Assembly: GCA_964433555.1 (NCBI GenBank)
Contig: CAYSRG010000003.1
Location: forward strand, 80,954 to 144,953
DNA length: 64,000 nt
Direction of reading: 5' to 3'
DNA from: an uncultured Atribacterota bacterium
Lineage (GTDB): Bacteria; Atribacterota; Phoenicimicrobiia; Phoenicimicrobiales; Stramentimicrobiaceae
Below the pieces are notes generated by a model. It searched no databases and was not told the origin of the DNA. It saw only the letters and a program-made list of their open reading frames with translations. Below are positions 1 to 64,000 of the stretch, piece by piece (the first letter of the stretch is position 1; each line of letters begins with the position of its first letter). A program made the position numbers and the translations under genes.

Positions 1-72
1 CTCTCCACAAAATCATTTATCCACTCTTTGCCATTCACTTTCTTACATCCTTCCTTATTTAACTATTTTCTA

Positions 73-1797
73 TTAACTGTAAAGATAGGCATTAGAAACA
101 TATTGTAACACCATACGATGGGTATTAAAGAAAGAGGCATTAATGGCAATACAATGCCTCATCATATTGATCCATTGATTTCGTTTATGATAATAAGTTG
201 GTATTATTTCTATTTCCAATTTTTTGTATAGAGAATCGGCCTCTTCCTGTTCAATGCTTTCCATATTTGCTGCTGATCCTATAGACCATCCGGTAATACC
301 CTCAATATATCCTTCCACCCACCATCCATCCAGGATACTAAAACTGGGAATTCCATTATGAGCAGCTTTCATCCCTGAAGTCCCAGATGCTTCCTGAGGC
401 TTTCTGGGAGTATTCAACCATAAATCTACTCCAGAGGTTAATATTTTCCCTAAATTCATATTATAGTTTTTCAGATAGACAATTTTGATATTCTCCTGGC
501 ATGGTAATTGCAGTGAGGTATTGATAATCTTTTGAATTAATTCTTTCCCCCTCTGATCCCTGGGATGTGCCTTACCAGCAAAAACCAGCTGAATATCCCC
601 TTTCTTGCTGGCAATATCAATTAACTGCTTCAAATTATAAAAAATTAAATCAGCCCGTTTATAAGCAGTAGCTCTTCTGGCAAACCCAATGGTAAATACT
701 TCTTTCTTAAACTTTAAATTGGTAAGTTTATTAATGTAAGCAATCAATTCTTCTTTCTCTTTCTGATGGGCTTTCCAAACCTCCCTATCAGGAATATTCA
801 GGGAATAACGTAAACTGAAAGGATCAGATTTCCAACCGGGAATATATTGATCGTATAGTTTGGTAAAATATTTCCCGGTCCAGGTAGCGGAATGAACACC
901 ATTGGTAATAGAATCGATATGATATCCTGGAAACATTTCACGGGATACCAAGCCATGTCTTTTAGCAACTCCATTAACATAATGGCTGAGATTGAGCGCT
1001 AATTGAGTCATATTCAGTTTTTCTTCACCAGCCAGGCTTTTTAATAGGTCATAGGGAATTATATTACCTAGGACCTGCTCAACTAGTTGATAGGGAAATT
1101 GGTCCATTCCTGCCGGTACTGGGGTATGTGTGGTAAAAACACACATTTTTTTAACTTGATCAATATCCCAGTTATCTCTCTCTAAATTATTGAATTGACA
1201 TAATAATTCCAGAGCAAGTAAACTGGCATGGCCTTCATTCATATGATATCTTGAGATGTTTTTATATCCCAGTTCCTTTAGCATTTTCACGCCACCAATC
1301 CCTAATACTATCTCCTGAGCCAGACGGTATCGTTCATCACCACCGTATAAATAATAAGAAAGGCTACGATCATATTCACTATTTTCAGGTAGATCAGTAT
1401 CTAAAAAATAGACAGGTACATTGTCACCATCAATACCTTTTATCATATACATCCAGGACTGAACAGTAACCTTTCTCTTCTCTATTTCTACTATAATACG
1501 GGCTGGAGGTTGAATCAGTTTATCCTGAGGATTCCATTCTTCCGGCAATTCCTGCTGATATCCCTGTTCATCAATATCTTGTCTAAGATAGCCCTTTTTA
1601 TAAAGCAAGGTTATACCAATCAAGGGGACACCTAAATCTGCTGATGAGCGAATCGTATCACCAGCCAAAATTCCCAATCCACCGCTATAGGTAGGTATTT
1701 TAGTATCAACGCAGATCTCCATTGAAAAATAGGCAATTTTATTTTCTCCTTTAATACATTCTTCATGTTCATAAAGCAAACTTTTCCTTGCCTCCAT
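73..1797 (-). CDS. glgP: alpha-glucan (glycogen/maltodextrin) phosphorylase, short form
   Basis: YFSME, YSGGLGILAGD, HMNEGH, FTTHTP, FARRATAYKR and PLP-lysine motif EASGTSGMK. Confidence 0.95.
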   Translation of the reverse strand: MEARKSLLYEHEECIKGENKIAYFSMEICVDTKIPTYSGGLGILAGDTIRSSADLGVPLIGITLLYKKGYLRQDIDEQGYQQELPEEWNPQDKLIQPPARIIVEIEKRKVTVQSWMYMIKGIDGDNVPVYFLDTDLPENSEYDRSLSYYLYGGDERYRLAQEIVLGIGGVKMLKELGYKNISRYHMNEGHASLLALELLCQFNNLERDNWDIDQVKKMCVFTTHTPVPAGMDQFPYQLVEQVLGNIIPYDLLKSLAGEEKLNMTQLALNLSHYVNGVAKRHGLVSREMFPGYHIDSITNGVHSATWTGKYFTKLYDQYIPGWKSDPFSLRYSLNIPDREVWKAHQKEKEELIAYINKLTNLKFKKEVFTIGFARRATAYKRADLIFYNLKQLIDIASKKGDIQLVFAGKAHPRDQRGKELIQKIINTSLQLPCQENIKIVYLKNYNMNLGKILTSGVDLWLNTPRKPQEASGTSGMKAAHNGIPSFSILDGWWVEGYIEGITGWSIGSAANMESIEQEEADSLYKKLEIEIIPTYYHKRNQWINMMRHCIAINASFFNTHRMVLQYVSNAYLYS

Positions 1798-2014
1798 TTT
1801 GCCTCCCCTTTATTATCTTTTTATCATAGATTAGTTAAAACTCTTAGTATCCATAGCTAAAATAGATATAAATATAAAAAGTGTTATAAATTTAATTCTA
1901 CCAATAAAAAACGATATGGCTGATTTATGCTATGTTTAGCTTATCTGATTTTATCATATTTGGTCAATTTCTTATAATACTCCATTAACCTTTATCAGGG
2001 TCAGGATTAATATT

Positions 2015-2068
2015 TTTATAAAGTTTTAATAAATATTTTATGAGTATTTTAAAATAATATCATATAAT
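2015..2068 (+). promoter_or_regulatory. four TTTAWN direct-repeat boxes followed by -10 TATAAT; probable OmpR-family binding site
   Basis: TTTATA-4-TTTAAT-6-TTTATG-5-TTTAAA-9-TATAAT upstream of the kinase; same spacing at 29579-29632 on the minus strand. Confidence 0.6.
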
Positions 2069-2138
2069 AAAATAAGAAAGAATGTATAGTAAGAAACAAT
2101 ACTAATCTGTTTAAATAAAGATTAGCAGGTTATAGAAA

Positions 2139-3662
2139 ATGATGACCATTCAAAAACGTTTATGGATATCCAATTTATTACTAATATTAATTACTATACT
2201 ATTATTGATTGGCGTAAGTTTAATAATAACAGAAAATTTCCGTGAATTTATAGGATTCCCTCCTCCGGATGACCAAAGGCAGCCCCCTATTCTAAATAGG
2301 GCTCTTCTCCGGGCAGACCGAATAGTAATGAAAACAATTGAATCAGAACCGGATCAATTCTTAAATAATGATTTTCTAGAGCAGATAGATGATTTTTTAA
2401 ATTCTTTTAATACCAATATAATTGTGAAAAAAGAAGATAAAGTAGTTTATTTTTCCCCATTTCTTGTTGAAATTGATGCTAATCACCAGCATCTTTTACA
2501 ACAACAAATAAATACACCTACTCCTAAAGCAGATTATGTTATTAGAATTTCAGATACTATGTTTATGAAAACTATCCACTTACCCTTTGGAGACTACACT
2601 GCCGGAACCTTATTCTTAATCAATGATGCAACTTCTATCTATCATGAATTAAATTCTTTTAAGAATTCTGTTATTTATACTTTAGTGTTATTTTTACTTA
2701 TAATGATAATTATTAATACCCTGATTACTTATTTCTTATCTAAACAGATTGTCAGTCCGATTATACGTCTGAAAAATGCAGCCCAACAAATTCAAAAGGG
2801 AAATTATGATTTTCAACTAAAGCCGTCTACTAAAGATGAAATTGGAGCATTGTTTCAGAGTTTTGAAGAAGCTCGAAAACAGTTAATGAAATCGGAGGAG
2901 ACGCAAAAGAAATACGAGCAAAATCGCAATGAGCTCATCACTAATATTTCTCATGACTTAAAAACTCCAATTACCACTATCAAAGGTTATATTGAAGGTA
3001 TTATGGATGGTGTGCCCAAATCAAAAGAAAAACAGGATAAATATTTAAGAACAATCTATCAAAATGCTGTACATATGGAATCATTAATTGAAGATTTATT
3101 TTTGCTTTCTAAATTTGATTTAAATCAATCCTTTTATCAATTTGAGAGAATAAATATTAAAAATTACCTGGCAGATTCTTATGAAGAATTACAATTCGAT
3201 CTGCAGGAAAAGGGCATTAAACTGGAATATAAGGCAGATTATGAGGAACAAAATCTGGTTAAAGCAGATAGACAACAGCTAAAAAGAGTAATTCTGAATA
3301 TTATTAACAATGCAATTAATTATAGCAATGCCAATAATCCCAAGATTGAAATGATATTAACAGAACAAGAACAGGAAGCTCAAATTGAAATCAGAGATAA
3401 TGGTAGGGGTGTCTCCGAAGATATACTGGATAAAATATTTGACCGATTTTATAAAGAAGATAAAGCCCGTTCCAATAGTTCGCCAGGCACTGGATTGGGC
3501 CTTTATATTGCTCGAAAAATCATTCTTGAACATGGTGGTCGCATCTGGGCAAAAAGTCAGGCTGGCTCTGGTACCAGTATATTTTTTACCCTATCTAAGA
3601 TCAGGGAAAAGGACTGTAATATGCATAAGGAAATAGCAAATGAAAAAAATTCTAATTATTGA
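2139..3662 (+). CDS. HAMP-domain sensor histidine kinase
   Basis: two TM segments, HAMP, H-box ISHDLKTP, N-box NIINNA, DNGRG, GTGLGL. Confidence 0.95.
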   Translation: MMTIQKRLWISNLLLILITILLLIGVSLIITENFREFIGFPPPDDQRQPPILNRALLRADRIVMKTIESEPDQFLNNDFLEQIDDFLNSFNTNIIVKKEDKVVYFSPFLVEIDANHQHLLQQQINTPTPKADYVIRISDTMFMKTIHLPFGDYTAGTLFLINDATSIYHELNSFKNSVIYTLVLFLLIMIIINTLITYFLSKQIVSPIIRLKNAAQQIQKGNYDFQLKPSTKDEIGALFQSFEEARKQLMKSEETQKKYEQNRNELITNISHDLKTPITTIKGYIEGIMDGVPKSKEKQDKYLRTIYQNAVHMESLIEDLFLLSKFDLNQSFYQFERINIKNYLADSYEELQFDLQEKGIKLEYKADYEEQNLVKADRQQLKRVILNIINNAINYSNANNPKIEMILTEQEQEAQIEIRDNGRGVSEDILDKIFDRFYKEDKARSNSSPGTGLGLYIARKIILEHGGRIWAKSQAGSGTSIFFTLSKIREKDCNMHKEIANEKNSNY

Positions 3663-4329
3663 GGATCAGCAAAGTATTGCTGAACTGGTAAAAGATTATC
3701 TGGAAATTAATAACTTTCAGGTCGATATAAGAATCAATGGACTGGAAGGTTTAGAAGATGCTCTTTGTAAAGACTATGATTTAATACTACTAGACCTGAT
3801 GTTACCAGACATTGATGGTTTCGAAATCTGCAAAAAAATAAGAAAAGATAAGAATATACCTATTCTCATTATTTCAGCTCGAGGAGAAGATATTGATAAG
3901 ATTCGTGGACTGGGATTGGGGGCAGATGATTATATTAGCAAACCCTTCAGCCCAAATGAATTAGTAGCCAGGGTTAAGGCACATCTAAGTCGTTTTGATC
4001 GTTTAACCGGGAAAACTGAGAAGGTAAAACATGAGATTCAAATAAAAAATTTGACTATAAATCAGGTATCAAGACGTATTTTCCTGGATAACAAGGAAAT
4101 AATCTTTACCACTAAAGAATTTGAAATATTAAATTTTTTGGCTTCTCATCCTAATATTGTCTTCAGCAAGGAACGGCTCTACGAACATATTTGGGGGGAC
4201 GATTCTTATGGAGATATTGCCACTATTGCTGTTCATATAAAAAAGATAAGAGACAAAATTGAGAAAGATCCCCAAAAACCCCGTTTCATTGATACACTCT
4301 GGGGATCTGGCTACCGATTTAACGCTTGA
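3640..4329 (+). CDS. OmpR/PhoB-family response regulator
   Basis: receiver IIED...LLDLMLP, GADDY.SKPF, winged-helix C-terminus TLWGSGYRF; overlaps kinase end. Confidence 0.95.
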   Translation: MKKILIIEDQQSIAELVKDYLEINNFQVDIRINGLEGLEDALCKDYDLILLDLMLPDIDGFEICKKIRKDKNIPILIISARGEDIDKIRGLGLGADDYISKPFSPNELVARVKAHLSRFDRLTGKTEKVKHEIQIKNLTINQVSRRIFLDNKEIIFTTKEFEILNFLASHPNIVFSKERLYEHIWGDDSYGDIATIAVHIKKIRDKIEKDPQKPRFIDTLWGSGYRFNA

Positions 4330-4357
4330 TGCTAATAGGCCACTAAAGGAATTTCCC

Positions 4358-5000
4358 CTAGTTAAATAAGGTATAAATGCATTCCTGGTACATCTGCAGG
4401 CGATAGCAAAAACCAGCCCAATAACCCAATTTACTCTCTTTTGTATGATGAGTTAAGCCAGACAATACCGGATGAACTATCTTAATCCTGTGATATAGAG
4501 CTAATTTAGTTAAAAATATCTCAACTCCAAATTTAGCCCAGGAAAGGTCTGGAAGAATCTGGACAAATTGTCCGGAAAGAGCTCTTTGCCCATTAAGAAT
4601 ACTGAAGTACTTCTGTACCAAATCAACACCGATCTGTCCACCTTTTTGAAAAATTCCTACTATCATACCCGTATCAGGATTGTTTTTCAGGGGATCAAGC
4701 AAAGCTTCCATATGTATTTCATTTAAATTGATAAGATTGGCATCCAAAAAGAGCCAGTAATCAGCATCACCGATATGAGCGATACCAGTTTGCAATGCTG
4801 CCCCTTTCCCCATATTATGATTATGTTTCAATACTTCAACTGAATAACGTTCAGCACAATTGGCAGTTCCATCAGAGGATCCATCATCTATGACAATGAT
4901 TCTCTTTTCTCTCTTATACTGGCAAACTACCCTCTAAAACAATGCCAATTCTGGGCTCTTCATTAAAAGCTGGTATAAGAATAACAAGATTTTCCTTTTT
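4358..5000 (-). pseudogene. frameshifted GT2-family glycosyltransferase
   Basis: VILIPAFNEEPRIGIVLE is in one frame and VVCQYKREKRIIVIDDGSSDGT...NMGKGAAL in another, joined at a GGG run (4930-4932); DxD motif reads FLDAN. Confidence 0.75.
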
Positions 5001-5130
5001 CCCTTCATTTCCCTGTTTAATAATTTTTCCATCCTTTCTTTATTTATGGTTCACTGATTTATCGTATTATTATTAGATAAAATTATCCTTACCCTATGAA
5101 AATTATATTAATCATTCCTCTATATTAAGT

Positions 5131-5865
5131 TTAATCACTTTTATAAATCCAGTTATTATCATTATGATATACCATCAACCTGCTCATACCACCATCAACT
5201 ACTAAATTCTCTCCAGTAATGAATCCGCTTTTCTCATTACATAGAAAAAGTACAGCGTGAGCAATATCTTCCACCTTACCTATTCTTTTTACTGGATGTT
5301 GCTCCCTATCAGCATCAGTCCAATTATTACTATCTTTAGAAACGTCTATCCAGCCTGGAGAAACTGAATTTACTCTTACTTTGCCCGCAAGGCTTACAGC
5401 CATAGCATAAGTTAAGGCAACAATCCCTCCTTTTGCTGCTGAATAACTTTCCGTGTCCGGTTGAGACATAAAAGCTCTTGTGGATGAGATATTTATAATA
5501 GCAGCACCACTATTAAAATAAGGGAGGAATAATTTTGTTAAAATATAAGGGGCAGTAACTCCTACCTTTAAAACATAATTAAAATCAGTAAAACTACAAT
5601 TGGAAAGTAATCCATTCTTACTTAAACCAGCATTGTTAATCAAATAATCAATCTTCTTAAATTGTTCTCTGACTACTCTGGTAAACTTTATTAAATCTTT
5701 TTCCACTGCTATATCTCCCTGGTAAAATATCTCCCAATCTGTTTGCGTTTTCTCTTTGTCAATAACAGCCACCCTGGCTCCTTCTTTTTTAAATTCTCTT
5801 CCTATAGCTTCTCCTATTCCCCTTGAACCCCCAGTTATAACTACTTTTTTATTATTAAATTTCAT
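5131..5865 (-). CDS. SDR-family oxidoreductase
   Basis: TGGSRGIG, NNAG, YSAAK, NSVSPG; start moved to the ATG at 5865 behind an AGGAGAG RBS. Confidence 0.9.
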   Translation of the reverse strand: MKFNNKKVVITGGSRGIGEAIGREFKKEGARVAVIDKEKTQTDWEIFYQGDIAVEKDLIKFTRVVREQFKKIDYLINNAGLSKNGLLSNCSFTDFNYVLKVGVTAPYILTKLFLPYFNSGAAIINISSTRAFMSQPDTESYSAAKGGIVALTYAMAVSLAGKVRVNSVSPGWIDVSKDSNNWTDADREQHPVKRIGKVEDIAHAVLFLCNEKSGFITGENLVVDGGMSRLMVYHNDNNWIYKSD

Positions 5866-6144
5866 TATCTCTCTCCTTATTTTGTTCTCACTCAATGCCC
5901 TCAAAGCTAAACTTATTTTAAGCTTAAAAAATTGTTAGTATTTTCGATGAAAAAAACAGTTCCTCTACTTTCACTGGTATAAACAAAAACCAATTTTATT
6001 ATACTTCATGAAGCTAATGTTTTTAAAGTATACTAATCATAATCTTCCCCCATAATTTAAATCAGTTTACATTTAATAATAAAAATGATAAGTTAATATT
6101 AAATCTTACTAATACCCAGGAAAATATCCCAGGAGATTCAAATT

Positions 6145-6870
6145 ATGAATATAAAAAATGGTTTTTTTAGCCTTTTCTATCTACTGATAATTTTAGTATT
6201 TCTCAGTATGACAGCTAATGCTACTACTGAAGAGCAAAGAATCATTCAGACTTATGGAGAAGCAGAAATAACTGCTCAGCCAGACCTGGCAAAGATAAGT
6301 CTCTCCATTGAAACCCTTAGCCAATCGGCGAAAGAGGCAGTTGAGGAAAATGCCAAACTGGCTAATACCGTTTTAAAGGCTTTGATAGATTTTGGTCTTT
6401 CAGAGGAAGAAATAACAACCTCTTCCTATAGATTAAACAGTTACCGTGAATGGGGGAAGGTGGGATCCCAAAACGAACCGGAAAAGATTTATTATCAAGC
6501 AACCAATGAAATTCTAGTTCTGACCAATCAACTGGATACAGTAGGTCAGATAATAGACCTGGCAGTAGAAGCAGGTATTAATAATATTCAATATATTAAT
6601 TTCGAAATAAGAGATCCCCAGCAATTAATGTTACAGGCATTAACTATGGCCACTGAACAGGCACAACATAAGGCTGAGGCAATTGCCAAAGGTGCAGGAG
6701 TAATCATTAAACAATTATATAATATAAAAGAGGAAAGAACCTTCTATGCTCCCTTCCGTTTACAGGATACCATGTTGCAAACAGAAATAGCTAAAAGTGA
6801 TGCACCAACACCAATAGCGCCTGATTCAGTTATCATAAAAGCAACAGTCATTGCGGAATTTTCTTTTTAA
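6145..6870 (+). CDS. SIMPL/DUF541-family exported protein
   Basis: signal peptide; GEAEITAQPDLA.ISL, AVEAGIN.I..I.F and AQHKAEAIA pattern. Confidence 0.85.
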   Translation: MNIKNGFFSLFYLLIILVFLSMTANATTEEQRIIQTYGEAEITAQPDLAKISLSIETLSQSAKEAVEENAKLANTVLKALIDFGLSEEEITTSSYRLNSYREWGKVGSQNEPEKIYYQATNEILVLTNQLDTVGQIIDLAVEAGINNIQYINFEIRDPQQLMLQALTMATEQAQHKAEAIAKGAGVIIKQLYNIKEERTFYAPFRLQDTMLQTEIAKSDAPTPIAPDSVIIKATVIAEFSF

Positions 6871-6875
6871 GGATA

Positions 6876-8126
6876 TTAATCTTTTTGTAGCAAAGCAATA
6901 TTTTCTATATTTCCAGTTTGTGGAAACATATCAAGTGGCTGAACTTCTATCAATTGACAATGATGAGTAACAAATTGTTTAATATCTCTCGCTAAAGTAG
7001 CTGGATTGCATGATACATATACTATTAATTCTGATGTAATGGGTAAAATTCTGGTAATGAACTCCTTCTCCAATCCAGCTCTTGGCGGATCTACTATTAC
7101 CCGACTAAACCTTTTTTCTAAGGTTAGTAAAATCTTCTCACAAAAACCAGCAATAAATTGACAGTTGGTCAAGCCATTTATTTTAGCATTTCTTCTGGCA
7201 TTTTTTATTGACGAATGATTGGAATCTACTCCTGTTACCCGGCAAGCATCCTGAGCTATATTAATAGAAAACATCCCTACACCACAATAGGCATCCAGTA
7301 TATCCGCTGAATCTGATAAATTCAAATACTGGCAAACAATTTCAATTAGTCTTTCACTTTGCTCTGAATTAGTCTGAAAAAAATTTTGAGGACATATGGT
7401 AAATAAGCAATGACCGGCTTTCTGGACAATCTCCCTCTTACCAAATAATAATCTTAATTTTCCCTGTTGTTGAACATAAATGGACTGAACTTTTTTGCTA
7501 AGTTCTTTCAATAATATTTTCTTAGGTAAGCAATTGATAAATTCAATCATAACGTCATTTTGCTGATTAGACTGACGTATTACAATAGAGGTTTTTTCTC
7601 TAATTTCGAGCTCATGAAGCATTTCTCTTATGATTAAACTTACTTCATTTAATCCAGGCAATAACAAGGGGCATTGGTATATATCAACAATTTCATTACT
7701 CCGAAACTTATAAAAACCCATATTTATTCCGTTATCACTTTGAGCAAGATGCCATATTACCTTATTACGATAGTTCCAAGGTTCTGGCATACCTATTAGG
7801 GGCTTTACTACTGTACTTACTCCACCAATGCGTTTGAGAGCATCTTCAACAATTCTTTGTTTGAGTAGTAATTGCTGCTGATAATCAACATGTTGATAGG
7901 AACAACCACCGCAATGATAATAATAAGGACATTTAGCCTTCACCCGATAAGGTGATTTTAAAATAATATCTTTCAGTATTCCCCGGGAATACTGTGTCTT
8001 ATCTTCACTAATAATAGCCTGTACGGTCTCTCCGGGAATGGTATAGGGAATAAAAATAACCTTACCAGCATTTCGAGCAATCCCTTCCCCATTATGACTA
8101 ATACCTTCAATAAATAGATCTATCAT
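6876..8126 (-). CDS. rlmD: 23S rRNA m5U methyltransferase, RlmD family
   Basis: TRAM N-terminus, CPYYYHCGGC Fe-S motif, FFQTN, DAYCGVG, DPPRAG, YVSCNPATLARD. Confidence 0.9.
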   Translation of the reverse strand: MIDLFIEGISHNGEGIARNAGKVIFIPYTIPGETVQAIISEDKTQYSRGILKDIILKSPYRVKAKCPYYYHCGGCSYQHVDYQQQLLLKQRIVEDALKRIGGVSTVVKPLIGMPEPWNYRNKVIWHLAQSDNGINMGFYKFRSNEIVDIYQCPLLLPGLNEVSLIIREMLHELEIREKTSIVIRQSNQQNDVMIEFINCLPKKILLKELSKKVQSIYVQQQGKLRLLFGKREIVQKAGHCLFTICPQNFFQTNSEQSERLIEIVCQYLNLSDSADILDAYCGVGMFSINIAQDACRVTGVDSNHSSIKNARRNAKINGLTNCQFIAGFCEKILLTLEKRFSRVIVDPPRAGLEKEFITRILPITSELIVYVSCNPATLARDIKQFVTHHCQLIEVQPLDMFPQTGNIENIALLQKD

Positions 8127-8249
8127 CTGGCAATACCACGTTCTGAGAATCCGGATATCCTGCTTATTATGCTCAAGTAGTTATTGATATAATGATTCTG
8201 GATAATTTTTCTATGGACATTAGGATTATCATCTGAATCTGATGCAATT

Positions 8250-8510
8250 TTATTTTTCGGCAATAACTAATATTTCAAAATCTTTAGTAGTCAGTTTATC
8301 ACCTCTGGAAAAAGCTCCCTGCTTCGCACCAAATATATCGATTTTTTTATATCCTAATGATTTTAACAGCCACATTATCTCAATTGGTACATAGTACCTT
8401 TCGTTGCATTTTAAAATCTTCTTATTGTCGTAATCATCTTCTACTTCTGTTATTTTATAATCATGAAAGGTCATTAAATCGAACTTGTTTTTTCTATAAT
8501 TAGAAATATC
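8250..8510 (-). pseudogene. C-terminal remnant of a class I SAM-dependent methyltransferase
   Basis: in-frame NKFDLMTFHD...CNERYYVP.EI.WLLKSLG..KIDIFGAK.GAFSR; the SAM-binding N-terminus is missing and the fragment abuts the stop of the upstream gene. Confidence 0.6.
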
Positions 8511-8513
8511 AAC

Positions 8514-9173
8514 CTATTCACTCAGTAGATTCATGGTAAATGGTTGACCATGACCTGGATAAACGATTTTGATGTCTAATCCTTGCAGTTTCTTTATATA
8601 AGCTTTTGCCTCTGCCATATCATCCATAATATCAAATACAGCTGGTTTTTTGATATTTCCCATCAAATCGCCACAAAAGAAATGACCTTCAGCAGTAAGG
8701 ATAGCAATGGAGCCTCTGGTATGACAGGGTATATATATGGCCTTTGCTTCCAATCCAAATTCAGAGAAATCATAGTCACCATCAACAGTTATATCAGGTA
8801 TAAATCTATCTTTCTTTTTCAGACTAAAAAATAAGTTAGCTAATGTTTTAACCAAAATATTTGGATTCTTTCTACTAAAAAACATATCTCCATATTCTAC
8901 CATGCCTATATCACTAGAATGCATGGCAATTTTACTAGCAAATTTGGTATGTAGATAAGCAGCATTGCCGGCATGGTCCAGATCTCCATGGGTTAATATA
9001 ATGAGTTTAAGTTGACCAATGCCACACCCAGTTCTCTCTATCTCTTTTTCAATTACTGAACGATAGCGAGTAAAACCGGTATCTATAAGAAAATAATTAT
9101 CGCCTGTCTTGATAAGATAACAATTGACATAATTGTTAAACATAAAACGATGAGAGAATGTTTTAATTTCCAT
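8514..9173 (-). CDS. MBL-fold metallo-hydrolase
   Basis: LIDTG, THGDLDHAG, HTRGS, GD, PGHG; start taken at ATG 9173 just after the upstream stop. Confidence 0.9.
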   Translation of the reverse strand: MEIKTFSHRFMFNNYVNCYLIKTGDNYFLIDTGFTRYRSVIEKEIERTGCGIGQLKLIILTHGDLDHAGNAAYLHTKFASKIAMHSSDIGMVEYGDMFFSRKNPNILVKTLANLFFSLKKKDRFIPDITVDGDYDFSEFGLEAKAIYIPCHTRGSIAILTAEGHFFCGDLMGNIKKPAVFDIMDDMAEAKAYIKKLQGLDIKIVYPGHGQPFTMNLLSE

Positions 9174-9174
9174 G

Positions 9175-9438
9175 TTAATTGTCCATATTTCTATCTTTCT
9201 TTTCAACCACTACAGTACATTTAGTAACCAATGCTGCAATAGCCCCTAAAGCAGCCAAGGCAGGTGCCAGCAAAGCACCAACAGCTCCAGCCGTAAGTGG
9301 AAATTCAGCGATAGTCTCTTCTTTTTCATTTTTAATGATTATCCTGCGAGCATTTCCTTCCTGAATGATTTCTTTTACTTTTTCAACAATTTTCTCACCA
9401 GAAACAACAAAAGACTCTTTATTCTTTTGATTTGTCAT
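9175..9438 (-). CDS. DUF4342-family small protein
   Basis: VEKVKEIIQEGNARRIIIK...PLTAGAVGALLAP.LAALGAIAALVTKCTVVVEK. Confidence 0.85.
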   Translation of the reverse strand: MTNQKNKESFVVSGEKIVEKVKEIIQEGNARRIIIKNEKEETIAEFPLTAGAVGALLAPALAALGAIAALVTKCTVVVEKKDRNMDN

Positions 9439-9936
9439 GATAATTCCCTCACCTTCTTAAGATTTATAGTATAATATTTCGTATACCCTGTTTATATTAT
9501 ATAATAATTTTTTAAATTCTTTACAATTTAAGAGGAAATTATTTTCCCCTCAAAAAAGGTTAGTCTCTGAAGAAATTACTAATAATTTTTCTAAAAATAT
9601 TTAAGCATACAAGTATCTTTCAAAAATAATGATACCAGAAATCCTGATCAAAAATCCTCTATCTTTTCTCTTAATCTATCAGACTATAATTATATAATTT
9701 AATATTAATCTCGAAAATAACATTTTACTATTGGTCTAATACCAGTTAGGAAAGAAATTATAATGAGTTAACTATAAAATAGAGAGCAGAGATGTTGGTT
9801 TAATTATAAATATAGTATAGATATTAAGTAATATGAGTAATAAAATAAATAAAATTGATTTAGATGCCTGTTTTAAAAACAATATTTTATTGCTTTTGGC
9901 AGAAAAGAAACAATATAAAGTCAACACTATTTTACA

Positions 9937-11184
9937 TTAAAAAAGTAATCCGGTTATAATTAATAAGATGGCCAATCCAAAGAACAAAACAGTCATTATA
10001 ATTTTTACCGTACCAAAGTGTCTCTTATTTAGCTCTGCCCATTTTTGGGAACTAGTTCCCCAGTAGGTAAATAAAAAGACCAGGATTAAGGGTACTACAA
10101 ACATAAAATTATAAATCAAGAGGTAAATTAGAGCATTAGCTCTAAGTTCTGGAACATTACTAATAAAAATGAGAGTGGGTAAATAAATCTGTCCGGTACA
10201 GGCTAATTCTAAAATAGAGACCAAAAAACCAGTTATCGCAGCCATGATAACAAAATTATGTGTTTTGACATTTTTTCGTATGGTGGAATGAATCATCTGC
10301 TTAATACGAGGAGGCAGCTGTAGAGTAGAATCGCCAGTCTGCCCAGTTCTCTTATATTTCAGATAATCTAACAAACTGAGTGTTCCCAGAATAATACCGA
10401 TACCGGCAGTAACAAAGATAAATATTAGTCTGGCTAAAGGTAAAAAGGAAAGGGTAGTTACCACCCTCAATGCTCCGGCACCAATCAGAAAATAGGTTAA
10501 GAAAATAGCCAGGGTAAACATACTGCCAACCAAAAGCAATTCCTTCCCGGTTCTCTTAATCAAAGCCAGGTAGGAAATAAAAAAGATGATGGTGGCAAAG
10601 GCACAGGGGTTAATGCCATCAATGAGCCCACTAACGGCAATAGCACCTATACCGAATGATTGGAAACGCTCAATAAGGCGCTGTTGAACTGAGGTAGGGT
10701 CTTCTTCTGTTTTTTCCCATGGAGGAGGTTCCTCTCCCTTTATCTGTTCTATCAGGTTAACGATATTATCATAGTTAATCTGTTCTCTTAAAAGAAAACT
10801 ATCACCAATATAAATTAAAGGGACCAATAATCGATCATGCTCGGGTACTCTATATATCTCCCCCAGTTGTTCTGCAAGTGCTACGCCCTCTGGAGTAGAG
10901 ATATCAAATTTTCGGATTTCTACTTTAGGATATTGAAAGGCAATCTGCTCCAGCAATCTTGCTGTTTTTTCACAATCATGGCAGCCAGGCTCAAAAAAAT
11001 CAGCAATATAAATGGGTATTTCGTATGAAATATCCTCTTCACTGATTTCTTGACCCCAGGCAGAGAAATTTAGCATATTTAAATTAATAACTAAAAACAG
11101 TAGCAACAAGAAAATAACAGTAATATTACATCTTTTATTAGGATTAAAGAAAATTGTATCTTGATATGTTTTCTTCATTTTCAA
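9937..11184 (-). CDS. glutaredoxin-like domain fused to CcdA/DsbD-like membrane domain
   Basis: N-terminal TM, CHDC dithiol, then multi-TM domain with DGINPCAF and LELACTGQIYLP. Confidence 0.8.
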   Translation of the reverse strand: MKMKKTYQDTIFFNPNKRCNITVIFLLLLFLVINLNMLNFSAWGQEISEEDISYEIPIYIADFFEPGCHDCEKTARLLEQIAFQYPKVEIRKFDISTPEGVALAEQLGEIYRVPEHDRLLVPLIYIGDSFLLREQINYDNIVNLIEQIKGEEPPPWEKTEEDPTSVQQRLIERFQSFGIGAIAVSGLIDGINPCAFATIIFFISYLALIKRTGKELLLVGSMFTLAIFLTYFLIGAGALRVVTTLSFLPLARLIFIFVTAGIGIILGTLSLLDYLKYKRTGQTGDSTLQLPPRIKQMIHSTIRKNVKTHNFVIMAAITGFLVSILELACTGQIYLPTLIFISNVPELRANALIYLLIYNFMFVVPLILVFLFTYWGTSSQKWAELNKRHFGTVKIIMTVLFFGLAILLIITGLLF

Positions 11185-11272
11185 TTCTCCACTATTGCTC
11201 TAAAATAAACGGTAATATGACTTTTATTATACATATTTTATCTTTTGATAGCAAAAAAACTTGGTCTAGGAA

Positions 11273-11395
11273 TTATCTCAATATTGCCTCTGGCTGAATA
11301 TCACAAACAAACCTGGGCTTATGTTTCAGTAACTTCAGGAATCTAAGTCGGTTTTTATCAGAAAGTATATCATACATTTTTGCTAATATCTCCAT
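11273..11395 (-). pseudogene. truncated ArsR/SmtB-family regulator (40 aa), not in the ORF track
   Basis: AGGGGAG RBS then MEILAKMYDILSDKNRLRFLKLLKHKPRFVCDIQPEAILR*, matching the ArsR N-terminal pattern LSDxNRLRILxLL...VCEI; stops before the HTH. Confidence 0.65.
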
Positions 11396-11616
11396 CAGGA
11401 ATGATCTCCCCTAATTATTTGGCTTGCTCTACAGTAATTCTATTATTATCTCTGTCAATATAATTTTTTAATTTTAAAATGATTTAAAAAATTTACTTAT
11501 TTAGTTAATATAGTGAGTAATTTTATTAAACTAGCTTAATTTGAATGAAATTTTTACTGAAATATTATATAATATTGGTAAGGTCATAATCTTTAACCTA
11601 ATGGTAAGGAGAAAAA

Positions 11617-12246
11617 ATGATAAAATTGAAGGATAAAAGAACAACTTTTAGCAATCTCTCCAGAATATGGATGGTAACTTTTTTTATTTTTGTTCTCTTT
11701 TTTGCTTCCAGTCCTGTTCTGGCTCAATACAAGACCGGTTCACCGGTACCAGATTTTACCCTGAAGACGCTGGATGAAGAAGTTTATCAGCTTAACCAAT
11801 TTTCAAATAAACAACAGCATCTTATACTATGTTTTGTACATAGCAATGAGTCTTCCTCTATTGCTAAATTAGAGGAGATGGTAAATTTCTTTAACGATTA
11901 CCAGCCTCGGGAAAGCTATCAGATTATTGCCATTATCCACCAGGATAAGCTTATAGAGGTGATACAGGAAAGGCTTTTTAACCTGAAAGAAAAAACAGAG
12001 ATTCCTCTTATTATCCTGTTGGATGTAGATGGAAAAGCAAATGCCAGCTATGAGATTGAAAGCTATCCCACTATACTCTTACTAAGATCAGACCTATATG
12101 TCAGAAAGGTATATGACCGCTTTACAACCAGACAGAAAGCTAGCTTCTATCAATACCTAAAATTTATCTTTACCTCTAAAAAAATTAATGACAATAGCAG
12201 CGGTTGCGATGGCGGAGTCTGTCCTCCCCCTCCGGGATCTGAATAA
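11617..12246 (+). CDS. exported redoxin/AhpC-TSA-fold protein lacking the canonical CxxC
   Basis: signal/TM, GSPVPDFTLKTLD, LLDVDG..ASY.IESYPTILL; C-terminal GCDGGVCPPPPG. Confidence 0.75.
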   Translation: MIKLKDKRTTFSNLSRIWMVTFFIFVLFFASSPVLAQYKTGSPVPDFTLKTLDEEVYQLNQFSNKQQHLILCFVHSNESSSIAKLEEMVNFFNDYQPRESYQIIAIIHQDKLIEVIQERLFNLKEKTEIPLIILLDVDGKANASYEIESYPTILLLRSDLYVRKVYDRFTTRQKASFYQYLKFIFTSKKINDNSSGCDGGVCPPPPGSE

Positions 12247-12267
12247 TAAATTAGAAAGGTAAGGTAA

Positions 12268-12984
12268 ATGTCTTTTAATAGAAAGCAATTAATCATTGTC
12301 TTTGCTATCTGTATACTTTTGTTTTACTTAGCTGGTTGCAGTAAGACCAAACAGCCAAGATTAGCAGTATCGGAAGAAAGTTGGTATTATGGAGAGGTTA
12401 TGCCCGATCAAATAGCCTCTCATCAATTTACTTTAAAAAATGAGGGCGAAGATAAACTAATTATTGAATCGGTTTATTCCTCCTGTGCCTGTGTCAGTCT
12501 GGAGCTGGGTGAAAAAGAGATACCAGCTGGAGGAGAAACACAACTTATAACTATCTTTGATCCTTATGGTTATGAAGGAGATGTCAGTAAGTATCTTACC
12601 ATTAAATCCAATGATCCAGAGCATCCAGAAAAAAAAATTGATTTGACTATCAACGTCACAAGGGTTCCTAATCCTGATATAAAGCTATCACAACAGACCT
12701 TTGTTCTAGGAAATATTAGCGGACAAGAACAATCTGTTCTTCAATTTACCATTACTAATACCGGTGACGCCGATCTATTGATTGAAGATGTAGTTGTAGA
12801 AGAAATATTCAGTCATAATTTGAAATTGCCCCTTACCATGTCCCCAGGAGAGCAGTATCAGGCAGAAGTATACCTCTCCACCAGCCAGTTGAAAGAGGGA
12901 GAGTTCCGCAAAGCAGTACGCATTATGACCAATGATCCTCAAAATCCAATGGTATTCTTACGCATAAGCGGGATTAGGTCTTAA
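12268..12984 (+). CDS. lipoprotein with two DUF1573 Ig-like domains
   Basis: lipobox LAGC; FTLKNEG...SSCAC...I.SNDP and second repeat FTITNTG...IMTNDP. Confidence 0.8.
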   Translation: MSFNRKQLIIVFAICILLFYLAGCSKTKQPRLAVSEESWYYGEVMPDQIASHQFTLKNEGEDKLIIESVYSSCACVSLELGEKEIPAGGETQLITIFDPYGYEGDVSKYLTIKSNDPEHPEKKIDLTINVTRVPNPDIKLSQQTFVLGNISGQEQSVLQFTITNTGDADLLIEDVVVEEIFSHNLKLPLTMSPGEQYQAEVYLSTSQLKEGEFRKAVRIMTNDPQNPMVFLRISGIRS

Positions 12985-13012
12985 ATATTATTCTCTTGAT
13001 GTACAGTCTTTT

Positions 13013-14248
13013 TTAACTACCATTCCCACCTTTCAGAGAGGAAGAATAATTAGTAATAACTCTGGCTAATCTCTTAATCCCCTCCTCAATATCTTCTAAG
13101 CTAGGATAACAGAATGATAATCTCATAGTATTTTTCCCTTTTCCATTGGCATAGAACGACGAGCCACTGACATAAGCTACTTTTTCTTTTATTGCCTCAT
13201 AGAGCATGGTATCTGTATCTAGGTATTCAGGAAGAGTTACAAATACAAAAAATCCTCCTTCTGGTTTAGTCCAGGATGCTTCTGCTGGAAAATATTTTTC
13301 CAAAGATTCTAACATTACATCTCGTTTCTTCTTATAAATTAAGACATTTGACTCTATGTTCTTATCTATTAATCCCTCGTTGCAATATTCATAAGCAATC
13401 AATTGATTAAGAATAGAAGTACATAGATCGGTAGCCTGTTTTAAAATAACAATCTTTTCAATTATTTCTTGATGACCGGAAACCCAGGCTAACCTCAAAC
13501 CAGGACATAGTATTTTAGAAAAAGTACCTAAATTTATTACATAACCTTCATGGTCTAAAGAAAATATTGAGGGAAGTGGAGTCCCTTCAAATCGGATTTT
13601 ATCATAAGGATTATCTTCTACAATAATAAGATTATAATTTTTTACAATTTCCAGAAGTTTTTTCCTGCGAGATAAGGATATGGTAACACCAGCAGGATTT
13701 TGAAAATTTGAAATTGTATAAACAAACTTAGCCTTCTTACTCTTGCTTTTAATTGTAGCAAGCTTATCTTCAAATATTTCCATAATCATACCATCTTCAT
13801 CCATTGGAATTCCAATTATCTCGGCTCCATAACTACGAAAAGCATTTAATGCTGCCAAATAACTGGGTAATTCTACTATAACTATATCGCCGGGATCTAA
13901 GAGCGCTTTACTCACTAAATCCAAACCCTGTTGTGAACCAGAAGTTATAATAATATTATCTGTAGTAAATTTTTTAACATCCATTTCTAACCATTGAGCT
14001 AAAAATTCTCTTAATTTCAGTAATCCTTCTGTACTGCTATACTGTAAAGCGAGAGAGCTATTATTAGCCAATATTTTTATGCATATCTCTTTTATTTCCT
14101 CTGCAGGAAATGTTACCGGATCAGGCATTCCGCCTGCTAAAGATATTACATCGGAACTCTGAATAATTTTCAAGATCTCTCTAATTGAGGAAGCTTTACT
14201 TTGCTGAGCTAACTTTGAAAATAATTGTTCATTTTTAACTGATGGCAT
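13013..14248 (-). CDS. PLP-dependent class I/II aminotransferase (LysN/ARO8-like)
   Basis: ISLAGGMPDP, TSGSQQGL, FQNPAG, EDNPY, GTFSKILCPGLRLAW. Confidence 0.9.
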   Translation of the reverse strand: MPSVKNEQLFSKLAQQSKASSIREILKIIQSSDVISLAGGMPDPVTFPAEEIKEICIKILANNSSLALQYSSTEGLLKLREFLAQWLEMDVKKFTTDNIIITSGSQQGLDLVSKALLDPGDIVIVELPSYLAALNAFRSYGAEIIGIPMDEDGMIMEIFEDKLATIKSKSKKAKFVYTISNFQNPAGVTISLSRRKKLLEIVKNYNLIIVEDNPYDKIRFEGTPLPSIFSLDHEGYVINLGTFSKILCPGLRLAWVSGHQEIIEKIVILKQATDLCTSILNQLIAYEYCNEGLIDKNIESNVLIYKKKRDVMLESLEKYFPAEASWTKPEGGFFVFVTLPEYLDTDTMLYEAIKEKVAYVSGSSFYANGKGKNTMRLSFCYPSLEDIEEGIKRLARVITNYSSSLKGGNGS

Positions 14249-14515
14249 TACTCTACTCCTTTTATTTTAAAATTTTACTTGTACCAGTAAACAACACCCT
14301 GCAGGCAACTGAAACTACTAGCTCTTTAATTATATAACTTTCTTCTAATTTGATAAATAGAATACCCTGAATTGTCACAATATTCAAATCAAAGTAAAAA
14401 TAATGTAAAAAAATAGGATTAGGATTTGAAACATAACAAAAATAAAAAATAAAGTTTTAAAACCTGATCCTGTTTAACTACGATTTTTATATATTTAAAT
14501 ATATTAAAAATTTAG

Positions 14516-15457
14516 CTATTTAGCATTTAATTTTCTTATATAAAATCTGTTTCCTTCAAATTCTATTTCAGCTAATTGACCTTTGCTAATTAATTTAAGG
14601 ATAACCGACCAGTCAGATTTTGCCCTATTTAAAAAATCCCTCAGCGCTTCTTCTCTCATGGGATGAACTGAGGTGATACTTAAAATATCTTCTTCTACTT
14701 CACCAGTGAAGGCAAAAGCATTTCCCTCATAACCAATAAGATATTCCACTTGATTAATTCTTTTTTTAAAGATATTATAGCTCTGATTAATTACTTCTTC
14801 TGATGGTGCTAGAACCCATCTCTTTGCTGGTGGTCGAATAGGTATTGATAAATAGGCTCTACCTGGATTAAGCCTGGCTAAAAAATCAGCTACTCTCTCT
14901 ATATGTTGGCTATCATCATTAATATTCTGAACTAACATTGTTTCGGTTATTATTTCCCCTTTAAAAGTTTGTGCAAATTCTAACATTCTATTCAAAATGT
15001 TATCTAAATGCAACTTTCGATGGGGTCGATTAATCTTTTTCCATATCTCCTCTTCTACAGAATCTACCTTCAAAGAAATCAAATCTGCTTCCTTTAAACT
15101 CTCTCTTACTTGTTTCTGATCTATAAGTGAACTATTGCTAATAACAGCTATTTTAATACCTAAAGGTTTGATTAATTTAATCTCTTTACCCAAATTAACA
15201 TCTAAAGTAGGCTCTCCATCTGGTACAAAAGTAAGATAATCAATAGTTTCTCCTTTTTCTTTACTCTTATGTATTTTTTCTTGAACCTCAGCAAAAATCT
15301 GATCAGGAGGATAAAAAGTTTGTGGCTCCATCTTCATATGGGAAGTTTTTCCTATCTGACAATATACACAGGCATAAGTACATATTTTGGGGGGAATATT
15401 ATTTATTCCTAAACTACGTCCTAAACGTCGGGAAGGAATTGGACCAAAGGTAAGCAT
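14516..15457 (-). CDS. radical SAM protein of unknown function
   Basis: FGPIPSRRLGRSLGINN, CTYACVYC, DGEPTL. Confidence 0.9.
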   Translation of the reverse strand: MLTFGPIPSRRLGRSLGINNIPPKICTYACVYCQIGKTSHMKMEPQTFYPPDQIFAEVQEKIHKSKEKGETIDYLTFVPDGEPTLDVNLGKEIKLIKPLGIKIAVISNSSLIDQKQVRESLKEADLISLKVDSVEEEIWKKINRPHRKLHLDNILNRMLEFAQTFKGEIITETMLVQNINDDSQHIERVADFLARLNPGRAYLSIPIRPPAKRWVLAPSEEVINQSYNIFKKRINQVEYLIGYEGNAFAFTGEVEEDILSITSVHPMREEALRDFLNRAKSDWSVILKLISKGQLAEIEFEGNRFYIRKLNAK

Positions 15458-15596
15458 TATTTCTCCTTCATCTTAAAAATTATAAACATATAGTTGGTCA
15501 GCTGATATTTTTATTTGCTAACCGGTACTAAACATTATCTATAAAATAAATAATTTCGATTTTTGGATTAAGAGAAAAAATTGGTTGAATAAAATT

Positions 15597-16454
15597 TTAA
15601 AATACTTTTTGCCAGATATCCCTTATCTCTTTAGTCACTTTACTATCGCTATACTCTACTACTGGTAATCCCTTTACCAGTGCTTCGGTAATTACATTAT
15701 CAAAATGTATTTTACCACCTACTGAAATACAATTTTGTCCACAAAACTTTTCTATTCTGGAAGAGTTTTCTAAATTAAGATCATATTTATTAATTATTAC
15801 TACTGCCTTCACTCCAAAATGCTGAGTAACTTTTATCACTCTTTCTAGATCATGTATCCCCGAAAGAGTTGGTTCAGTAACCACTATCGCTAAATTAGCA
15901 CCACTGATAGAAGCTATTAGTGGACAACTGATTCCTGGAGGCCCATCAATAATAATTAATTCTAGATTCTTTTTCTTGGCAACTTCTTGAGCATTCTGAC
16001 GGACTAAAGCAACTAATTTCCCAGAATTTTCTTCTGCTATACCTAATCTAGCATAAATCAAAGGACCATATTTTGTTTCAGAAAGATACCATTCACCACA
16101 ATGATTTTCGTTCATTTGAATAGCCTGTTGAGGACAAACCAGGGCACACAAACCACATCCTTCGCAAGAAACAGAGTCAATAACGGTCTGCTCCTGGGAA
16201 ATTTTAATGGCTTCAAAACGACATAATTCCTGACATAGACCACATTGATTGCATTTTGACAAATCAATAGCTGGGATTAGTCCGGCATAAAAATCATGCT
16301 TCTCTGTTACCTCAGGATGAAGTAAAAGGTAAAGATTAGAGGCATCTACATCACAATCTCCCATTACCTTATTTTTTGCTAAAGCTGCAATACTGGCAGC
16401 GAGAACCGTCTTGCCTGTCCCACCCTTGCCACTAATAATAACAATCTCTTTCAT
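15597..16454 (-). CDS. MinD-like P-loop ATPase with inserted 2[4Fe-4S] ferredoxin
   Basis: SGKGGTGKT, DCDVD, CNQCGLCQELC, CEGCGLCALVCP, DGPPG.SCP. Confidence 0.9.
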   Translation of the reverse strand: MKEIVIISGKGGTGKTVLAASIAALAKNKVMGDCDVDASNLYLLLHPEVTEKHDFYAGLIPAIDLSKCNQCGLCQELCRFEAIKISQEQTVIDSVSCEGCGLCALVCPQQAIQMNENHCGEWYLSETKYGPLIYARLGIAEENSGKLVALVRQNAQEVAKKKNLELIIIDGPPGISCPLIASISGANLAIVVTEPTLSGIHDLERVIKVTQHFGVKAVVIINKYDLNLENSSRIEKFCGQNCISVGGKIHFDNVITEALVKGLPVVEYSDSKVTKEIRDIWQKVF

Positions 16455-16476
16455 TTAAAAAACCTCAATACCTATC

Positions 16477-17373
16477 CTAAACAATCTTATACTGTTTGCT
16501 AATGTTTTGAAAAAGCTGGATAAAATTCTGTTTATAGGAACGATTTAAATTTACTATAGGCATACCTTTAGAATAAGCTATGGCAATCTCTTTGTCCAAA
16601 GGGAGAAAAAGCAAGATAGGAATATCATTTTCCTTACAATAATCCTCTACTTCATGGTTTCCGATATCACACTTATTCAAAATTACACCATGAGGAATCT
16701 GTAACTTTTGGAGCACTTCTACAGCTAATACAAGATCGTGCAATCCGAAAGGAGTCGGCTCAGAAACCAATATGGTATAATCACTACCTTTTACCGATTC
16801 GATAACCGGACAGGAAGTTCCCGGAGGTACGTCAATAAGTAAAATATATTGTTTTTTTACCTTTATATCTTCGTTTTCTCTATTCCTATATTTTTCTATA
16901 CTTTTCTTCTTAATTTTCTTGATTATAGGCGGTGCCATCGGTTCTCCGATATTTAACCTTCCCCCTATAAAACTAATAGAACCTGATTTGCCCTCCTCTA
17001 AAATTCCTATCTCTCTACCTTCTTCATTGATTGCCTTTTGGGGACAAAATAGAGTACATGCTCCACAACTATGGCATAATTCAGGGAAAACCAAAACCTT
17101 ATCCTTAGTCACCGCAATAGCATTATAAACACATACCTGGGCACATTTACCACAATAATTACATTTTTGATAGTCAATTTCAGGAACAGGAATTTTTATT
17201 GACTCTCTTTTCTTTATCAATGGATTTAAAAAAAGATGGGCATTGGGTTCTTCTACATCACAATCTAGAAAATGAACATTATTCTTTTGATCTCCAACTA
17301 AAGCTAAAGCCAGATTAACCGCAATAGTGGTTTTACCAGAACCACCCTTGCCGCTAGCAACCGAAATAATCAT
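16477..17373 (-). CDS. MinD-like P-loop ATPase with inserted 2[4Fe-4S] ferredoxin (paralog)
   Basis: SGKGGSGKTT, DCDVEEPN, CNYCGKCAQVC, CHSCGACTLFCP, PPGTSCP. Confidence 0.9.
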   Translation of the reverse strand: MIISVASGKGGSGKTTIAVNLALALVGDQKNNVHFLDCDVEEPNAHLFLNPLIKKRESIKIPVPEIDYQKCNYCGKCAQVCVYNAIAVTKDKVLVFPELCHSCGACTLFCPQKAINEEGREIGILEEGKSGSISFIGGRLNIGEPMAPPIIKKIKKKSIEKYRNRENEDIKVKKQYILLIDVPPGTSCPVIESVKGSDYTILVSEPTPFGLHDLVLAVEVLQKLQIPHGVILNKCDIGNHEVEDYCKENDIPILLFLPLDKEIAIAYSKGMPIVNLNRSYKQNFIQLFQNISKQYKIV

Positions 17374-17397
17374 TTAACTTTATCCTTTTTTAGAATC

Positions 17398-17610
17398 TTA
17401 TTGTCTTACCATTATAGTACCACATTTAGGACATTTAATACTGGTACAAGCTATGCCTGCCTGATGAGGAACAGTCGTACCACAAGAAGGACAAACACAA
17501 TTTCCACCTAATCCCATTCCTCCACCTCCCCGGCGTCCTTGCCCTGCACCTCTACCACGTCCAGTTCCCGGACCTAATCCGGCAGGACCAGTTCCATCTC
17601 CTCTTGGCAT
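17398..17610 (-). CDS. small Gly/Arg-rich protein (DUF5320-like N-terminus) with Cys-rich zinc-ribbon-like tail
   Basis: MPRGDGTGP.G.GPGTGRG; CVCPSC...CTSIKCPKC; GGAG RBS. Confidence 0.8.
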   Translation of the reverse strand: MPRGDGTGPAGLGPGTGRGRGAGQGRRGGGGMGLGGNCVCPSCGTTVPHQAGIACTSIKCPKCGTIMVRQ

Positions 17611-17643
17611 TTTACTCTCCTTTCTATTTTTTATACTATATTC

Positions 17644-18030
17644 TTAATGATTATCAGAATGAGTACATTCTTCTTTTTCTATACCGTACCCCTTCCCTGC
17701 TCCAGGCTTACAAGAAGAAATTCCCCCTTGTAATCTTCCCTGTACGAATGCATCAACTACCTTATTTATCTTACCGCTCACCCCGAGAACAGGAGTAATT
17801 CCTTTTTCCGCAAATAGTACCTGCGCTCTATTCCCCATACCTCCACAAATTATATATTTTACACCCTTCTCAGAAAGAAAGGCAGGTAAAAATCCTGGTT
17901 GATGCCCGGGATTATTTATTTCTTCCATCTTTAAAACCTTTCCCTCTTCAATTTCTGCAATGGTAAAGACGGGACATCTTCCGAAATGTTCTGATACTAG
18001 ACCAGAATCAGTAGAAATAGCTATCTTCAT
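17644..18030 (-). CDS. NifB/NifX-fold (dinitrogenase FeMo-cofactor-binding family) protein
   Basis: MKIAIS...HFGRCP.F, ICGGMG.RA, C-terminal Cys/His. Confidence 0.9.
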   Translation of the reverse strand: MKIAISTDSGLVSEHFGRCPVFTIAEIEEGKVLKMEEINNPGHQPGFLPAFLSEKGVKYIICGGMGNRAQVLFAEKGITPVLGVSGKINKVVDAFVQGRLQGGISSCKPGAGKGYGIEKEECTHSDNH

Positions 18031-18082
18031 CCTATCCTCCTATCCTTCTGATTTTTTTTAACCTTTGGAAAATTTATCAACC

Positions 18083-18457
18083 TTATCTACCCCTTTTTAT
18101 GCCAGAATGAGGAGAAACATTGGGATGAGAAACTGCTTGGAAACCACCTGATTTAAATTTATCTAACGCCTCCTGAACTGTACCCACTACACCAGTAATA
18201 ACTTCTATGCCAGCAGCTTGTAGAGTTTGAAAGGCATTGGGACCGCAATTTCCGGTTAATACTGCTTTTACTCCTTTATCGGCCATTATTTGACCTGACT
18301 GTATCCCTACTCCTCCCATACCCTGGGCTGCACTATTTTCTACTGCTTCAAATTTTCCACTATCAGTATCTATTAAAATAAAGTAAGCACACCTTCCAAA
18401 TCGAGGATCTACCTGCGATTTTAAGTCTGGACCATTTGAGGTAATTGCTATTTTCAT
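18083..18457 (-). CDS. NifB/NifX-fold protein (Orange-protein-like)
   Basis: VDPRFGRCAYF, GGVGIQSGQ, LTGNCGPNAF, NVSPHSG. Confidence 0.9.
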   Translation of the reverse strand: MKIAITSNGPDLKSQVDPRFGRCAYFILIDTDSGKFEAVENSAAQGMGGVGIQSGQIMADKGVKAVLTGNCGPNAFQTLQAAGIEVITGVVGTVQEALDKFKSGGFQAVSHPNVSPHSGIKRGR

Positions 18458-18685
18458 ATTGCACCTTCCTTTTTAATGATTAAATTTTTTATAAATAAAG
18501 AAACTATTAGATGCATTCCTTATTCCTTTATTTATTTGCTCATTTTTCTAATTAATTCGTAATTTTATTAATTGCTTCAAGTTGTTCCTTTATAGTTTTT
18601 GTTTCTTCGGTTAATATCTCATCTCCTTTTTAAGCTTCATTAGCTATTGGTAAATATTCCTTTCTATTTTTTAATATGTCTTTTT

Positions 18686-18704
18686 TATAATGATAACCAT
18701 TTTC
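18686..18704. promoter_or_regulatory. Fur-box-like operator
   Basis: TATAATGATAACCATTTTC, 16/19 match to GATAATGATAATCATTATC; lies between fur and the downstream cluster. Confidence 0.65.
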
Positions 18705-18726
18705 AATAAATTATGAAAAAAATATC

Positions 18727-19209
18727 TTAATTCTTTATAGTTCTACATTTTTTACATAGCCCATAAAATTGGATGGTATGATTCTTGATTTCAAAATCAT
18801 ATTTCTTTGCTAATTCTTTCTCAGTTTTTCTAATTAACTCCATTTCTTCCTCTGCAAAATCATCATAATCTATTACTCTTCCGCAATTGGTGCATATCAG
18901 GTGATGATGGTGCGAGGTATCTTTATCTCCCCGGGATAGCTCATACCTAGCTCGACCATCCCCAAAATCAAACTTAAAAACTAATCCTATCCTAACCAAT
19001 AATTCTAATGTTCGGTAAACAGTAGTAAGACCTATAGTCGGATATATTTGATGTACTTTTAAGTAAATATCTTCTGCACTTAAATGTTTTTTTGATTCAT
19101 TTAAAACCTGCAAAATAATCTGACGCGGTACAGTTATCCTATAACCACCACCTCTAAATTCTCCGTGCCACCATTTTCCAGGTCCACTTCCGCACCATCT
19201 TCTGGGCAT
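18727..19209 (-). CDS. fur: Fur-family transcriptional regulator
   Basis: HLSAEDIY, TTVYRTL, HHHHLICTNCG, YGLCKKC. Confidence 0.92.
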   Translation of the reverse strand: MPRRWCGSGPGKWWHGEFRGGGYRITVPRQIILQVLNESKKHLSAEDIYLKVHQIYPTIGLTTVYRTLELLVRIGLVFKFDFGDGRARYELSRGDKDTSHHHHLICTNCGRVIDYDDFAEEEMELIRKTEKELAKKYDFEIKNHTIQFYGLCKKCRTIKN

Positions 19210-19226
19210 ATTGATAATTCCTTATT

Positions 19227-19274
19227 GATAATGATTTTCATTAATATGATACATAAAATCATTTAACTTGTCAA
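19227..19274 (-). promoter_or_regulatory. sigma70 promoter of fur with adjacent Fur-box-like operator
   Basis: minus strand TTGACA(19274-19269)-17-TATCAT(19251-19246); GATAATGATTTTCATTAAT at 19227-19245 (15/19 to Fur consensus). Confidence 0.7.
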
Positions 19275-19520
19275 CAATCCCTTTCTTTTATGTGAATTAA
19301 AAATTAAAAGTGAACATAATAAAGCTATAGTCTAAAAAGATGAGAGGTTTATGTTTATAGTTCAGTCATAAGAAAGGGATAGTATTCAGATTAAAAAATA
19401 TTAAATGTCATCTGGCTAAGAACAGATGATTAGGTATAGAAAGAAGGAAGGTATAACTTCTGTTAACATTAGCCGGACAGGGTATCAAAATATCTATTTT
19501 CCCAAGCTAAATAAGCTAAA

Positions 19521-20027
19521 TTATTTGATAAAATGAACTATCTCTGAAATCGGCTTACGCCTTTTAATTCCAGGATTATCTGCTGGATAGCCTATAGGTG
19601 TAAAAGCAATGGGTTCCATATCTGGAGTTAGATTAAGATATTTCCTAGCAGCATCGGGATTAAAAGCACCAATCCAGCAGGTTCCTATCCCCAAATCTGT
19701 TGCGGCAAGTATAATATAATCCATAACTATAGCTGAATCCACATCTACATAATTTTTACCATCTCTGCGCACCCAACAATCTTTTGGTATACCACAAATA
19801 CCTACCACATAGGGAGCTTGAACAAACCATTCCTGTGAGCATATCTTTATTAATTTATCTTTAAAATGTGCGGTTTTAATGACAAAAAGCTGAAAACTCT
19901 GCTTATTGCAGGCAGTAGGTGCTAGATTAGCCGCTTCCAGGATTTTGTCAATAATTTCAGCAGGAATATCATCAGATTTATAGGCTCTTACGCTATATCT
20001 TTTTTTAATTAATTCCTTAAATTCCAT
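19521..20027 (-). CDS. nitroreductase-family flavoprotein
   Basis: RYSVRAY, APTACNKQ, LAATDLGIGTCWIG, IGYP. Confidence 0.92.
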   Translation of the reverse strand: MEFKELIKKRYSVRAYKSDDIPAEIIDKILEAANLAPTACNKQSFQLFVIKTAHFKDKLIKICSQEWFVQAPYVVGICGIPKDCWVRRDGKNYVDVDSAIVMDYIILAATDLGIGTCWIGAFNPDAARKYLNLTPDMEPIAFTPIGYPADNPGIKRRKPISEIVHFIK

Positions 20028-20485
20028 ACTAAATTTCCCCTTTTCTTATTTGTGGCTTCTATAAAGAATATATTTTTTATTTTGACTTTATGTAACTAAT
20101 AACTACTCTAGGATTTCTTTTTCAAACACTATATTTATATAAATAATAAAACAGCTACCAACTTTTTCAAATATTGTGTCGCCATTTTTCTTCATCCTAT
20201 ATTTCACTATCTTTCGCATATTTTCCATAAAGGTATAATTCTCGATCATTACTTATTCTTCTGACAACCAGCAGCAAGTATTACTATTCTTATTAAATCT
20301 TTCCTGGTTCAAGTAATTAATCTTTTTTTCATAATTCCACTATTCCTTACAGATAATGTTGATCTTTCCAGAGAAATAAAGGCAAAAAATCAAATTTTAC
20401 TAAATTATAACTTTTCCATACAAAATGAAAAGACCTGATTTTGTGATTTTAAATCAATTTTCAACAAGCTAACCAGAAGAATTTT

Positions 20486-20983
20486 TTATAGAAATGGGAG
20501 AATCATAGGGACTCTCTTTTGATATTCTTTATATTTATTGCCAAATTTATTAATCAGTAATTTCTCTTCATAACGGGACATGAAATAATAAAACAAGCAT
20601 ATCAATAGCCAGATCAGGAAGGCTAAAATAGAAGAGCTTAAAACAACAAAGCTGAAAAACAAGAATACAGAACCAAAATACATAGGATGTCTTACTATGT
20701 GAAATACACCGCTTGTCACAACACCTATTTCTTTCTCAGTTTCTTTGAAAATTATTTTATGAGATTTCAAAATAAAATAACTTCCAATTTTAAAAAATAT
20801 AAAAAATAATGGTGCCGCAATAATCCAGGGTAGTTTTCCGATAATCTTGTTTGAGAATTTAAATAGGAATACATCAAGAACGATAACCAAAACCAGAGCA
20901 AGAAAGAGGATTAGCTGCCCTAGATCATTAAGTGGGTGTTCACCAGCAAGATTTTGGTGTTTTGAGGAATAAGATAAATTCAC
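20486..20983 (-). CDS. isoprenylcysteine-carboxyl/phospholipid methyltransferase-family membrane protein
   Basis: TSGVFHIVRHPMY.G and EEK.L..KFG..Y.EY..RVP motifs. Confidence 0.85.
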   Translation of the reverse strand: MNLSYSSKHQNLAGEHPLNDLGQLILFLALVLVIVLDVFLFKFSNKIIGKLPWIIAAPLFFIFFKIGSYFILKSHKIIFKETEKEIGVVTSGVFHIVRHPMYFGSVFLFFSFVVLSSSILAFLIWLLICLFYYFMSRYEEKLLINKFGNKYKEYQKRVPMILPFL

Positions 20984-21395
20984 TTTTAAATTCCTTTTTA
21001 ATATTTTTAAATTATATCCTTCTTCTCTTCTCTTCTTGAAAGGAAACCGGCTTGGTATAATTCTTTCTTAATTCTATTACTTTATTTAATTTTTGGAAGA
21101 TTTAGTTGCTTTCCTGGTATTCTTTCCATTAATCCAAGTAGACAAATACCTGTTTATGATACTATCTTAGAAAATCCTGAGTTTCCTTATTCCGGATAAC
21201 CTGTATCTTGGTTAAGGTTAACAGGATATTTTCCTGATAGGGAGAACTTTTCTGATTCTGAAATACCTTTGCGTAATCCAGATAGAGGAGAGGTGGGACA
21301 TTTTTTAGAGCTGCTCCATATATTTTTTCTCTGCTATAATTTAACTTTTGTTAATCTCTACATCTAATGTTACTTTCTTTTTTTATTTTTCAATG

Positions 21396-22796
21396 CTAAG
21401 TTGTTTTCTGACTTCTCTGATATTTTTCTTGTGCTTTTCTTGCTTTCTTTGTTCTCTCTTTACAGATTGGTCTGGATTTCCTATCCCAGTCAGCAGAAAG
21501 TTCATCCAAGAATTTACCAATGGAACCGGTTAAGACAGTTTCTGCCCCCTCATGAGTGGGATACGCGCCCGACTCTGCAACAATATCTCTTAGTTCTTGA
21601 GGATGATCAATAATAGGGCAGGGTGCCATCAAATTATCAGTAAAGGGTTGGTGTTTCTGGTAAGCCTGGAACAAAGGATTTCCTAATACTTCTTTCAAGC
21701 TCTTACCCTTGATGTTATCTACTGCAAAGTGAACAAAGGCACAGGGTTCCACCTCACCTTTGGCATTGATATGGAAGTATCTTCTTCCACCAGCAATGCA
21801 ACCACCAGAAAAGGTACCATCATTCCAGAAATCTGCCAGGAAGATAGGCTTTTTCACCCGTAATTCAGGAATTCGATATGCCAGCATAGCTCTCTGTTCG
21901 GGAGTAATCATCATATCAAAATCAGTATCTTTGCCAATGGGAATATAGTGGAAAGACCAACCATAGATGGCTCCCTTTTCTGCCATATGGTCAATAAAGT
22001 CATCAGTACCAAAAAGTTCTTCTGCATTCTGTTTGGTTACAGTAACGCTGATGCCAAAGATAACTCCTCTTTCCCGAAGCCGATCCATAGCGGCCATGAT
22101 TTTGTCGTAGGTGCCTACTCCTCGACGGGTATCAGTAGATTCTTTAAATCCCTCCAGGCTTATAGCCGGGCTGATATTGCCTACCTCAACCATCTTATCC
22201 GCCATCTCATCATCAATTAAGGTACCATTGGTGTACATCATAAATCCTACATCGGGATGTTTTTTAAAGATTTCAAAGAGATGTGGATACAGGGTAGGCT
22301 CTCCACCAGAAAGAACAATAAAATAAATGCCCATTTCCTTAGCATCCAAGATAATTCGGTCAATAGTATTTATATCCAAGCTATCACTCTTCTTATACTT
22401 ACCTGCCCAGCAACCTATGCAACTTAAATTACAGGCACTGGTAGGATCAATTAAGATAGTCCAGGGAACACCTACTCCTAATTCTTTCATTGCCTCATCC
22501 TGTCTGGGAATACCCATCAATCCCGCATTGACAAAGAAGTTCATAATCATACCATTCTTATAGCTAGGCGCAATTTTGGTAAGTTTGCGAACAAACTGCT
22601 GGAGAGCTGGATTAGTCTGATAGGCTTTTTTAATGGCAGTAATTTCTTCATGGTGTCTTTCTGTGCGAGCAACTTTATCAGCCAGGTTAAGTACCTTAAT
22701 GAGATTTTTCTCGGGATCTTTCTCCAGATAATGTATAGCTTGTTTGATAATCTGTTCAGCAGCAAATTTCTTGGCAAAGTTGAAATTAATACCCAT
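21396..22796 (-). CDS. radical SAM protein with SPASM/twitch-like C-terminus
   Basis: CNLSCIGC, SGGEP, YTNG, GCIAGG...EPCAF, PCPIID. Confidence 0.9.
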   Translation of the reverse strand: MGINFNFAKKFAAEQIIKQAIHYLEKDPEKNLIKVLNLADKVARTERHHEEITAIKKAYQTNPALQQFVRKLTKIAPSYKNGMIMNFFVNAGLMGIPRQDEAMKELGVGVPWTILIDPTSACNLSCIGCWAGKYKKSDSLDINTIDRIILDAKEMGIYFIVLSGGEPTLYPHLFEIFKKHPDVGFMMYTNGTLIDDEMADKMVEVGNISPAISLEGFKESTDTRRGVGTYDKIMAAMDRLRERGVIFGISVTVTKQNAEELFGTDDFIDHMAEKGAIYGWSFHYIPIGKDTDFDMMITPEQRAMLAYRIPELRVKKPIFLADFWNDGTFSGGCIAGGRRYFHINAKGEVEPCAFVHFAVDNIKGKSLKEVLGNPLFQAYQKHQPFTDNLMAPCPIIDHPQELRDIVAESGAYPTHEGAETVLTGSIGKFLDELSADWDRKSRPICKERTKKARKAQEKYQRSQKTT

Positions 22797-22857
22797 TTAA
22801 ACTCCCTCCTTTTCAGGGATTTTCCAAGATACTCTTAATCCCAAAAAAATTAATCCT

Positions 22858-23400
22858 CTATTTTATCTTATCAACCAATCGACAGATAAAGTTGATATTA
22901 TCCTCTTGTTCCTCTGGAAATTCCTGAGCAAAATCATAGATTGCCATTATCAATAAGCGAATTGTTCTGTCTTTATCTTTATCTGGAATGTCCAGGTCTT
23001 TCTTTTCTTCCGCTTTGTAAACTAGATTTCTAATTAATCCCAATAAACAATCCTTCATATGTTCAAAAAGTTCATGGTCAAGTTTTTCCCTTAAGATTAC
23101 CCTTCCCAGTTCTTTTAATCTTACAATCTCATTATATAAGGTAGCAATAAAGTTATATCTATCTTCTTTACTCTCTTCTATCATCTTATCCAGAACAGCA
23201 TAAGTCTGTTCCAGGCTCTGTCGGAAGACATTTAAGAATAAATCCTGTTTGTTAAGAAAGTAGTTATATAATGTCCCCACTGATAAACCTGCTTCTTGAG
23301 CAATCATTTTCATTGTAACCTGCTGGTATCCCTTCACTGTAAATAAATGAAAGGCTGCTTGATAAATCTTTTCTATTATTCCATCAATAAATTTTGGCAT
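22858..23400 (-). CDS. TetR/AcrR-family regulator
   Basis: LF..KGY.QVTMKMIAQEAGLSVGTLYNYF.NK HTH; ATG at 23400 preferred over TTG at 23415. Confidence 0.92.
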   Translation of the reverse strand: MPKFIDGIIEKIYQAAFHLFTVKGYQQVTMKMIAQEAGLSVGTLYNYFLNKQDLFLNVFRQSLEQTYAVLDKMIEESKEDRYNFIATLYNEIVRLKELGRVILREKLDHELFEHMKDCLLGLIRNLVYKAEEKKDLDIPDKDKDRTIRLLIMAIYDFAQEFPEEQEDNINFICRLVDKIK

Positions 23401-23421
23401 TTTGGTACCTACCAATTTTAA

Positions 23422-23479
23422 ATGAACTTATATTCACTGAATCTATGTTCATAATAATATAAAGAATAGATTTTGTCAA
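23422..23479 (-). promoter_or_regulatory. sigma70 promoter and inverted-repeat TetR operator
   Basis: TTGACA(23479-23474)-17-TATTAT(23456-23451); ATGAACTTATATTCA-C-TGAATCTATGTTCAT at 23422-23452 (15-bp arms, 2 mismatches). Confidence 0.75.
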
Positions 23480-23656
23480 GTCCGTTATCATTCTCGAATT
23501 AGTTTTTATAAAGAAGATATTTTAATACTGTGGGCAGAGCTGAAATACATTAGCAATTTTTCGTTCAGTAAGTCACCAGTTTAGTAATTAAAATGGTATT
23601 GAAATGCAATTTAACAAATATCAAATATATTATAAGTTTATATGAGAATAATTAGA

Positions 23657-23910
23657 TGAGATTGCCCCGATCTGCTTTCAGTAGTTTTCGCAATAACAAT
23701 CTTGGGATGTGTAATATCTCTTGCCTATTTTGCTTAGTTCATACCATTAATCGTTAAACAAGTTATTTGGATTTAATCTTAATCGTTTTAATAGGAAGAA
23801 GGTCAACACTACAAATATAAACTACTTATCTTTTTTCTACAAAAACTGAAAATAGAAAACTAAAAACTTTAATGTCACTGCTAGTGAATGAAGCGAGGGA
23901 AGCAGTCTCA
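23657..23910. repeat. inverted pair of REP-like elements with short tandem repeats
   Basis: TGAGATTGCC...TCGCAATAACA (23657-23698) and TGTCACTGCTAG...AAGCAGTCTCA (23873-23910); same family at 50406-50693. Confidence 0.6.
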
Positions 23911-23991
23911 TCTGGTTTTACCTGCATAAAATAAAACTGAAAGCTGAAAACTAGTTCTCTACGATTTTATCAATTACTAACTATAACGGTG

Positions 23992-25212
23992 CTACTCATA
24001 GCGCAACGCATCTACTGGATTCATCCGGGCAGCTTTCATAGCCGGATAGAGACCAAAAAAGATACCGATAAATAGGGCAAAACCAAAAGCCAGAATTACG
24101 GAGATGCCGGAAATCACCAGAGGCCAGTCCCCATATCGGGAAAGAAAGTAGGCAACGACCCAACCAAAACCGATGCCGGCTATCCCTCCTGCACTGCTCA
24201 AGCTTAATGATTCCATCAGAAACTGATATAATATATTTTTATTTTTGGCACCCAACGCTTTGCGGATACCTATCTCCCGGGTCCTTTCGCTAACTGATAC
24301 CAGCATGATATTCATAATGCCAATTCCACCGACCAGTAGAGAGATCGCTGCAATACCACCTAACATCAGGCTCATTGTCCTAGTGACAGAACTCATGGTA
24401 TCCAGAATTTCATCCTGACTCATAATCCGGAATTGTTCCCTGTTCTCGTCATCCAGGAATTTGACCATGAAATTTTCCAATTCCTTCACCGCATTGGAGG
24501 CCTTTTCAGAGGAGGCAGCCTGGACAATGTAGGACGAAACATAATGGCTGTTGGTCATTCGATCCATGGCAATGGATAAAGGTATATAGGCCTGATTATC
24601 CAGATTCCCGGCCATGGAGCCTCCCTTTTCTTCCATGACACCGACCACCTGAAACATGAATATTCTTCCCTGGTAATTCACTCTCACTTTTTGACCCACA
24701 GGATTATTCTTCTCAAAAAGGTCGGCAGCCAATTCTGAGCCCAGAATGATGACCTGACTTCTCTGTTCATGGTCCTGTTCAGTGATAAAACGGCCTTGTT
24801 CAATCTTATAATTATTCACTGCCATATAAGATGGATTCGTTCCTACGATACTGGCACTGACATTCACATCATTATAAATGAATAAACCACTGACTTGTTT
24901 GGTCGGGATGACGCTGCTGATGGAGGGGCAAAATTTTTCCATATATTCTGCCAACTCAAGAGAAAATTTTTCTTGAGAACTGCTGCCGCCGATTCTGCCA
25001 AATTGTCCTCTCGGTGTTCGGGGGTAAATGGTAATCATGTTAGAACCCAAATCAGCGATGCGCGAAGTTACGGATTGTGTCGAACCGGAGCCCACTGAGA
25101 CAATGGCAATGACCGCTCCGACCCCGATGACAATCCCCAGCATGGAGAGAAAACTGCGCATCTTGTTTGCCCATAGACTCTCCAGGGCAATCCTTAATCC
25201 CTGCAAAATCAT
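23992..25212 (-). CDS. MacB/FtsX-family ABC transporter permease
   Basis: [61 protein letters not shown]. Confidence 0.95.
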
Positions 25213-25898
25213 GCCACTACCTCATCCCTGTCAATCAGTCCGTCTTTCAGATGAATAATACGCCTGGCGTATTTTGCAATCTCCGCCTCATGGGTTACCA
25301 GAATGATCGTATTACCCCTTTCATGCAGCTTTTTGATCATATTCATAATATCCAATCCGGTTTTGGAATCCAGGTTACCGGTAGGCTCATCCGCCAGAAT
25401 AATAGAAGGATGGTTTACCAATGCCCTGGCTATTGCCACACGTTGACGCTGTCCGCCGGAAATTTCACTGGGACGATGCAGTATTCTGTTGCCCAATCCT
25501 ACTTCCTCCAGAGCCTGCCTGGCTAATTCCTGCCTCCGATGTGCCTTAACACCGGAATAAATCAAAGGAAGCTCTACATTCTTCAAATTGGTTGCCCTGG
25601 GTAACAGGTTAAACTGCTGAAAGACAAACCCGATCTTCCGGTTACGGAATAAAGCCAGCTGGTTATCATCTAATCGAGTCACGTCCTGACCGGCCAGGTA
25701 ATATTTGCCTTCCGTGGGGTAATCCAAACATCCGATGATATGCATCAGGGTTGATTTCCCCGATCCGGAAGGTCCCATGATAGATACAAACTCACTGCTA
25801 TCAATTTGAAATGAAATATCACGCAGTGCTTCAACTGTCACTTTGCCTAAATAGTAATTTTTCTTCAGATGTTCAACTCTGATAACTCGATCATTCAT
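25209..25898 (-). CDS. MacB/LolD-type ABC ATP-binding protein
   Basis: [26 protein letters not shown]. Confidence 0.95.
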
Positions 25899-25913
25899 CT
25901 CTCTATTCCCTTT

Positions 25914-26975
25914 TTAAGGTCTGATCATCGGCATCCCCATGTCGGGACCACCAAAACCCTGGTTACGGGGATTGACAGGTGAGGTCAGCTGATAATTGTT
26001 AACAATGATCCGGTCCCCTTCCTGTAAGCCCTCGGTGACTTCCTGATAATAGCCGTCACTGATGCCGGTTTTAACCGGTATGGGTTTAGCCTGATTGTTG
26101 TCAACCCTGATCACCATATCGCCCTGTTTCCCGTTTGCTATCGCAGTAACAGGAACGATGACCACATCTTCCGCCGAATGAACAATGATTTCTGCGGTAG
26201 CCGAAAATCCCGGTTTAAAATATGGAGATACTTCGTCCAATAAAATTGTCACCGGCACCGTTACCACACCGCTTTCGGTATTGGCATATTCCGATACTTT
26301 TGTCACGATACCATAAAAGATTTGACCTTTCAGAATATCTAATTCAATTTCCACCTTCTGACCGACTTCCACCTTCAGGCAATCCACTTCACTAACCGAC
26401 ACTTCAACCTCATAGGAAGTATCATCAATTAAGTAGATAACATCATTGCTGCCTTCGATAAAATCTCCCTTTTCTACGAATATTTCTACAATTTTACCGA
26501 AAAAAGGAGACTTTAAGGTTTTTGATTCATAATTCTCCCGGGCAACTTCCATGGTAAGTTGTTTTTCTTCAATGGTACTGGGAGAACTGCTGATTTTAGC
26601 CAGCTCGTATTCATTCTTTGCTTTAAGATAGGTCAAATGTTCCTGTTTATCTTCCAGTTTGACCAATGCCTGTCCCTGCTCAACTAGGTCCCCTGTTTCG
26701 ACAAAAATTTCTTGCACCGTACCTCCCGTTGTTCCGGTTGATGCAAAACTCAAATGTACCTGATTTTCCGGCTGAAGGTAACCACTGGTGGATACCTTTT
26801 CTTTGATGCTTCCTCTGGTGACTTCCACAGCAGTATCCAGGTCTATCTCTTCAGCAGAAATGTCTGAAACTGAACCTGCAACAGGATTGATTTTCTGTAG
26901 GAGGTAATCTTTGCTGAAGTATGCACCAACCGCTATTAACAGAATGATAAACAACCAGATAAACCATTTCTTCAT
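25914..26975 (-). CDS. MacA-like periplasmic adaptor (membrane fusion protein)
   Basis: N-terminal TM, lipoyl-like halves GTVQEIFVETGD / SPFFGKIVEIFVEKGD, V.TG.SDG...EV.EGL.EGD. Confidence 0.9.
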   Translation of the reverse strand: MKKWFIWLFIILLIAVGAYFSKDYLLQKINPVAGSVSDISAEEIDLDTAVEVTRGSIKEKVSTSGYLQPENQVHLSFASTGTTGGTVQEIFVETGDLVEQGQALVKLEDKQEHLTYLKAKNEYELAKISSSPSTIEEKQLTMEVARENYESKTLKSPFFGKIVEIFVEKGDFIEGSNDVIYLIDDTSYEVEVSVSEVDCLKVEVGQKVEIELDILKGQIFYGIVTKVSEYANTESGVVTVPVTILLDEVSPYFKPGFSATAEIIVHSAEDVVIVPVTAIANGKQGDMVIRVDNNQAKPIPVKTGISDGYYQEVTEGLQEGDRIIVNNYQLTSPVNPRNQGFGGPDMGMPMIRP

Positions 26976-26987
26976 GATCTTTTCACC

Positions 26988-28439
26988 TCAAATTTCTTCC
27001 CGCAGATAACCAATAAAATGGGCTAACTTCAAACGGTCCACAAACCACTGATCTTCAGCCTTTTTCATATTCATTTCCTTCTCTTTCAACGCCAGCAGTT
27101 CATTCTTCCATTGTGTCTCACTGATGGCTTCCTGCTGGTATTGCTTTTCCAGAATTTCAGCCTTATGCTGCTCCTTCTTTAGAATCAATAACTGAGTATC
27201 CAGATAAAGCCGGTTATATAGATCCTGATCTATCAACTGTTCCCCTTCCAATCTTAATTGTTCCTTCAAATAGGCAATACTGACTTCCTTTTGCTGAATA
27301 TTGGCCTTCTTCTGCTGCTCTTTGAGTTTCTGTGCACCGCCGTCTGCCAGGTTAACCGAAAAATCCACCATGGCAAACCAGTCACCGGGATACTGATAGC
27401 CACCGGAAAGATTCACCTTTGGTTTTCCCTCATCTTCCATCCATTCCAGTTCTTTCACCAATGCCTCCAACTCCACTTCGCTGTTCTTAATCCGGTAATG
27501 CTTCTTTTGGGCATCCGCAATGATTGCGAGCCGATCTATCTCATTGATTTTCAGGGATTCCATAAGTGAAAAAAGATTTTGGATAAAATCTGTTCCATCC
27601 CCGAAATAGACTATCGTATCCTCGGGTAGATTGAGGTTAAGAAACCATTGTTTTTTAGCCAGAGAAAGACCCTGCTCCTGGTTTACCAGTTGATTTTCGG
27701 CTTCCTCCAGGGCGATCTGCGCTTCTGTCTCCTGCTGGTATCCGCCCTCTCCCAATTCTATCTGTTTTCCGATCCTTGTCAATGTGTCTCTGGCCAGCGT
27801 TACTCGCTCCCGGGCAAGAATAACCTGTTCCTGAAGACGGATGACATTCAGATAACCCTGAACAAATTCAATCTGTTTTTCCATCTCTTCCCACTCTAAT
27901 TCTTCTAATTTCATCCTCAGGCTGTTTTTGATGTTGTAAACCTGTTTTTCATTTTCAGTCCAGGAATCAGGATAGACCTGTTTGGACAATTTGATATTGG
28001 CATTCATCTCGCTGGTTATCTTCCTGTAATCTGTCTGCATCAAATCATCTGTTTCCCATGCTATTTCCGTAGATAGATTAATATGATCTGAAAGTATCTT
28101 TGTTGCCGATAGACTTACTTCAGTAGAGGGTGAAAATGCATTATCATTCACTTCAACAGAATTCTCTCTGTTCTTTCCAAAATACCAGATGGGTGTGACA
28201 CTGAAATCCACCTGAAAGGATTGGGCAGCATCCAGAATTTCCAGATTCCGTTCCAGCTCAAGAAGACTGTTACGGATCGTATTCAGATCATAGTTGTTTT
28301 CAACACCCCATCGGATGGCTTCTTCCGGATTCATCTCTTTTGCCAGGATGCTCCCGCTGTATGAAACCAGTACCAGAATGACTATAATAGTAAAAAGAAT
28401 GATTTGATCAGGATATTTTAAATCAATAATTTTTCTCAT
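26988..28439 (-). CDS. TolC-family outer-membrane efflux protein
   Basis: signal peptide, long coiled-coil helices, P.VNLSGGY beta segment; operonic with MacAB-like genes. Confidence 0.8.
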   Translation of the reverse strand: MRKIIDLKYPDQIILFTIIVILVLVSYSGSILAKEMNPEEAIRWGVENNYDLNTIRNSLLELERNLEILDAAQSFQVDFSVTPIWYFGKNRENSVEVNDNAFSPSTEVSLSATKILSDHINLSTEIAWETDDLMQTDYRKITSEMNANIKLSKQVYPDSWTENEKQVYNIKNSLRMKLEELEWEEMEKQIEFVQGYLNVIRLQEQVILARERVTLARDTLTRIGKQIELGEGGYQQETEAQIALEEAENQLVNQEQGLSLAKKQWFLNLNLPEDTIVYFGDGTDFIQNLFSLMESLKINEIDRLAIIADAQKKHYRIKNSEVELEALVKELEWMEDEGKPKVNLSGGYQYPGDWFAMVDFSVNLADGGAQKLKEQQKKANIQQKEVSIAYLKEQLRLEGEQLIDQDLYNRLYLDTQLLILKKEQHKAEILEKQYQQEAISETQWKNELLALKEKEMNMKKAEDQWFVDRLKLAHFIGYLREEI

Positions 28440-29503
28440 GGTAAGACTCCTTTGTCTAAAGTTCCCATTAATCTGTGTAATTCCAGATATGCCTGATAAA
28501 CCTGCCGAACAGAGGAAATAAGACGGGATTGCGCATCCAGTACCCCGATAGTTGCTGAAAGTAATTCTTCATCCGTTCTTAATCCGGCCTGAACCTGTTG
28601 TCGAATCATGGATTCATTTTCCCTTATCTCTTCCAGGCTTTTCTGGCTTAAAGTGATCGCATTTTTGGCCTGGTTATACTTCAACCATTGTGTCTCAACC
28701 TGATCATCAAGATCATGCTGGGACAAAGATTTTTCCAGTTGAGCGATGGTAAAGTTATTCTCTAATTTTTTTATTTCTATTCCTGAATCATCGCTCACTC
28801 TTGCCTTTTCCAACTCCCTCTCCGCTTGATTGATTTTAAGGGATTGACTCTTTAAAGCAACACTGTTTTTACTGGCTTGTTGTATAGCTTCTTCCAGGTT
28901 TATTTCCGGAAATCCCGGTAAAGCCATTTCCGTTAAGCGGATATCCTGTTCGCGGGGAAGACCCAGTGAATTTTTGACTTCCATGATGAGCTGCTGATGG
29001 TTCAACATGCTTTCCTGGTAGGAAAAGAGGGCATCGTAATATTCATTCCCCTGTTGCAACAGATTAAGATCGATACTGTATCCTGCTGCGACCTGTTTTT
29101 CAACACTCTCCAGGATGATCTCCTCCAATTCTACATTTTGCTCCTGGCTTTCAATCTCCTTCTCAGCCATCAATAGACGAAAATAATCATCTACCACTTT
29201 GATGAATAGCTGGTCTTTTTCTAATTGAAATTGATTCTGTTGTCCTAAGAGTGTTATTTCTTTTTGTAAATCAGATAGAGTCGATTCCGAAAGCAGATTT
29301 TCTGCTTCCATCTTCTGAACTTCCAGCCTGGTATTTTCCAGCTGAACAAGGGCAATTTTAAAATCCAGGTTATTTAAAACAGCCAGCTCGATCATCCGGG
29401 AAGGTCCCAGTGTAACCGGCTCTTGCGCCGAGGCCTGCAATCTCCCGATACCACTTAGAAAGATTAAAAAAAAGCATCCTATTAGAAAGAATTGTTTCTT
29501 CAT
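28436..29503 (-). CDS. short TolC-family protein
   Basis: signal peptide; two OEP-like repeats (A..NN..., V...YF.LL, Q..AG...); 4-bp overlap with the next gene. Confidence 0.75.
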   Translation of the reverse strand: MKKQFFLIGCFFLIFLSGIGRLQASAQEPVTLGPSRMIELAVLNNLDFKIALVQLENTRLEVQKMEAENLLSESTLSDLQKEITLLGQQNQFQLEKDQLFIKVVDDYFRLLMAEKEIESQEQNVELEEIILESVEKQVAAGYSIDLNLLQQGNEYYDALFSYQESMLNHQQLIMEVKNSLGLPREQDIRLTEMALPGFPEINLEEAIQQASKNSVALKSQSLKINQAERELEKARVSDDSGIEIKKLENNFTIAQLEKSLSQHDLDDQVETQWLKYNQAKNAITLSQKSLEEIRENESMIRQQVQAGLRTDEELLSATIGVLDAQSRLISSVRQVYQAYLELHRLMGTLDKGVLP

Positions 29504-29578
29504 CCACTTCCTCCTTTAAGTTACAGCTAAACGATGCGTGCTGAATCCCTTAAATCTTATGATCTTGTGCTGCTTTTC

Positions 29579-29632
29579 ATTATAGTGGGTAAATTTAAAA
29601 AATGCTTAAACAAAATCTTAAATTTTTATAAA
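29579..29632 (-). promoter_or_regulatory. four direct-repeat boxes plus -10 of the efflux operon
   Basis: minus strand TTTATA-4-TTTAAG-6-TTTAAG-5-TTTAAA-9-TATAAT with no canonical -35. Confidence 0.65.
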
Positions 29633-29647
29633 AAATAGATCTTCTGG

Positions 29648-29695
29648 TTGACAAACAGGAAATCCCTTCTATAATATATTTAGCTGGCTAAATAT
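29648..29695 (+). promoter_or_regulatory. sigma70 promoter and MarR operator
   Basis: TTGACA(29648)-16-TATAAT(29670); perfect inverted repeat ATATTTAGC-TG-GCTAAATAT at 29676-29695. Confidence 0.8.
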
Positions 29696-29703
29696 TAAGA
29701 GAG

Positions 29704-30153
29704 ATGAAAGCATCTGTCATGATCAAAAGTGAAACCAGAGATATTCCCAGACTCATTATGGGCATCGGTCATCATTTAAAGTTGCGCCTGGACAAGAGAC
29801 TGAGTCAAAACAACCTGACCATCTCCCAGTTCAAAGTATTGGCCTACTTATGGGAACATCATCAACAGAAAGTCAATCAAAAACAGATTCATGATTTTCT
29901 GGAAATTAAACCCTCTTCAATGACCAAACTGATCAGATTATTACAGGCAAAGGATTTAATTCAAAAAGAGGTTGATCCGGATGATCCCAGGAATAAAATC
30001 ATCAAAATCACAGCAGCCGGTATGGAGATCAAAAAGATCTGCCTGCATCATATGAAACAATCTGAAAACTATCTTCTAAAAGACTTTTCGGAACAGGAAA
30101 TGGATACATTCTATGATTTGTTACTCAGGATAAAGGAAAAAATCCGATCTTAA
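29704..30153 (+). CDS. MarR-family regulator
   Basis: LTISQFKVL.YL, SSMT.LI..L..K.LI, DP.DPR.K.I.IT..G. Confidence 0.92.
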   Translation: MKASVMIKSETRDIPRLIMGIGHHLKLRLDKRLSQNNLTISQFKVLAYLWEHHQQKVNQKQIHDFLEIKPSSMTKLIRLLQAKDLIQKEVDPDDPRNKIIKITAAGMEIKKICLHHMKQSENYLLKDFSEQEMDTFYDLLLRIKEKIRS

Positions 30154-30215
30154 TTATCTAGATGGTGACATAAATCGAAGCAGGAACAGAGCAATACGGA
30201 AAAAGGAGCATTGAA

Positions 30216-31616
30216 ATGGATGAAAAGCGAATAAAAATTCTAAGGGATGCACCCCCCACACAGGCCATTCTGAGTTTATCTATTCCAACCATTATGGGCA
30301 TGCTGGTTCAGGTATTCTATAATCTTACCGATACCTTTTTTGTAGGAAAATTAAATGATCCCTTCCAGGTAGCCGCCGTTTCGGTAGCTTTTCCCATCTT
30401 TATGATGTTGATGTCAGTCGCCGGCATGTTCGGATTTGGAGCGGCATCATATATCTCCAGATTGCTGGGGAAAAAAGATTATCTGATGGCCAAAAAGACC
30501 AGCGCAACGGCTTTTTATGCTTGCCTGATTGCAGCGCTATTGGTTACTATCGGAAGTTTGATTTTTATATCACCAATCCTGAAATTAATCGGGGTAACCC
30601 CGGAAACCCAAAGATATGCTTATGAATACCTGTCAATCATATTCCTGGGCAGTACCGTGATGATGACCAAATTTATGCTTACCCAATTACTTCGCTCAGA
30701 GGGAGCAGCAAAGGTAGCCATGATTGGTATGTTTATCGGAACGGGAATCAATATTATTCTTGATCCTATCTTCATCCTGACCTGGGGATATGGTGTAAAA
30801 GGAGCGGCAGTTGCCACCCTGATAGGACAGGCAATCGGTTTACTGTATTATTTCAGTTTTTACATAAAAAAGAAGAGTATCATATCTATTAATTGGAAAT
30901 ATTTTTCTTTACAAAAAGAGATTTATCTGGAAATCTTCAGGATTGGGATTCCCGCATCCATACACACTCTAATGATCAGTATTGCCCAGACAATGGGAAA
31001 TTACGTAGCAGCCAGCTACAATGACATGATCGTAGCAGCTTATGGCATCAATCATCGTATTTTTTCCATGTGCATTATGACTTTAATCGGATTGTCTGAG
31101 GGTACACAGCCCTTGATCGGCTATAGTTATGGCGCCAAAAATATTAAGCGCCTGAATAAGATTATTAAAACAGCCGGTGTTATGGCTACCAGTATCTCCA
31201 TTTTTTTTGTCATATTCTTCTATCTTTTTGCCGGAAAGCTGATTCAAATCTTTATTAATAACCAACAGGTCGTAACCTATGGGATTCAGATTATGCGCGC
31301 CATCATTATTGCGCTGCCTTTTGCGGGTATTCAGTTTCTGATAAGGGTCAGTTTTCAAGCCCTGGGAAAGGGAAGGCCAGCTTTGATCCTTGCCTTAGCC
31401 CGACAGGGCTTATTTTATATTCCCGCTCTTTTTATCCTGAATAGATTCTTTGAATTTTCTGGATTTATTTATGCACAACCATTTGCCAATATTCTCACTT
31501 TTCTGCTAGCAATTACTCTGTTTAATAGGATTAGATGGCAGATTATCAATGAACATCGGGAAGCAGAAAGAAGGGCAGTGGCTACTAAACTAGACGAGTC
31601 TTATTTAGAAACCTAG
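30216..31616 (+). CDS. MATE-family efflux transporter
   Basis: YNLTDTFFVG, NIILDPIFI...GVKGAAVAT, about 12 TM segments. Confidence 0.93.
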   Translation: MDEKRIKILRDAPPTQAILSLSIPTIMGMLVQVFYNLTDTFFVGKLNDPFQVAAVSVAFPIFMMLMSVAGMFGFGAASYISRLLGKKDYLMAKKTSATAFYACLIAALLVTIGSLIFISPILKLIGVTPETQRYAYEYLSIIFLGSTVMMTKFMLTQLLRSEGAAKVAMIGMFIGTGINIILDPIFILTWGYGVKGAAVATLIGQAIGLLYYFSFYIKKKSIISINWKYFSLQKEIYLEIFRIGIPASIHTLMISIAQTMGNYVAASYNDMIVAAYGINHRIFSMCIMTLIGLSEGTQPLIGYSYGAKNIKRLNKIIKTAGVMATSISIFFVIFFYLFAGKLIQIFINNQQVVTYGIQIMRAIIIALPFAGIQFLIRVSFQALGKGRPALILALARQGLFYIPALFILNRFFEFSGFIYAQPFANILTFLLAITLFNRIRWQIINEHREAERRAVATKLDESYLET

Positions 31617-31636
31617 TTACCTCTTTTTTAGATAAA

Positions 31637-31687
31637 AAGCGGGAAACCTTTATTTTTTAAAAAGAGTTAGAGATTTCCCCGCTATTT
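31637..31687. terminator. probable bidirectional terminator between convergent genes
   Basis: AGCGGGAAA...TTTCCCCGCT inverted repeat with A/T flanks. Confidence 0.5.
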
Positions 31688-31803
31688 ACCAGAATATCTA
31701 TCTTTTGATATTTGCTTAAAAATAAAATTTTTGTACTTTATTGCTAAGGTATCTTTTTATTTTGCTTTTATATTAACAACAGTTTTGGTAAAGCTATGTC
31801 TTC

Positions 31804-32247
31804 TTAGCTAATAGTAAAATCTTTAACTGCTATTAAAACATCACCTATATATATCCTTACCTTCCAGTCACCAGTCAGGTTTACCGAATAACGATCCCTA
31901 ATACCAATCCAGTACCAGGAACGATAATTCTGGTAATTTCCTGGTTCCATCCCTAACTTACCCACATGATAAATATTACCCTGTGGGTCTTCCCATTCCC
32001 AGGTAATGTTAAATTCTTCTAAAGAAAAATAATTAAATCTTATCCAGCAAACTACCTTCTCATCCCAGATTGAAAAAGAAGTAGTCTCGAAAATTGGATT
32101 GTTTTCCTCTATATCTTTACACAGGAATATCCTGCCAAGATATTGGGATTCCTGAACTACCTCTTCCGCCTGAATGGATAGAGTGCCTGCTAAAAATATT
32201 ATCAGTAAAATACACCAGTATATGTTAAAGATATTTTTATTATTCAT
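31804..32247 (-). CDS. exported hypothetical protein, beta-rich and Trp-rich (Ig-like?)
   Basis: signal peptide, AGGAGG RBS, ITWEW.DPQG...GDWKVRIY pattern. Confidence 0.7.
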   Translation of the reverse strand: MNNKNIFNIYWCILLIIFLAGTLSIQAEEVVQESQYLGRIFLCKDIEENNPIFETTSFSIWDEKVVCWIRFNYFSLEEFNITWEWEDPQGNIYHVGKLGMEPGNYQNYRSWYWIGIRDRYSVNLTGDWKVRIYIGDVLIAVKDFTIS

Positions 32248-32574
32248 TTTCCCCTCCTATAGATTTTATTTTAATGCCTCTCTTATATTTTACCAGAATT
32301 TAAAAATGAAGAATATTTTTCTTTTTGAATTATTTACCATTATTTTTCTTACCCCAATTTCTACTCCTCAATATTAATTTTATAATTACTTACGTTTTAT
32401 TGCAAACCATATTATCAAGAAATACGTTAAAATATCGTCTCAGTAGGCTCGATTTTACTCTCTAATAATATAAAGCTGATATTACCCCTGATACCCATAG
32501 GTGCGCCTTTAAACTTTAAATAATATAAAAAAGTGTGCAGTTTTAATTTTTAATTGACACCAGAAAAAAATTAT

Positions 32575-32603
32575 TTGACATATGCTGGGTTTTTTAGTAC
32601 AAT
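32575..32603 (+). promoter_or_regulatory. sigma70 promoter of the ilv leader
   Basis: TTGACA-17-TACAAT. Confidence 0.8.
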
Positions 32604-32627
32604 CCATAGAAATTTAATATATCCTAA

Positions 32628-32882
32628 AATAGAAGACAGTTAGGCAAAGCAATGAACTAAAGAGAGCCAGAAAATGGTGTGAACTGGTAGTTCTACTTTG
32701 TTGAGAATCACTTCTATTATCTAAACTGACCATCAAATAAATCCCGTCGCATTTTTAATGCGTTATGCCAATTAAGTAGTATAAAGAAATATTATTTTCT
32801 TTATCAAATTAGGGTGGTACCACGAATCCTTCGTCCCTATTTTAATTAGTAAGATTAAAATGGGAAGAAGGATTTTTTTATT
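32628..32882 (+). ncRNA. T-box riboswitch, probable Ile (AUC) specifier
   Basis: stem I ATAGAAG...CTTCTAT with AGAGA (32661) and GGTGTGA (32676) boxes; ATC at 32707-32709; T-box AATTAGGGTGGTACCACG (32807-32824); terminator AATCCTTC...GAAGGATT plus T-run. Confidence 0.92.
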
Positions 32883-32885
32883 TTC

Positions 32886-33033
32886 GGGAGTATGCCTAGG
32901 GTTCCGTTTTTATTAAAAGTCTGGACCAAGTGGCATAAAATGCGTTTCAGATAAAACGTATTACACCGTGGGTAAAAAAGACCCCAGCGGATAGGTCCCA
33001 ATATTTACAATTAAGGAACTATCTCTGGGGTTT
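32886..33033 (+). ncRNA. ykkC-class riboswitch, probable ppGpp subtype (2a), with its terminator
   Basis: TATGCCTAGGGTTCCG...GTCTGGACCAAGTGGCATA...ACACCGTGGG.AAAA.ACCCCAGCGGATAGG; the 3' end can pair with CTATCTCTGGGGT to form a terminator; upstream of ilv genes. Confidence 0.85.
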
Positions 33034-33214
33034 AACTATATCTATTAATGTTAAATTAAGGAATCAATGTGCTCGATTATATTTTATGGCTGGGGATATA
33101 ATTCCTATAAATTTTTACACCTTAGCTAACTGAGATAAATAGTATTTATTATAAAAGAATACTAAAAACAAGATATGGAAAAGATTAATTAATATTACAC
33201 TTGAACTTAATTTT

Positions 33215-33250
33215 AGGGATTCTCAAGAGGAAGTAGTCCCCTTGTATATT
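33215..33250 (+). repeat. 36-bp hairpin-forming repeat, copy 1
   Basis: AGGGATTCTCAAGAGGAAGTAGTCCCCTTGTATATT, 31/36 identical to 36732-36767. Confidence 0.7.
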
Positions 33251-33323
33251 CTAACGGATTGAGATTTATGGTAATTACTAAAAACAACAAAAATAAAAAT
33301 ATCTTTAATAAGGAGGGATAGTT

Positions 33324-35000
33324 GTGAAACTAAGTGGGACCGAAATTATTGTGGAATGTCTAAAGAGAGAGAAAGTCGAGGTGGTTTTCGGGATTCCCGG
33401 AGGTGCTATTATACCTCTTTATGACACTATTTACCAAAAAGCCTCCTTCACTCATATCTTGACCAAACATGAACAGGGGGCAGCACATGCCGCTGACGGC
33501 TATGCCAGAGCAACTGGTAAGGTAGGAGTATGTTTCGCCACCTCCGGTCCGGGAGCTACCAACCTGGTAACTGGCCTAGCTAATGCCTATTTAGATTCTA
33601 TACCAATAGTTGCTTTCACCGGACAGGTTATTTCACCATTTATCGGTACAGATGCTTTCCAGGAGGTAGATATTACCGGCATCACTCTCCCTATCACCAA
33701 GCACAATTATCTAGTAATGAATATTAAAGACCTTGCTTCTACTATCAAAGAGGCATTTTATTTGGCAAAAAATGGGAGACCAGGACCAGTTTTAATTGAC
33801 TTACCCAAAGATGTTCAGCTTGCCCGAACAGATTTTTCTTATCCGGAAAAGGATAAATGCACCGGTTATCGGCCAATATTAAAAGGAAATTTAAATCAAA
33901 TTAAAAAAGCGGCTCTGGCTACTCAGAAAGCGAAAAGACCAATTATTTATGCCGGTGGAGGAATAATCAACTCCAATGCTACCCAAGAACTACAAGATTT
34001 TGTTCAAAAAACAAATATTCCTATCACTACTACTTTGATGGGATTAGGAAGTTTCCCCGAAGAACACAGCTTAGCGCTAGGCATGCTGGGAATGCATGGT
34101 ACATATTATGCTAATACTGCCATAAGTGAAGCAGATTTAGTCATAGCCTTGGGAACTCGTTTTGATGACCGGGTAATCGGAAGCGGTAAAGATTTCTGTC
34201 CTGATGCCAAATTTATTCATGTAGATATTGATCCAGCTGAAATCAGTAAAAATGTTAGAGTAGATATTCCTATTGTGGGAGACCTGAAATATGTTTTGAC
34301 TAAACTAATACAATTTACAGAATCCAAACAGGAAAAGGATTGGGTAGATAGAGTGGCTCATTTAAAACAAAGTTACCCTTTACAATACCACCATGATGAT
34401 CAGTTAAGGCCCCAATATATTATTGAAAAATTATATGAATCAACCAAAGAGAATTCTATTATTGTGACTGATGTTGGTCAACACCAGATGTGGGTTGCCC
34501 AATATTATCAATTCAACTACCCTCGAAGCTTTATCACCTCAGGAGGATTGGGAACAATGGGATTTGGTCTACCAGCAGCTATAGGTGCTCAAATCGGATG
34601 TCCAGAGAAAAGAGTCTTTTGCATAGCGGGAGATGGTGGATTTCAGATGAATATCCAGGAATTAGCTACTGCCATTTATAACAAAATACCCATTGTAGTT
34701 TTGATTATGAATAATGGTTATCTGGGTATGGTTCGCCAATGGCAGGAATTATTCTTTGGAAAAAGATATTCCTCAACCAACCTGGAAGGTAGTCCTAACT
34801 TTGCTCAGGTTGCTCAGGTTTATGGTGGAAAAGGAATAAGAGTTTCCAGGATTGAAGATTTCAACACTGCTCTGGTTCAAGCATTGTCCGAAAGAACCTT
34901 TTTCTTAATAGATTGCCTCATTCCATCCGAAGAAAATGTATTTCCTATGGTGGCACCCGGCGAATCAATTAATAAAATGTTAGGAGTGAATGAATCATGA
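33324..35000 (+). CDS. ilvB: acetolactate synthase large subunit
   Basis: FGIPGGA, HEQGAAHAADGYAR, TSGPGATN, DVGQHQMW, GDGGFQMN, LGMVRQWQ. Confidence 0.97.
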   Translation: MKLSGTEIIVECLKREKVEVVFGIPGGAIIPLYDTIYQKASFTHILTKHEQGAAHAADGYARATGKVGVCFATSGPGATNLVTGLANAYLDSIPIVAFTGQVISPFIGTDAFQEVDITGITLPITKHNYLVMNIKDLASTIKEAFYLAKNGRPGPVLIDLPKDVQLARTDFSYPEKDKCTGYRPILKGNLNQIKKAALATQKAKRPIIYAGGGIINSNATQELQDFVQKTNIPITTTLMGLGSFPEEHSLALGMLGMHGTYYANTAISEADLVIALGTRFDDRVIGSGKDFCPDAKFIHVDIDPAEISKNVRVDIPIVGDLKYVLTKLIQFTESKQEKDWVDRVAHLKQSYPLQYHHDDQLRPQYIIEKLYESTKENSIIVTDVGQHQMWVAQYYQFNYPRSFITSGGLGTMGFGLPAAIGAQIGCPEKRVFCIAGDGGFQMNIQELATAIYNKIPIVVLIMNNGYLGMVRQWQELFFGKRYSSTNLEGSPNFAQVAQVYGGKGIRVSRIEDFNTALVQALSERTFFLIDCLIPSEENVFPMVAPGESINKMLGVNES

Positions 35001-35491
35001 AACATACCATTGCTATTCTAGTAAAAGATCATCCCGGAGTATTGGCACGTGTTTCCAGTCTCTTTAATCGCAGAAGATTTAATATAGATAGTATCGCAGC
35101 AGGGCATTCAGAAAAGAAAGGCATCACTAGAATTACCATTGTAACAGAAGGAGATGAGCATATTCTGGAGCAAATTACTAAGCAGCTTAATAAATTGGTT
35201 GATGTTATAAGGGTAAGAGATCTTCCCAGGGATATTTCAGTAGAAAGAGAATTAGCTTTAATTAAAGTAAGCACCAAATCGGTTGATCAGAGAACTGAAA
35301 TCATGCAACTGGTCGATACTTTCCGGGGACATATTGTAGATATTGAGAAACAGGCTCTCACTATTGAAATCACTGGAACACAAGAAAAAATAAATGCCAA
35401 ATTAAAATTACTGGAATCTTTTGGTATTTTAGAAATTGCCCGTACTGGTAAAATATCTCTTTCCAGGGGAGCACAAAGAATCTTAAATTAA
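34997..35491 (+). CDS. ilvN: acetolactate synthase small subunit
   Basis: ACT domain [37 protein letters not shown]. Confidence 0.96.
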
Positions 35492-35534
35492 TGCTTATCA
35501 ATTAAAAATAAAAATTATAAGGAGGAACTGTAAT

Positions 35535-36533
35535 ATGGCAAAAATTTATTATGATGAGGATGCTGACAAGAGTTATTTACAGAACAAAACTGTAGCAATC
35601 ATTGGTTATGGAAGTCAGGGAAGGAGTCAAGCTCTAAATCTTAAGGACAGTGGAATTAATGTTGTAGTGGGACTAAGAGAAAATGGTAAATCATGGTCAA
35701 AAGCAAAAAATGATGGCTTAAGGGTAGAGAGCATTGAGAAGGCTGTGCAACAAGCAGATATTGTACAGATTTTAATACCAGATGAAGTCCAGCCACAGAT
35801 TTGCCGCTCAAACAGGATTCTGGAAAATCTGAAAGAAGGAAACACTTTGATGTTTTCACATGGGTTCAATATTCACTTTAAACAGATTATACCACCTGAA
35901 TATGTTGATGTTATAATGGTTGCCCCAAAAGGACCTGGAGCCATTGTCAGAAAGATGTATGTTGAAGGACGTGGTGTGCCTAACTTGATTGCGGTGCATC
36001 AGGACTTCACCAATCATGCTAAAGATACGGCTCTAGCTTACTCTCAGGCTATTGGCGGAACTCGTGCCGGTGCAATTAAAACCACCTTTCAGGAAGAAAC
36101 TGAAACTGATCTATTTGGAGAACAGGCTGTTTTATGCGGAGGCGTGGTAGCTTTAATTCAAGCCGGTTTTGATACTCTTGTGGAAGCAGGTTATCAACCT
36201 GAAGTAGCCTATTTTGAATGCTTAAATGAATTAAAATTAATTGTTGATCTTATCTACGCCGGCGGAATCACCCATATGCGTGATAATGTCAGTAATACTG
36301 CAGAATATGGTGACTTAAAATCAGGTAAACGTATTATTACTGAGGAAACCAGAAAAGAAATGAAAAAATTATTAGCGGAAATCCAGAATGGCTCTTTTGC
36401 TAGAGAATGGCTTCTGGAAAACCAGGTAGGGAGACCATTCTTTAGAGCTATGAGGGATAAAGAGTCTAATTTTCTCATTGAAAAAGTAGGCGAGAAGATA
36501 CGTGCCATGATACCCTGGATTAAGGAAGGATAA
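35535..36533 (+). CDS. ilvC: ketol-acid reductoisomerase
   Basis: [39 protein letters not shown]. Confidence 0.97.
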
Positions 36534-36593
36534 TCTTTTTTTAATAAATAGTGAAACGAAACTATTAAATTCTATTTTTTAAATAAATCATAT

Positions 36594-36634
36594 TTAGGAT
36601 AATTAAGGGGAAGAATTCCCCTTAATTATCCTAA
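36594..36634. terminator. perfect 19-bp hairpin downstream of ilvC (core shared with the 36-bp repeat)
   Basis: TTAGGATAATTAAGGGGAA-GAA-TTCCCCTTAATTATCCTAA between convergent genes. Confidence 0.7.
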
Positions 36635-36731
36635 GGACAGTTAATACCTGAGAATACCACTCCTCGGGATAATCAGCATAAATAGGATATAAATAATTTA
36701 TATAATACTAACTTAATTAACAGGATATCTA

Positions 36732-36767
36732 AGGGATTCTCAAGGGGAAGAATTCCCTTTGAATATT
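36732..36767 (+). repeat. 36-bp hairpin-forming repeat, copy 2
   Basis: AGGGATTCTCAAGGGGAAGAATTCCCTTTGAATATT. Confidence 0.7.
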
Positions 36768-37182
36768 AGCTTTGACTTTCTGGTGTTAAAGCATTTTCAA
36801 TAGATTTCAAAATTGCTTTTGTATTAACGGTAGCGCCGGAAACTGTATCAATCTGCAGTGACTGTTTTTCTTTTACCAGTTGAAATACCTTTTCACCAAG
36901 AGCATTCATTCCTGACCAATCAGAAGCTTTAACCATTTTAATATCAGTTATGGTATGATCTTTAACTGTTACTGCCAACTCATTTTTCCAGCGTCCCCCG
37001 GTAAATGAACCTTGATAAACTCCATCTTTTAACTTACTCAAATCTATATCATTAATTACCATCTTCCTATATTTACTCATACTCTGAGTGGCATAGATGA
37101 AACCACCTAAACCGATTACTAGAATTGCTAAGACAATATAACCGAGAATTCTTAACATTTTATTTTTGATCCCTCCAAACAT
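36766..37182 (-). CDS. membrane-anchored FMN-binding protein
   Basis: N-terminal TM, DGVYQGS, flavinylation motif DTVSGAT. Confidence 0.9.
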   Translation of the reverse strand: MFGGIKNKMLRILGYIVLAILVIGLGGFIYATQSMSKYRKMVINDIDLSKLKDGVYQGSFTGGRWKNELAVTVKDHTITDIKMVKASDWSGMNALGEKVFQLVKEKQSLQIDTVSGATVNTKAILKSIENALTPESQS

Positions 37183-37205
37183 TTTTTTACTCCTTGACAG
37201 TATTA

Positions 37206-38204
37206 TTAAAATTGATATAAATTATAACCTTCTTCAATCAATTGAAATTTACTTAGTATACCGCAAGAAAAATATATTTGTCTATGATTATTTATCATAA
37301 TTGCTTCTACATCAGCATAATGACAGAGCAAATTTTTTCCTTCTTCCAGTCCTGCTATAAAAATAGCAGTAGATAGTACATCAGCCAGCATTGCATCGGG
37401 ATGAATAATGGTAACACTAGTCAATCCACTATTTGATGGGTAACCAGTAAATGGATTTAGGATATGATGATACTTCCGATTATTCTCCAAATAAAAACGC
37501 TCATAATTCCCGGAGGTGACTACAGAGGTGTCACTAACCGCAACAATTGCCAGACACTTACCTCTCTCCTGTTCAGGATCTTGTATTCCTACCTGCCATA
37601 ATTTACCATCTTCTCGTTTGCCAAGTACAGCTACGTTTCCTCCTAGATTAACCATTGCGGAATGAAGGCGATTTTTCCGATAAAGTTCTATCACACAATT
37701 AGCTATATAACCCTTTGCTATTCCTCCTAGGTCTATTTTCTGTTTTTCTTTCTGTAACTTCACCCTACCCTTTTCTTCCTCTATCAGTATATCCTCATAA
37801 TTTATCTTTGTTAAAGCCTCTTCTATTAAATGGTAAGGCGGAAGCTGCCCTTCTTTACCATATTGTTGCCAGAGATTAACCAATAAGGCTATGGTGATAT
37901 CAAATAGCCCTTTAGTGAGACGAGCATATCTCTTTGCTTCTTTTATTACAAAAAGAAGCTCAGGAGAAACTGAAGTCCATGCTTTTCCAGCTCGCTGGTT
38001 TATTTGGCTTATCTGGCTATTTATATTATAAAAACTCATTATTTTTTCTAATCTATCAATCAACTTAGTTACTTCTTTAATTATCTCTACGGTCTCAGCC
38101 TTTGAAAAACTAATCTTCTGATAAATCAAAGTGCCCAATGCACAGCTGAAGTGAGAACTTGCTTTATAGTTCATGTTATTCTGGTTAATATTAGTATGAG
38201 ACAT
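37206..38204 (-). CDS. apbE: FAD:protein FMN transferase
   Basis: FDITI, DLGGIAKGY, NLGGN, VVTSGNYERF, HHILNP.TGYP, AD.LSTA. Confidence 0.93.
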   Translation of the reverse strand: MSHTNINQNNMNYKASSHFSCALGTLIYQKISFSKAETVEIIKEVTKLIDRLEKIMSFYNINSQISQINQRAGKAWTSVSPELLFVIKEAKRYARLTKGLFDITIALLVNLWQQYGKEGQLPPYHLIEEALTKINYEDILIEEEKGRVKLQKEKQKIDLGGIAKGYIANCVIELYRKNRLHSAMVNLGGNVAVLGKREDGKLWQVGIQDPEQERGKCLAIVAVSDTSVVTSGNYERFYLENNRKYHHILNPFTGYPSNSGLTSVTIIHPDAMLADVLSTAIFIAGLEEGKNLLCHYADVEAIMINNHRQIYFSCGILSKFQLIEEGYNLYQF

Positions 38205-38524
38205 CAGCTTCTCTATTCTTTCTTTTTTCTAATTACCTGTTAATTAAATTCTAATAACATTTGATTGATTATAGCATATATTTTTCATTACAATATATTC
38301 AACTAAAAATAATAGCTCATTTAAAAAAGCCTCATCTGATAATGTTTCCTCATACCTGGAACCTCGAGCAAATAATACTGATTTTTCACATCTTAATCTT
38401 TTCAACTAAACGAATAGAGCCGCCAATGATAACATATTTAACATACTTCCAGATATTGACTTTACATATGACCTCAATCTAACTTATAATTATTAATAAA
38501 CAAATAATAAGAAATCTAAAAAGT

Positions 38525-41359
38525 ATGAAAAAGTATTTGTTACATTCAGATAAAAAAATAGAAAAACAAAAAGTATATTTTTGTTCTAAAGATAGTTTGA
38601 TTCAGGAATGCACAATCTTCCAATATAATCCAGAAGCTATGCTTTTTGTAGATAAAAACAGAAGAGTGCTGGCAATAAACCCTAGATTCAGTCAACTTTT
38701 TGATTACCAGCTGGAAGACGTGCAAGGTAAAAAGATCGATGCTTTTATTCTATTTGCCAATAATAAACAGAAAAGTTATGCAGATTTTTGGAAAAAGCTC
38801 GGTCAACAGTTTTACATCTCTGAAGCCATACTAACCAAGAAAGACCATTCTGTTGTGGAAATAGAAATTTCTGCCTCTCACATTTATAGCTCTAAGCAAA
38901 ACCATCAAGGAATTTTATTAGCCTTTAAGGATATCACCCAGAGAAACGAGAACGAAAAGTTAAACAAGGTCTTATATAATATTTCCAAGGCAGCTAACTC
39001 AAATATCTCTTTACAAGAACTTTATGATACTATTTATCAGGAGCTTAATAATATTATCGATGCCAAAAATTTTCATATTGCCCTCTGGGATAAAGAAAAA
39101 GACAAGGTTATCTTTACCTATTTTGTTGACGAAAAAGATAAGCTAGATGAAAGGGAAAATAAACGGGGAGTATCGGGTACTCTGGCTAATTACAATATAA
39201 AATATGGTAAATCTCTTCTGGCAAATTATGATCAGATATTAAAGTTTGCTGAAGCAGGGCAAGTTAACATTGCCAATATTGGAACATTGACTGAGAAAAC
39301 CTCCTGGTTGGGAGTACCACTTAAAAGTGGCAATCAAATTATCGGTTCCATGGCAGCTGTCAATTATGATAAACAAGATATATATTCTGAAAAAGATATT
39401 AATTTAATGGAATTTGTTTCCGAACAGGTAGCCACCGCTATTGAAAGAAAGAGATCAGAAGAATCCTTGCGTCAAAATGAAGAAAAATTCGTTTCCCTCT
39501 TCCGAAGTAATCCTCCAGCTACTCTTTATCAGGATGAGGAAGGCACAATATTGGATATTAATCTTAGATTTACTGAATTATTTGGTTATAAGCGAGAAGA
39601 TGTTATAGGTGAAAATATCGATCAAATCAATTTTTATCCCCCGGAAAAAACAAAGGAAGGGAAAAAGTTAACCAGAAGTGCTTCCCGCTCAACCTTGATT
39701 AAATATGAAACTTACCGCAGGTCAAAAGACGGCAGGGATATTCCTGTTCAAATTTCAACATCTCAAGTAAAAATTAAGGACCAAGTGCGAGGAATTATTG
39801 CACTCTATGAAGATATTACTGAGCAAAAACAAAATGAGAAATTGAAGCAGGTTCTCTATAATATTTCTCAAGCTGCTAACTCTAAGATAACCCTTGTTCA
39901 ACTTTATAGTATTATCCATATGGAATTAAAAAAAGTCATAAATGCTGATAATTTTTATATTGCCCTTTTAGACGAAAGTACTAATGAATTATGCTTTGTC
40001 TATTATAATGATGAAAAAGAAACCGATTTCTGTTCGAAAAATATTAGCCAAAGGATTACTCTCACCGATTATCTCATTGTGCATCAGCAGTCTCTCCTAT
40101 TAAATTATAATCAGATTCAGGAATTAGTGCTGGGAGGCAAGGTTCAAGATCCAGGAGCTGTTACTGAGGAGATATGTTGGTTAAGTGTCCCTCTGGAAAC
40201 GGAAGGCAAAGTTATCGGAGCTATGACTGTCCAGAATTATTACAATCCTACTAGTTATTCGGAAAAGGATATTAAACTTATGGAGATAGTGGCAGATCAG
40301 GTTGCCACCGCTATTGTAATAAAACAAAGTGAAGAGAAGATTACTTATATCAGTTTTCATGATACTCTCACCGGTCTATACAACAGGGCTTATTTTAAAG
40401 AAGAATTAAAAAGAATGAATCATCCCAGGTTTTTCCCTCTGAGTGTAGTAATGATTGATGTTAATGGATTGAAAGCAGTTAATGATGCCTTTGGACACCA
40501 TCAGGGAGATGAGTTATTAAAAAATTTAGCTAAAATACTACAAAGCAATTCTCGGGAAGTTGATGTTCTGGCACGCTTGGGAGGTGATGAATTTGCTATC
40601 ATTCTTCCCACTACCTCTATATCAGACGTGGAAGCTTTCAGTCAGAGAATAAATAATAGTTGCAAACAAAACTATTTCCAACCAGCGTATCTTAATCCTA
40701 ACATTTCTATAGGATTTGCTACTCAAGAGGGTGCCTTAGTTAATTGTGAAGAAATTATAAAAGAAGCTGACCATAAAATGTATCAAAATAAACTATTCAA
40801 CGCCAAAAGCAGAGAAAAATACCTTCTGAACGCTTTCCTAACCATACTGGCAGAAAGAGATGTGCATACAGAAAGTCACGCCCAACGTTTGGCAAATATT
40901 TCCTCTATAATGGGTCAAAAAATTGGCTTAAATCATTATGAACTAAATAGACTTCATTTATTGGCTTTGTTACATGATATTGGTAAAATTGGTATTCCCG
41001 AAGACATTCTATTCAAAGCTGATCCTCTGACTAATAAAGAATGGGAAAAATTAAAAAATCATTGCCAGATTGGTTACCGTATTGCCAAAAATATTCCTGA
41101 CTTCTCTTCTATTGCCAAAGAAATTTTATACCATCATGAACGATGGGATGGCACCGGATACCCGGTGGGTTTGAAAGAGAAAGAAATTCCCTTGCTCTCC
41201 AGGATTATTGCTATTGTTGATGCCTATGATACTATGCAATCCAGTAGGAATTACAAAAAAACATTAAACCAGAAGGAAGCATTGGAGGTAGTAAGGAAAA
41301 ATGCAGGCAGTCAGTTTGATCCAGACCTGGTTACTATTTTTTTAGAAGTTCTAAGGTAA
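38525..41359 (+). CDS. (PAS-GAF)x2-GGDEF-HD-GYP c-di-GMP enzyme
   Basis: duplicated PAS-GAF units, HDTLTGLYNR, REVD I-site plus GGDEF, LHDIGKIG, HHERWDGTGYP. Confidence 0.93.
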   Translation: MKKYLLHSDKKIEKQKVYFCSKDSLIQECTIFQYNPEAMLFVDKNRRVLAINPRFSQLFDYQLEDVQGKKIDAFILFANNKQKSYADFWKKLGQQFYISEAILTKKDHSVVEIEISASHIYSSKQNHQGILLAFKDITQRNENEKLNKVLYNISKAANSNISLQELYDTIYQELNNIIDAKNFHIALWDKEKDKVIFTYFVDEKDKLDERENKRGVSGTLANYNIKYGKSLLANYDQILKFAEAGQVNIANIGTLTEKTSWLGVPLKSGNQIIGSMAAVNYDKQDIYSEKDINLMEFVSEQVATAIERKRSEESLRQNEEKFVSLFRSNPPATLYQDEEGTILDINLRFTELFGYKREDVIGENIDQINFYPPEKTKEGKKLTRSASRSTLIKYETYRRSKDGRDIPVQISTSQVKIKDQVRGIIALYEDITEQKQNEKLKQVLYNISQAANSKITLVQLYSIIHMELKKVINADNFYIALLDESTNELCFVYYNDEKETDFCSKNISQRITLTDYLIVHQQSLLLNYNQIQELVLGGKVQDPGAVTEEICWLSVPLETEGKVIGAMTVQNYYNPTSYSEKDIKLMEIVADQVATAIVIKQSEEKITYISFHDTLTGLYNRAYFKEELKRMNHPRFFPLSVVMIDVNGLKAVNDAFGHHQGDELLKNLAKILQSNSREVDVLARLGGDEFAIILPTTSISDVEAFSQRINNSCKQNYFQPAYLNPNISIGFATQEGALVNCEEIIKEADHKMYQNKLFNAKSREKYLLNAFLTILAERDVHTESHAQRLANISSIMGQKIGLNHYELNRLHLLALLHDIGKIGIPEDILFKADPLTNKEWEKLKNHCQIGYRIAKNIPDFSSIAKEILYHHERWDGTGYPVGLKEKEIPLLSRIIAIVDAYDTMQSSRNYKKTLNQKEALEVVRKNAGSQFDPDLVTIFLEVLR

Positions 41360-41424
41360 TTGCTTTATAAATAAGATTTCTTTATTGCTGTTAAGAATTA
41401 ATTTTAGAACTAATAGTTAATTTT

Positions 41425-41515
41425 GGTAAAAATAAATTACCCGACTGTTGCCGGGTAATTTATTTAGGAGGTTTAAAAATGAAAAAGTTTATTTAAAAAG
41501 ATATTTTTTAATTGA
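41425..41515 (-). ncRNA. candidate small RNA with anti-SD/anti-AUG sequence
   Basis: minus-strand promoter TTGACA(41548-41543)-16-TAAAAT(41526-41521) with extended TG; body contains TTTTTCATTTTTAAACCTCCT; ends in an intrinsic terminator. Confidence 0.55.
41430..41465. terminator. intrinsic terminator, bidirectional
   Basis: perfect 14-bp arms AAATAAATTACCCG / CGGGTAATTTATTT. Confidence 0.8.
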
Positions 41516-41553
41516 TAAAAATTTTAGCACTTATTTTTAATATGTCAAGGGTA

Positions 41554-42483
41554 CTAAGTAATTTTTTTTAGATATATTTTTCCCTGTTGGTGCCAAAAAT
41601 TTCTAATCTGTTTTCTTAGCTGGGCAGAATATTCTGGAATGGCTCCAGAACGGCTAGCTACAAATGCTCCTACCTGATTAGCAAATATTGCTGATTTTCC
41701 AGCACCTGCTCCAGATAAAAAGGCAAACAAAAATGCCGCACTGTAACTATCACCTGACCCCACCGTATCCTGAACCTTTGTTTTAACACCAGGAATAGAA
41801 TAACAATTATCTCCTTCATAGACCAAAGAACCTTTCTCTCCCAGGGTTAGGCATAAGATTTTTAGTTTGTATTTTGAAGATAACGCCTGAAAGATATCTT
41901 CTCTGCAGTAGATTTTGCCAAATAATAGTTTAGAAATATTAATAGCTTCTTCTTCATTCAGTTTTAAAATGGTATTAAAATGTAAAGATTGTTCAATCCA
42001 TTCTCTCTGATAAAAGTTCTGTCTAAGATTGACATCATAAAACATCTCTCTACAGGATAAATTTGATAATAATTCATAAAGAAGATCTCTATTAACTGCT
42101 GAACGCTGAGCTAAAGTACCAAAGCAGAAGGCATCCCAGGTCTCTTTTAATAATTTATCCTTAGATTCTTTGCTTAACATAATCTGATCCCATGCTACTC
42201 CTTTGTGTATGTTATATTTTGGGTATCCCTGCTGGTCTACATACACCTCAACCTTTCCGGTTGGCAAATTCAGATTAGTGGTAATATACCGAGTATCAAG
42301 TCCATACTTTTTGGCAATTCTTAAGGCTTCCCTGCCTAATTTATCTCTTCCGACCGCAGAAATAAATGTTGACTTAACACCCATTCCAGCTAAATGGCAG
42401 GCTAAATTGAATGGTGCGCCACCTATATACGCCTTTCCTGCAATGATATCCCATAATAATTCACCAAATGATAAAACTTTCAC
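41554..42483 (-). CDS. PfkB-family carbohydrate kinase
   Basis: FGELLWD, GGAPFN.A, YDVNLR, LKLNEEE, DTVGSGDSY. Confidence 0.93.
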   Translation of the reverse strand: MKVLSFGELLWDIIAGKAYIGGAPFNLACHLAGMGVKSTFISAVGRDKLGREALRIAKKYGLDTRYITTNLNLPTGKVEVYVDQQGYPKYNIHKGVAWDQIMLSKESKDKLLKETWDAFCFGTLAQRSAVNRDLLYELLSNLSCREMFYDVNLRQNFYQREWIEQSLHFNTILKLNEEEAINISKLLFGKIYCREDIFQALSSKYKLKILCLTLGEKGSLVYEGDNCYSIPGVKTKVQDTVGSGDSYSAAFLFAFLSGAGAGKSAIFANQVGAFVASRSGAIPEYSAQLRKQIRNFWHQQGKIYLKKIT

Positions 42484-42519
42484 TGTTCTTTTTCCTCTTC
42501 ACAAATCTATCTATGACTT

Positions 42520-43782
42520 TTAAATTGGTTGAGCATTGGCAAGCAAATACTTTTCTGCCTGTGGTGACCATAATCCATTAGTTACTGACAGAATATCAGC
42601 CAATCCTCTCATTACAGGTTCTTCCTTTACTTTTTGCGGTATTTCGGAAAGAGCAATAAGATCCATTTTGATATTGGTGTATATTAATTTCTTCCCCCCA
42701 GGAATCGTGGGTAAATTAAGTGTGGTTTCAACCACACAGTTTAATCCACCTATGTGAGTAACCATAGCAGCAGGATTAATAACATTTTTTCCCATCATTT
42801 CCAGTGCTTCAATCATATCCTCTGTATTTCCACCACTGCTTCCCACTAGATGGGTGGATAAATAATGAATATTATAAAAATTCACAGTTGCATTAAAATG
42901 GGTATCTGTGGGACCGGCAAAAAAATTTAAACATCCATCTCTGGCTAATAAGGAATCACCCAACTCAACAACTTCCCTTATGGGCGCCATGATAAATATA
43001 TCATCATATCCTCTCCCTTCGCTGATGCAAAGTAATGATTTGCTTATATCTTTTTCTTTTAGAGGATTAAGATAGATAAGTTTAACTCCCATTTTCTCAG
43101 CTTTAGAAACAGAAAATATCTTTCCAGCTCTATACAATCGTTGGTCGTCAACATCTGTTATTACCAGTAATCCTGGCCTCTTTTCCCGATGTAGTGCATA
43201 ATCAATCATGCCTAAACCCATCGGTCCAGCCCCTCCCATAATCATCATATTCCCTTTTTCTTTTATTCCCATATAATGAATATATTCTCCTGGAGTAGTA
43301 TGAAAACTGGTATGAAAGGCACCAATAATACAGGACATTGGTTCTGCTAAAGAACCACTATAAAAAGCTTCACCTTTATAATGAAGCAAGCAATTCATTT
43401 CCATTACCTGATTGGGGATAATTATATAGGTAGCATCACCGCCAATATAAGGGAAAGAATAGCCAGGAGCATCAAGCGTTCCTTGATAATTTAATGCTGG
43501 TTGAATAGCAAATTTCTCTCCGCTATGAAATTCATGCTGCCATTTTTTCCCTACTTCAATAATTTCACCGCAAAACTCATGTCCAATAATAGTAGGATTC
43601 TCACGAATATTCTCTGGTACCCGCTTGTGTTTTTCACCCTGAATAGCTGCTTTATAAGATGAAAGACATAAACTATCTGTAATAACATGAGCTAATATTT
43701 CATCATCCTGTCTAGGAGGTAACTCAAACTCTTCCAGCCGTAAATCATTTTTTCCGTAAATTCGAACAGCTTTCGTTTTCAT
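42520..43782 (-). CDS. sorE: L-sorbose-1-phosphate reductase-like Zn-dependent (MDR) oxidoreductase
   Basis: TDSLCLSS, IIGHEFCG, PGYSFP, EPMSCIIGAF, GPMG...IDYALH, DGCLNFFAGP, GSSGGNT, PGGKKLIY follow the SorE pattern over the full length. Confidence 0.85.
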   Translation of the reverse strand: MKTKAVRIYGKNDLRLEEFELPPRQDDEILAHVITDSLCLSSYKAAIQGEKHKRVPENIRENPTIIGHEFCGEIIEVGKKWQHEFHSGEKFAIQPALNYQGTLDAPGYSFPYIGGDATYIIIPNQVMEMNCLLHYKGEAFYSGSLAEPMSCIIGAFHTSFHTTPGEYIHYMGIKEKGNMMIMGGAGPMGLGMIDYALHREKRPGLLVITDVDDQRLYRAGKIFSVSKAEKMGVKLIYLNPLKEKDISKSLLCISEGRGYDDIFIMAPIREVVELGDSLLARDGCLNFFAGPTDTHFNATVNFYNIHYLSTHLVGSSGGNTEDMIEALEMMGKNVINPAAMVTHIGGLNCVVETTLNLPTIPGGKKLIYTNIKMDLIALSEIPQKVKEEPVMRGLADILSVTNGLWSPQAEKYLLANAQPI

Positions 43783-43811
43783 AGTATTACCCTTTTCATT
43801 TATATCATTGA

Positions 43812-45062
43812 TTATCTTAACATGACCTGCCCACCGGCAACAGGTATCGCCTGACCTGTTTCATACTTCTGTCCGATAACATACAATACTGCTTTTACAA
43901 TATCCTCACAACTACAACCCCTACCCACAGGTATTTTGGATTTATAGAATTGCCTAACATCATCAATATTACGAGCCCCTGGTACTTTGCCACTTTTTAG
44001 ATATTGTACAAAAAGACCATTTCGGGGATCAGACCAGAGAGGACCTTCGAAAAAATTACCAGGACATATTGCATTTACCTTAATATTATCTTCTAATAAT
44101 TCCTTAGCAAAGCTTTGTGTTAATCCTATACCGGCAAACTTGCTTCCAGCATAAGCACAATTCTTATAGGAACCTTCTAATCCAGATTTGGAATTAATTT
44201 GAATAATATCAGTTATATAATCAGAATGACCCTTGTTCTGCCAAGCCATTACCCGGGAGGCATGTTTGGTACATAAAAAGTAACCAAAGTAATTTACCTT
44301 ATTGACAAACTGAAAATCCTGAAAATTCATTTCCTTAACACTTTCGGCTTTCAGTACACCTGCATTATTAATAAATACATCCATTCCACCTGTATTTCTA
44401 ACAATCTCCTCAGTCATTTCCTGTACTGATTTCTCATTGGTCACATCAACGCTTACTGCGAAAGCACACTTTTTATCATAAAGATAATTCAATTCCTCCA
44501 CCAATTTTGCAGCACCCTCCCTATTAATATCAGCTACAAATAAGAAGGCACCCATTTTAACCAAGTTTCTGACCAAACAGGCGCCAATTCCCTGGGCACC
44601 TCCGGTAACTACAATGATCTTTCCTTTTACACTGCAGGTAATCTCATAGTCTGGTTTTGAGACACTTTTCTGAGGAACAGACACCTGCATTAGTTCAGTT
44701 AAAGGCTCTTTCTGTGTATCCAGACATTCTTGATAGTTAGAACCTGAAAATAAAATCATATCATTATCTAATGTAATAATATGAGGATGATATTTATGTC
44801 CCTTCAGATACTGCTGATAATCCTGAGAAAGTCTTTTTATGATATCATATTTTTTTTCTAAGAAGGACTCTTCATCAATGGAAAGTTCAATAGTAAGAGG
44901 TGGGTTTAACAATTTTCCAGTTCTGGAAAGTTCATTAATTTTGTCCTTGAGCTGTAAAATTTTTCCTGGATTCTTCTCATATTTTATATACCTACCCTTT
45001 TCACCATCAAAACTAAGACCTCTAATCAGAGGAATAAGCATATTTAGAAATGAATTTTTCAT
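43812..45062 (-). CDS. sorbitol-6-phosphate-dehydrogenase-like SDR with ~145-aa N-terminal extension
   Basis: TGGAQGIG, NNAG, IIQINSKSG, YAGSKF.G.GLTQS, K.P..RGC, TGQ...V.GGQVM as in SrlD/GutD. Confidence 0.8.
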   Translation of the reverse strand: MKNSFLNMLIPLIRGLSFDGEKGRYIKYEKNPGKILQLKDKINELSRTGKLLNPPLTIELSIDEESFLEKKYDIIKRLSQDYQQYLKGHKYHPHIITLDNDMILFSGSNYQECLDTQKEPLTELMQVSVPQKSVSKPDYEITCSVKGKIIVVTGGAQGIGACLVRNLVKMGAFLFVADINREGAAKLVEELNYLYDKKCAFAVSVDVTNEKSVQEMTEEIVRNTGGMDVFINNAGVLKAESVKEMNFQDFQFVNKVNYFGYFLCTKHASRVMAWQNKGHSDYITDIIQINSKSGLEGSYKNCAYAGSKFAGIGLTQSFAKELLEDNIKVNAICPGNFFEGPLWSDPRNGLFVQYLKSGKVPGARNIDDVRQFYKSKIPVGRGCSCEDIVKAVLYVIGQKYETGQAIPVAGGQVMLR

Positions 45063-45100
45063 AAAATCCTCCCAGTGGTAAAGATTAACCAGAGAATAAT

Positions 45101-46432
45101 TTATACATATGGTAATAAATGAGCTACGTTCTCTGGATTATAAGGATCAATTTGTCGGCCAATAGCACCATAAACTTTTAGCTTATATCTTAAGGAATGG
45201 TTTCTCAAAGGATTCTGCTCATTAAAAAGAGCGTAGTGTAGATTGTAATTTGCTAATTTCTCATGAGCAATTAAAGCCCAGGTCATATCAATTAAATGTT
45301 GAAATGGTGGTTTTAGTATTTCAGGACAATTAAAACTTTGTCTGGATTGATTGATATCCACTCCACTTATCTCCATCAAATTATATTCCTGACAGAGCTG
45401 CTGTACTCTTTTTAATTGCTGGATGGTATTGCGAGGTGGCATATAGGTTACTGCTTTAAAACCAATACTTTTTATCTCAGCAAATAATTCTTCTAAATAA
45501 TCATCTTCAAATTTCTGGCTCTTCTTATCACCAGTAGGAGATTCTAATACATCACCTAAATAGGCATAGGCTGGAATAGCATAGATAGAATTAGCAAAAT
45601 TTATTGCTTCATAAACTGAAATACACTCCTGATAGTCAGGTTCTATATAAATATTTTCCATGAATGAACTCTTTAAAATCCCTAATAAATCATAAAGATA
45701 GTGGGGATTATTGGATTCAATTAAGTATGATTTGATTTTTTCTGGAATGATAATTCTTAATTTTCCTTGTAAAAAACTAATCAATTTTTTACCCTTGCCA
45801 ATTTGCTGAACTAAATTTTTGGCTAGAGCAAGAAGAAGATGTCTCTCGGTAACACTGCCCCCCTCATCAGCCTTAGATAGAGGGAAAATATTCTGGTAAT
45901 AATCAATTTTTTCAATACCAAAATCAAATAATAATTGATTCATTCTTTCTACCATTAAATAATTTCTGGCATTACGTCTTTCATTGATGGATTTAAGAAA
46001 TTCTTTTGTTCTGCTAAACTGGCTCTGCGCTATACCATGTATGGCAATATAGGCTATATTTTTAGAATCAGGACTGTTTATTCGCCTTCCTTGTAGTCTA
46101 GTCTGATTAAAATTAACCCTCAATTCAAAACCTACTGTAGAAGATATTCCTATACTTTTGCAGGCGAACAATAATTCTTCACATCCTGCGATAGAATCAT
46201 GATCCATAATACCGATAGTTTGAAGTCCAGCTTTCCAGGCCTGAAAGGCTGTGCAGGAAGGAGAATAAGGACTAAAAGAATAAATGGTATGAACATGATT
46301 GTTAACCTCTTCGCTTTTCTTTCTAATTATTTTCCCCTTTTTTATCATCTTTCCTATCTCGGTAATTGCTTGCAAGCGCTCTGTTTTAGTTGTACTATTT
46401 AATTTTTCTGTAAGATAAATTAAAATATCCAT
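45101..46432 (-). CDS. PHP-domain protein with atypical metal ligands
   Basis: NNHVHT..S, GIMDHD, GFELR, IAIHG present; usual AHP and GSDxH positions read AYL and GVDIN. Confidence 0.8.
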   Translation of the reverse strand: MDILIYLTEKLNSTTKTERLQAITEIGKMIKKGKIIRKKSEEVNNHVHTIYSFSPYSPSCTAFQAWKAGLQTIGIMDHDSIAGCEELLFACKSIGISSTVGFELRVNFNQTRLQGRRINSPDSKNIAYIAIHGIAQSQFSRTKEFLKSINERRNARNYLMVERMNQLLFDFGIEKIDYYQNIFPLSKADEGGSVTERHLLLALAKNLVQQIGKGKKLISFLQGKLRIIIPEKIKSYLIESNNPHYLYDLLGILKSSFMENIYIEPDYQECISVYEAINFANSIYAIPAYAYLGDVLESPTGDKKSQKFEDDYLEELFAEIKSIGFKAVTYMPPRNTIQQLKRVQQLCQEYNLMEISGVDINQSRQSFNCPEILKPPFQHLIDMTWALIAHEKLANYNLHYALFNEQNPLRNHSLRYKLKVYGAIGRQIDPYNPENVAHLLPYV

Positions 46433-46509
46433 ATAACCTTACTTTGATTAGTTCTTAATTTAATATAGTGGTGTAAAATATTTTTAGAATTATTAGAAAC
46501 GGTAAAAAT

Positions 46510-48966
46510 TTATACACCTTGCTTATTTCTCCGAATAATCTCCTTAATACTCTGCTTGGTGGAAACTTCATGTCCTGGAAGTGGACATATTCGTTCATGT
46601 AAGGCATCAATAATCCACTCCTTCTGAGGAAAGAATACTTCTTCCAGCTCAGCAGGGGGAGTAATCCAGTTCCTAGAACCCAATATCACAATTGGTCCAT
46701 CCAGAAGATCAAATAACAGTTGATGGAGATTAGATGCCACTGTATGGAGAAAAGAACCTCTTTCACAGGCATCTGAAGCTAATAATACTTTTCCGGTCTT
46801 TTGAACAGAATTAATCAATATCTGGTAATCGAGGGGATTAATAAATCTCAAATCTATAACTTCAGTAGAAAGATGATACTTTTCTTCTAACAACTGCGCT
46901 GCTTCTAAAGCACGATACAAGGTAGCACCAATAGTAATTATGGTCACATCTTTTCCTTCTCTTCTAACTATGGGTTCACCTTCATTGATTTCATAATAAC
47001 CGGTAGGAACTCCCTCTTTAACAAATTGTTCTCCAATGTCATACAATCTTTGACTCTCAAAAAAGATAACCGGATCAGTTCCTCTTAAAGCCAGATTTAA
47101 CATACCTTTGGCATCATAGGGAGTTGCTGGAAACATTACCTTTAAGCCCGGGATATGAGCCACTAAAGAAGCCCAATCTTGAGAATGTTGCGCACCATAT
47201 TTATTACCTACCGAAACTCGAACTACCAGTGGCATCTTCAATACAGCAGCGGACATAGCCTGCCATTTGGAAATTTGGTTAAAAATTTCATCACCTGCTC
47301 TACCCATAAAATCACAGTACATCAATTCCACTACTGCCCGTCCTCCGCTTAAAGCATAACCAGCAGCGGAACCAACAATAGCTCCTTCTGAAATTGAGGT
47401 ATTAAACAAACGATGATAAGGAAGCGATTCGCTTAATCCGCGATACACACCAAACGCTCCACCCCATTCCCTGTTTTCTTCTCCATAGGCAACCATCGTA
47501 GGATCCTGAGAAAAACGAAATAGCATGGCTTCAAAGAGAGCATCCCGATAGGTAAGCTGGCGCATTCTGGGTACCTCTTTTCCCCTCTCATCAAGATAAT
47601 AACGCTTTTTCTGAGCTATAGACTTTACGCGTGAATTTTTATTCTCTGGTATTAATAACTCAGGTTTCCGATCATCCATTTTATCCATCAGTTGGTTGGA
47701 AAACATAAACCTCTCAATCAAGTCACCATTCGGTCTGGGTGATATTTCCTCAGAAGAAGCTAATTGAGTAATATGTTTTATTTTTTTTCTTACTATTTCC
47801 TTTATTTTCTGGCATTCCGCATCATTTATGAGGCCATGCACTTGCAGATATTTCCGATAACCTTCCAAACCATCTACTGCCTGCCAACTTTCGATTTCTT
47901 CTCTAGACCGGTAGGTAGAAGGATCAGAGGGAGAATGACCGGAAAAGCGATAAGTAATAGTATCCAATAATACAGGCCCTTCTCCGGCTAATAATAACTT
48001 TTTTTTACGTTTAATGGCATCAGCGACTGCTAAAGGATTGTATCCATCTACTCTCTCACTATGCATATTTTGGTAATTCACTCCTGCTCCCACCCGTGCC
48101 AGATACTGAAAGCCCATAGTTTCACCAGAGGTCTGTCCACCCATGCCATAAAAATTATTAAAAAAATTAAATAAAATTGGAGGAGCTCCTCCGATCTTTT
48201 TGTTCCATAGGGTATGAAATTGTTCCATAGCAGCAATAGTAATTGCCTCCCATACTGGTCCACAACCCATAGCACCATCACCTATACAGCTTATGACTAT
48301 TCCCGGTTTTCGGTTAATTCTCTTAAAAAAAGCTGCCCCTACACTGATATCCGCAGAACCACCTACAATAGCATTATTGGGCATACTGCCAAATGGGGCA
48401 AAAAAGGCATGCATGGAACCTCCCATTCCCCTGTTAAAACCATCTTTACGTCCAAATATTTCTGCTAATACTCCATACAAAATAAAATCCTCTACCAGAT
48501 CTGAAAATTCTCCCTGATGGTGTTTTTCCACTACTCTTAAACATGAACCATCCAGATAGTCTTGCATAACTTGCCATAACTCTTTTTTCTCTAATTTTCT
48601 TACAGCAGCAAAACACTTAGCTAGAATCTCTCCATGGCTACGGTGAGAACCAAAGATATAATCATCAGGTTCTAAGTTAAGACACATTCCTACTGTTGCT
48701 GATTCCTGTCCTAAAGAAAGATGGGCTGGTCCCGCATGTTTATAATATATTTCCTGGTAGGAACCTTTAGTTTTAATATTATCCAGCATAGTTTCAAACT
48801 CGCGAATAATCAGCATATCGTAATATATTTGTTTCAATGTTGATTCTCCATAAAGACTTAACTCTTTCTTAATATCTGGTTGATATTGATTAAGGGGAAT
48901 ACTATCAATATGAATATAACCTTTTTGCCGGACTTCTTTAGGATCAACAAATAATGATTTGGGCAT
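46510..48966 (-). CDS. fused alpha/beta E1 component of a ThDP-dependent 2-oxoacid/acyloin dehydrogenase
   Basis: [18 protein letters not shown], ThDP motif GDG...[10 protein letters not shown]; beta half [23 protein letters not shown]. Confidence 0.92.
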
Positions 48967-49029
48967 TTATATCACTCCTTCCTGTAGCAATCTCAGTAAA
49001 GAAAAGCATAGCATAATAGATTTTTTTAA

Positions 49030-50268
49030 CTATGGTGTCTCATCAGGTTGATAGGAAAAATTTTCTAAAATAGTAATAACCTGTTGCAAGAAACGTGCAG
49101 CGGGTGCTCCATCAACAACTCTATGGTCAAAGGTAAGAGAAAGACCAATATAAGGTGAAAATTCAATAACATTGGTTTTCTTAATTGGTCGTAGTTGGGG
49201 ACACCCGATACCAATAATTCCTGTCTGTGGGGCATTAAGAATTGGAGTAAAGTATTCAACTCCTAGATTTCCTAAATTAGTAACTGTAAATGTGCCTCCT
49301 TCCAGATCTTCAGGTTGAATACTTTTATCTATACATTGCTGTGTCAATTGTTGTACTTTCCGAGCAAATTGCAACAGAGAATATTGCTCTGCTTGATGAA
49401 GAACGGGTGCTTTCAATCCTTCAGCAGTATCTACAGCAAAACCCAGATGAACTTCTTTAAACTGGATTATCATCCTTTCCTGAGCATAACTATTTATAGC
49501 AGGATTATTCTTCAATGCTTTAATAATTCCAAACATAATAAGATGATTAATATTGATATCTGGATAGGATAATGTTTCTTTTGTTTCTTTTAATTGAGCG
49601 CGATATTCCATTACCCTTTTTGCTAAAAAGGAAGAATGTAGGGTTAGTTGAGCAGAATTCTGGATGGAAAATAACATCCTCTCGGCAATAATTTTACGAA
49701 TTCCTTTCATAGGAATTTTCTGATATGATTCAGATTTTATTTTCTTTTCGGAAGTGGATATTGTCAGATGCCCCATCGTTTGAATTGTCTCTTGCACATC
49801 TCGCTCAATTATCCTCCCCTCCGGGCCACTTCCTTTGATAGTAGAGATATCTAAATTCTTAGTTATGGCTAAGGTATGGGCTCTGGGAGAAATCTTGATA
49901 TGTATATGTTGATCAATATCACCTTTACCTTCCAATTGATCCAGAGTGGTTTTTCCAACAGCAGTCTCAGATTTTAGGGATACTTCTTTTTTGGTCTTTT
50001 CTTTTTTTAAGAGATGTTGGTATTCTTCTCCTGGTTTCCCGATAACAGCAATAGTCTCCATTACCGGTACTTCCTCGCCTTCTTTATGTAATATCTTTAA
50101 CAAAATACCTGTGGCTGGAGATTCAATTTCGAAAACTGCTTTATTAGTTTCAACTGCACAGATAATTTCTCCTTTTTCTACTCCTTCTCCCTCTTTCTTT
50201 TTCCACTCCTGTATTAGACAGCTTTCATCGGAAAGTCCCTTTTGTGGGACAATCACCCTGGTTACCAT
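49030..50268 (-). CDS. dihydrolipoamide acyltransferase (E2)
   Basis: lipoyl domain VETNKA, subunit-binding SPRA...GSGPEGRI, catalytic GGTFTVTNLG and DHRVVDG. Confidence 0.93.
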   Translation of the reverse strand: MVTRVIVPQKGLSDESCLIQEWKKKEGEGVEKGEIICAVETNKAVFEIESPATGILLKILHKEGEEVPVMETIAVIGKPGEEYQHLLKKEKTKKEVSLKSETAVGKTTLDQLEGKGDIDQHIHIKISPRAHTLAITKNLDISTIKGSGPEGRIIERDVQETIQTMGHLTISTSEKKIKSESYQKIPMKGIRKIIAERMLFSIQNSAQLTLHSSFLAKRVMEYRAQLKETKETLSYPDININHLIMFGIIKALKNNPAINSYAQERMIIQFKEVHLGFAVDTAEGLKAPVLHQAEQYSLLQFARKVQQLTQQCIDKSIQPEDLEGGTFTVTNLGNLGVEYFTPILNAPQTGIIGIGCPQLRPIKKTNVIEFSPYIGLSLTFDHRVVDGAPAARFLQQVITILENFSYQPDETP

Positions 50269-50405
50269 AACTCGCCACCCCCTATTGTTTTTAGGTGCAA
50301 GTCAAACAAATATAGCTTGTTTACTAATCTAAGTTTAATTATATCATTATTATATGGTTTTTGGTTTACAGTTTTAGTTTAATTCCATGCAGGTATAGAA
50401 AAGGT

Positions 50406-50693
50406 AGATTTATTTACTCCCTATGTTCGTTGGCAATGACAATTTAGTCGTTAGTCGAAAGTATCTAGTCGTTAGTAGATGGTAGGTTATTATTGGTTTT
50501 CAGTTAAGACCATTAGATTTGGATTTTTAAATGATAATTCTTAATACTTAATAATGACTTATTACCCATTACTATATATTCTTCACGTTATACTGTATAT
50601 ATTACATGATATAGGCAATACACATTACATATAACTAAAGTGTCATTGCGACCTGACCCTTAACTAGTGTTAAGAGCAAGTGTGGCAATCTCA
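50406..50693. repeat. inverted pair of REP-like elements with heptamer tandem repeats
   Basis: AGATT...GGCAATGACA (50406-50441) and TGTCATTGCG...TGGCAATCTCA (50641-50693); TTAGTCG repeats inside, TATACNN repeats just outside. Confidence 0.6.
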
Positions 50694-50756
50694 TTCACTT
50701 ATTCCCATATAAATGCTATACCATATACGCTATACTTTATACGGTATATTATATAC

Positions 50757-52544
50757 TTACTTATAAAGTGGTCCAAAATTCCGACAGGCTCGAAAATCGG
50801 CATTTTCTAAATTATCTGTACCAAAGGCGCTCCAGGTTTTGGGTCTGAAAATATTCTCTTCGGATACATTATGCATAGCAACTGGAATCCGTAATAAAGA
50901 AGCTAGGGTAATTAAATCCTTCCCAATATGCCCATAACTTACTGCTCCATGATTGGCACCCCAATAATTCATTACAGAATAAACATCTTGAAAAGCTCCC
51001 TTTCCTGTAATTATGGGAGCAAACCAGGTAGTAGGCCAGGTGGGATCAGTCCTCTCTGTTAAAACATAGCTAACATCATCAGGTAACTCAACCGTATATC
51101 CTTCAGCAATTTGGAGTACAGGACCCAATCCTTTTATGAGATTAATACGAGACATGGTTACTGGCATTTCACCGCGAGTCCAGAAAGTGGAAGAATAACC
51201 CCCTCCCCTAAAATATTCTAAGTTGGCTGGACTCCAGTGAGTATTTTCCAGACATGCCTTGACATCTTGTTCATTTATTTCCCAGAATTGCTTCATAACT
51301 GAGTGTCCATTTTCTTTCTGCTGACCGGTAGCATCAAGGGTAGTAGCACCAGAATTAAGCAAGTGGATAACACCATTTTTTGCTCTTCCGCTTAATTCTC
51401 TTCCGGTAACCCTTTTCACAGACTCAGGGCTCCAGAAGGTGCGCACATCTGAAAACATCTGTGCCCGATTGCTCAGCAGATGATTCCATAACATAGCAAT
51501 TCCATTCAGACAATCATTTTCTGTAGCAAATATGAATGGTTCCCGAATACCATTCCAGTCAAAAGAAGTATTAAGTATGGTCTCGGTGAAATCTCCATTG
51601 GGAAAATGGTCAGTCCATTGTCTTTGTCCCTGAAATCCAGCGGCAATAGCATTATGTCCTTCGGATTCTTCCTGATAATCCATCTCTGCTAACTTTTTAT
51701 TACCGATCATTAAATCTCGAGCAATTATGGTCATCTTAACTACTGTTTCCCATTCTTTTTCTTTTTGTTGCCAGGAGTGCCTTATCTTCTCCTTATTTCT
51801 ATCTTCACCTTCCCGGCAATTTTCTTTTACCCAAGCCAGCGCTTTTTGATATTCCTCCTGATCATAGATTCCCTCGTTCATCCTGCGTATAAATTCTGAC
51901 ATATCTACAAATTCAGTACGCATTCCCAGATAATCTTTTAAAAATTCTGGATTTATGACTGAACCAGCAATACCCATAGATACACTGCCTAAAGAAAGGT
52001 AAGACTTCCCCTTCATTATTGCCACCGCTAAGCCTGCTTTGACAAATTGCAATATCTTTCCTTTTACATCTTCTGGAATGGTTTCATCATTAGCATCCAT
52101 TACTTCCTTTCCATAAATACCAAAGGCTGGTAATCCCAACTGATCATGGCCAGCTAACGCTGCAGCTAAATAGACAGCACCAGGTCTTTCAGTTCCATTA
52201 AATCCCCAAATAGCCTTCGGTAAATAGGGATCCATATCAATGGTTTCCATCCCATAACACCAGCAAGGAGTAACACTAAGAGATACCCCTATATTGGAAT
52301 GAGCAAATTTATCCGCACATTTTGCTGCTTCTGCCACTCCACCAATAGTAGTATCAGCAATAACACATTCTACCGGCAAACCATTAGGATGACGCAAATG
52401 TGAACTTATTAAGTTAGCAGCTCTTTCCGCCATTTTCATAGTCTGCTCTTCTAAAGACTCACGTACCCCCCTTCTTCTTCCATCTATAATTGGCCTTATC
52501 CCTACTCTGGGAAGTGTACCAATTAGTCTGTTTTTAAAACCCAT
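50757..52544 (-). CDS. fucI: L-fucose isomerase
   Basis: [63 protein letters not shown]. Confidence 0.97.
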
Positions 52545-52671
52545 TTTTTGACTCCTCTCTATCTAATAATTGCAGTATAAACTTTTTTAATCATACTAAC
52601 CAGTAAGAGGGTGTTCTGTTAGTTCAGTAGTAATGACACAACAAAATAAAAATACTCTATAACTACATATA

Positions 52672-53091
52672 TTAAGAAATAACACCCTTCTTTAAAATAA
52701 TATTGGCATATAGCGACCTTTCTCCGGTTGCCACAATAGCATAACCTTGAGCAGCTCTTTGATAAAATTGGAATCTTTCCAGAGTTTTAATACTATAATT
52801 TTCTTTAGATGCCTTAAAAATATTTTCGTAACACTGCCATATCTGGGGTTTGGCTTCCTTACCAGTATCCATATAAAATACATTATGAGCTTCATATTGA
52901 TCCAGGGGTAGAAAAAGTAAAATTGCCTCTAACAACTCTGGAATACCGTGACCATCGGCTCTTACGCTCAAGGTGCCAGCAGACTCCACCGGATAATTTG
53001 CATCCGCCAGTACAATCTCATCCCCATGTCCCATCTCCATTAACACCATCATTAACTCCGGAGAAATAATCGCTGGAATATTCTTCAACAT
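52672..53091 (-). CDS. fucU: L-fucose mutarotase (RbsD/FucU family)
   Basis: MLKNIP.IISPEL...L.EMGHGDEIV.ADANYP, ERF.FY, TGE..LYANIILKKGV; start at ATG 53091 with AGGAGAG RBS. Confidence 0.93.
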   Translation of the reverse strand: MLKNIPAIISPELMMVLMEMGHGDEIVLADANYPVESAGTLSVRADGHGIPELLEAILLFLPLDQYEAHNVFYMDTGKEAKPQIWQCYENIFKASKENYSIKTLERFQFYQRAAQGYAIVATGERSLYANIILKKGVIS

Positions 53092-53695
53092 AATTACTCT
53101 CCTTTCTATACAGTCTATATTTAAACCAAAACAAGGTAATAATATTTGACCACAAGGATTGTGAATAATTCTTTGCACTTTATTTTTATTATGAATCAGT
53201 TATTCTTAACTACTAAAATGTATCTTTTACCTTATTTTATTCACATAGCTTTTATATTATTTTATCATTAAAATCTATAAATATCATAACGTGATACAAT
53301 TTGTTAGGCATGAATCTGTTTTCCCTTTTTTTGTTTTATAAATGATATAAATTCCTATTCTTTAAAAAAACAAAACTCCAGTATAATAATGCTCCAAGTA
53401 AACACAAATAGCCTGGTATATTATAATTTATACAAGCATACCGCCGTAATTGGTCATAAATACTGTCTAAGCAAGCTGTGCTATTGGTAAAGCAAACACT
53501 TCTTTCCCTTTTTCTGGTAAAGTCTTGATAGACTAATGACTGAATAAAAATAACAATCATTATAATCATAGCTATTTAAGATATTATAAAAATAAAGTAA
53601 GTCTTTTCTTTATTTATCGGGTCCTTGGTCCTCTATTTTTAATGCGTGAGGTTCCCCTTTACAATAAAGGTATGTCGCTTCTTCTTTTCTTGATA

Positions 53696-54922
53696 TTATT
53701 CCAAAAGATTTTTATATATCCTACCATTCTTCATTACCAGGCTTATATTTTTAAGCGCAGTAATGTTACTTAATGGATCTCCCTTTACAGAGATAAGATC
53801 AGCGAACTTACCTTTCTCTAACGTTCCGATCAAATCTTCCATACCAAGAAGTTCTGCGCTATTCTTAGTAACTGCCATAAGAGCTTCTAAATTTGAGGCA
53901 CCAAGGTCAACAAGATATTTAGCCTCTTTCCATAAAAAAGTATGTACTGAATCAACTGCCAGGCAAAATTTTACACCAGCCTTAATTCCCTGTGACATAT
54001 ACTTCTTTGTTAATTTTGCAGATTCTATCACTTTGTTTCTCCACCAATCTTTTTTATAGTCTTCTCCCGCCTGAAATCCAGTTTTTTCATCAAAAAACAA
54101 CTGTAAATTGGGATCACTAAGCCTTGTTCCATACTTAATAAAGTATTCGATATCCTGTTCCTCAAGCATATTTGCATGCTCTATACTATCAATACCGGCT
54201 TCCATAGCCCATCGCATAGCTGGCCCACCGATTGCATGCCCGGCAACTTTCATTCCAAGATCATGCGCTTGACCAATTGCCGCAAATAATTCCTCCCGGG
54301 TGTAGGCAGGCATCTGAGTCAGATCACCTCTACGGTAGTCCTCGCGAGTATTGCCGTGAGATACATTCGTTACAAATAACTTAACCACATCAGCACCCAT
54401 TGAAAAATTTTGTCTAATCATTTTTCTGAGCTCTTCTGGACCATCTGCCGGGGCAGCAAGAAAATATGCTGTACCATGGCTCGGACGTAATGGACGAATT
54501 GATATTACCAAGCGTGGACCTGGAATTTCCCCAGTGTTTATGGCATCTCTAAATCTTAATTCGAGATCTCCTGCAGCACCCAACGTGCGCATCGTTGTTA
54601 CGCCAGACGTTAAATCATGCTGCAAGTTAACACAACCTCCTAAAATAGCTGTGGTAAGATCAGAAGGAGGTTGTTCCTTTAACAAGGTCTTGAATTCTGG
54701 ACAATATTGACTATTCATTGTAATATGACAATGAGAATCAATTAAACCTGGCAGTACAGTTTCTTCCGTACAATCAATTACTTGACAATTCTGAGGAATA
54801 ATGACAGATTCTAAAGTTCCCACTTCTATAATCCGATCACCTTGTATCATTACTACTCCTTTCGGAATAGGAGGCTTTTCCGGATCTATAATAAGCTGCT
54901 TGCTTTTAATAGCTGTTTTCAT
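53696..54922 (-). CDS. amidohydrolase-family (Xaa-Pro dipeptidase-like) metallohydrolase
   Basis: PGLIDSHCH, GVTTMR, GADVVK, AGHA, SIEH, G.LEKGKFADL. Confidence 0.88.
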   Translation of the reverse strand: MKTAIKSKQLIIDPEKPPIPKGVVMIQGDRIIEVGTLESVIIPQNCQVIDCTEETVLPGLIDSHCHITMNSQYCPEFKTLLKEQPPSDLTTAILGGCVNLQHDLTSGVTTMRTLGAAGDLELRFRDAINTGEIPGPRLVISIRPLRPSHGTAYFLAAPADGPEELRKMIRQNFSMGADVVKLFVTNVSHGNTREDYRRGDLTQMPAYTREELFAAIGQAHDLGMKVAGHAIGGPAMRWAMEAGIDSIEHANMLEEQDIEYFIKYGTRLSDPNLQLFFDEKTGFQAGEDYKKDWWRNKVIESAKLTKKYMSQGIKAGVKFCLAVDSVHTFLWKEAKYLVDLGASNLEALMAVTKNSAELLGMEDLIGTLEKGKFADLISVKGDPLSNITALKNISLVMKNGRIYKNLLE

Positions 54923-55111
54923 GACAAACTATCTCCTTTATATTATTTATATTATTTTCGCCTATAGACCTTTTAAAAATTTAATTTTGAATCATTCCGT
55001 TATAATATCGACTCACATAATTCTAAATCATTTCAATCAGTATTTTGTTTCTCATTATTTTTTAAATAATAGCTTAAAATATTAAGATTAAAGATACTGC
55101 TCCCTTCATTA

Positions 55112-56293
55112 TCATTCAAATGTACCGAATTTAATGACTTTTTCATCTTCCATCAATACTTTTCCTTTAGCCACAACATGTTTAATTTGTAATGAATCCT
55201 GATCAAGAACCAATAAATCTGCATCTTTACCTTCCCTGATTTCTCCCTTATGTTCGAACTTTAGATGTTCAGCAATATTTGTAGAAGTAACCCTGATAGC
55301 ATTTTCTATCGATAGTCTTTCTTGCTGAATCAGGTCTCTGAATTCTTGATGCAGTGAAGAAAGAGAGGAAACGGACATACCGATCAATTCTTTATGTTCA
55401 TTCCAACGGGGAATACTGCCGTTTCCATCAGAACTCATTGTAATTCTATTTATGGATACTCCTTCTTCTATCAACCTTTTTACTGCTCTAGAGGCTTTTA
55501 TTTTCCCCGTTGATTGAGGTCCGGCAGATGCTCCAGTTGTTAAATCGACATAACCTCCCATCTTTCCGAAGGCAATATCATTTTTGAATGATTCCTCATT
55601 TTTTGCCAGGTGAGTTGGAGCAAATTGCCCTATGGGTATATCCGTCTTGTTTATAATCTCAAAAAGATAACCCAAACCTTGTTTTTCGCTTCCCATGTGT
55701 ATGTGAACTACTCCTGCCTTCCCAGCTAATATACCAGCTATTCTTGACTCAGAAACCACCCTGATAAATTCCTCTATTGTAGGATGAGAGGCTCTATGAT
55801 CTGATACGGCAATTTTTAAACCAATAACTTTATCAACGAACAATAAGTCAGATGTAATACTCCCGGTAATTGTTGGAGAAGGATATTGGTATGCACCAGT
55901 ATAGATCCAGGTACTGATACCCTCTTGCTCCAATTCTTTGGCCTTCATAAAAAGAGATTTTAGCGAACGCGCTATTCCGTCTGTTCCTAACAAACCAACA
56001 ACCGCAGTAATGCCTGCTTTCACAAATTCACTGAATTGGGTTGGAGGAGTTCGGTATTGAGGCCCGCCCTCTCCACCACCTCCATCAAGGTGAACATGCT
56101 GATCAATATGCCCTGGAATAATGATACATTTTGAAGCATCCAATATTTTTAAATACCCGTTTATCATATCAAAAACTGTTAAATCAATATCCTGACCAAT
56201 AGAGAAAACTTTCTCATGAATGATCAGGATATCTTTCATCCCTTTATAGTCCGGAGAATATATATGACCACTTTTTATCAATAATAGACTCAT
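55112..56293 (-). CDS. iadA: isoaspartyl dipeptidase (beta-aspartyl peptidase)
   Basis: DQHVH..GGGGEGG, GLLGTDG, K.A.SDHR, H.HMG, PTH, SSDGNGS. Confidence 0.93.
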   Translation of the reverse strand: MSLLLIKSGHIYSPDYKGMKDILIIHEKVFSIGQDIDLTVFDMINGYLKILDASKCIIIPGHIDQHVHLDGGGGEGGPQYRTPPTQFSEFVKAGITAVVGLLGTDGIARSLKSLFMKAKELEQEGISTWIYTGAYQYPSPTITGSITSDLLFVDKVIGLKIAVSDHRASHPTIEEFIRVVSESRIAGILAGKAGVVHIHMGSEKQGLGYLFEIINKTDIPIGQFAPTHLAKNEESFKNDIAFGKMGGYVDLTTGASAGPQSTGKIKASRAVKRLIEEGVSINRITMSSDGNGSIPRWNEHKELIGMSVSSLSSLHQEFRDLIQQERLSIENAIRVTSTNIAEHLKFEHKGEIREGKDADLLVLDQDSLQIKHVVAKGKVLMEDEKVIKFGTFE

Positions 56294-56374
56294 ACTTCTG
56301 TACCTTTCACAAACTCTTGTTTAGTCAGACTTTTTTTAATTGAAAGCATATCCCTCTTTCCATTATGGAAAATA

Positions 56375-57193
56375 TCAGATACTCCTTCCAACCAAGTTAC
56401 TGAATGAAAACAATCGAAGCACCTCAAAATAATTTTCGGATTCAAAAACAACATTCGTTGCAGAAATTTGCCTTACCCCGGGATAGAAAGATATTCTGAA
56501 AGAATGTGCATGATTTTTAAATGATAATTCTACTTTAAAGTATTTGGGCAAATCTATTTGACACTTATTAAGATCACTTCTTAATGCCAATTCCACTCCT
56601 TCTTTAATCTCCTTAACAGATCGTTGTGGATGGATACTGGTAACTGAATTTCCTCTCCCAGTATTTACAACAACAGTATGAATATTTTTATTCAGAGCAA
56701 GAGCTTCTTTGCAAATACCTTCATCGCCACTTAAAAAAACCAATGGCACACCAACAGTGGCAGCAGCATAGCTAAAAATGAAACATTCACTGGCTAACCT
56801 TTCATTGACTTTAATATAGTTGTAAGTTGCTGAACTCATAGTATGGGATAAAGGATTGGTATCTGATCCGCCACAAGAGTGATAGCCAATAAAAATTAAA
56901 GCATCAAAAGATTTGTCTAATTCCTGAACCATGGAAAAAGGGTGTCCACTCCATCCCCGTATCAAAGTTACGTTTGGTGGAAGCTTCTCAGCTATTATAT
57001 TTCTTCCACTCCCGTGAGCATCTTTAACATAAATAACCCGAGCTCCTCCCTTAGTGGCTCCTTCGCAGGCAGCATTTACCTCCTCAGTCATTCGTTTTCT
57101 ATAATCTTGATAATCAGGTTGTGTTTTGGTCGTTTCGTCCCGACTGGCAACACCGGTAATTCCTTCGATATCAGCACTAATATAGACTTTCAT
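56375..57193 (-). CDS. dppA: M55-family D-aminopeptidase
   Basis: YISADIEG, DAHG.GRN, GYHS, LSHT, LSGD. Confidence 0.92.
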   Translation of the reverse strand: MKVYISADIEGITGVASRDETTKTQPDYQDYRKRMTEEVNAACEGATKGGARVIYVKDAHGSGRNIIAEKLPPNVTLIRGWSGHPFSMVQELDKSFDALIFIGYHSCGGSDTNPLSHTMSSATYNYIKVNERLASECFIFSYAAATVGVPLVFLSGDEGICKEALALNKNIHTVVVNTGRGNSVTSIHPQRSVKEIKEGVELALRSDLNKCQIDLPKYFKVELSFKNHAHSFRISFYPGVRQISATNVVFESENYFEVLRLFSFSNLVGRSI

Positions 57194-57262
57194 ATAAGAC
57201 CTCTTTTAATCTCCTTAATGGTTGACTAATTTTTCAATATTTTTTAATGTTTGTTTATAAAC

Positions 57263-58456
57263 TCATTTTTCTGATTTCCAGGGAAGGATTTTGGAATGCA
57301 AATCCAGCATGTTATACTTTTCCAGAATTTTTTTTACCTTTTCAACATCGATTGCTTCACGTTTTCTCCCATCCAATCCGACTACAGTTACCGCTTTTAA
57401 AATAGCGTTATAAATAGCCTCTTCTGTCGCTTCCTGTATAGCTGTAAATAATGGATTCATTGCTTCATTAGATAATAATCTGAGCTCTTGTGTTATACAA
57501 TTTGGGATATCACATTTGCGATTAGTTGTGGAAAATGCAATAACAAAATCTCCACTTTTATGACTGGATATAGCTCCTGTCCGAGCCATACCTAATATAG
57601 CTCTTTTGGCTAATCTCTTTAAATTATGGGTACATAAAGGAGCATCTGTTGCCACTATGATCATACATGAACCATCTATATCGGTATAATAAGGAATGTC
57701 TTGACTAAAAGAAAAACAATTTAACTCTCTTCCTACAGGTGCACCATTAATGGTCAGTATGCCACCAAAATTTGTCTGAACAAGAATTCCGACCGTATAA
57801 AAACCATCTTTCTCGGGAAGGATTCTGGAAGAGGTACCAATACCGCCTTTCCAGCCAAAAGTAGAGGTACCCGTACCAGCACCAACTACTCCTTCATCAA
57901 CTGGACCTGAACAGGAATTCTTGATCGCCTTAAATAAATGGCTTCTTTTTACTGGCCTTGAGCGACTATCATTTAAAAAGCTCATATTAGTATCTCCAAC
58001 AACAGGATTAACAGAAGTAACTGCTTCATTTCCTGGCAACTTTAAGATATATTCAACAATGCTATCAGCTACTACTGGCACATTGCAGGTATCAGTTAAT
58101 GCAATAGGAGTTTCAATGTTTCCCACCTCTTCAATCTGACCTATACCTGTCATTTTCCCAAAACCGTTGTAAATGTAAACCGCTGCTTCAACCTTATTTT
58201 GGAAGAGATTTCCTTCATGAGGAATTACCACTGTAACTCCACTTCTAATTTTTCTTCCTTTCCAGACAGTTTCATGCCCAACCAAAACTCCTTTTACGTC
58301 CGTAATTGCATTCCATTGACCTGGTTTATAAATTCCTACCTCAATTCCAATATCACGTGCCCTGGGTCTTCTATTAGTTGCTAATATTATTTTTTGAGGA
58401 CGTGATTGAGTATTCTTTTTTGAAATTTGTACAGATACTTTTTTCTCCTGAAACAT
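57263..58456 (-). CDS. dmpA: P1/S58-family DmpA-like L-aminopeptidase/D-esterase (beta-peptidase-like)
   Basis: NAITDV.GV.VGH, NGFGK, GAGTG...GWKGGIGTSSR, VQTNFG, autoprocessing site DGSCM, SGDF.IAFST. Confidence 0.9.
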   Translation of the reverse strand: MFQEKKVSVQISKKNTQSRPQKIILATNRRPRARDIGIEVGIYKPGQWNAITDVKGVLVGHETVWKGRKIRSGVTVVIPHEGNLFQNKVEAAVYIYNGFGKMTGIGQIEEVGNIETPIALTDTCNVPVVADSIVEYILKLPGNEAVTSVNPVVGDTNMSFLNDSRSRPVKRSHLFKAIKNSCSGPVDEGVVGAGTGTSTFGWKGGIGTSSRILPEKDGFYTVGILVQTNFGGILTINGAPVGRELNCFSFSQDIPYYTDIDGSCMIIVATDAPLCTHNLKRLAKRAILGMARTGAISSHKSGDFVIAFSTTNRKCDIPNCITQELRLLSNEAMNPLFTAIQEATEEAIYNAILKAVTVVGLDGRKREAIDVEKVKKILEKYNMLDLHSKILPWKSEK

Positions 58457-58695
58457 TATTTTTAGTCCCTCTAAAATTAATTTACCTGATATGGAGTAAA
58501 ACTTTTTGTTAATAAAAACAAATTTGTCTCATAATAACTATATTAAAACAGCACAGCTAAAACCTTTCCTATAAAATATGTTTGAATAATTACCCTTTTA
58601 AATTCAGTATCATTTTATTAATAATAAGCTATTTCTTTCATTATTCTTTTATTTTCATGTATTTCCATGTCAAATGCAGAAGACCATAGCTTAAA

Positions 58696-59637
58696 TCATT
58701 CTTCCAATAAATAATCCCCCTGTAATAGTTGGTTCCCCTGCCCATCTGCAAATGCAAATACAAAACCCTTTTTTAAAGCACATGCGCCAACTTCCCCTTT
58801 TTTATTCATTGCTAAAAAACAAATCTGACGTGTATTATTATAATAATTTTTTCCCTTAATTCGTTGAACTGCAAATTTACAAGCCTCTTTTGGAGAATAG
58901 CCCTCTCGCATCTTTTCGACAATTAGAAAACTACCAACAGCTTTCATGGATATCTCACCAAAACCGGTCGAACAAGCTCCACCTACCTCATTATCCACGA
59001 ATAAAGCAGCACCAATGATCGGTGAATCACCTACTCTGCCATACAAAGAAAATTTAATCCCACTCGTGGAAACTCCGCCACTCATATTTCCTTTATTATC
59101 AATTGCTAAAAGTCCTATCGTATCATGATTCTCTTTTTCGTCTAAAGCCATTTCTTGCTCTTTCTTCCATTCCTCCCAAGCTTCCTCTGCTTTCGGTGTT
59201 AGAAGTCTTTGTCTTTTAAATCCATTCCTTGATGCAAAATTAAGGGCACCTTCTCCAACCAGCATGACATGTGGCGTCTTCTCCATGACCAATCTGGCAA
59301 CTGAAATAGGATTTTTAACTTCTTTTAGAAAAGCAACTGCGCCGGCATTGCCATTCCAGTCCATGATTGAAGCATCAAGGGTAAGATTGCCTTCAGCATC
59401 AGGATACCCACCAAATCCTACTGAGGTTACATTCGGATCATTTTCGGCAACATTAATTCCAAACTCAACAGCATCGAGAGAAGATTTACCATTCATCATT
59501 GCGTTAATGGCAATTTCAGTAGCCTTATAGCCATGCGCCCAAGTAGATATACACAATGGTCCTGGTACGTTTTTTATTATTCCTCCCCTTTTTTTAAGTG
59601 AACCTACATTGGTTAAACTCTGATTTTCCTCTATCAT
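58696..59637 (-). CDS. Ntn-hydrolase, glycosylasparaginase / isoaspartyl peptidase family (T2)
   Basis: SVG.GG.PD..G..TLDASIMD, TPHVMLVGEGA, HD|TIG cleavage site, GRVGDSPIIGA. Confidence 0.9.
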   Translation of the reverse strand: MIEENQSLTNVGSLKKRGGIIKNVPGPLCISTWAHGYKATEIAINAMMNGKSSLDAVEFGINVAENDPNVTSVGFGGYPDAEGNLTLDASIMDWNGNAGAVAFLKEVKNPISVARLVMEKTPHVMLVGEGALNFASRNGFKRQRLLTPKAEEAWEEWKKEQEMALDEKENHDTIGLLAIDNKGNMSGGVSTSGIKFSLYGRVGDSPIIGAALFVDNEVGGACSTGFGEISMKAVGSFLIVEKMREGYSPKEACKFAVQRIKGKNYYNNTRQICFLAMNKKGEVGACALKKGFVFAFADGQGNQLLQGDYLLEE

Positions 59638-59818
59638 TTTATTATCTGATTCAATTCCTTTCTTCCATTTTTTTTAGATCAATTAAAAATCTCTAAAATT
59701 ACATTCTACATCTAAGAATAAATTTTATATCCTATTCTTACTGTCTGTTGCAAACCACTATCAATTGATGGTATTAATGAAAATAAATCTTTCTCCTCTT
59801 ATATTCATCAATTCATTA

Positions 59819-60871
59819 TCAATGAATAGTCTCCCCAAAAAAGCGCAGAAGATTTCCACCTATAATCTTTATAACATCACCTTTGCTATAACCACGGCTT
59901 AACAATTCTGCCGTTAGTCTGCTGCATTGTGAATGACCTTTTATGCAATCATATTTCTGATGGGGAATTTTCTTTGAAAAGTCTCTCATTTCATCACAAA
60001 AGTCAAAACCAAATCCGATATGGTCTATTCCAACCAGTTTATTAATATAATTAATATGATTTGCAAGATCTTTTTCGTTCAGGCTTTCTTGATCGGAGTA
60101 GCCCACAAAACTACTGCATACATTCATTCCCATTACACCTCCCCGGGAGGCTAAAACCTGAATTTGTCTGTCTGTAAGATTACGCATCGAAAAAGTAATA
60201 CTCCGACAATTGGAATGGGAAGCCATAACCGGACCATCATACAAAGCGAAAAGATCTTCTACACCTTCATCGTTAAGATGGCTGATATCAAGATACATTC
60301 CCAACCGAAGGGCTTCTTTTATCACGCTTACTCCAAAGTTTGTAAGGCCTCCCTTTTTGCCTTCTTCTACTTGATTGAAAAAACATCCATCAGCTGCATA
60401 GTTTCGTCGGCTCCAGGTTAAACCAAGTCCACGAACTCCCAATTCAAAGAAAATTCTTAGAAGAGACAGATCATTTCCAATCGGTTCAAGTCCTTCGAAT
60501 GAAAGAAGTATCGCAATTTCACCCTTCTCTTTTGCCTGCTCAATCTCTTTTGTATTCCGGCAAAGAGAGAAAAGCTTTGGGCTTTCTTCCATTTCCGAAT
60601 AAAGTGCACTGATATAATCCAAGGCTTTCCGAAGTCCCATTTCCGGTAAAAATTCATTAGAAATAAAAAGAGAAGAAACAATTAGATCTATGCCTCCAGC
60701 CTTTAAAGATGGAAGATACTCCTTCTCAATTACTTGGGTTTTCCCTTTAAGACGTTTTGCAAAAACAAGGGGAAGTAAATCAAAATGAGCATCTACAACA
60801 AAATTACTATTATGAAGTTGCGATGCCTGTTTCATGTTGAAAATTTCATCTTTTTCCTGAATATTCTTCAT
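59819..60871 (-). CDS. M19-family membrane-dipeptidase-like dipeptidase
   Basis: DAHFD, LSFEG, LTWS, DISH, SHSN, RNLTD, G.G.DF. Confidence 0.92.
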   Translation of the reverse strand: MKNIQEKDEIFNMKQASQLHNSNFVVDAHFDLLPLVFAKRLKGKTQVIEKEYLPSLKAGGIDLIVSSLFISNEFLPEMGLRKALDYISALYSEMEESPKLFSLCRNTKEIEQAKEKGEIAILLSFEGLEPIGNDLSLLRIFFELGVRGLGLTWSRRNYAADGCFFNQVEEGKKGGLTNFGVSVIKEALRLGMYLDISHLNDEGVEDLFALYDGPVMASHSNCRSITFSMRNLTDRQIQVLASRGGVMGMNVCSSFVGYSDQESLNEKDLANHINYINKLVGIDHIGFGFDFCDEMRDFSKKIPHQKYDCIKGHSQCSRLTAELLSRGYSKGDVIKIIGGNLLRFFGETIH

Positions 60872-61046
60872 GCATCATTTACCTCATGTCATGTTATGTA
60901 ATAATATATTTAAAAATCCTATTTCATATACTACAAATCCCATACAAAAAATGATTAATAATAAATATAAAATGAGTATTTTTCTTAATTTTACTGTATC
61001 TCTTTAACTTGAAATTAAGCAAGGTTTTATATAATTGCTATACATA

Positions 61047-62327
61047 TTAGATTAAATAGAATTCCGCCTGTCTCCCATTTAAAGTATGGCATCCGTCTTT
61101 AGTAAAGATGACTGCCTCTTCCATGCCAAATCTGACATTCTGGTCATGCCACTCTTCTATTAATTTTTCACTGCTCAACTCCATAGCAAAAGCATAGTTA
61201 TGCTTCATAAGCGTTTTGCCTCTGGGCAGGGGATTCTCCTGCTCCCATGGCAATCCAATCAGTGGTCCTGGCTGATGGAGAAATAGTCCCAAAGAATGTG
61301 AATATATCCGGGGACGTAAAATGCCTTCCCTGTGAGCCTTTTTAAGAATATTTTGTTGTAATTCATTCCCTGAAATATTTTCTTTAAATTCATCCATGAA
61401 AATTTCTTGCAATTGATTGGTTTGAGTCATAAGAGATCGAAGTCCTGCCGGGGCATCTGTTTCACCTCTCTTCAAAACATAAGCAAGGTGTTGATTATCC
61501 GAGTTCAGTCGTAGGTACTTAATTCCAACATCACAGTGAATGACATCTCCAGGTAAAATTATATTTTTATCATGTTTTGTAATCTCTGTTTCATTTCTGA
61601 TAACATTAAAATGGGGATTAAAAGGTAAATCCAATCCCAAATCAACTGCATTTTGCCAATAATGCCACTTCAAATCATCTACTGTAGTAACTCCCGGAGT
61701 AATTGTTTCGCGACTAAAACATTCAGCAATTATATAATGGGCAATCTTTATAACGTGCTGAAAAATATTGATTTCACTGTCGGTTAAGGTTGCACTCCAT
61801 CGTATTGCTGCTTCCTCGGCACTTACCAGGCGTATGGAGTATTTCTCTGGAAGCTTGCTTTTAAGTTGCTGGTATAGATTATGGGTAAGACCTCCGCCAC
61901 ACCACTTCTCACTGCCTATATTAATCCCAATACGTCTGGGATCTCGTTTCTTAACCAGATCTAGCAGAACTGCCCATTGTTCTTCTTCCAGTTGTCCGAT
62001 ATAAGGCCGTTGGTATAAATCTTTGGTATCAGTGCCAGATACATTGTACTTTTCTATCTTTCCATTCCCCTGGTCAATAAAAATCAACATCTGCAGAATA
62101 GGACTCCAACAATCTAAGGGAATCATAGTCCTGTAAATAGGATCAAGATTGTCCTCCTGGCAAAGAATAATCCACATATCAATATCAGCATCTTTCATAG
62201 CTAAAGGCAATATTATTCCTAAACGATCTTCCAGTAATCCTTTAATTAGTTCTGCCCGTTTTTTTATAGGCAGAATATCCGGGACACAATATTTACCTAT
62301 TTTTCTAATATCAGCTCGTTCAAACAT
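61047..62327 (-). CDS. M24-family Xaa-Pro aminopeptidase-like protein
   Basis: HCDVG..Y..LNSD.Q, YSHSLG..LH..GP, AMEL, GMEE pita-bread-fold ligands. Confidence 0.85.
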   Translation of the reverse strand: MFERADIRKIGKYCVPDILPIKKRAELIKGLLEDRLGIILPLAMKDADIDMWIILCQEDNLDPIYRTMIPLDCWSPILQMLIFIDQGNGKIEKYNVSGTDTKDLYQRPYIGQLEEEQWAVLLDLVKKRDPRRIGINIGSEKWCGGGLTHNLYQQLKSKLPEKYSIRLVSAEEAAIRWSATLTDSEINIFQHVIKIAHYIIAECFSRETITPGVTTVDDLKWHYWQNAVDLGLDLPFNPHFNVIRNETEITKHDKNIILPGDVIHCDVGIKYLRLNSDNQHLAYVLKRGETDAPAGLRSLMTQTNQLQEIFMDEFKENISGNELQQNILKKAHREGILRPRIYSHSLGLFLHQPGPLIGLPWEQENPLPRGKTLMKHNYAFAMELSSEKLIEEWHDQNVRFGMEEAVIFTKDGCHTLNGRQAEFYLI

Positions 62328-62477
62328 TATATCTCCTTACCATATTTATTATTTAGCTTTTTAAATAGATATTATAATGATTTGTCCTTTCCTTGACTTT
62401 TATATTCATTCAGTTAGTTCATGTTTTCTGAATTAAATAAAGACTTTTATCCTTTTAAAAAGTGCTTAGTAAAAACT

Positions 62478-63440
62478 TTACTCACAATACCTGGTGCACA
62501 TTACAAAATGGCCATTCCCAATATTGATTAATTGATCTTCCATATAATCACATACTGGTTTCACAAACTTGCATCGGGTTTTAAATGTACAACCGGTAAT
62601 TTTATTCAAGGGGCTAGGTATCTCTCCTTCAATCGGAATTTCCTTTCTCTCCCGTTCTTTTCGTGGATTGGGGATAGGAATAGAAGATAAAAGGGCTTGG
62701 GTATACGGGTGCTTCGGATTTTTAAATAGCTCTTCTTTCCCTGCTAATTCAACTAATTTCCCCATATACATGACGCCAACACGAGTGCTGATATATTTAA
62801 CCATAGATAAATCATGGGCAATAAATAGATAGGTCAGTCCAAATTTATTCTGTAATTCGTTGAGCAAATTAACAATCTGTCCCTGAATCGACACATCAAG
62901 TGCTGATATGGGTTCATCGCAGATAATAAATTTTGGCCCCACCGCTAAAGCACGGGCAATGGCCAACCGTTGTCTCTGACCTCCTGAAAATTCATGAGGA
63001 TAACGGGTAATATATTCAGGAGTCAGCCCTACTAATTCCAACATTTCTATCACTTTTTGTTCTTGTGTTTTTTTTGTTCCAATTTTATGTATTTCCAATC
63101 CTTCACTAACCAGCTCCTTAACCATCATTCTTGGATTTAAAGAAGAATAAGGGTCTTGGAAAATCATTTGCATATGAAGCATAAAAGACCTCATATCCTT
63201 TTTATCCATTCTCGATATATCTTTCCCCTCAAAAATCACCTGTCCATTTGTTGGTTTGTAAATTCCTTTAATCGTCCGGCCTAAAGTAGATTTTCCACAT
63301 CCCGATTCACCGACAAGCCCAAAAGTCTCACCTTTATATATGTCAATATTAATATTATCTACAGCATGAAGAACTCTATTGCCAGAAAGGTAAAAGTATT
63401 TTTTTAACTTTTTTACCTCTACTATTTTTTCCTTCATCAT
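62478..63440 (-). CDS. oppF: oligopeptide/dipeptide ABC ATP-binding subunit
   Basis: [35 protein letters not shown], Cys-rich tail. Confidence 0.93.
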
Positions 63441-64000
63441 ACTCTTCCTTCTCTTTCCTTAAAGTGCTCTAATTGTCTTAATGCTTTTTTGTGATATAAC
63501 CAGCAGAATACCCTGCTATTATTTTTTAAATACAGGTATTTGGGAATTTTTTCTTTACAAATTTGCATTGTGTAATCACAACGATCGGCGAACGGGCAAC
63601 CTGGTGGTATATTCAAGAGAAAAGGCGGAGTCCCATCAATGGTTCTCAATTTTTGATCTTCATTATCAGCTAAGCTTGGCACAGCTTTTAATAAACTGGC
63701 TGTATAGGGATGCCTAGGCTGGTAATATATCTGATTTACTTCACCCTCCTCTATCACTCTTCCGGCATACATCACAGCAACACGATCAGCAATTCCGGCG
63801 ACAACTCCAAAATCATGCGTAATTAAAATGATAGCTGTCCCAAATTTTGTCTTAAGTTCCTTTAGCATACGAAATATCTGAGATTGGATCGTCACATCCA
63901 ACGCTGTAGTTGGTTCATCAGCAATCATAATATCCGGACGATTAGCCATTGCTATAGCTATCATGACACGCTGTTTCATTCCACCAGAAAGTTCATGGGG
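63437..64000 (-). CDS. oppD: oligopeptide/dipeptide ABC ATP-binding subunit, 5' part outside the window
   Basis: frame open to the window edge: [40 protein letters not shown]. Confidence 0.92.

Follow-up and report, generated by a model that had tools for sequence, protein, structure and literature searches.

A conserved bacterial gene cassette tied to 6-deoxyhexoses and its possible role in converting fucose and rhamnose to acetyl-CoA

Introduction

The locus analyzed here raises the question of why genes for a PDH-like complex should stand among genes for fucose entry and polyol-phosphate enzymes. It lies in the window (the whole 64,000-nucleotide stretch of DNA that was analyzed), which belongs to an Atribacterota MAG of a sediment bacterium. 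A preliminary description had read the cluster as an aldolase-independent fucose pathway that avoids lactaldehyde and propanediol and ends in ThDP/lipoyl-dependent cleavage to acetyl-CoA. Here we describe the encoded enzymes, their conservation and genomic context, and weigh this reading, in a revised form, against its alternatives.

Results

Gene cluster and encoded enzymes

Eight co-oriented minus-strand ORFs occupy positions 41554-53091 (FucU, FucI, E2, fused E1, PHP, SDR, MDR and PfkB), and the combined ORF and domain-model search thus recovered the entire gene set originally proposed, with all families in place. The fucU-like mutarotase gene (52672..53091) encodes 139 aa from an ATG at 53091 and matches PF05025 (RbsD_FucU) at 143.7 bits, as well as the L-fucose mutarotase model NF011949 at 123 bits (under its cut-off of 141); its ORF is open to 53178, while the relatives are 139 aa long, and orthologs of this length lie upstream of fucI at two other loci (L036 and L037). 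The 595-aa product of fucI (50757..52544) is an L-fucose isomerase by two models, NF008220 (1074.8 bits, cut-off 775) and TIGR01089 (1024.9 bits, cut-off 850). The repeat-bearing gap of about 490 bp reported between fucI and the E2 gene was confirmed as a 488-bp spacer (50269..50756) with direct and inverted repeats: tandem repeats of 21 nt form two families, and the arms of a 16-nt inverted repeat are 94% complementary and separated by 185 nt. A promoter/terminator scan, which performed no better than on shuffled sequences, listed no terminator-like site here. The equivalent spacer measures 147-195 bp in two relatives, and the remaining intergenic gaps of the cluster are 29-127 bp.

The E2 dihydrolipoyl acyltransferase (49030..50268, 412 aa) combines Biotin_lipoyl, E3_binding and 2-oxoacid_dh domains and contains ETNKA as lipoyl-lysine context and a DHRVVDG motif. 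The ThDP-dependent E1 (46510..48966, 818 aa; E1_dh, Transket_pyr and Transketolase_C) has orthologs of 57-70% identity across phyla. The complex shares with acetoin dehydrogenase AcoABC(L) and the 2-oxoacid dehydrogenases a ThDP-type E1, the E2 domain set (lipoyl, E3-binding and catalytic) and, in cassettes of other phyla, an E3 gene between those for E2 and E1. In contrast to these systems, the alpha and beta parts of E1 are fused, the neighbours are sugar-phosphate enzymes and the Atribacterota cassette is devoid of E3. For E1 and E2, all PDH, OGDH and acetoin equivalog models stay under their cut-offs (PDH E1 models, 233.6 vs. 321 and 194.5 vs. 394 bits; every equivalog model under cut-off for E2). 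A lipoamide dehydrogenase (E3) above cut-off is absent from the window's genome (best match 132.9 vs. 408.8 bits), which holds two further E1/E2 sets.

The PHP-domain protein (45101..46432, 443 aa; PF02811, 30.3 bits) is predicted to be a phosphoesterase. Its AlphaFold model (pLDDT 93.1) best matches 3o0f/3e0f, 2yb1 and 9etk, with target-normalised TM scores of 0.69-0.72, and would thus share the fold of the cog0613-type PHP phosphoesterases (Cv1693 3',5'-bisphosphate nucleotidase, 2yb1; RNase AM, 9etk; Bad_1165, 3e0f). It differs from them in sequence (only 15-18% identity), in being approximately 150 residues longer and in a genomic context of sugar catabolism. It shares with them the N-terminal HxH and the DH motifs, which are invariant in the family, but has an invariant D359-x-N361 in place of their terminal DxH motif. 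Orthologs of this protein also occur apart from the cassette.

The two reductase-type genes bear out their earlier assignment as SorE-like and SrlD-like. The MDR (42520..43782, 420 aa), a homolog of SorE/YggP-family ketose-1-phosphate reductases, aligns along its whole length of 420 aa with the product annotated as sorE on a Serratia plasmid (52% identity, E 2e-159) and shares 49% identity with yggP; its homologs are named "L-sorbose 1-phosphate reductase" in the sources, and a distant likeness connects it to butanediol dehydrogenase 6ie0 (E 4.3e-05). The SDR (43812..45062, 416 aa) carries its SDR domain at residues 148-414, after a 145-aa N-terminal extension. Among 217 models its top match is NF009050, sorbitol-6-P dehydrogenase (242.3 bits, cut-off 307), and among PDB entries 5o3z (8.5e-45), with weaker matches to TIGR02632 (141 bits, cut-off 568) and to the acetoin reductase and butanediol dehydrogenase models (133-136 bits). 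A SorE-like MDR adjoining an SrlD-like SDR recalls the sor operon, where the SorE and SorD/SrlD pair takes a ketose 1-phosphate via a hexitol phosphate to a ketose 6-phosphate. Unlike in the sor operon, no PTS is among the genes of the cluster, the two enzymes are accompanied by a ThDP/lipoyl complex and a PHP protein, the SDR is just 29% identical to the sor-operon SDR and has the extension, and the product of a 6-deoxy substrate cannot join glycolysis as fructose 6-phosphate.

The last gene, for a PfkB-family sugar kinase (41554..42483, 309 aa; PF00294, 128.4 bits), has no equivalog model above cut-off. Among the Atribacterota loci compared, PfkB follows the MDR gene in only three genomes (G000, G080 and G075), and related genes lie upstream of the cassette at two other loci (L070 and L133).

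Conservation of the cassette and its link to 6-deoxyhexose genes

The E2-E1(fused)-PHP-SDR-MDR set is a conserved cassette common to several bacterial phyla. Of 86 Atribacterota genomes, 22 carry it, and the core synteny is kept at 13 loci from two families of this phylum. A search of genome_contigs gave 569 PHP relatives; among the 80 top-ranking PHP loci of other phyla, 57 have the cassette and the remaining 23 are PHP-only. E1, SDR and MDR are found at 45, 53 and 42 of the 57 cassette loci, respectively, and the 12 loci without E1 in the fetched flank include some cut by contig ends. The usual order in other phyla is DeoR-E2-E3-E1-PHP-SDR-MDR-FGGY kinase, followed at some loci by transketolase. 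Among the neighbours at the 57 loci are E3 (26), DeoR (20), an FGGY kinase of RhaB-like type (20; nearest to rhamnulokinase, 472-490 bits vs. a cut-off of 528), transketolase (10) and transaldolase/FSA (3). Mannitol-dehydrogenase-family, DUF4432 or alpha-amylase genes were also seen at some cassette loci.

That the PDH-like genes are connected with 6-deoxyhexose catabolism is strongly supported, and here the neighbourhood survey sustains the original proposal. Genes for a fucose or rhamnose isomerase, a mutarotase or a RhaE-like protein occur within 10 kb at 19 of the 57 cassette loci vs. none of the 23 PHP-only loci. FucI is encoded by 16 of the 22 cassette-bearing Atribacterota genomes vs. 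11 of the 64 others, and all four RhaA-positive genomes (of 86) bear the cassette. In a Spirochaetota sample of 151 genomes, the eight with E1 comprise seven with FucI and five with RhaA, so that FucI or RhaA is present in 8/8 vs. 25/143 without E1, although such co-occurrence counts overstate the statistical support because related genomes are not independent. At the level of individual loci, fucI and fucP (474.8 bits, cut-off 280.4) are directly upstream of the cassette in Pontiella sulfatireligans F21, and FucU and FucI are divergent from DeoR-E2-E3-E1-PHP-SDR-MDR in another genome (G240). Overall, the cassette of several phyla adjoins fucI/fucU in some lineages and rhaA/rhaM/rhaB-like genes in others.

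Does the system include an aldolase?

The canonical L-fucose pathway I (FucI, FucK, FucA and FucO/AldA, sometimes with PVC-type microcompartments) shares with the cassette-bearing systems the entry enzymes FucU and FucI, as well as FucP in Pontiella. The difference is that none of five cassette genomes (5/5) has an E. coli-type FucK above cut-off, and that the window's genome and four of five others tested have no BMC shell genes; the authors of the Pontiella description likewise did not find fucK in either strain (PMC7356697). Within the window, the previously noted absence of an FGGY fuculokinase, an intact aldolase and a lactaldehyde reductase agrees with our scan, which detected no FGGY kinase or class II aldolase among ORFs from about 21 kb upward, and with a whole-genome search, which placed no Fe-ADH there.

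The broader claim of aldolase independence is only partly supported. In its favor, three of ten cassette genomes examined from other phyla have FucI and no candidate aldolase: no class II aldolase was detected in two of them (G087 and G240), and AraD is the sole class II aldolase-type protein above cut-off in the third (G090). Against it, a RhaE-like class II aldolase gene directly adjoins the cassette in one Atribacterota family (f2), and a class II aldolase-like module is fused to the SDR at three loci (L074, L094 and L110), so that an aldolase step may belong to the system. These fusions match RhaEW-type models over their full length (e.g., TIGR02632 positions 3-670), and residues 6-147 of the window's SDR, within its N-terminal extension, align with residues 236-387 of the L110 fusion. 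According to Rodionova et al. (2013, PMC3870299), RhaEW is a bifunctional L-rhamnulose 1-phosphate aldolase/L-lactaldehyde dehydrogenase that yields DHAP and L-lactate in vitro. The cassette resembles it in pairing a class II aldolase-like module with an SDR (split in Atribacterota), an architecture housed also in rhamnose gene clusters, and differs in model scores (the window's SDR reaches 141 bits and the fusions 213-232 vs. cut-offs of 568-931), in an SDR domain nearer to SrlD, and in the constant company of PHP and, nearly always, of the SorE-like MDR.

Further candidates lie elsewhere in the window's genome: a RhaA/RhaE-like/RhaB-like cluster (C12:62952-66508), an AraD-type epimerase, a 202-aa class II aldolase between aldehyde:ferredoxin oxidoreductase and transketolase (C3:65114-69719) and two Fe-ADH genes outside the window. 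Given the RhaE-like gene, the C3 aldolase operon and the two Fe-ADH genes, a lactaldehyde route is possible there. The proposed avoidance of lactaldehyde and propanediol is at odds with the cassette-bearing strain F21, which produces 1,2-propanediol from L-fucose as reported in two publications (PMC7356697, PMC6388578), and thus makes lactaldehyde.

Discussion

The proposed route

The reading that we put forward tentatively, at somewhat less than an even chance, is that E2-E1-PHP-SDR-MDR forms a catabolic cassette for L-fucose and L-rhamnose operating via acyloin cleavage to acetyl-CoA, fed in this genome by FucU, FucI and PfkB. By their family assignment, FucU and FucI would yield L-fuculose, which PfkB (or, in most relatives, the RhaB-like FGGY kinase) may phosphorylate to a 6-deoxy-L-ketohexose 1-phosphate. 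The MDR, judging by its SorE identity, would reduce the C2 keto group to give a 6-deoxyhexitol 1-phosphate, and the SrlD-like SDR would then oxidize the hydroxyl adjoining the methyl group; numbered from the opposite end of the chain, the resulting compound would be a methyl acyloin, namely a 1-deoxy-ketohexose 6-phosphate. The ThDP-dependent E1, acting like that of acetoin dehydrogenase, would cleave this acyloin, passing the acetyl group via lipoyl-E2 to CoA and releasing a tetrose 4-phosphate. Since fuculose and rhamnulose differ at C4 and this difference would disappear on cleavage, one cassette could serve both sugars. The tetrose phosphate would be consumed by transketolase and transaldolase, and such a product fits the presence of these genes beside the cassette. 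By our own stereochemical reasoning, the product would be D-threose 4-phosphate, which is no standard intermediate, unless an epimerase intervenes; more speculatively, the class II aldolase-like module that many relatives have beside or fused to the SDR might act as an AraD-type 4-epimerase, leading to D-erythrose 4-phosphate instead. The E1/E2 substrate and the final product are putative, and the route gives no step to PHP, a predicted phosphoesterase. No description of this cleavage chemistry was found in the literature searched, and, if the route holds, it may represent a so far undescribed conversion of fucose and rhamnose to acetyl-CoA.

Alternative explanations

The main competing explanation, which we regard as rather unlikely, is an aldolase-dependent branch, where a class II aldolase would split the deoxyketose 1-phosphate into DHAP and L-lactaldehyde, the SDR would serve as the "W" half of a RhaEW-type enzyme converting lactaldehyde to lactate, and E1/E2 would turn the C3 product (pyruvate or similar) into acetyl-CoA. 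It would account for the homology of the SDR extension to the second lobe of the fused proteins, their full-length match to RhaEW-type models and the products of RhaEW, for the RhaE-like genes found beside the f2 cassette and in the genome of the window, and for propanediol formation in F21. However, it gives no role to a SorE homolog of 52% identity, leaves the transketolase and transaldolase neighbours unexplained, and sits poorly with an SDR closer to SrlD than to TIGR02632, fusions far under the RhaEW-type cut-offs, an E1 under the PDH cut-offs and the three FucI-bearing genomes devoid of a candidate aldolase.

It is less probable still that the cassette degrades another phosphorylated ketose or polyol (e.g., the FucI product of D-arabinose or L-galactose, or some sugar alcohol) and that its proximity to fuc and rha genes reflects shared sugar islands. 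FucI does accept D-arabinose, 38 of the 57 cassette loci show, over a distance of 10 kb, no gene for a fuc/rha isomerase, a mutarotase or an aldolase-like protein, and the mannitol-dehydrogenase-family, DUF4432 or alpha-amylase genes seen at some loci would suit such substrates; yet two distinct sets of deoxyhexose genes (fucI/fucU/fucP and rhaA/rhaM/rhaB-like) repeatedly neighbour the cassette in different phyla, FucI or RhaA accompanies it in all eight sampled Spirochaetota, with FucI or RhaA likewise in 16 of 22 cassette-bearing Atribacterota genomes, and its usual kinase is nearest to rhamnulokinase. We find it very improbable that a single transcription unit joins two unrelated functions, with E1/E2 as a conventional dehydrogenase of acetoin or a 2-oxoacid and with both MDR and SDR as butanediol/acetoin-type dehydrogenases, as might be read from the secondary SDR matches, the distant likeness of the MDR to 6ie0 and the two additional E1/E2 sets in the genome. 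The MDR is much nearer to SorE, all acetoin-specific models are under cut-off, and the five-gene order is kept across phyla alongside sugar kinases, DeoR and transketolase.

The gene cluster and conservation of its central cassette

Gene calling and family assignment with Pfam and NCBIfam models confirmed eight co-oriented ORFs at 41554-53178 (-) of the window, together with the families named for them in the preliminary description, in a part of contig C3 of an Atribacterota assembly of 2.34 Mb and 97.6% completeness. The run opens with a putative FucU of the RbsD_FucU family (PF05025, 143.7 bits vs. a cut-off of 25; NF011949, 123 vs. 141) and a FucI that exceeds the L-fucose isomerase equivalog cut-offs over its full length (residues 10-595; NF008220, 1074.8 bits vs. 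775; TIGR01089, 1024.9 vs. 850). It continues with a five-gene cassette (E2-E1-PHP-SDR-MDR): an E2 with all three domains expected of a 2-oxoacid dehydrogenase E2 (lipoyl PF00364, 55.3 bits; E3-binding PF02817, 43.6; acyltransferase catalytic PF00198, 224.1), a fused alpha-beta E1 of 818 aa, a PHP-domain protein of 443 aa (PF02811, 30.3 bits vs. 26.4), an SDR of 416 aa with its dehydrogenase domain at residues 148-414, and an MDR of 420 aa. A PfkB kinase closes the run. Intergenic gaps are 29-127 bp except between fucI and E2, where a 488-bp spacer (50269-50756) contains repeats; the same junction measures 147-195 bp in two relatives. No terminator-like site was listed in this spacer by a promoter/terminator scan that overall performed no better than on shuffled sequences (49 vs. 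50.1 sites and 12 vs. 7.8). The claim that the window carries no FGGY kinase, class II aldolase or Fe-ADH also holds.

Within Atribacterota, PHP orthologs (E 2e-44 or better) occur in 22 of 86 genomes from two families, and the order E2-E1-PHP-SDR-MDR is kept in 13 fetched loci. Among these 13 loci, FucU-FucI stands directly upstream of the cassette only in the window and genomes G084 and G075, and PfkB downstream only in the window, G075 and a further genome, G080. Ahead of the cassette in the second family are a sugar ABC transporter, an L-rhamnose mutarotase (116.6 bits, cut-off 99.6), a class II aldolase-like protein (263-305 aa) matching the N-terminal part of bifunctional aldolase/SDR models, and a rhamnulokinase-like FGGY kinase (490 bits, cut-off 528); a ureidoglycolate-lyase-fold protein, a second ABC transporter and a ribokinase-like gene come after it. 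In one Atribacterota locus, PHP and SDR are separated by a mannitol-dehydrogenase-family gene (L069:4589-5803), and two Spirochaetales loci carry a gene of this family ahead of the cassette (L070:2296-3504 and L133:2127-3329).

A scan of species genomes with the PHP alignment returned 569 relatives, the best 80 of which were examined as loci and belong to Spirochaetota, Kiritimatiellota, Verrucomicrobiota, Planctomycetota, Lentisphaerota, Myxococcota and others. Among these best 80, E1, SDR or MDR accompanies PHP at 57 loci (E1 at 45, E2 at 34, SDR at 53, MDR at 42), and PHP stands alone at 23. The usual order in other phyla is DeoR-E2-E3-E1-PHP-SDR-MDR-(HAD or pyrophosphatase)-FGGY kinase-transketolase, and clustering of flanking ORFs there recovered an E3-type flavoprotein at 26 loci, DeoR at 20, transketolase at 10 and transaldolase/FSA at 3.

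Association with 6-deoxyhexose genes

The proposed link between these PDH-like genes and deoxyhexose metabolism gained strong comparative support at the level of both loci and genomes. In the neighbourhood survey of cassette homologs, fucI, fucU, rhaA, rhaM or a RhaE-like (class II aldolase-like) gene lies within the fetched 10 kb at 19 of 57 cassette loci vs. 0 of 23 PHP-only loci, and deoxyhexose genes are present at 30 of the 57 when a RhaB-like kinase is counted too. The cassette of Pontiella sulfatireligans F21 is immediately preceded by fucI and a fucose:H+ symporter gene (474.8 bits, cut-off 280.4), and a Spirochaetota genome (G240) has FucU and FucI in divergent orientation to DeoR-E2-E3-E1-PHP-SDR-MDR. 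At the genome level, FucI is found in 16 of 22 cassette-bearing Atribacterota vs. 11 of the 64 others, and RhaA in 4 of 86 Atribacterota genomes, all of them cassette-bearing; in a sample of 151 Spirochaetota, the eight genomes with an E1 ortholog hold FucI (7/8), RhaA (5/8) or either (8/8), vs. FucI or RhaA in 25 of the 143 genomes without E1, all these co-occurrence counts being drawn from related, non-independent genomes. Further cassette genomes tested had FucI in five of five cases. Despite this non-independence, the pattern recurs in separate phyla and with two sugar gene sets.

Assignment of the cassette proteins

The E1 and E2 score below the PDH equivalog cut-offs (E1: NF006667, 233.6 bits vs. 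321, and TIGR03182, 194.5 vs. 394; E2: TIGR01349, 264.3 vs. 445). No canonical E3 (dihydrolipoyl dehydrogenase) scores above cut-off in the window's genome (best TIGR01350, 132.9 bits vs. 408.8), its sole E3-like candidate being a 462-aa Pyr_redox_2 + Pyr_redox_dim protein (C2:28055-29443); despite this, the genome holds three E1/E2 sets in all. The two further sets lie outside the window (C4:21546-30460 and C2:144000-153592). A TRAP transporter accompanies each of them, joined in one case by an LplA/B-like gene and a sigma-54 activator and in the other by an SDR and an aldehyde:ferredoxin oxidoreductase.

The designation of the MDR as SorE-like is well founded because the protein is 52% identical to an annotated sorE product, from a complete sor operon on a Serratia plasmid, over its full length (420 of 420 residues aligned, E 2e-159). 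Its identity to yggP is 49% (49-52% to sorE/yggP on plasmid-collection records), its homologs carry the database name 'L-sorbose 1-phosphate reductase', and its translation retains Cys and His-Glu positions that we take to be ligands. By full-length homology it is a member of the SorE/YggP family and a putative ketose-1-phosphate reductase, and the alternatives of a lactaldehyde or DHAP reductase were set aside on the identity to SorE. Orthologs at 65-68% identity (66-68% for P0138, P0149, P0222 and P0231) are present in cultured thermophilic Firmicutes, namely Caldicoprobacter species and Caldicellulosiruptor saccharolyticus.

The description of the SDR as SrlD-like is reasonable. Sorbitol-6-P dehydrogenase (NF009050) is the best of 217 models for the dehydrogenase domain, with a score of 242.3 bits that is below the cut-off of 307; the protein matches PDB 5o3z (8.5e-45), and the Ser/Tyr/Lys positions are invariant in 28 sequences. 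The protein is also a distant member of the architecture of RhaEW, the fused aldolase/SDR. Identity to the SDR of the sor operon is 29%. Unlike RhaEW, the window's SDR has no aldolase domain (TIGR02632, 141.5 bits vs. 567.75, SDR part only), and its N-terminal extension can be aligned to residues 236-387 of a protein of 674 aa at another locus (L110) that combines the same SDR with a class II aldolase-like module. Loci L074 and L094 encode similar fusions, and all three match RhaEW-type models end to end at 213-232 bits vs. cut-offs of at least 568. RhaE-like and SDR proteins are linked by these fusions.

The PHP protein is predicted to fold as a cog0613-type phosphoesterase (model pLDDT 93.1; target-normalised TM ~0.7 to 3e0f, 2yb1 and 9etk), and a role as sugar isomerase was set aside on this fold. 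Residues H46, H48, D77, H78, E103 and D359 are invariant, but position 361 is an N where the metal-binding motif usually has a His. At four PVC-group loci (L080, L088, L092 and L097), orthologs of ~53% identity directly follow a Ser/Thr protein kinase of ~790 aa, with RluD nearby in three of the four and no cassette in the flank, which hints that the PHP family has a role independent of the sugar genes. A quick-method tree intermixes cassette-linked and unlinked copies, so that a cassette-specific clade is not separable. Distant paralogs (23-26% identity, tblastn) in other Atribacterota families lack conserved neighbours and therefore give no functional clue, and the ESM Atlas returned 'PHP domain-containing protein' clusters only.

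A tentative route and the aldolase question

We tentatively advance, with rather more doubt than confidence, a third, aldolase-free route for L-fucose and L-rhamnose, which would comprise a chain flip, cleavage by the complex to acetyl-CoA and tetrose 4-P, and a 4-epimerase module. A 1-kinase would yield a deoxyketose 1-P, which the SorE-like MDR would reduce at C2; the SrlD-like SDR would then oxidise C5, which lies four carbons away from the one bearing the phosphate and adjoins the methyl group. The product of this flip would be a 1-deoxy-ketohexose 6-phosphate, a methyl acyloin that an acetoin-dehydrogenase-type E1/E2/E3 could split into acetyl-CoA and tetrose 4-P. Stereochemical reasoning suggests that fuculose and rhamnulose would both lead to D-threose 4-P if C4 of the 1-deoxy-ketohexose were not epimerised, and the class II aldolase-like module may act as the corresponding 4-epimerase (by an AraD-type mechanism), giving erythrose 4-P. 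We infer all of these steps, in which each of the well-assigned enzymes can act in the usual way of its family; the SorE/SrlD logic behind the flip is strongly supported by comparative evidence.

The main rival is an aldolase-dependent route, and evidence bears on it from both sides. The canonical L-fucose pathway I (FucK plus FucA) was not recovered from the window's genome: its FGGY kinases are closest to rhamnulokinase or xylulokinase, with E. coli-type FucK scoring far lower (TIGR02628, at most 141.6 bits vs. 470.9), and no fucA model is above cut-off. Favoring aldolase independence, BMC shell genes are absent from this genome and from four of five others tested. Among ten non-Atribacterota genomes with the cassette, G087 and G240 lack any class II aldolase and G090 has only AraD above its cut-off (332.7 bits vs. 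257), G240 having passed a 90% completeness filter and G087 and G090 coming without reported completeness; all three hold FucI. In two more (G119 and G171), the only such proteins are an AraD-like and a RhaE-like one. Counting against aldolase independence, several lineages have RhaE-like genes next to the cassette or fused into it, and the window's genome itself holds a RhaA/RhaE-like/RhaB-like cluster on contig C12 and two Fe-ADH genes. It also contains, 11-16 kb before the window's first base (C3:65114-69719 (-)), a three-gene operon of an aldehyde:ferredoxin oxidoreductase, a 202-aa class II aldolase (PRK08660-like, 186.5 bits vs. 203) and a transketolase, which could constitute an aldolase route with lactaldehyde oxidised with ferredoxin. 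Strain F21, moreover, forms 1,2-propanediol from fucose according to two reports (PMC7356697, PMC6388578). Thus, the earlier claim of aldolase independence is favored by the three genomes with FucI and no candidate aldolase, and opposed by the adjoining or fused RhaE-like proteins, the aldolase candidates of the window's genome and the propanediol of F21; the interpretation given in the preliminary description is, as a whole, partly supported.

Implications

In algal fucoidans, mucins and plant walls, L-fucose and L-rhamnose are major sugars. If the aldolase-free route is true, it would avoid lactaldehyde, propanediol and microcompartments, shift predicted fermentation products to acetate or ethanol instead of propanediol, and run in Atribacterota, Kiritimatiellota, Spirochaetota and other anaerobes of sediments and fucoidan-degrading communities. 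The complex would then be, to our knowledge, the first lipoyl/ThDP dehydrogenase complex acting on a sugar phosphate. The literature searched, in the main-text portions available, yielded no description of the cassette or its proposed intermediates. Genome surveys at present recognise no more than two fucose pathways; a 2026 survey of fucoidan degraders classifies genomes by MetaCyc fucose pathways I and II alone (PMC13668718), and the Pontiella description reports that fucK was not found in either strain (PMC7356697). The cassette would, if the route is true, fill these gaps, i.e., the missing fucK in both Pontiella isolates and the three genomes with FucI and without a candidate aldolase. 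The route is directly testable because P. sulfatireligans F21 is cultured and the proposed E1 substrate is accessible by enzymatic synthesis, 1-deoxy-D-fructose 6-P being obtainable from hydroxyacetone and glyceraldehyde 3-P with fructose-6-phosphate aldolase.

Genomic surroundings

Several further features were observed around these genes. Convergent with the cluster is a gene for a 944-aa PAS-GAF-PAS-GAF-GGDEF-HD(HD_5) signalling protein (38525-41359 (+) of the window), a neighbour also kept in G080, G084 and G075. Upstream of fucU, positions 53696-64000 encode two amidohydrolases, a D-aminopeptidase (M55), S58, asparaginase-2, M19 and M24 peptidases and oligopeptide ABC ATPases, which together form a peptide-use island that has no relation to the sugar genes. 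The MacB/HlyD/OEP efflux genes at 24001-28000 have a GC content of 0.43-0.46 vs. ~0.35 elsewhere and may be acquired DNA. On contig C12, the rha cluster stops 631 bp before a 53-61-bp repeat (C12:67085-67139) common to the ends of contigs C25, C33, C29, C27 and C20, which probably represents the end of a repeated element responsible for the breaks in the assembly.
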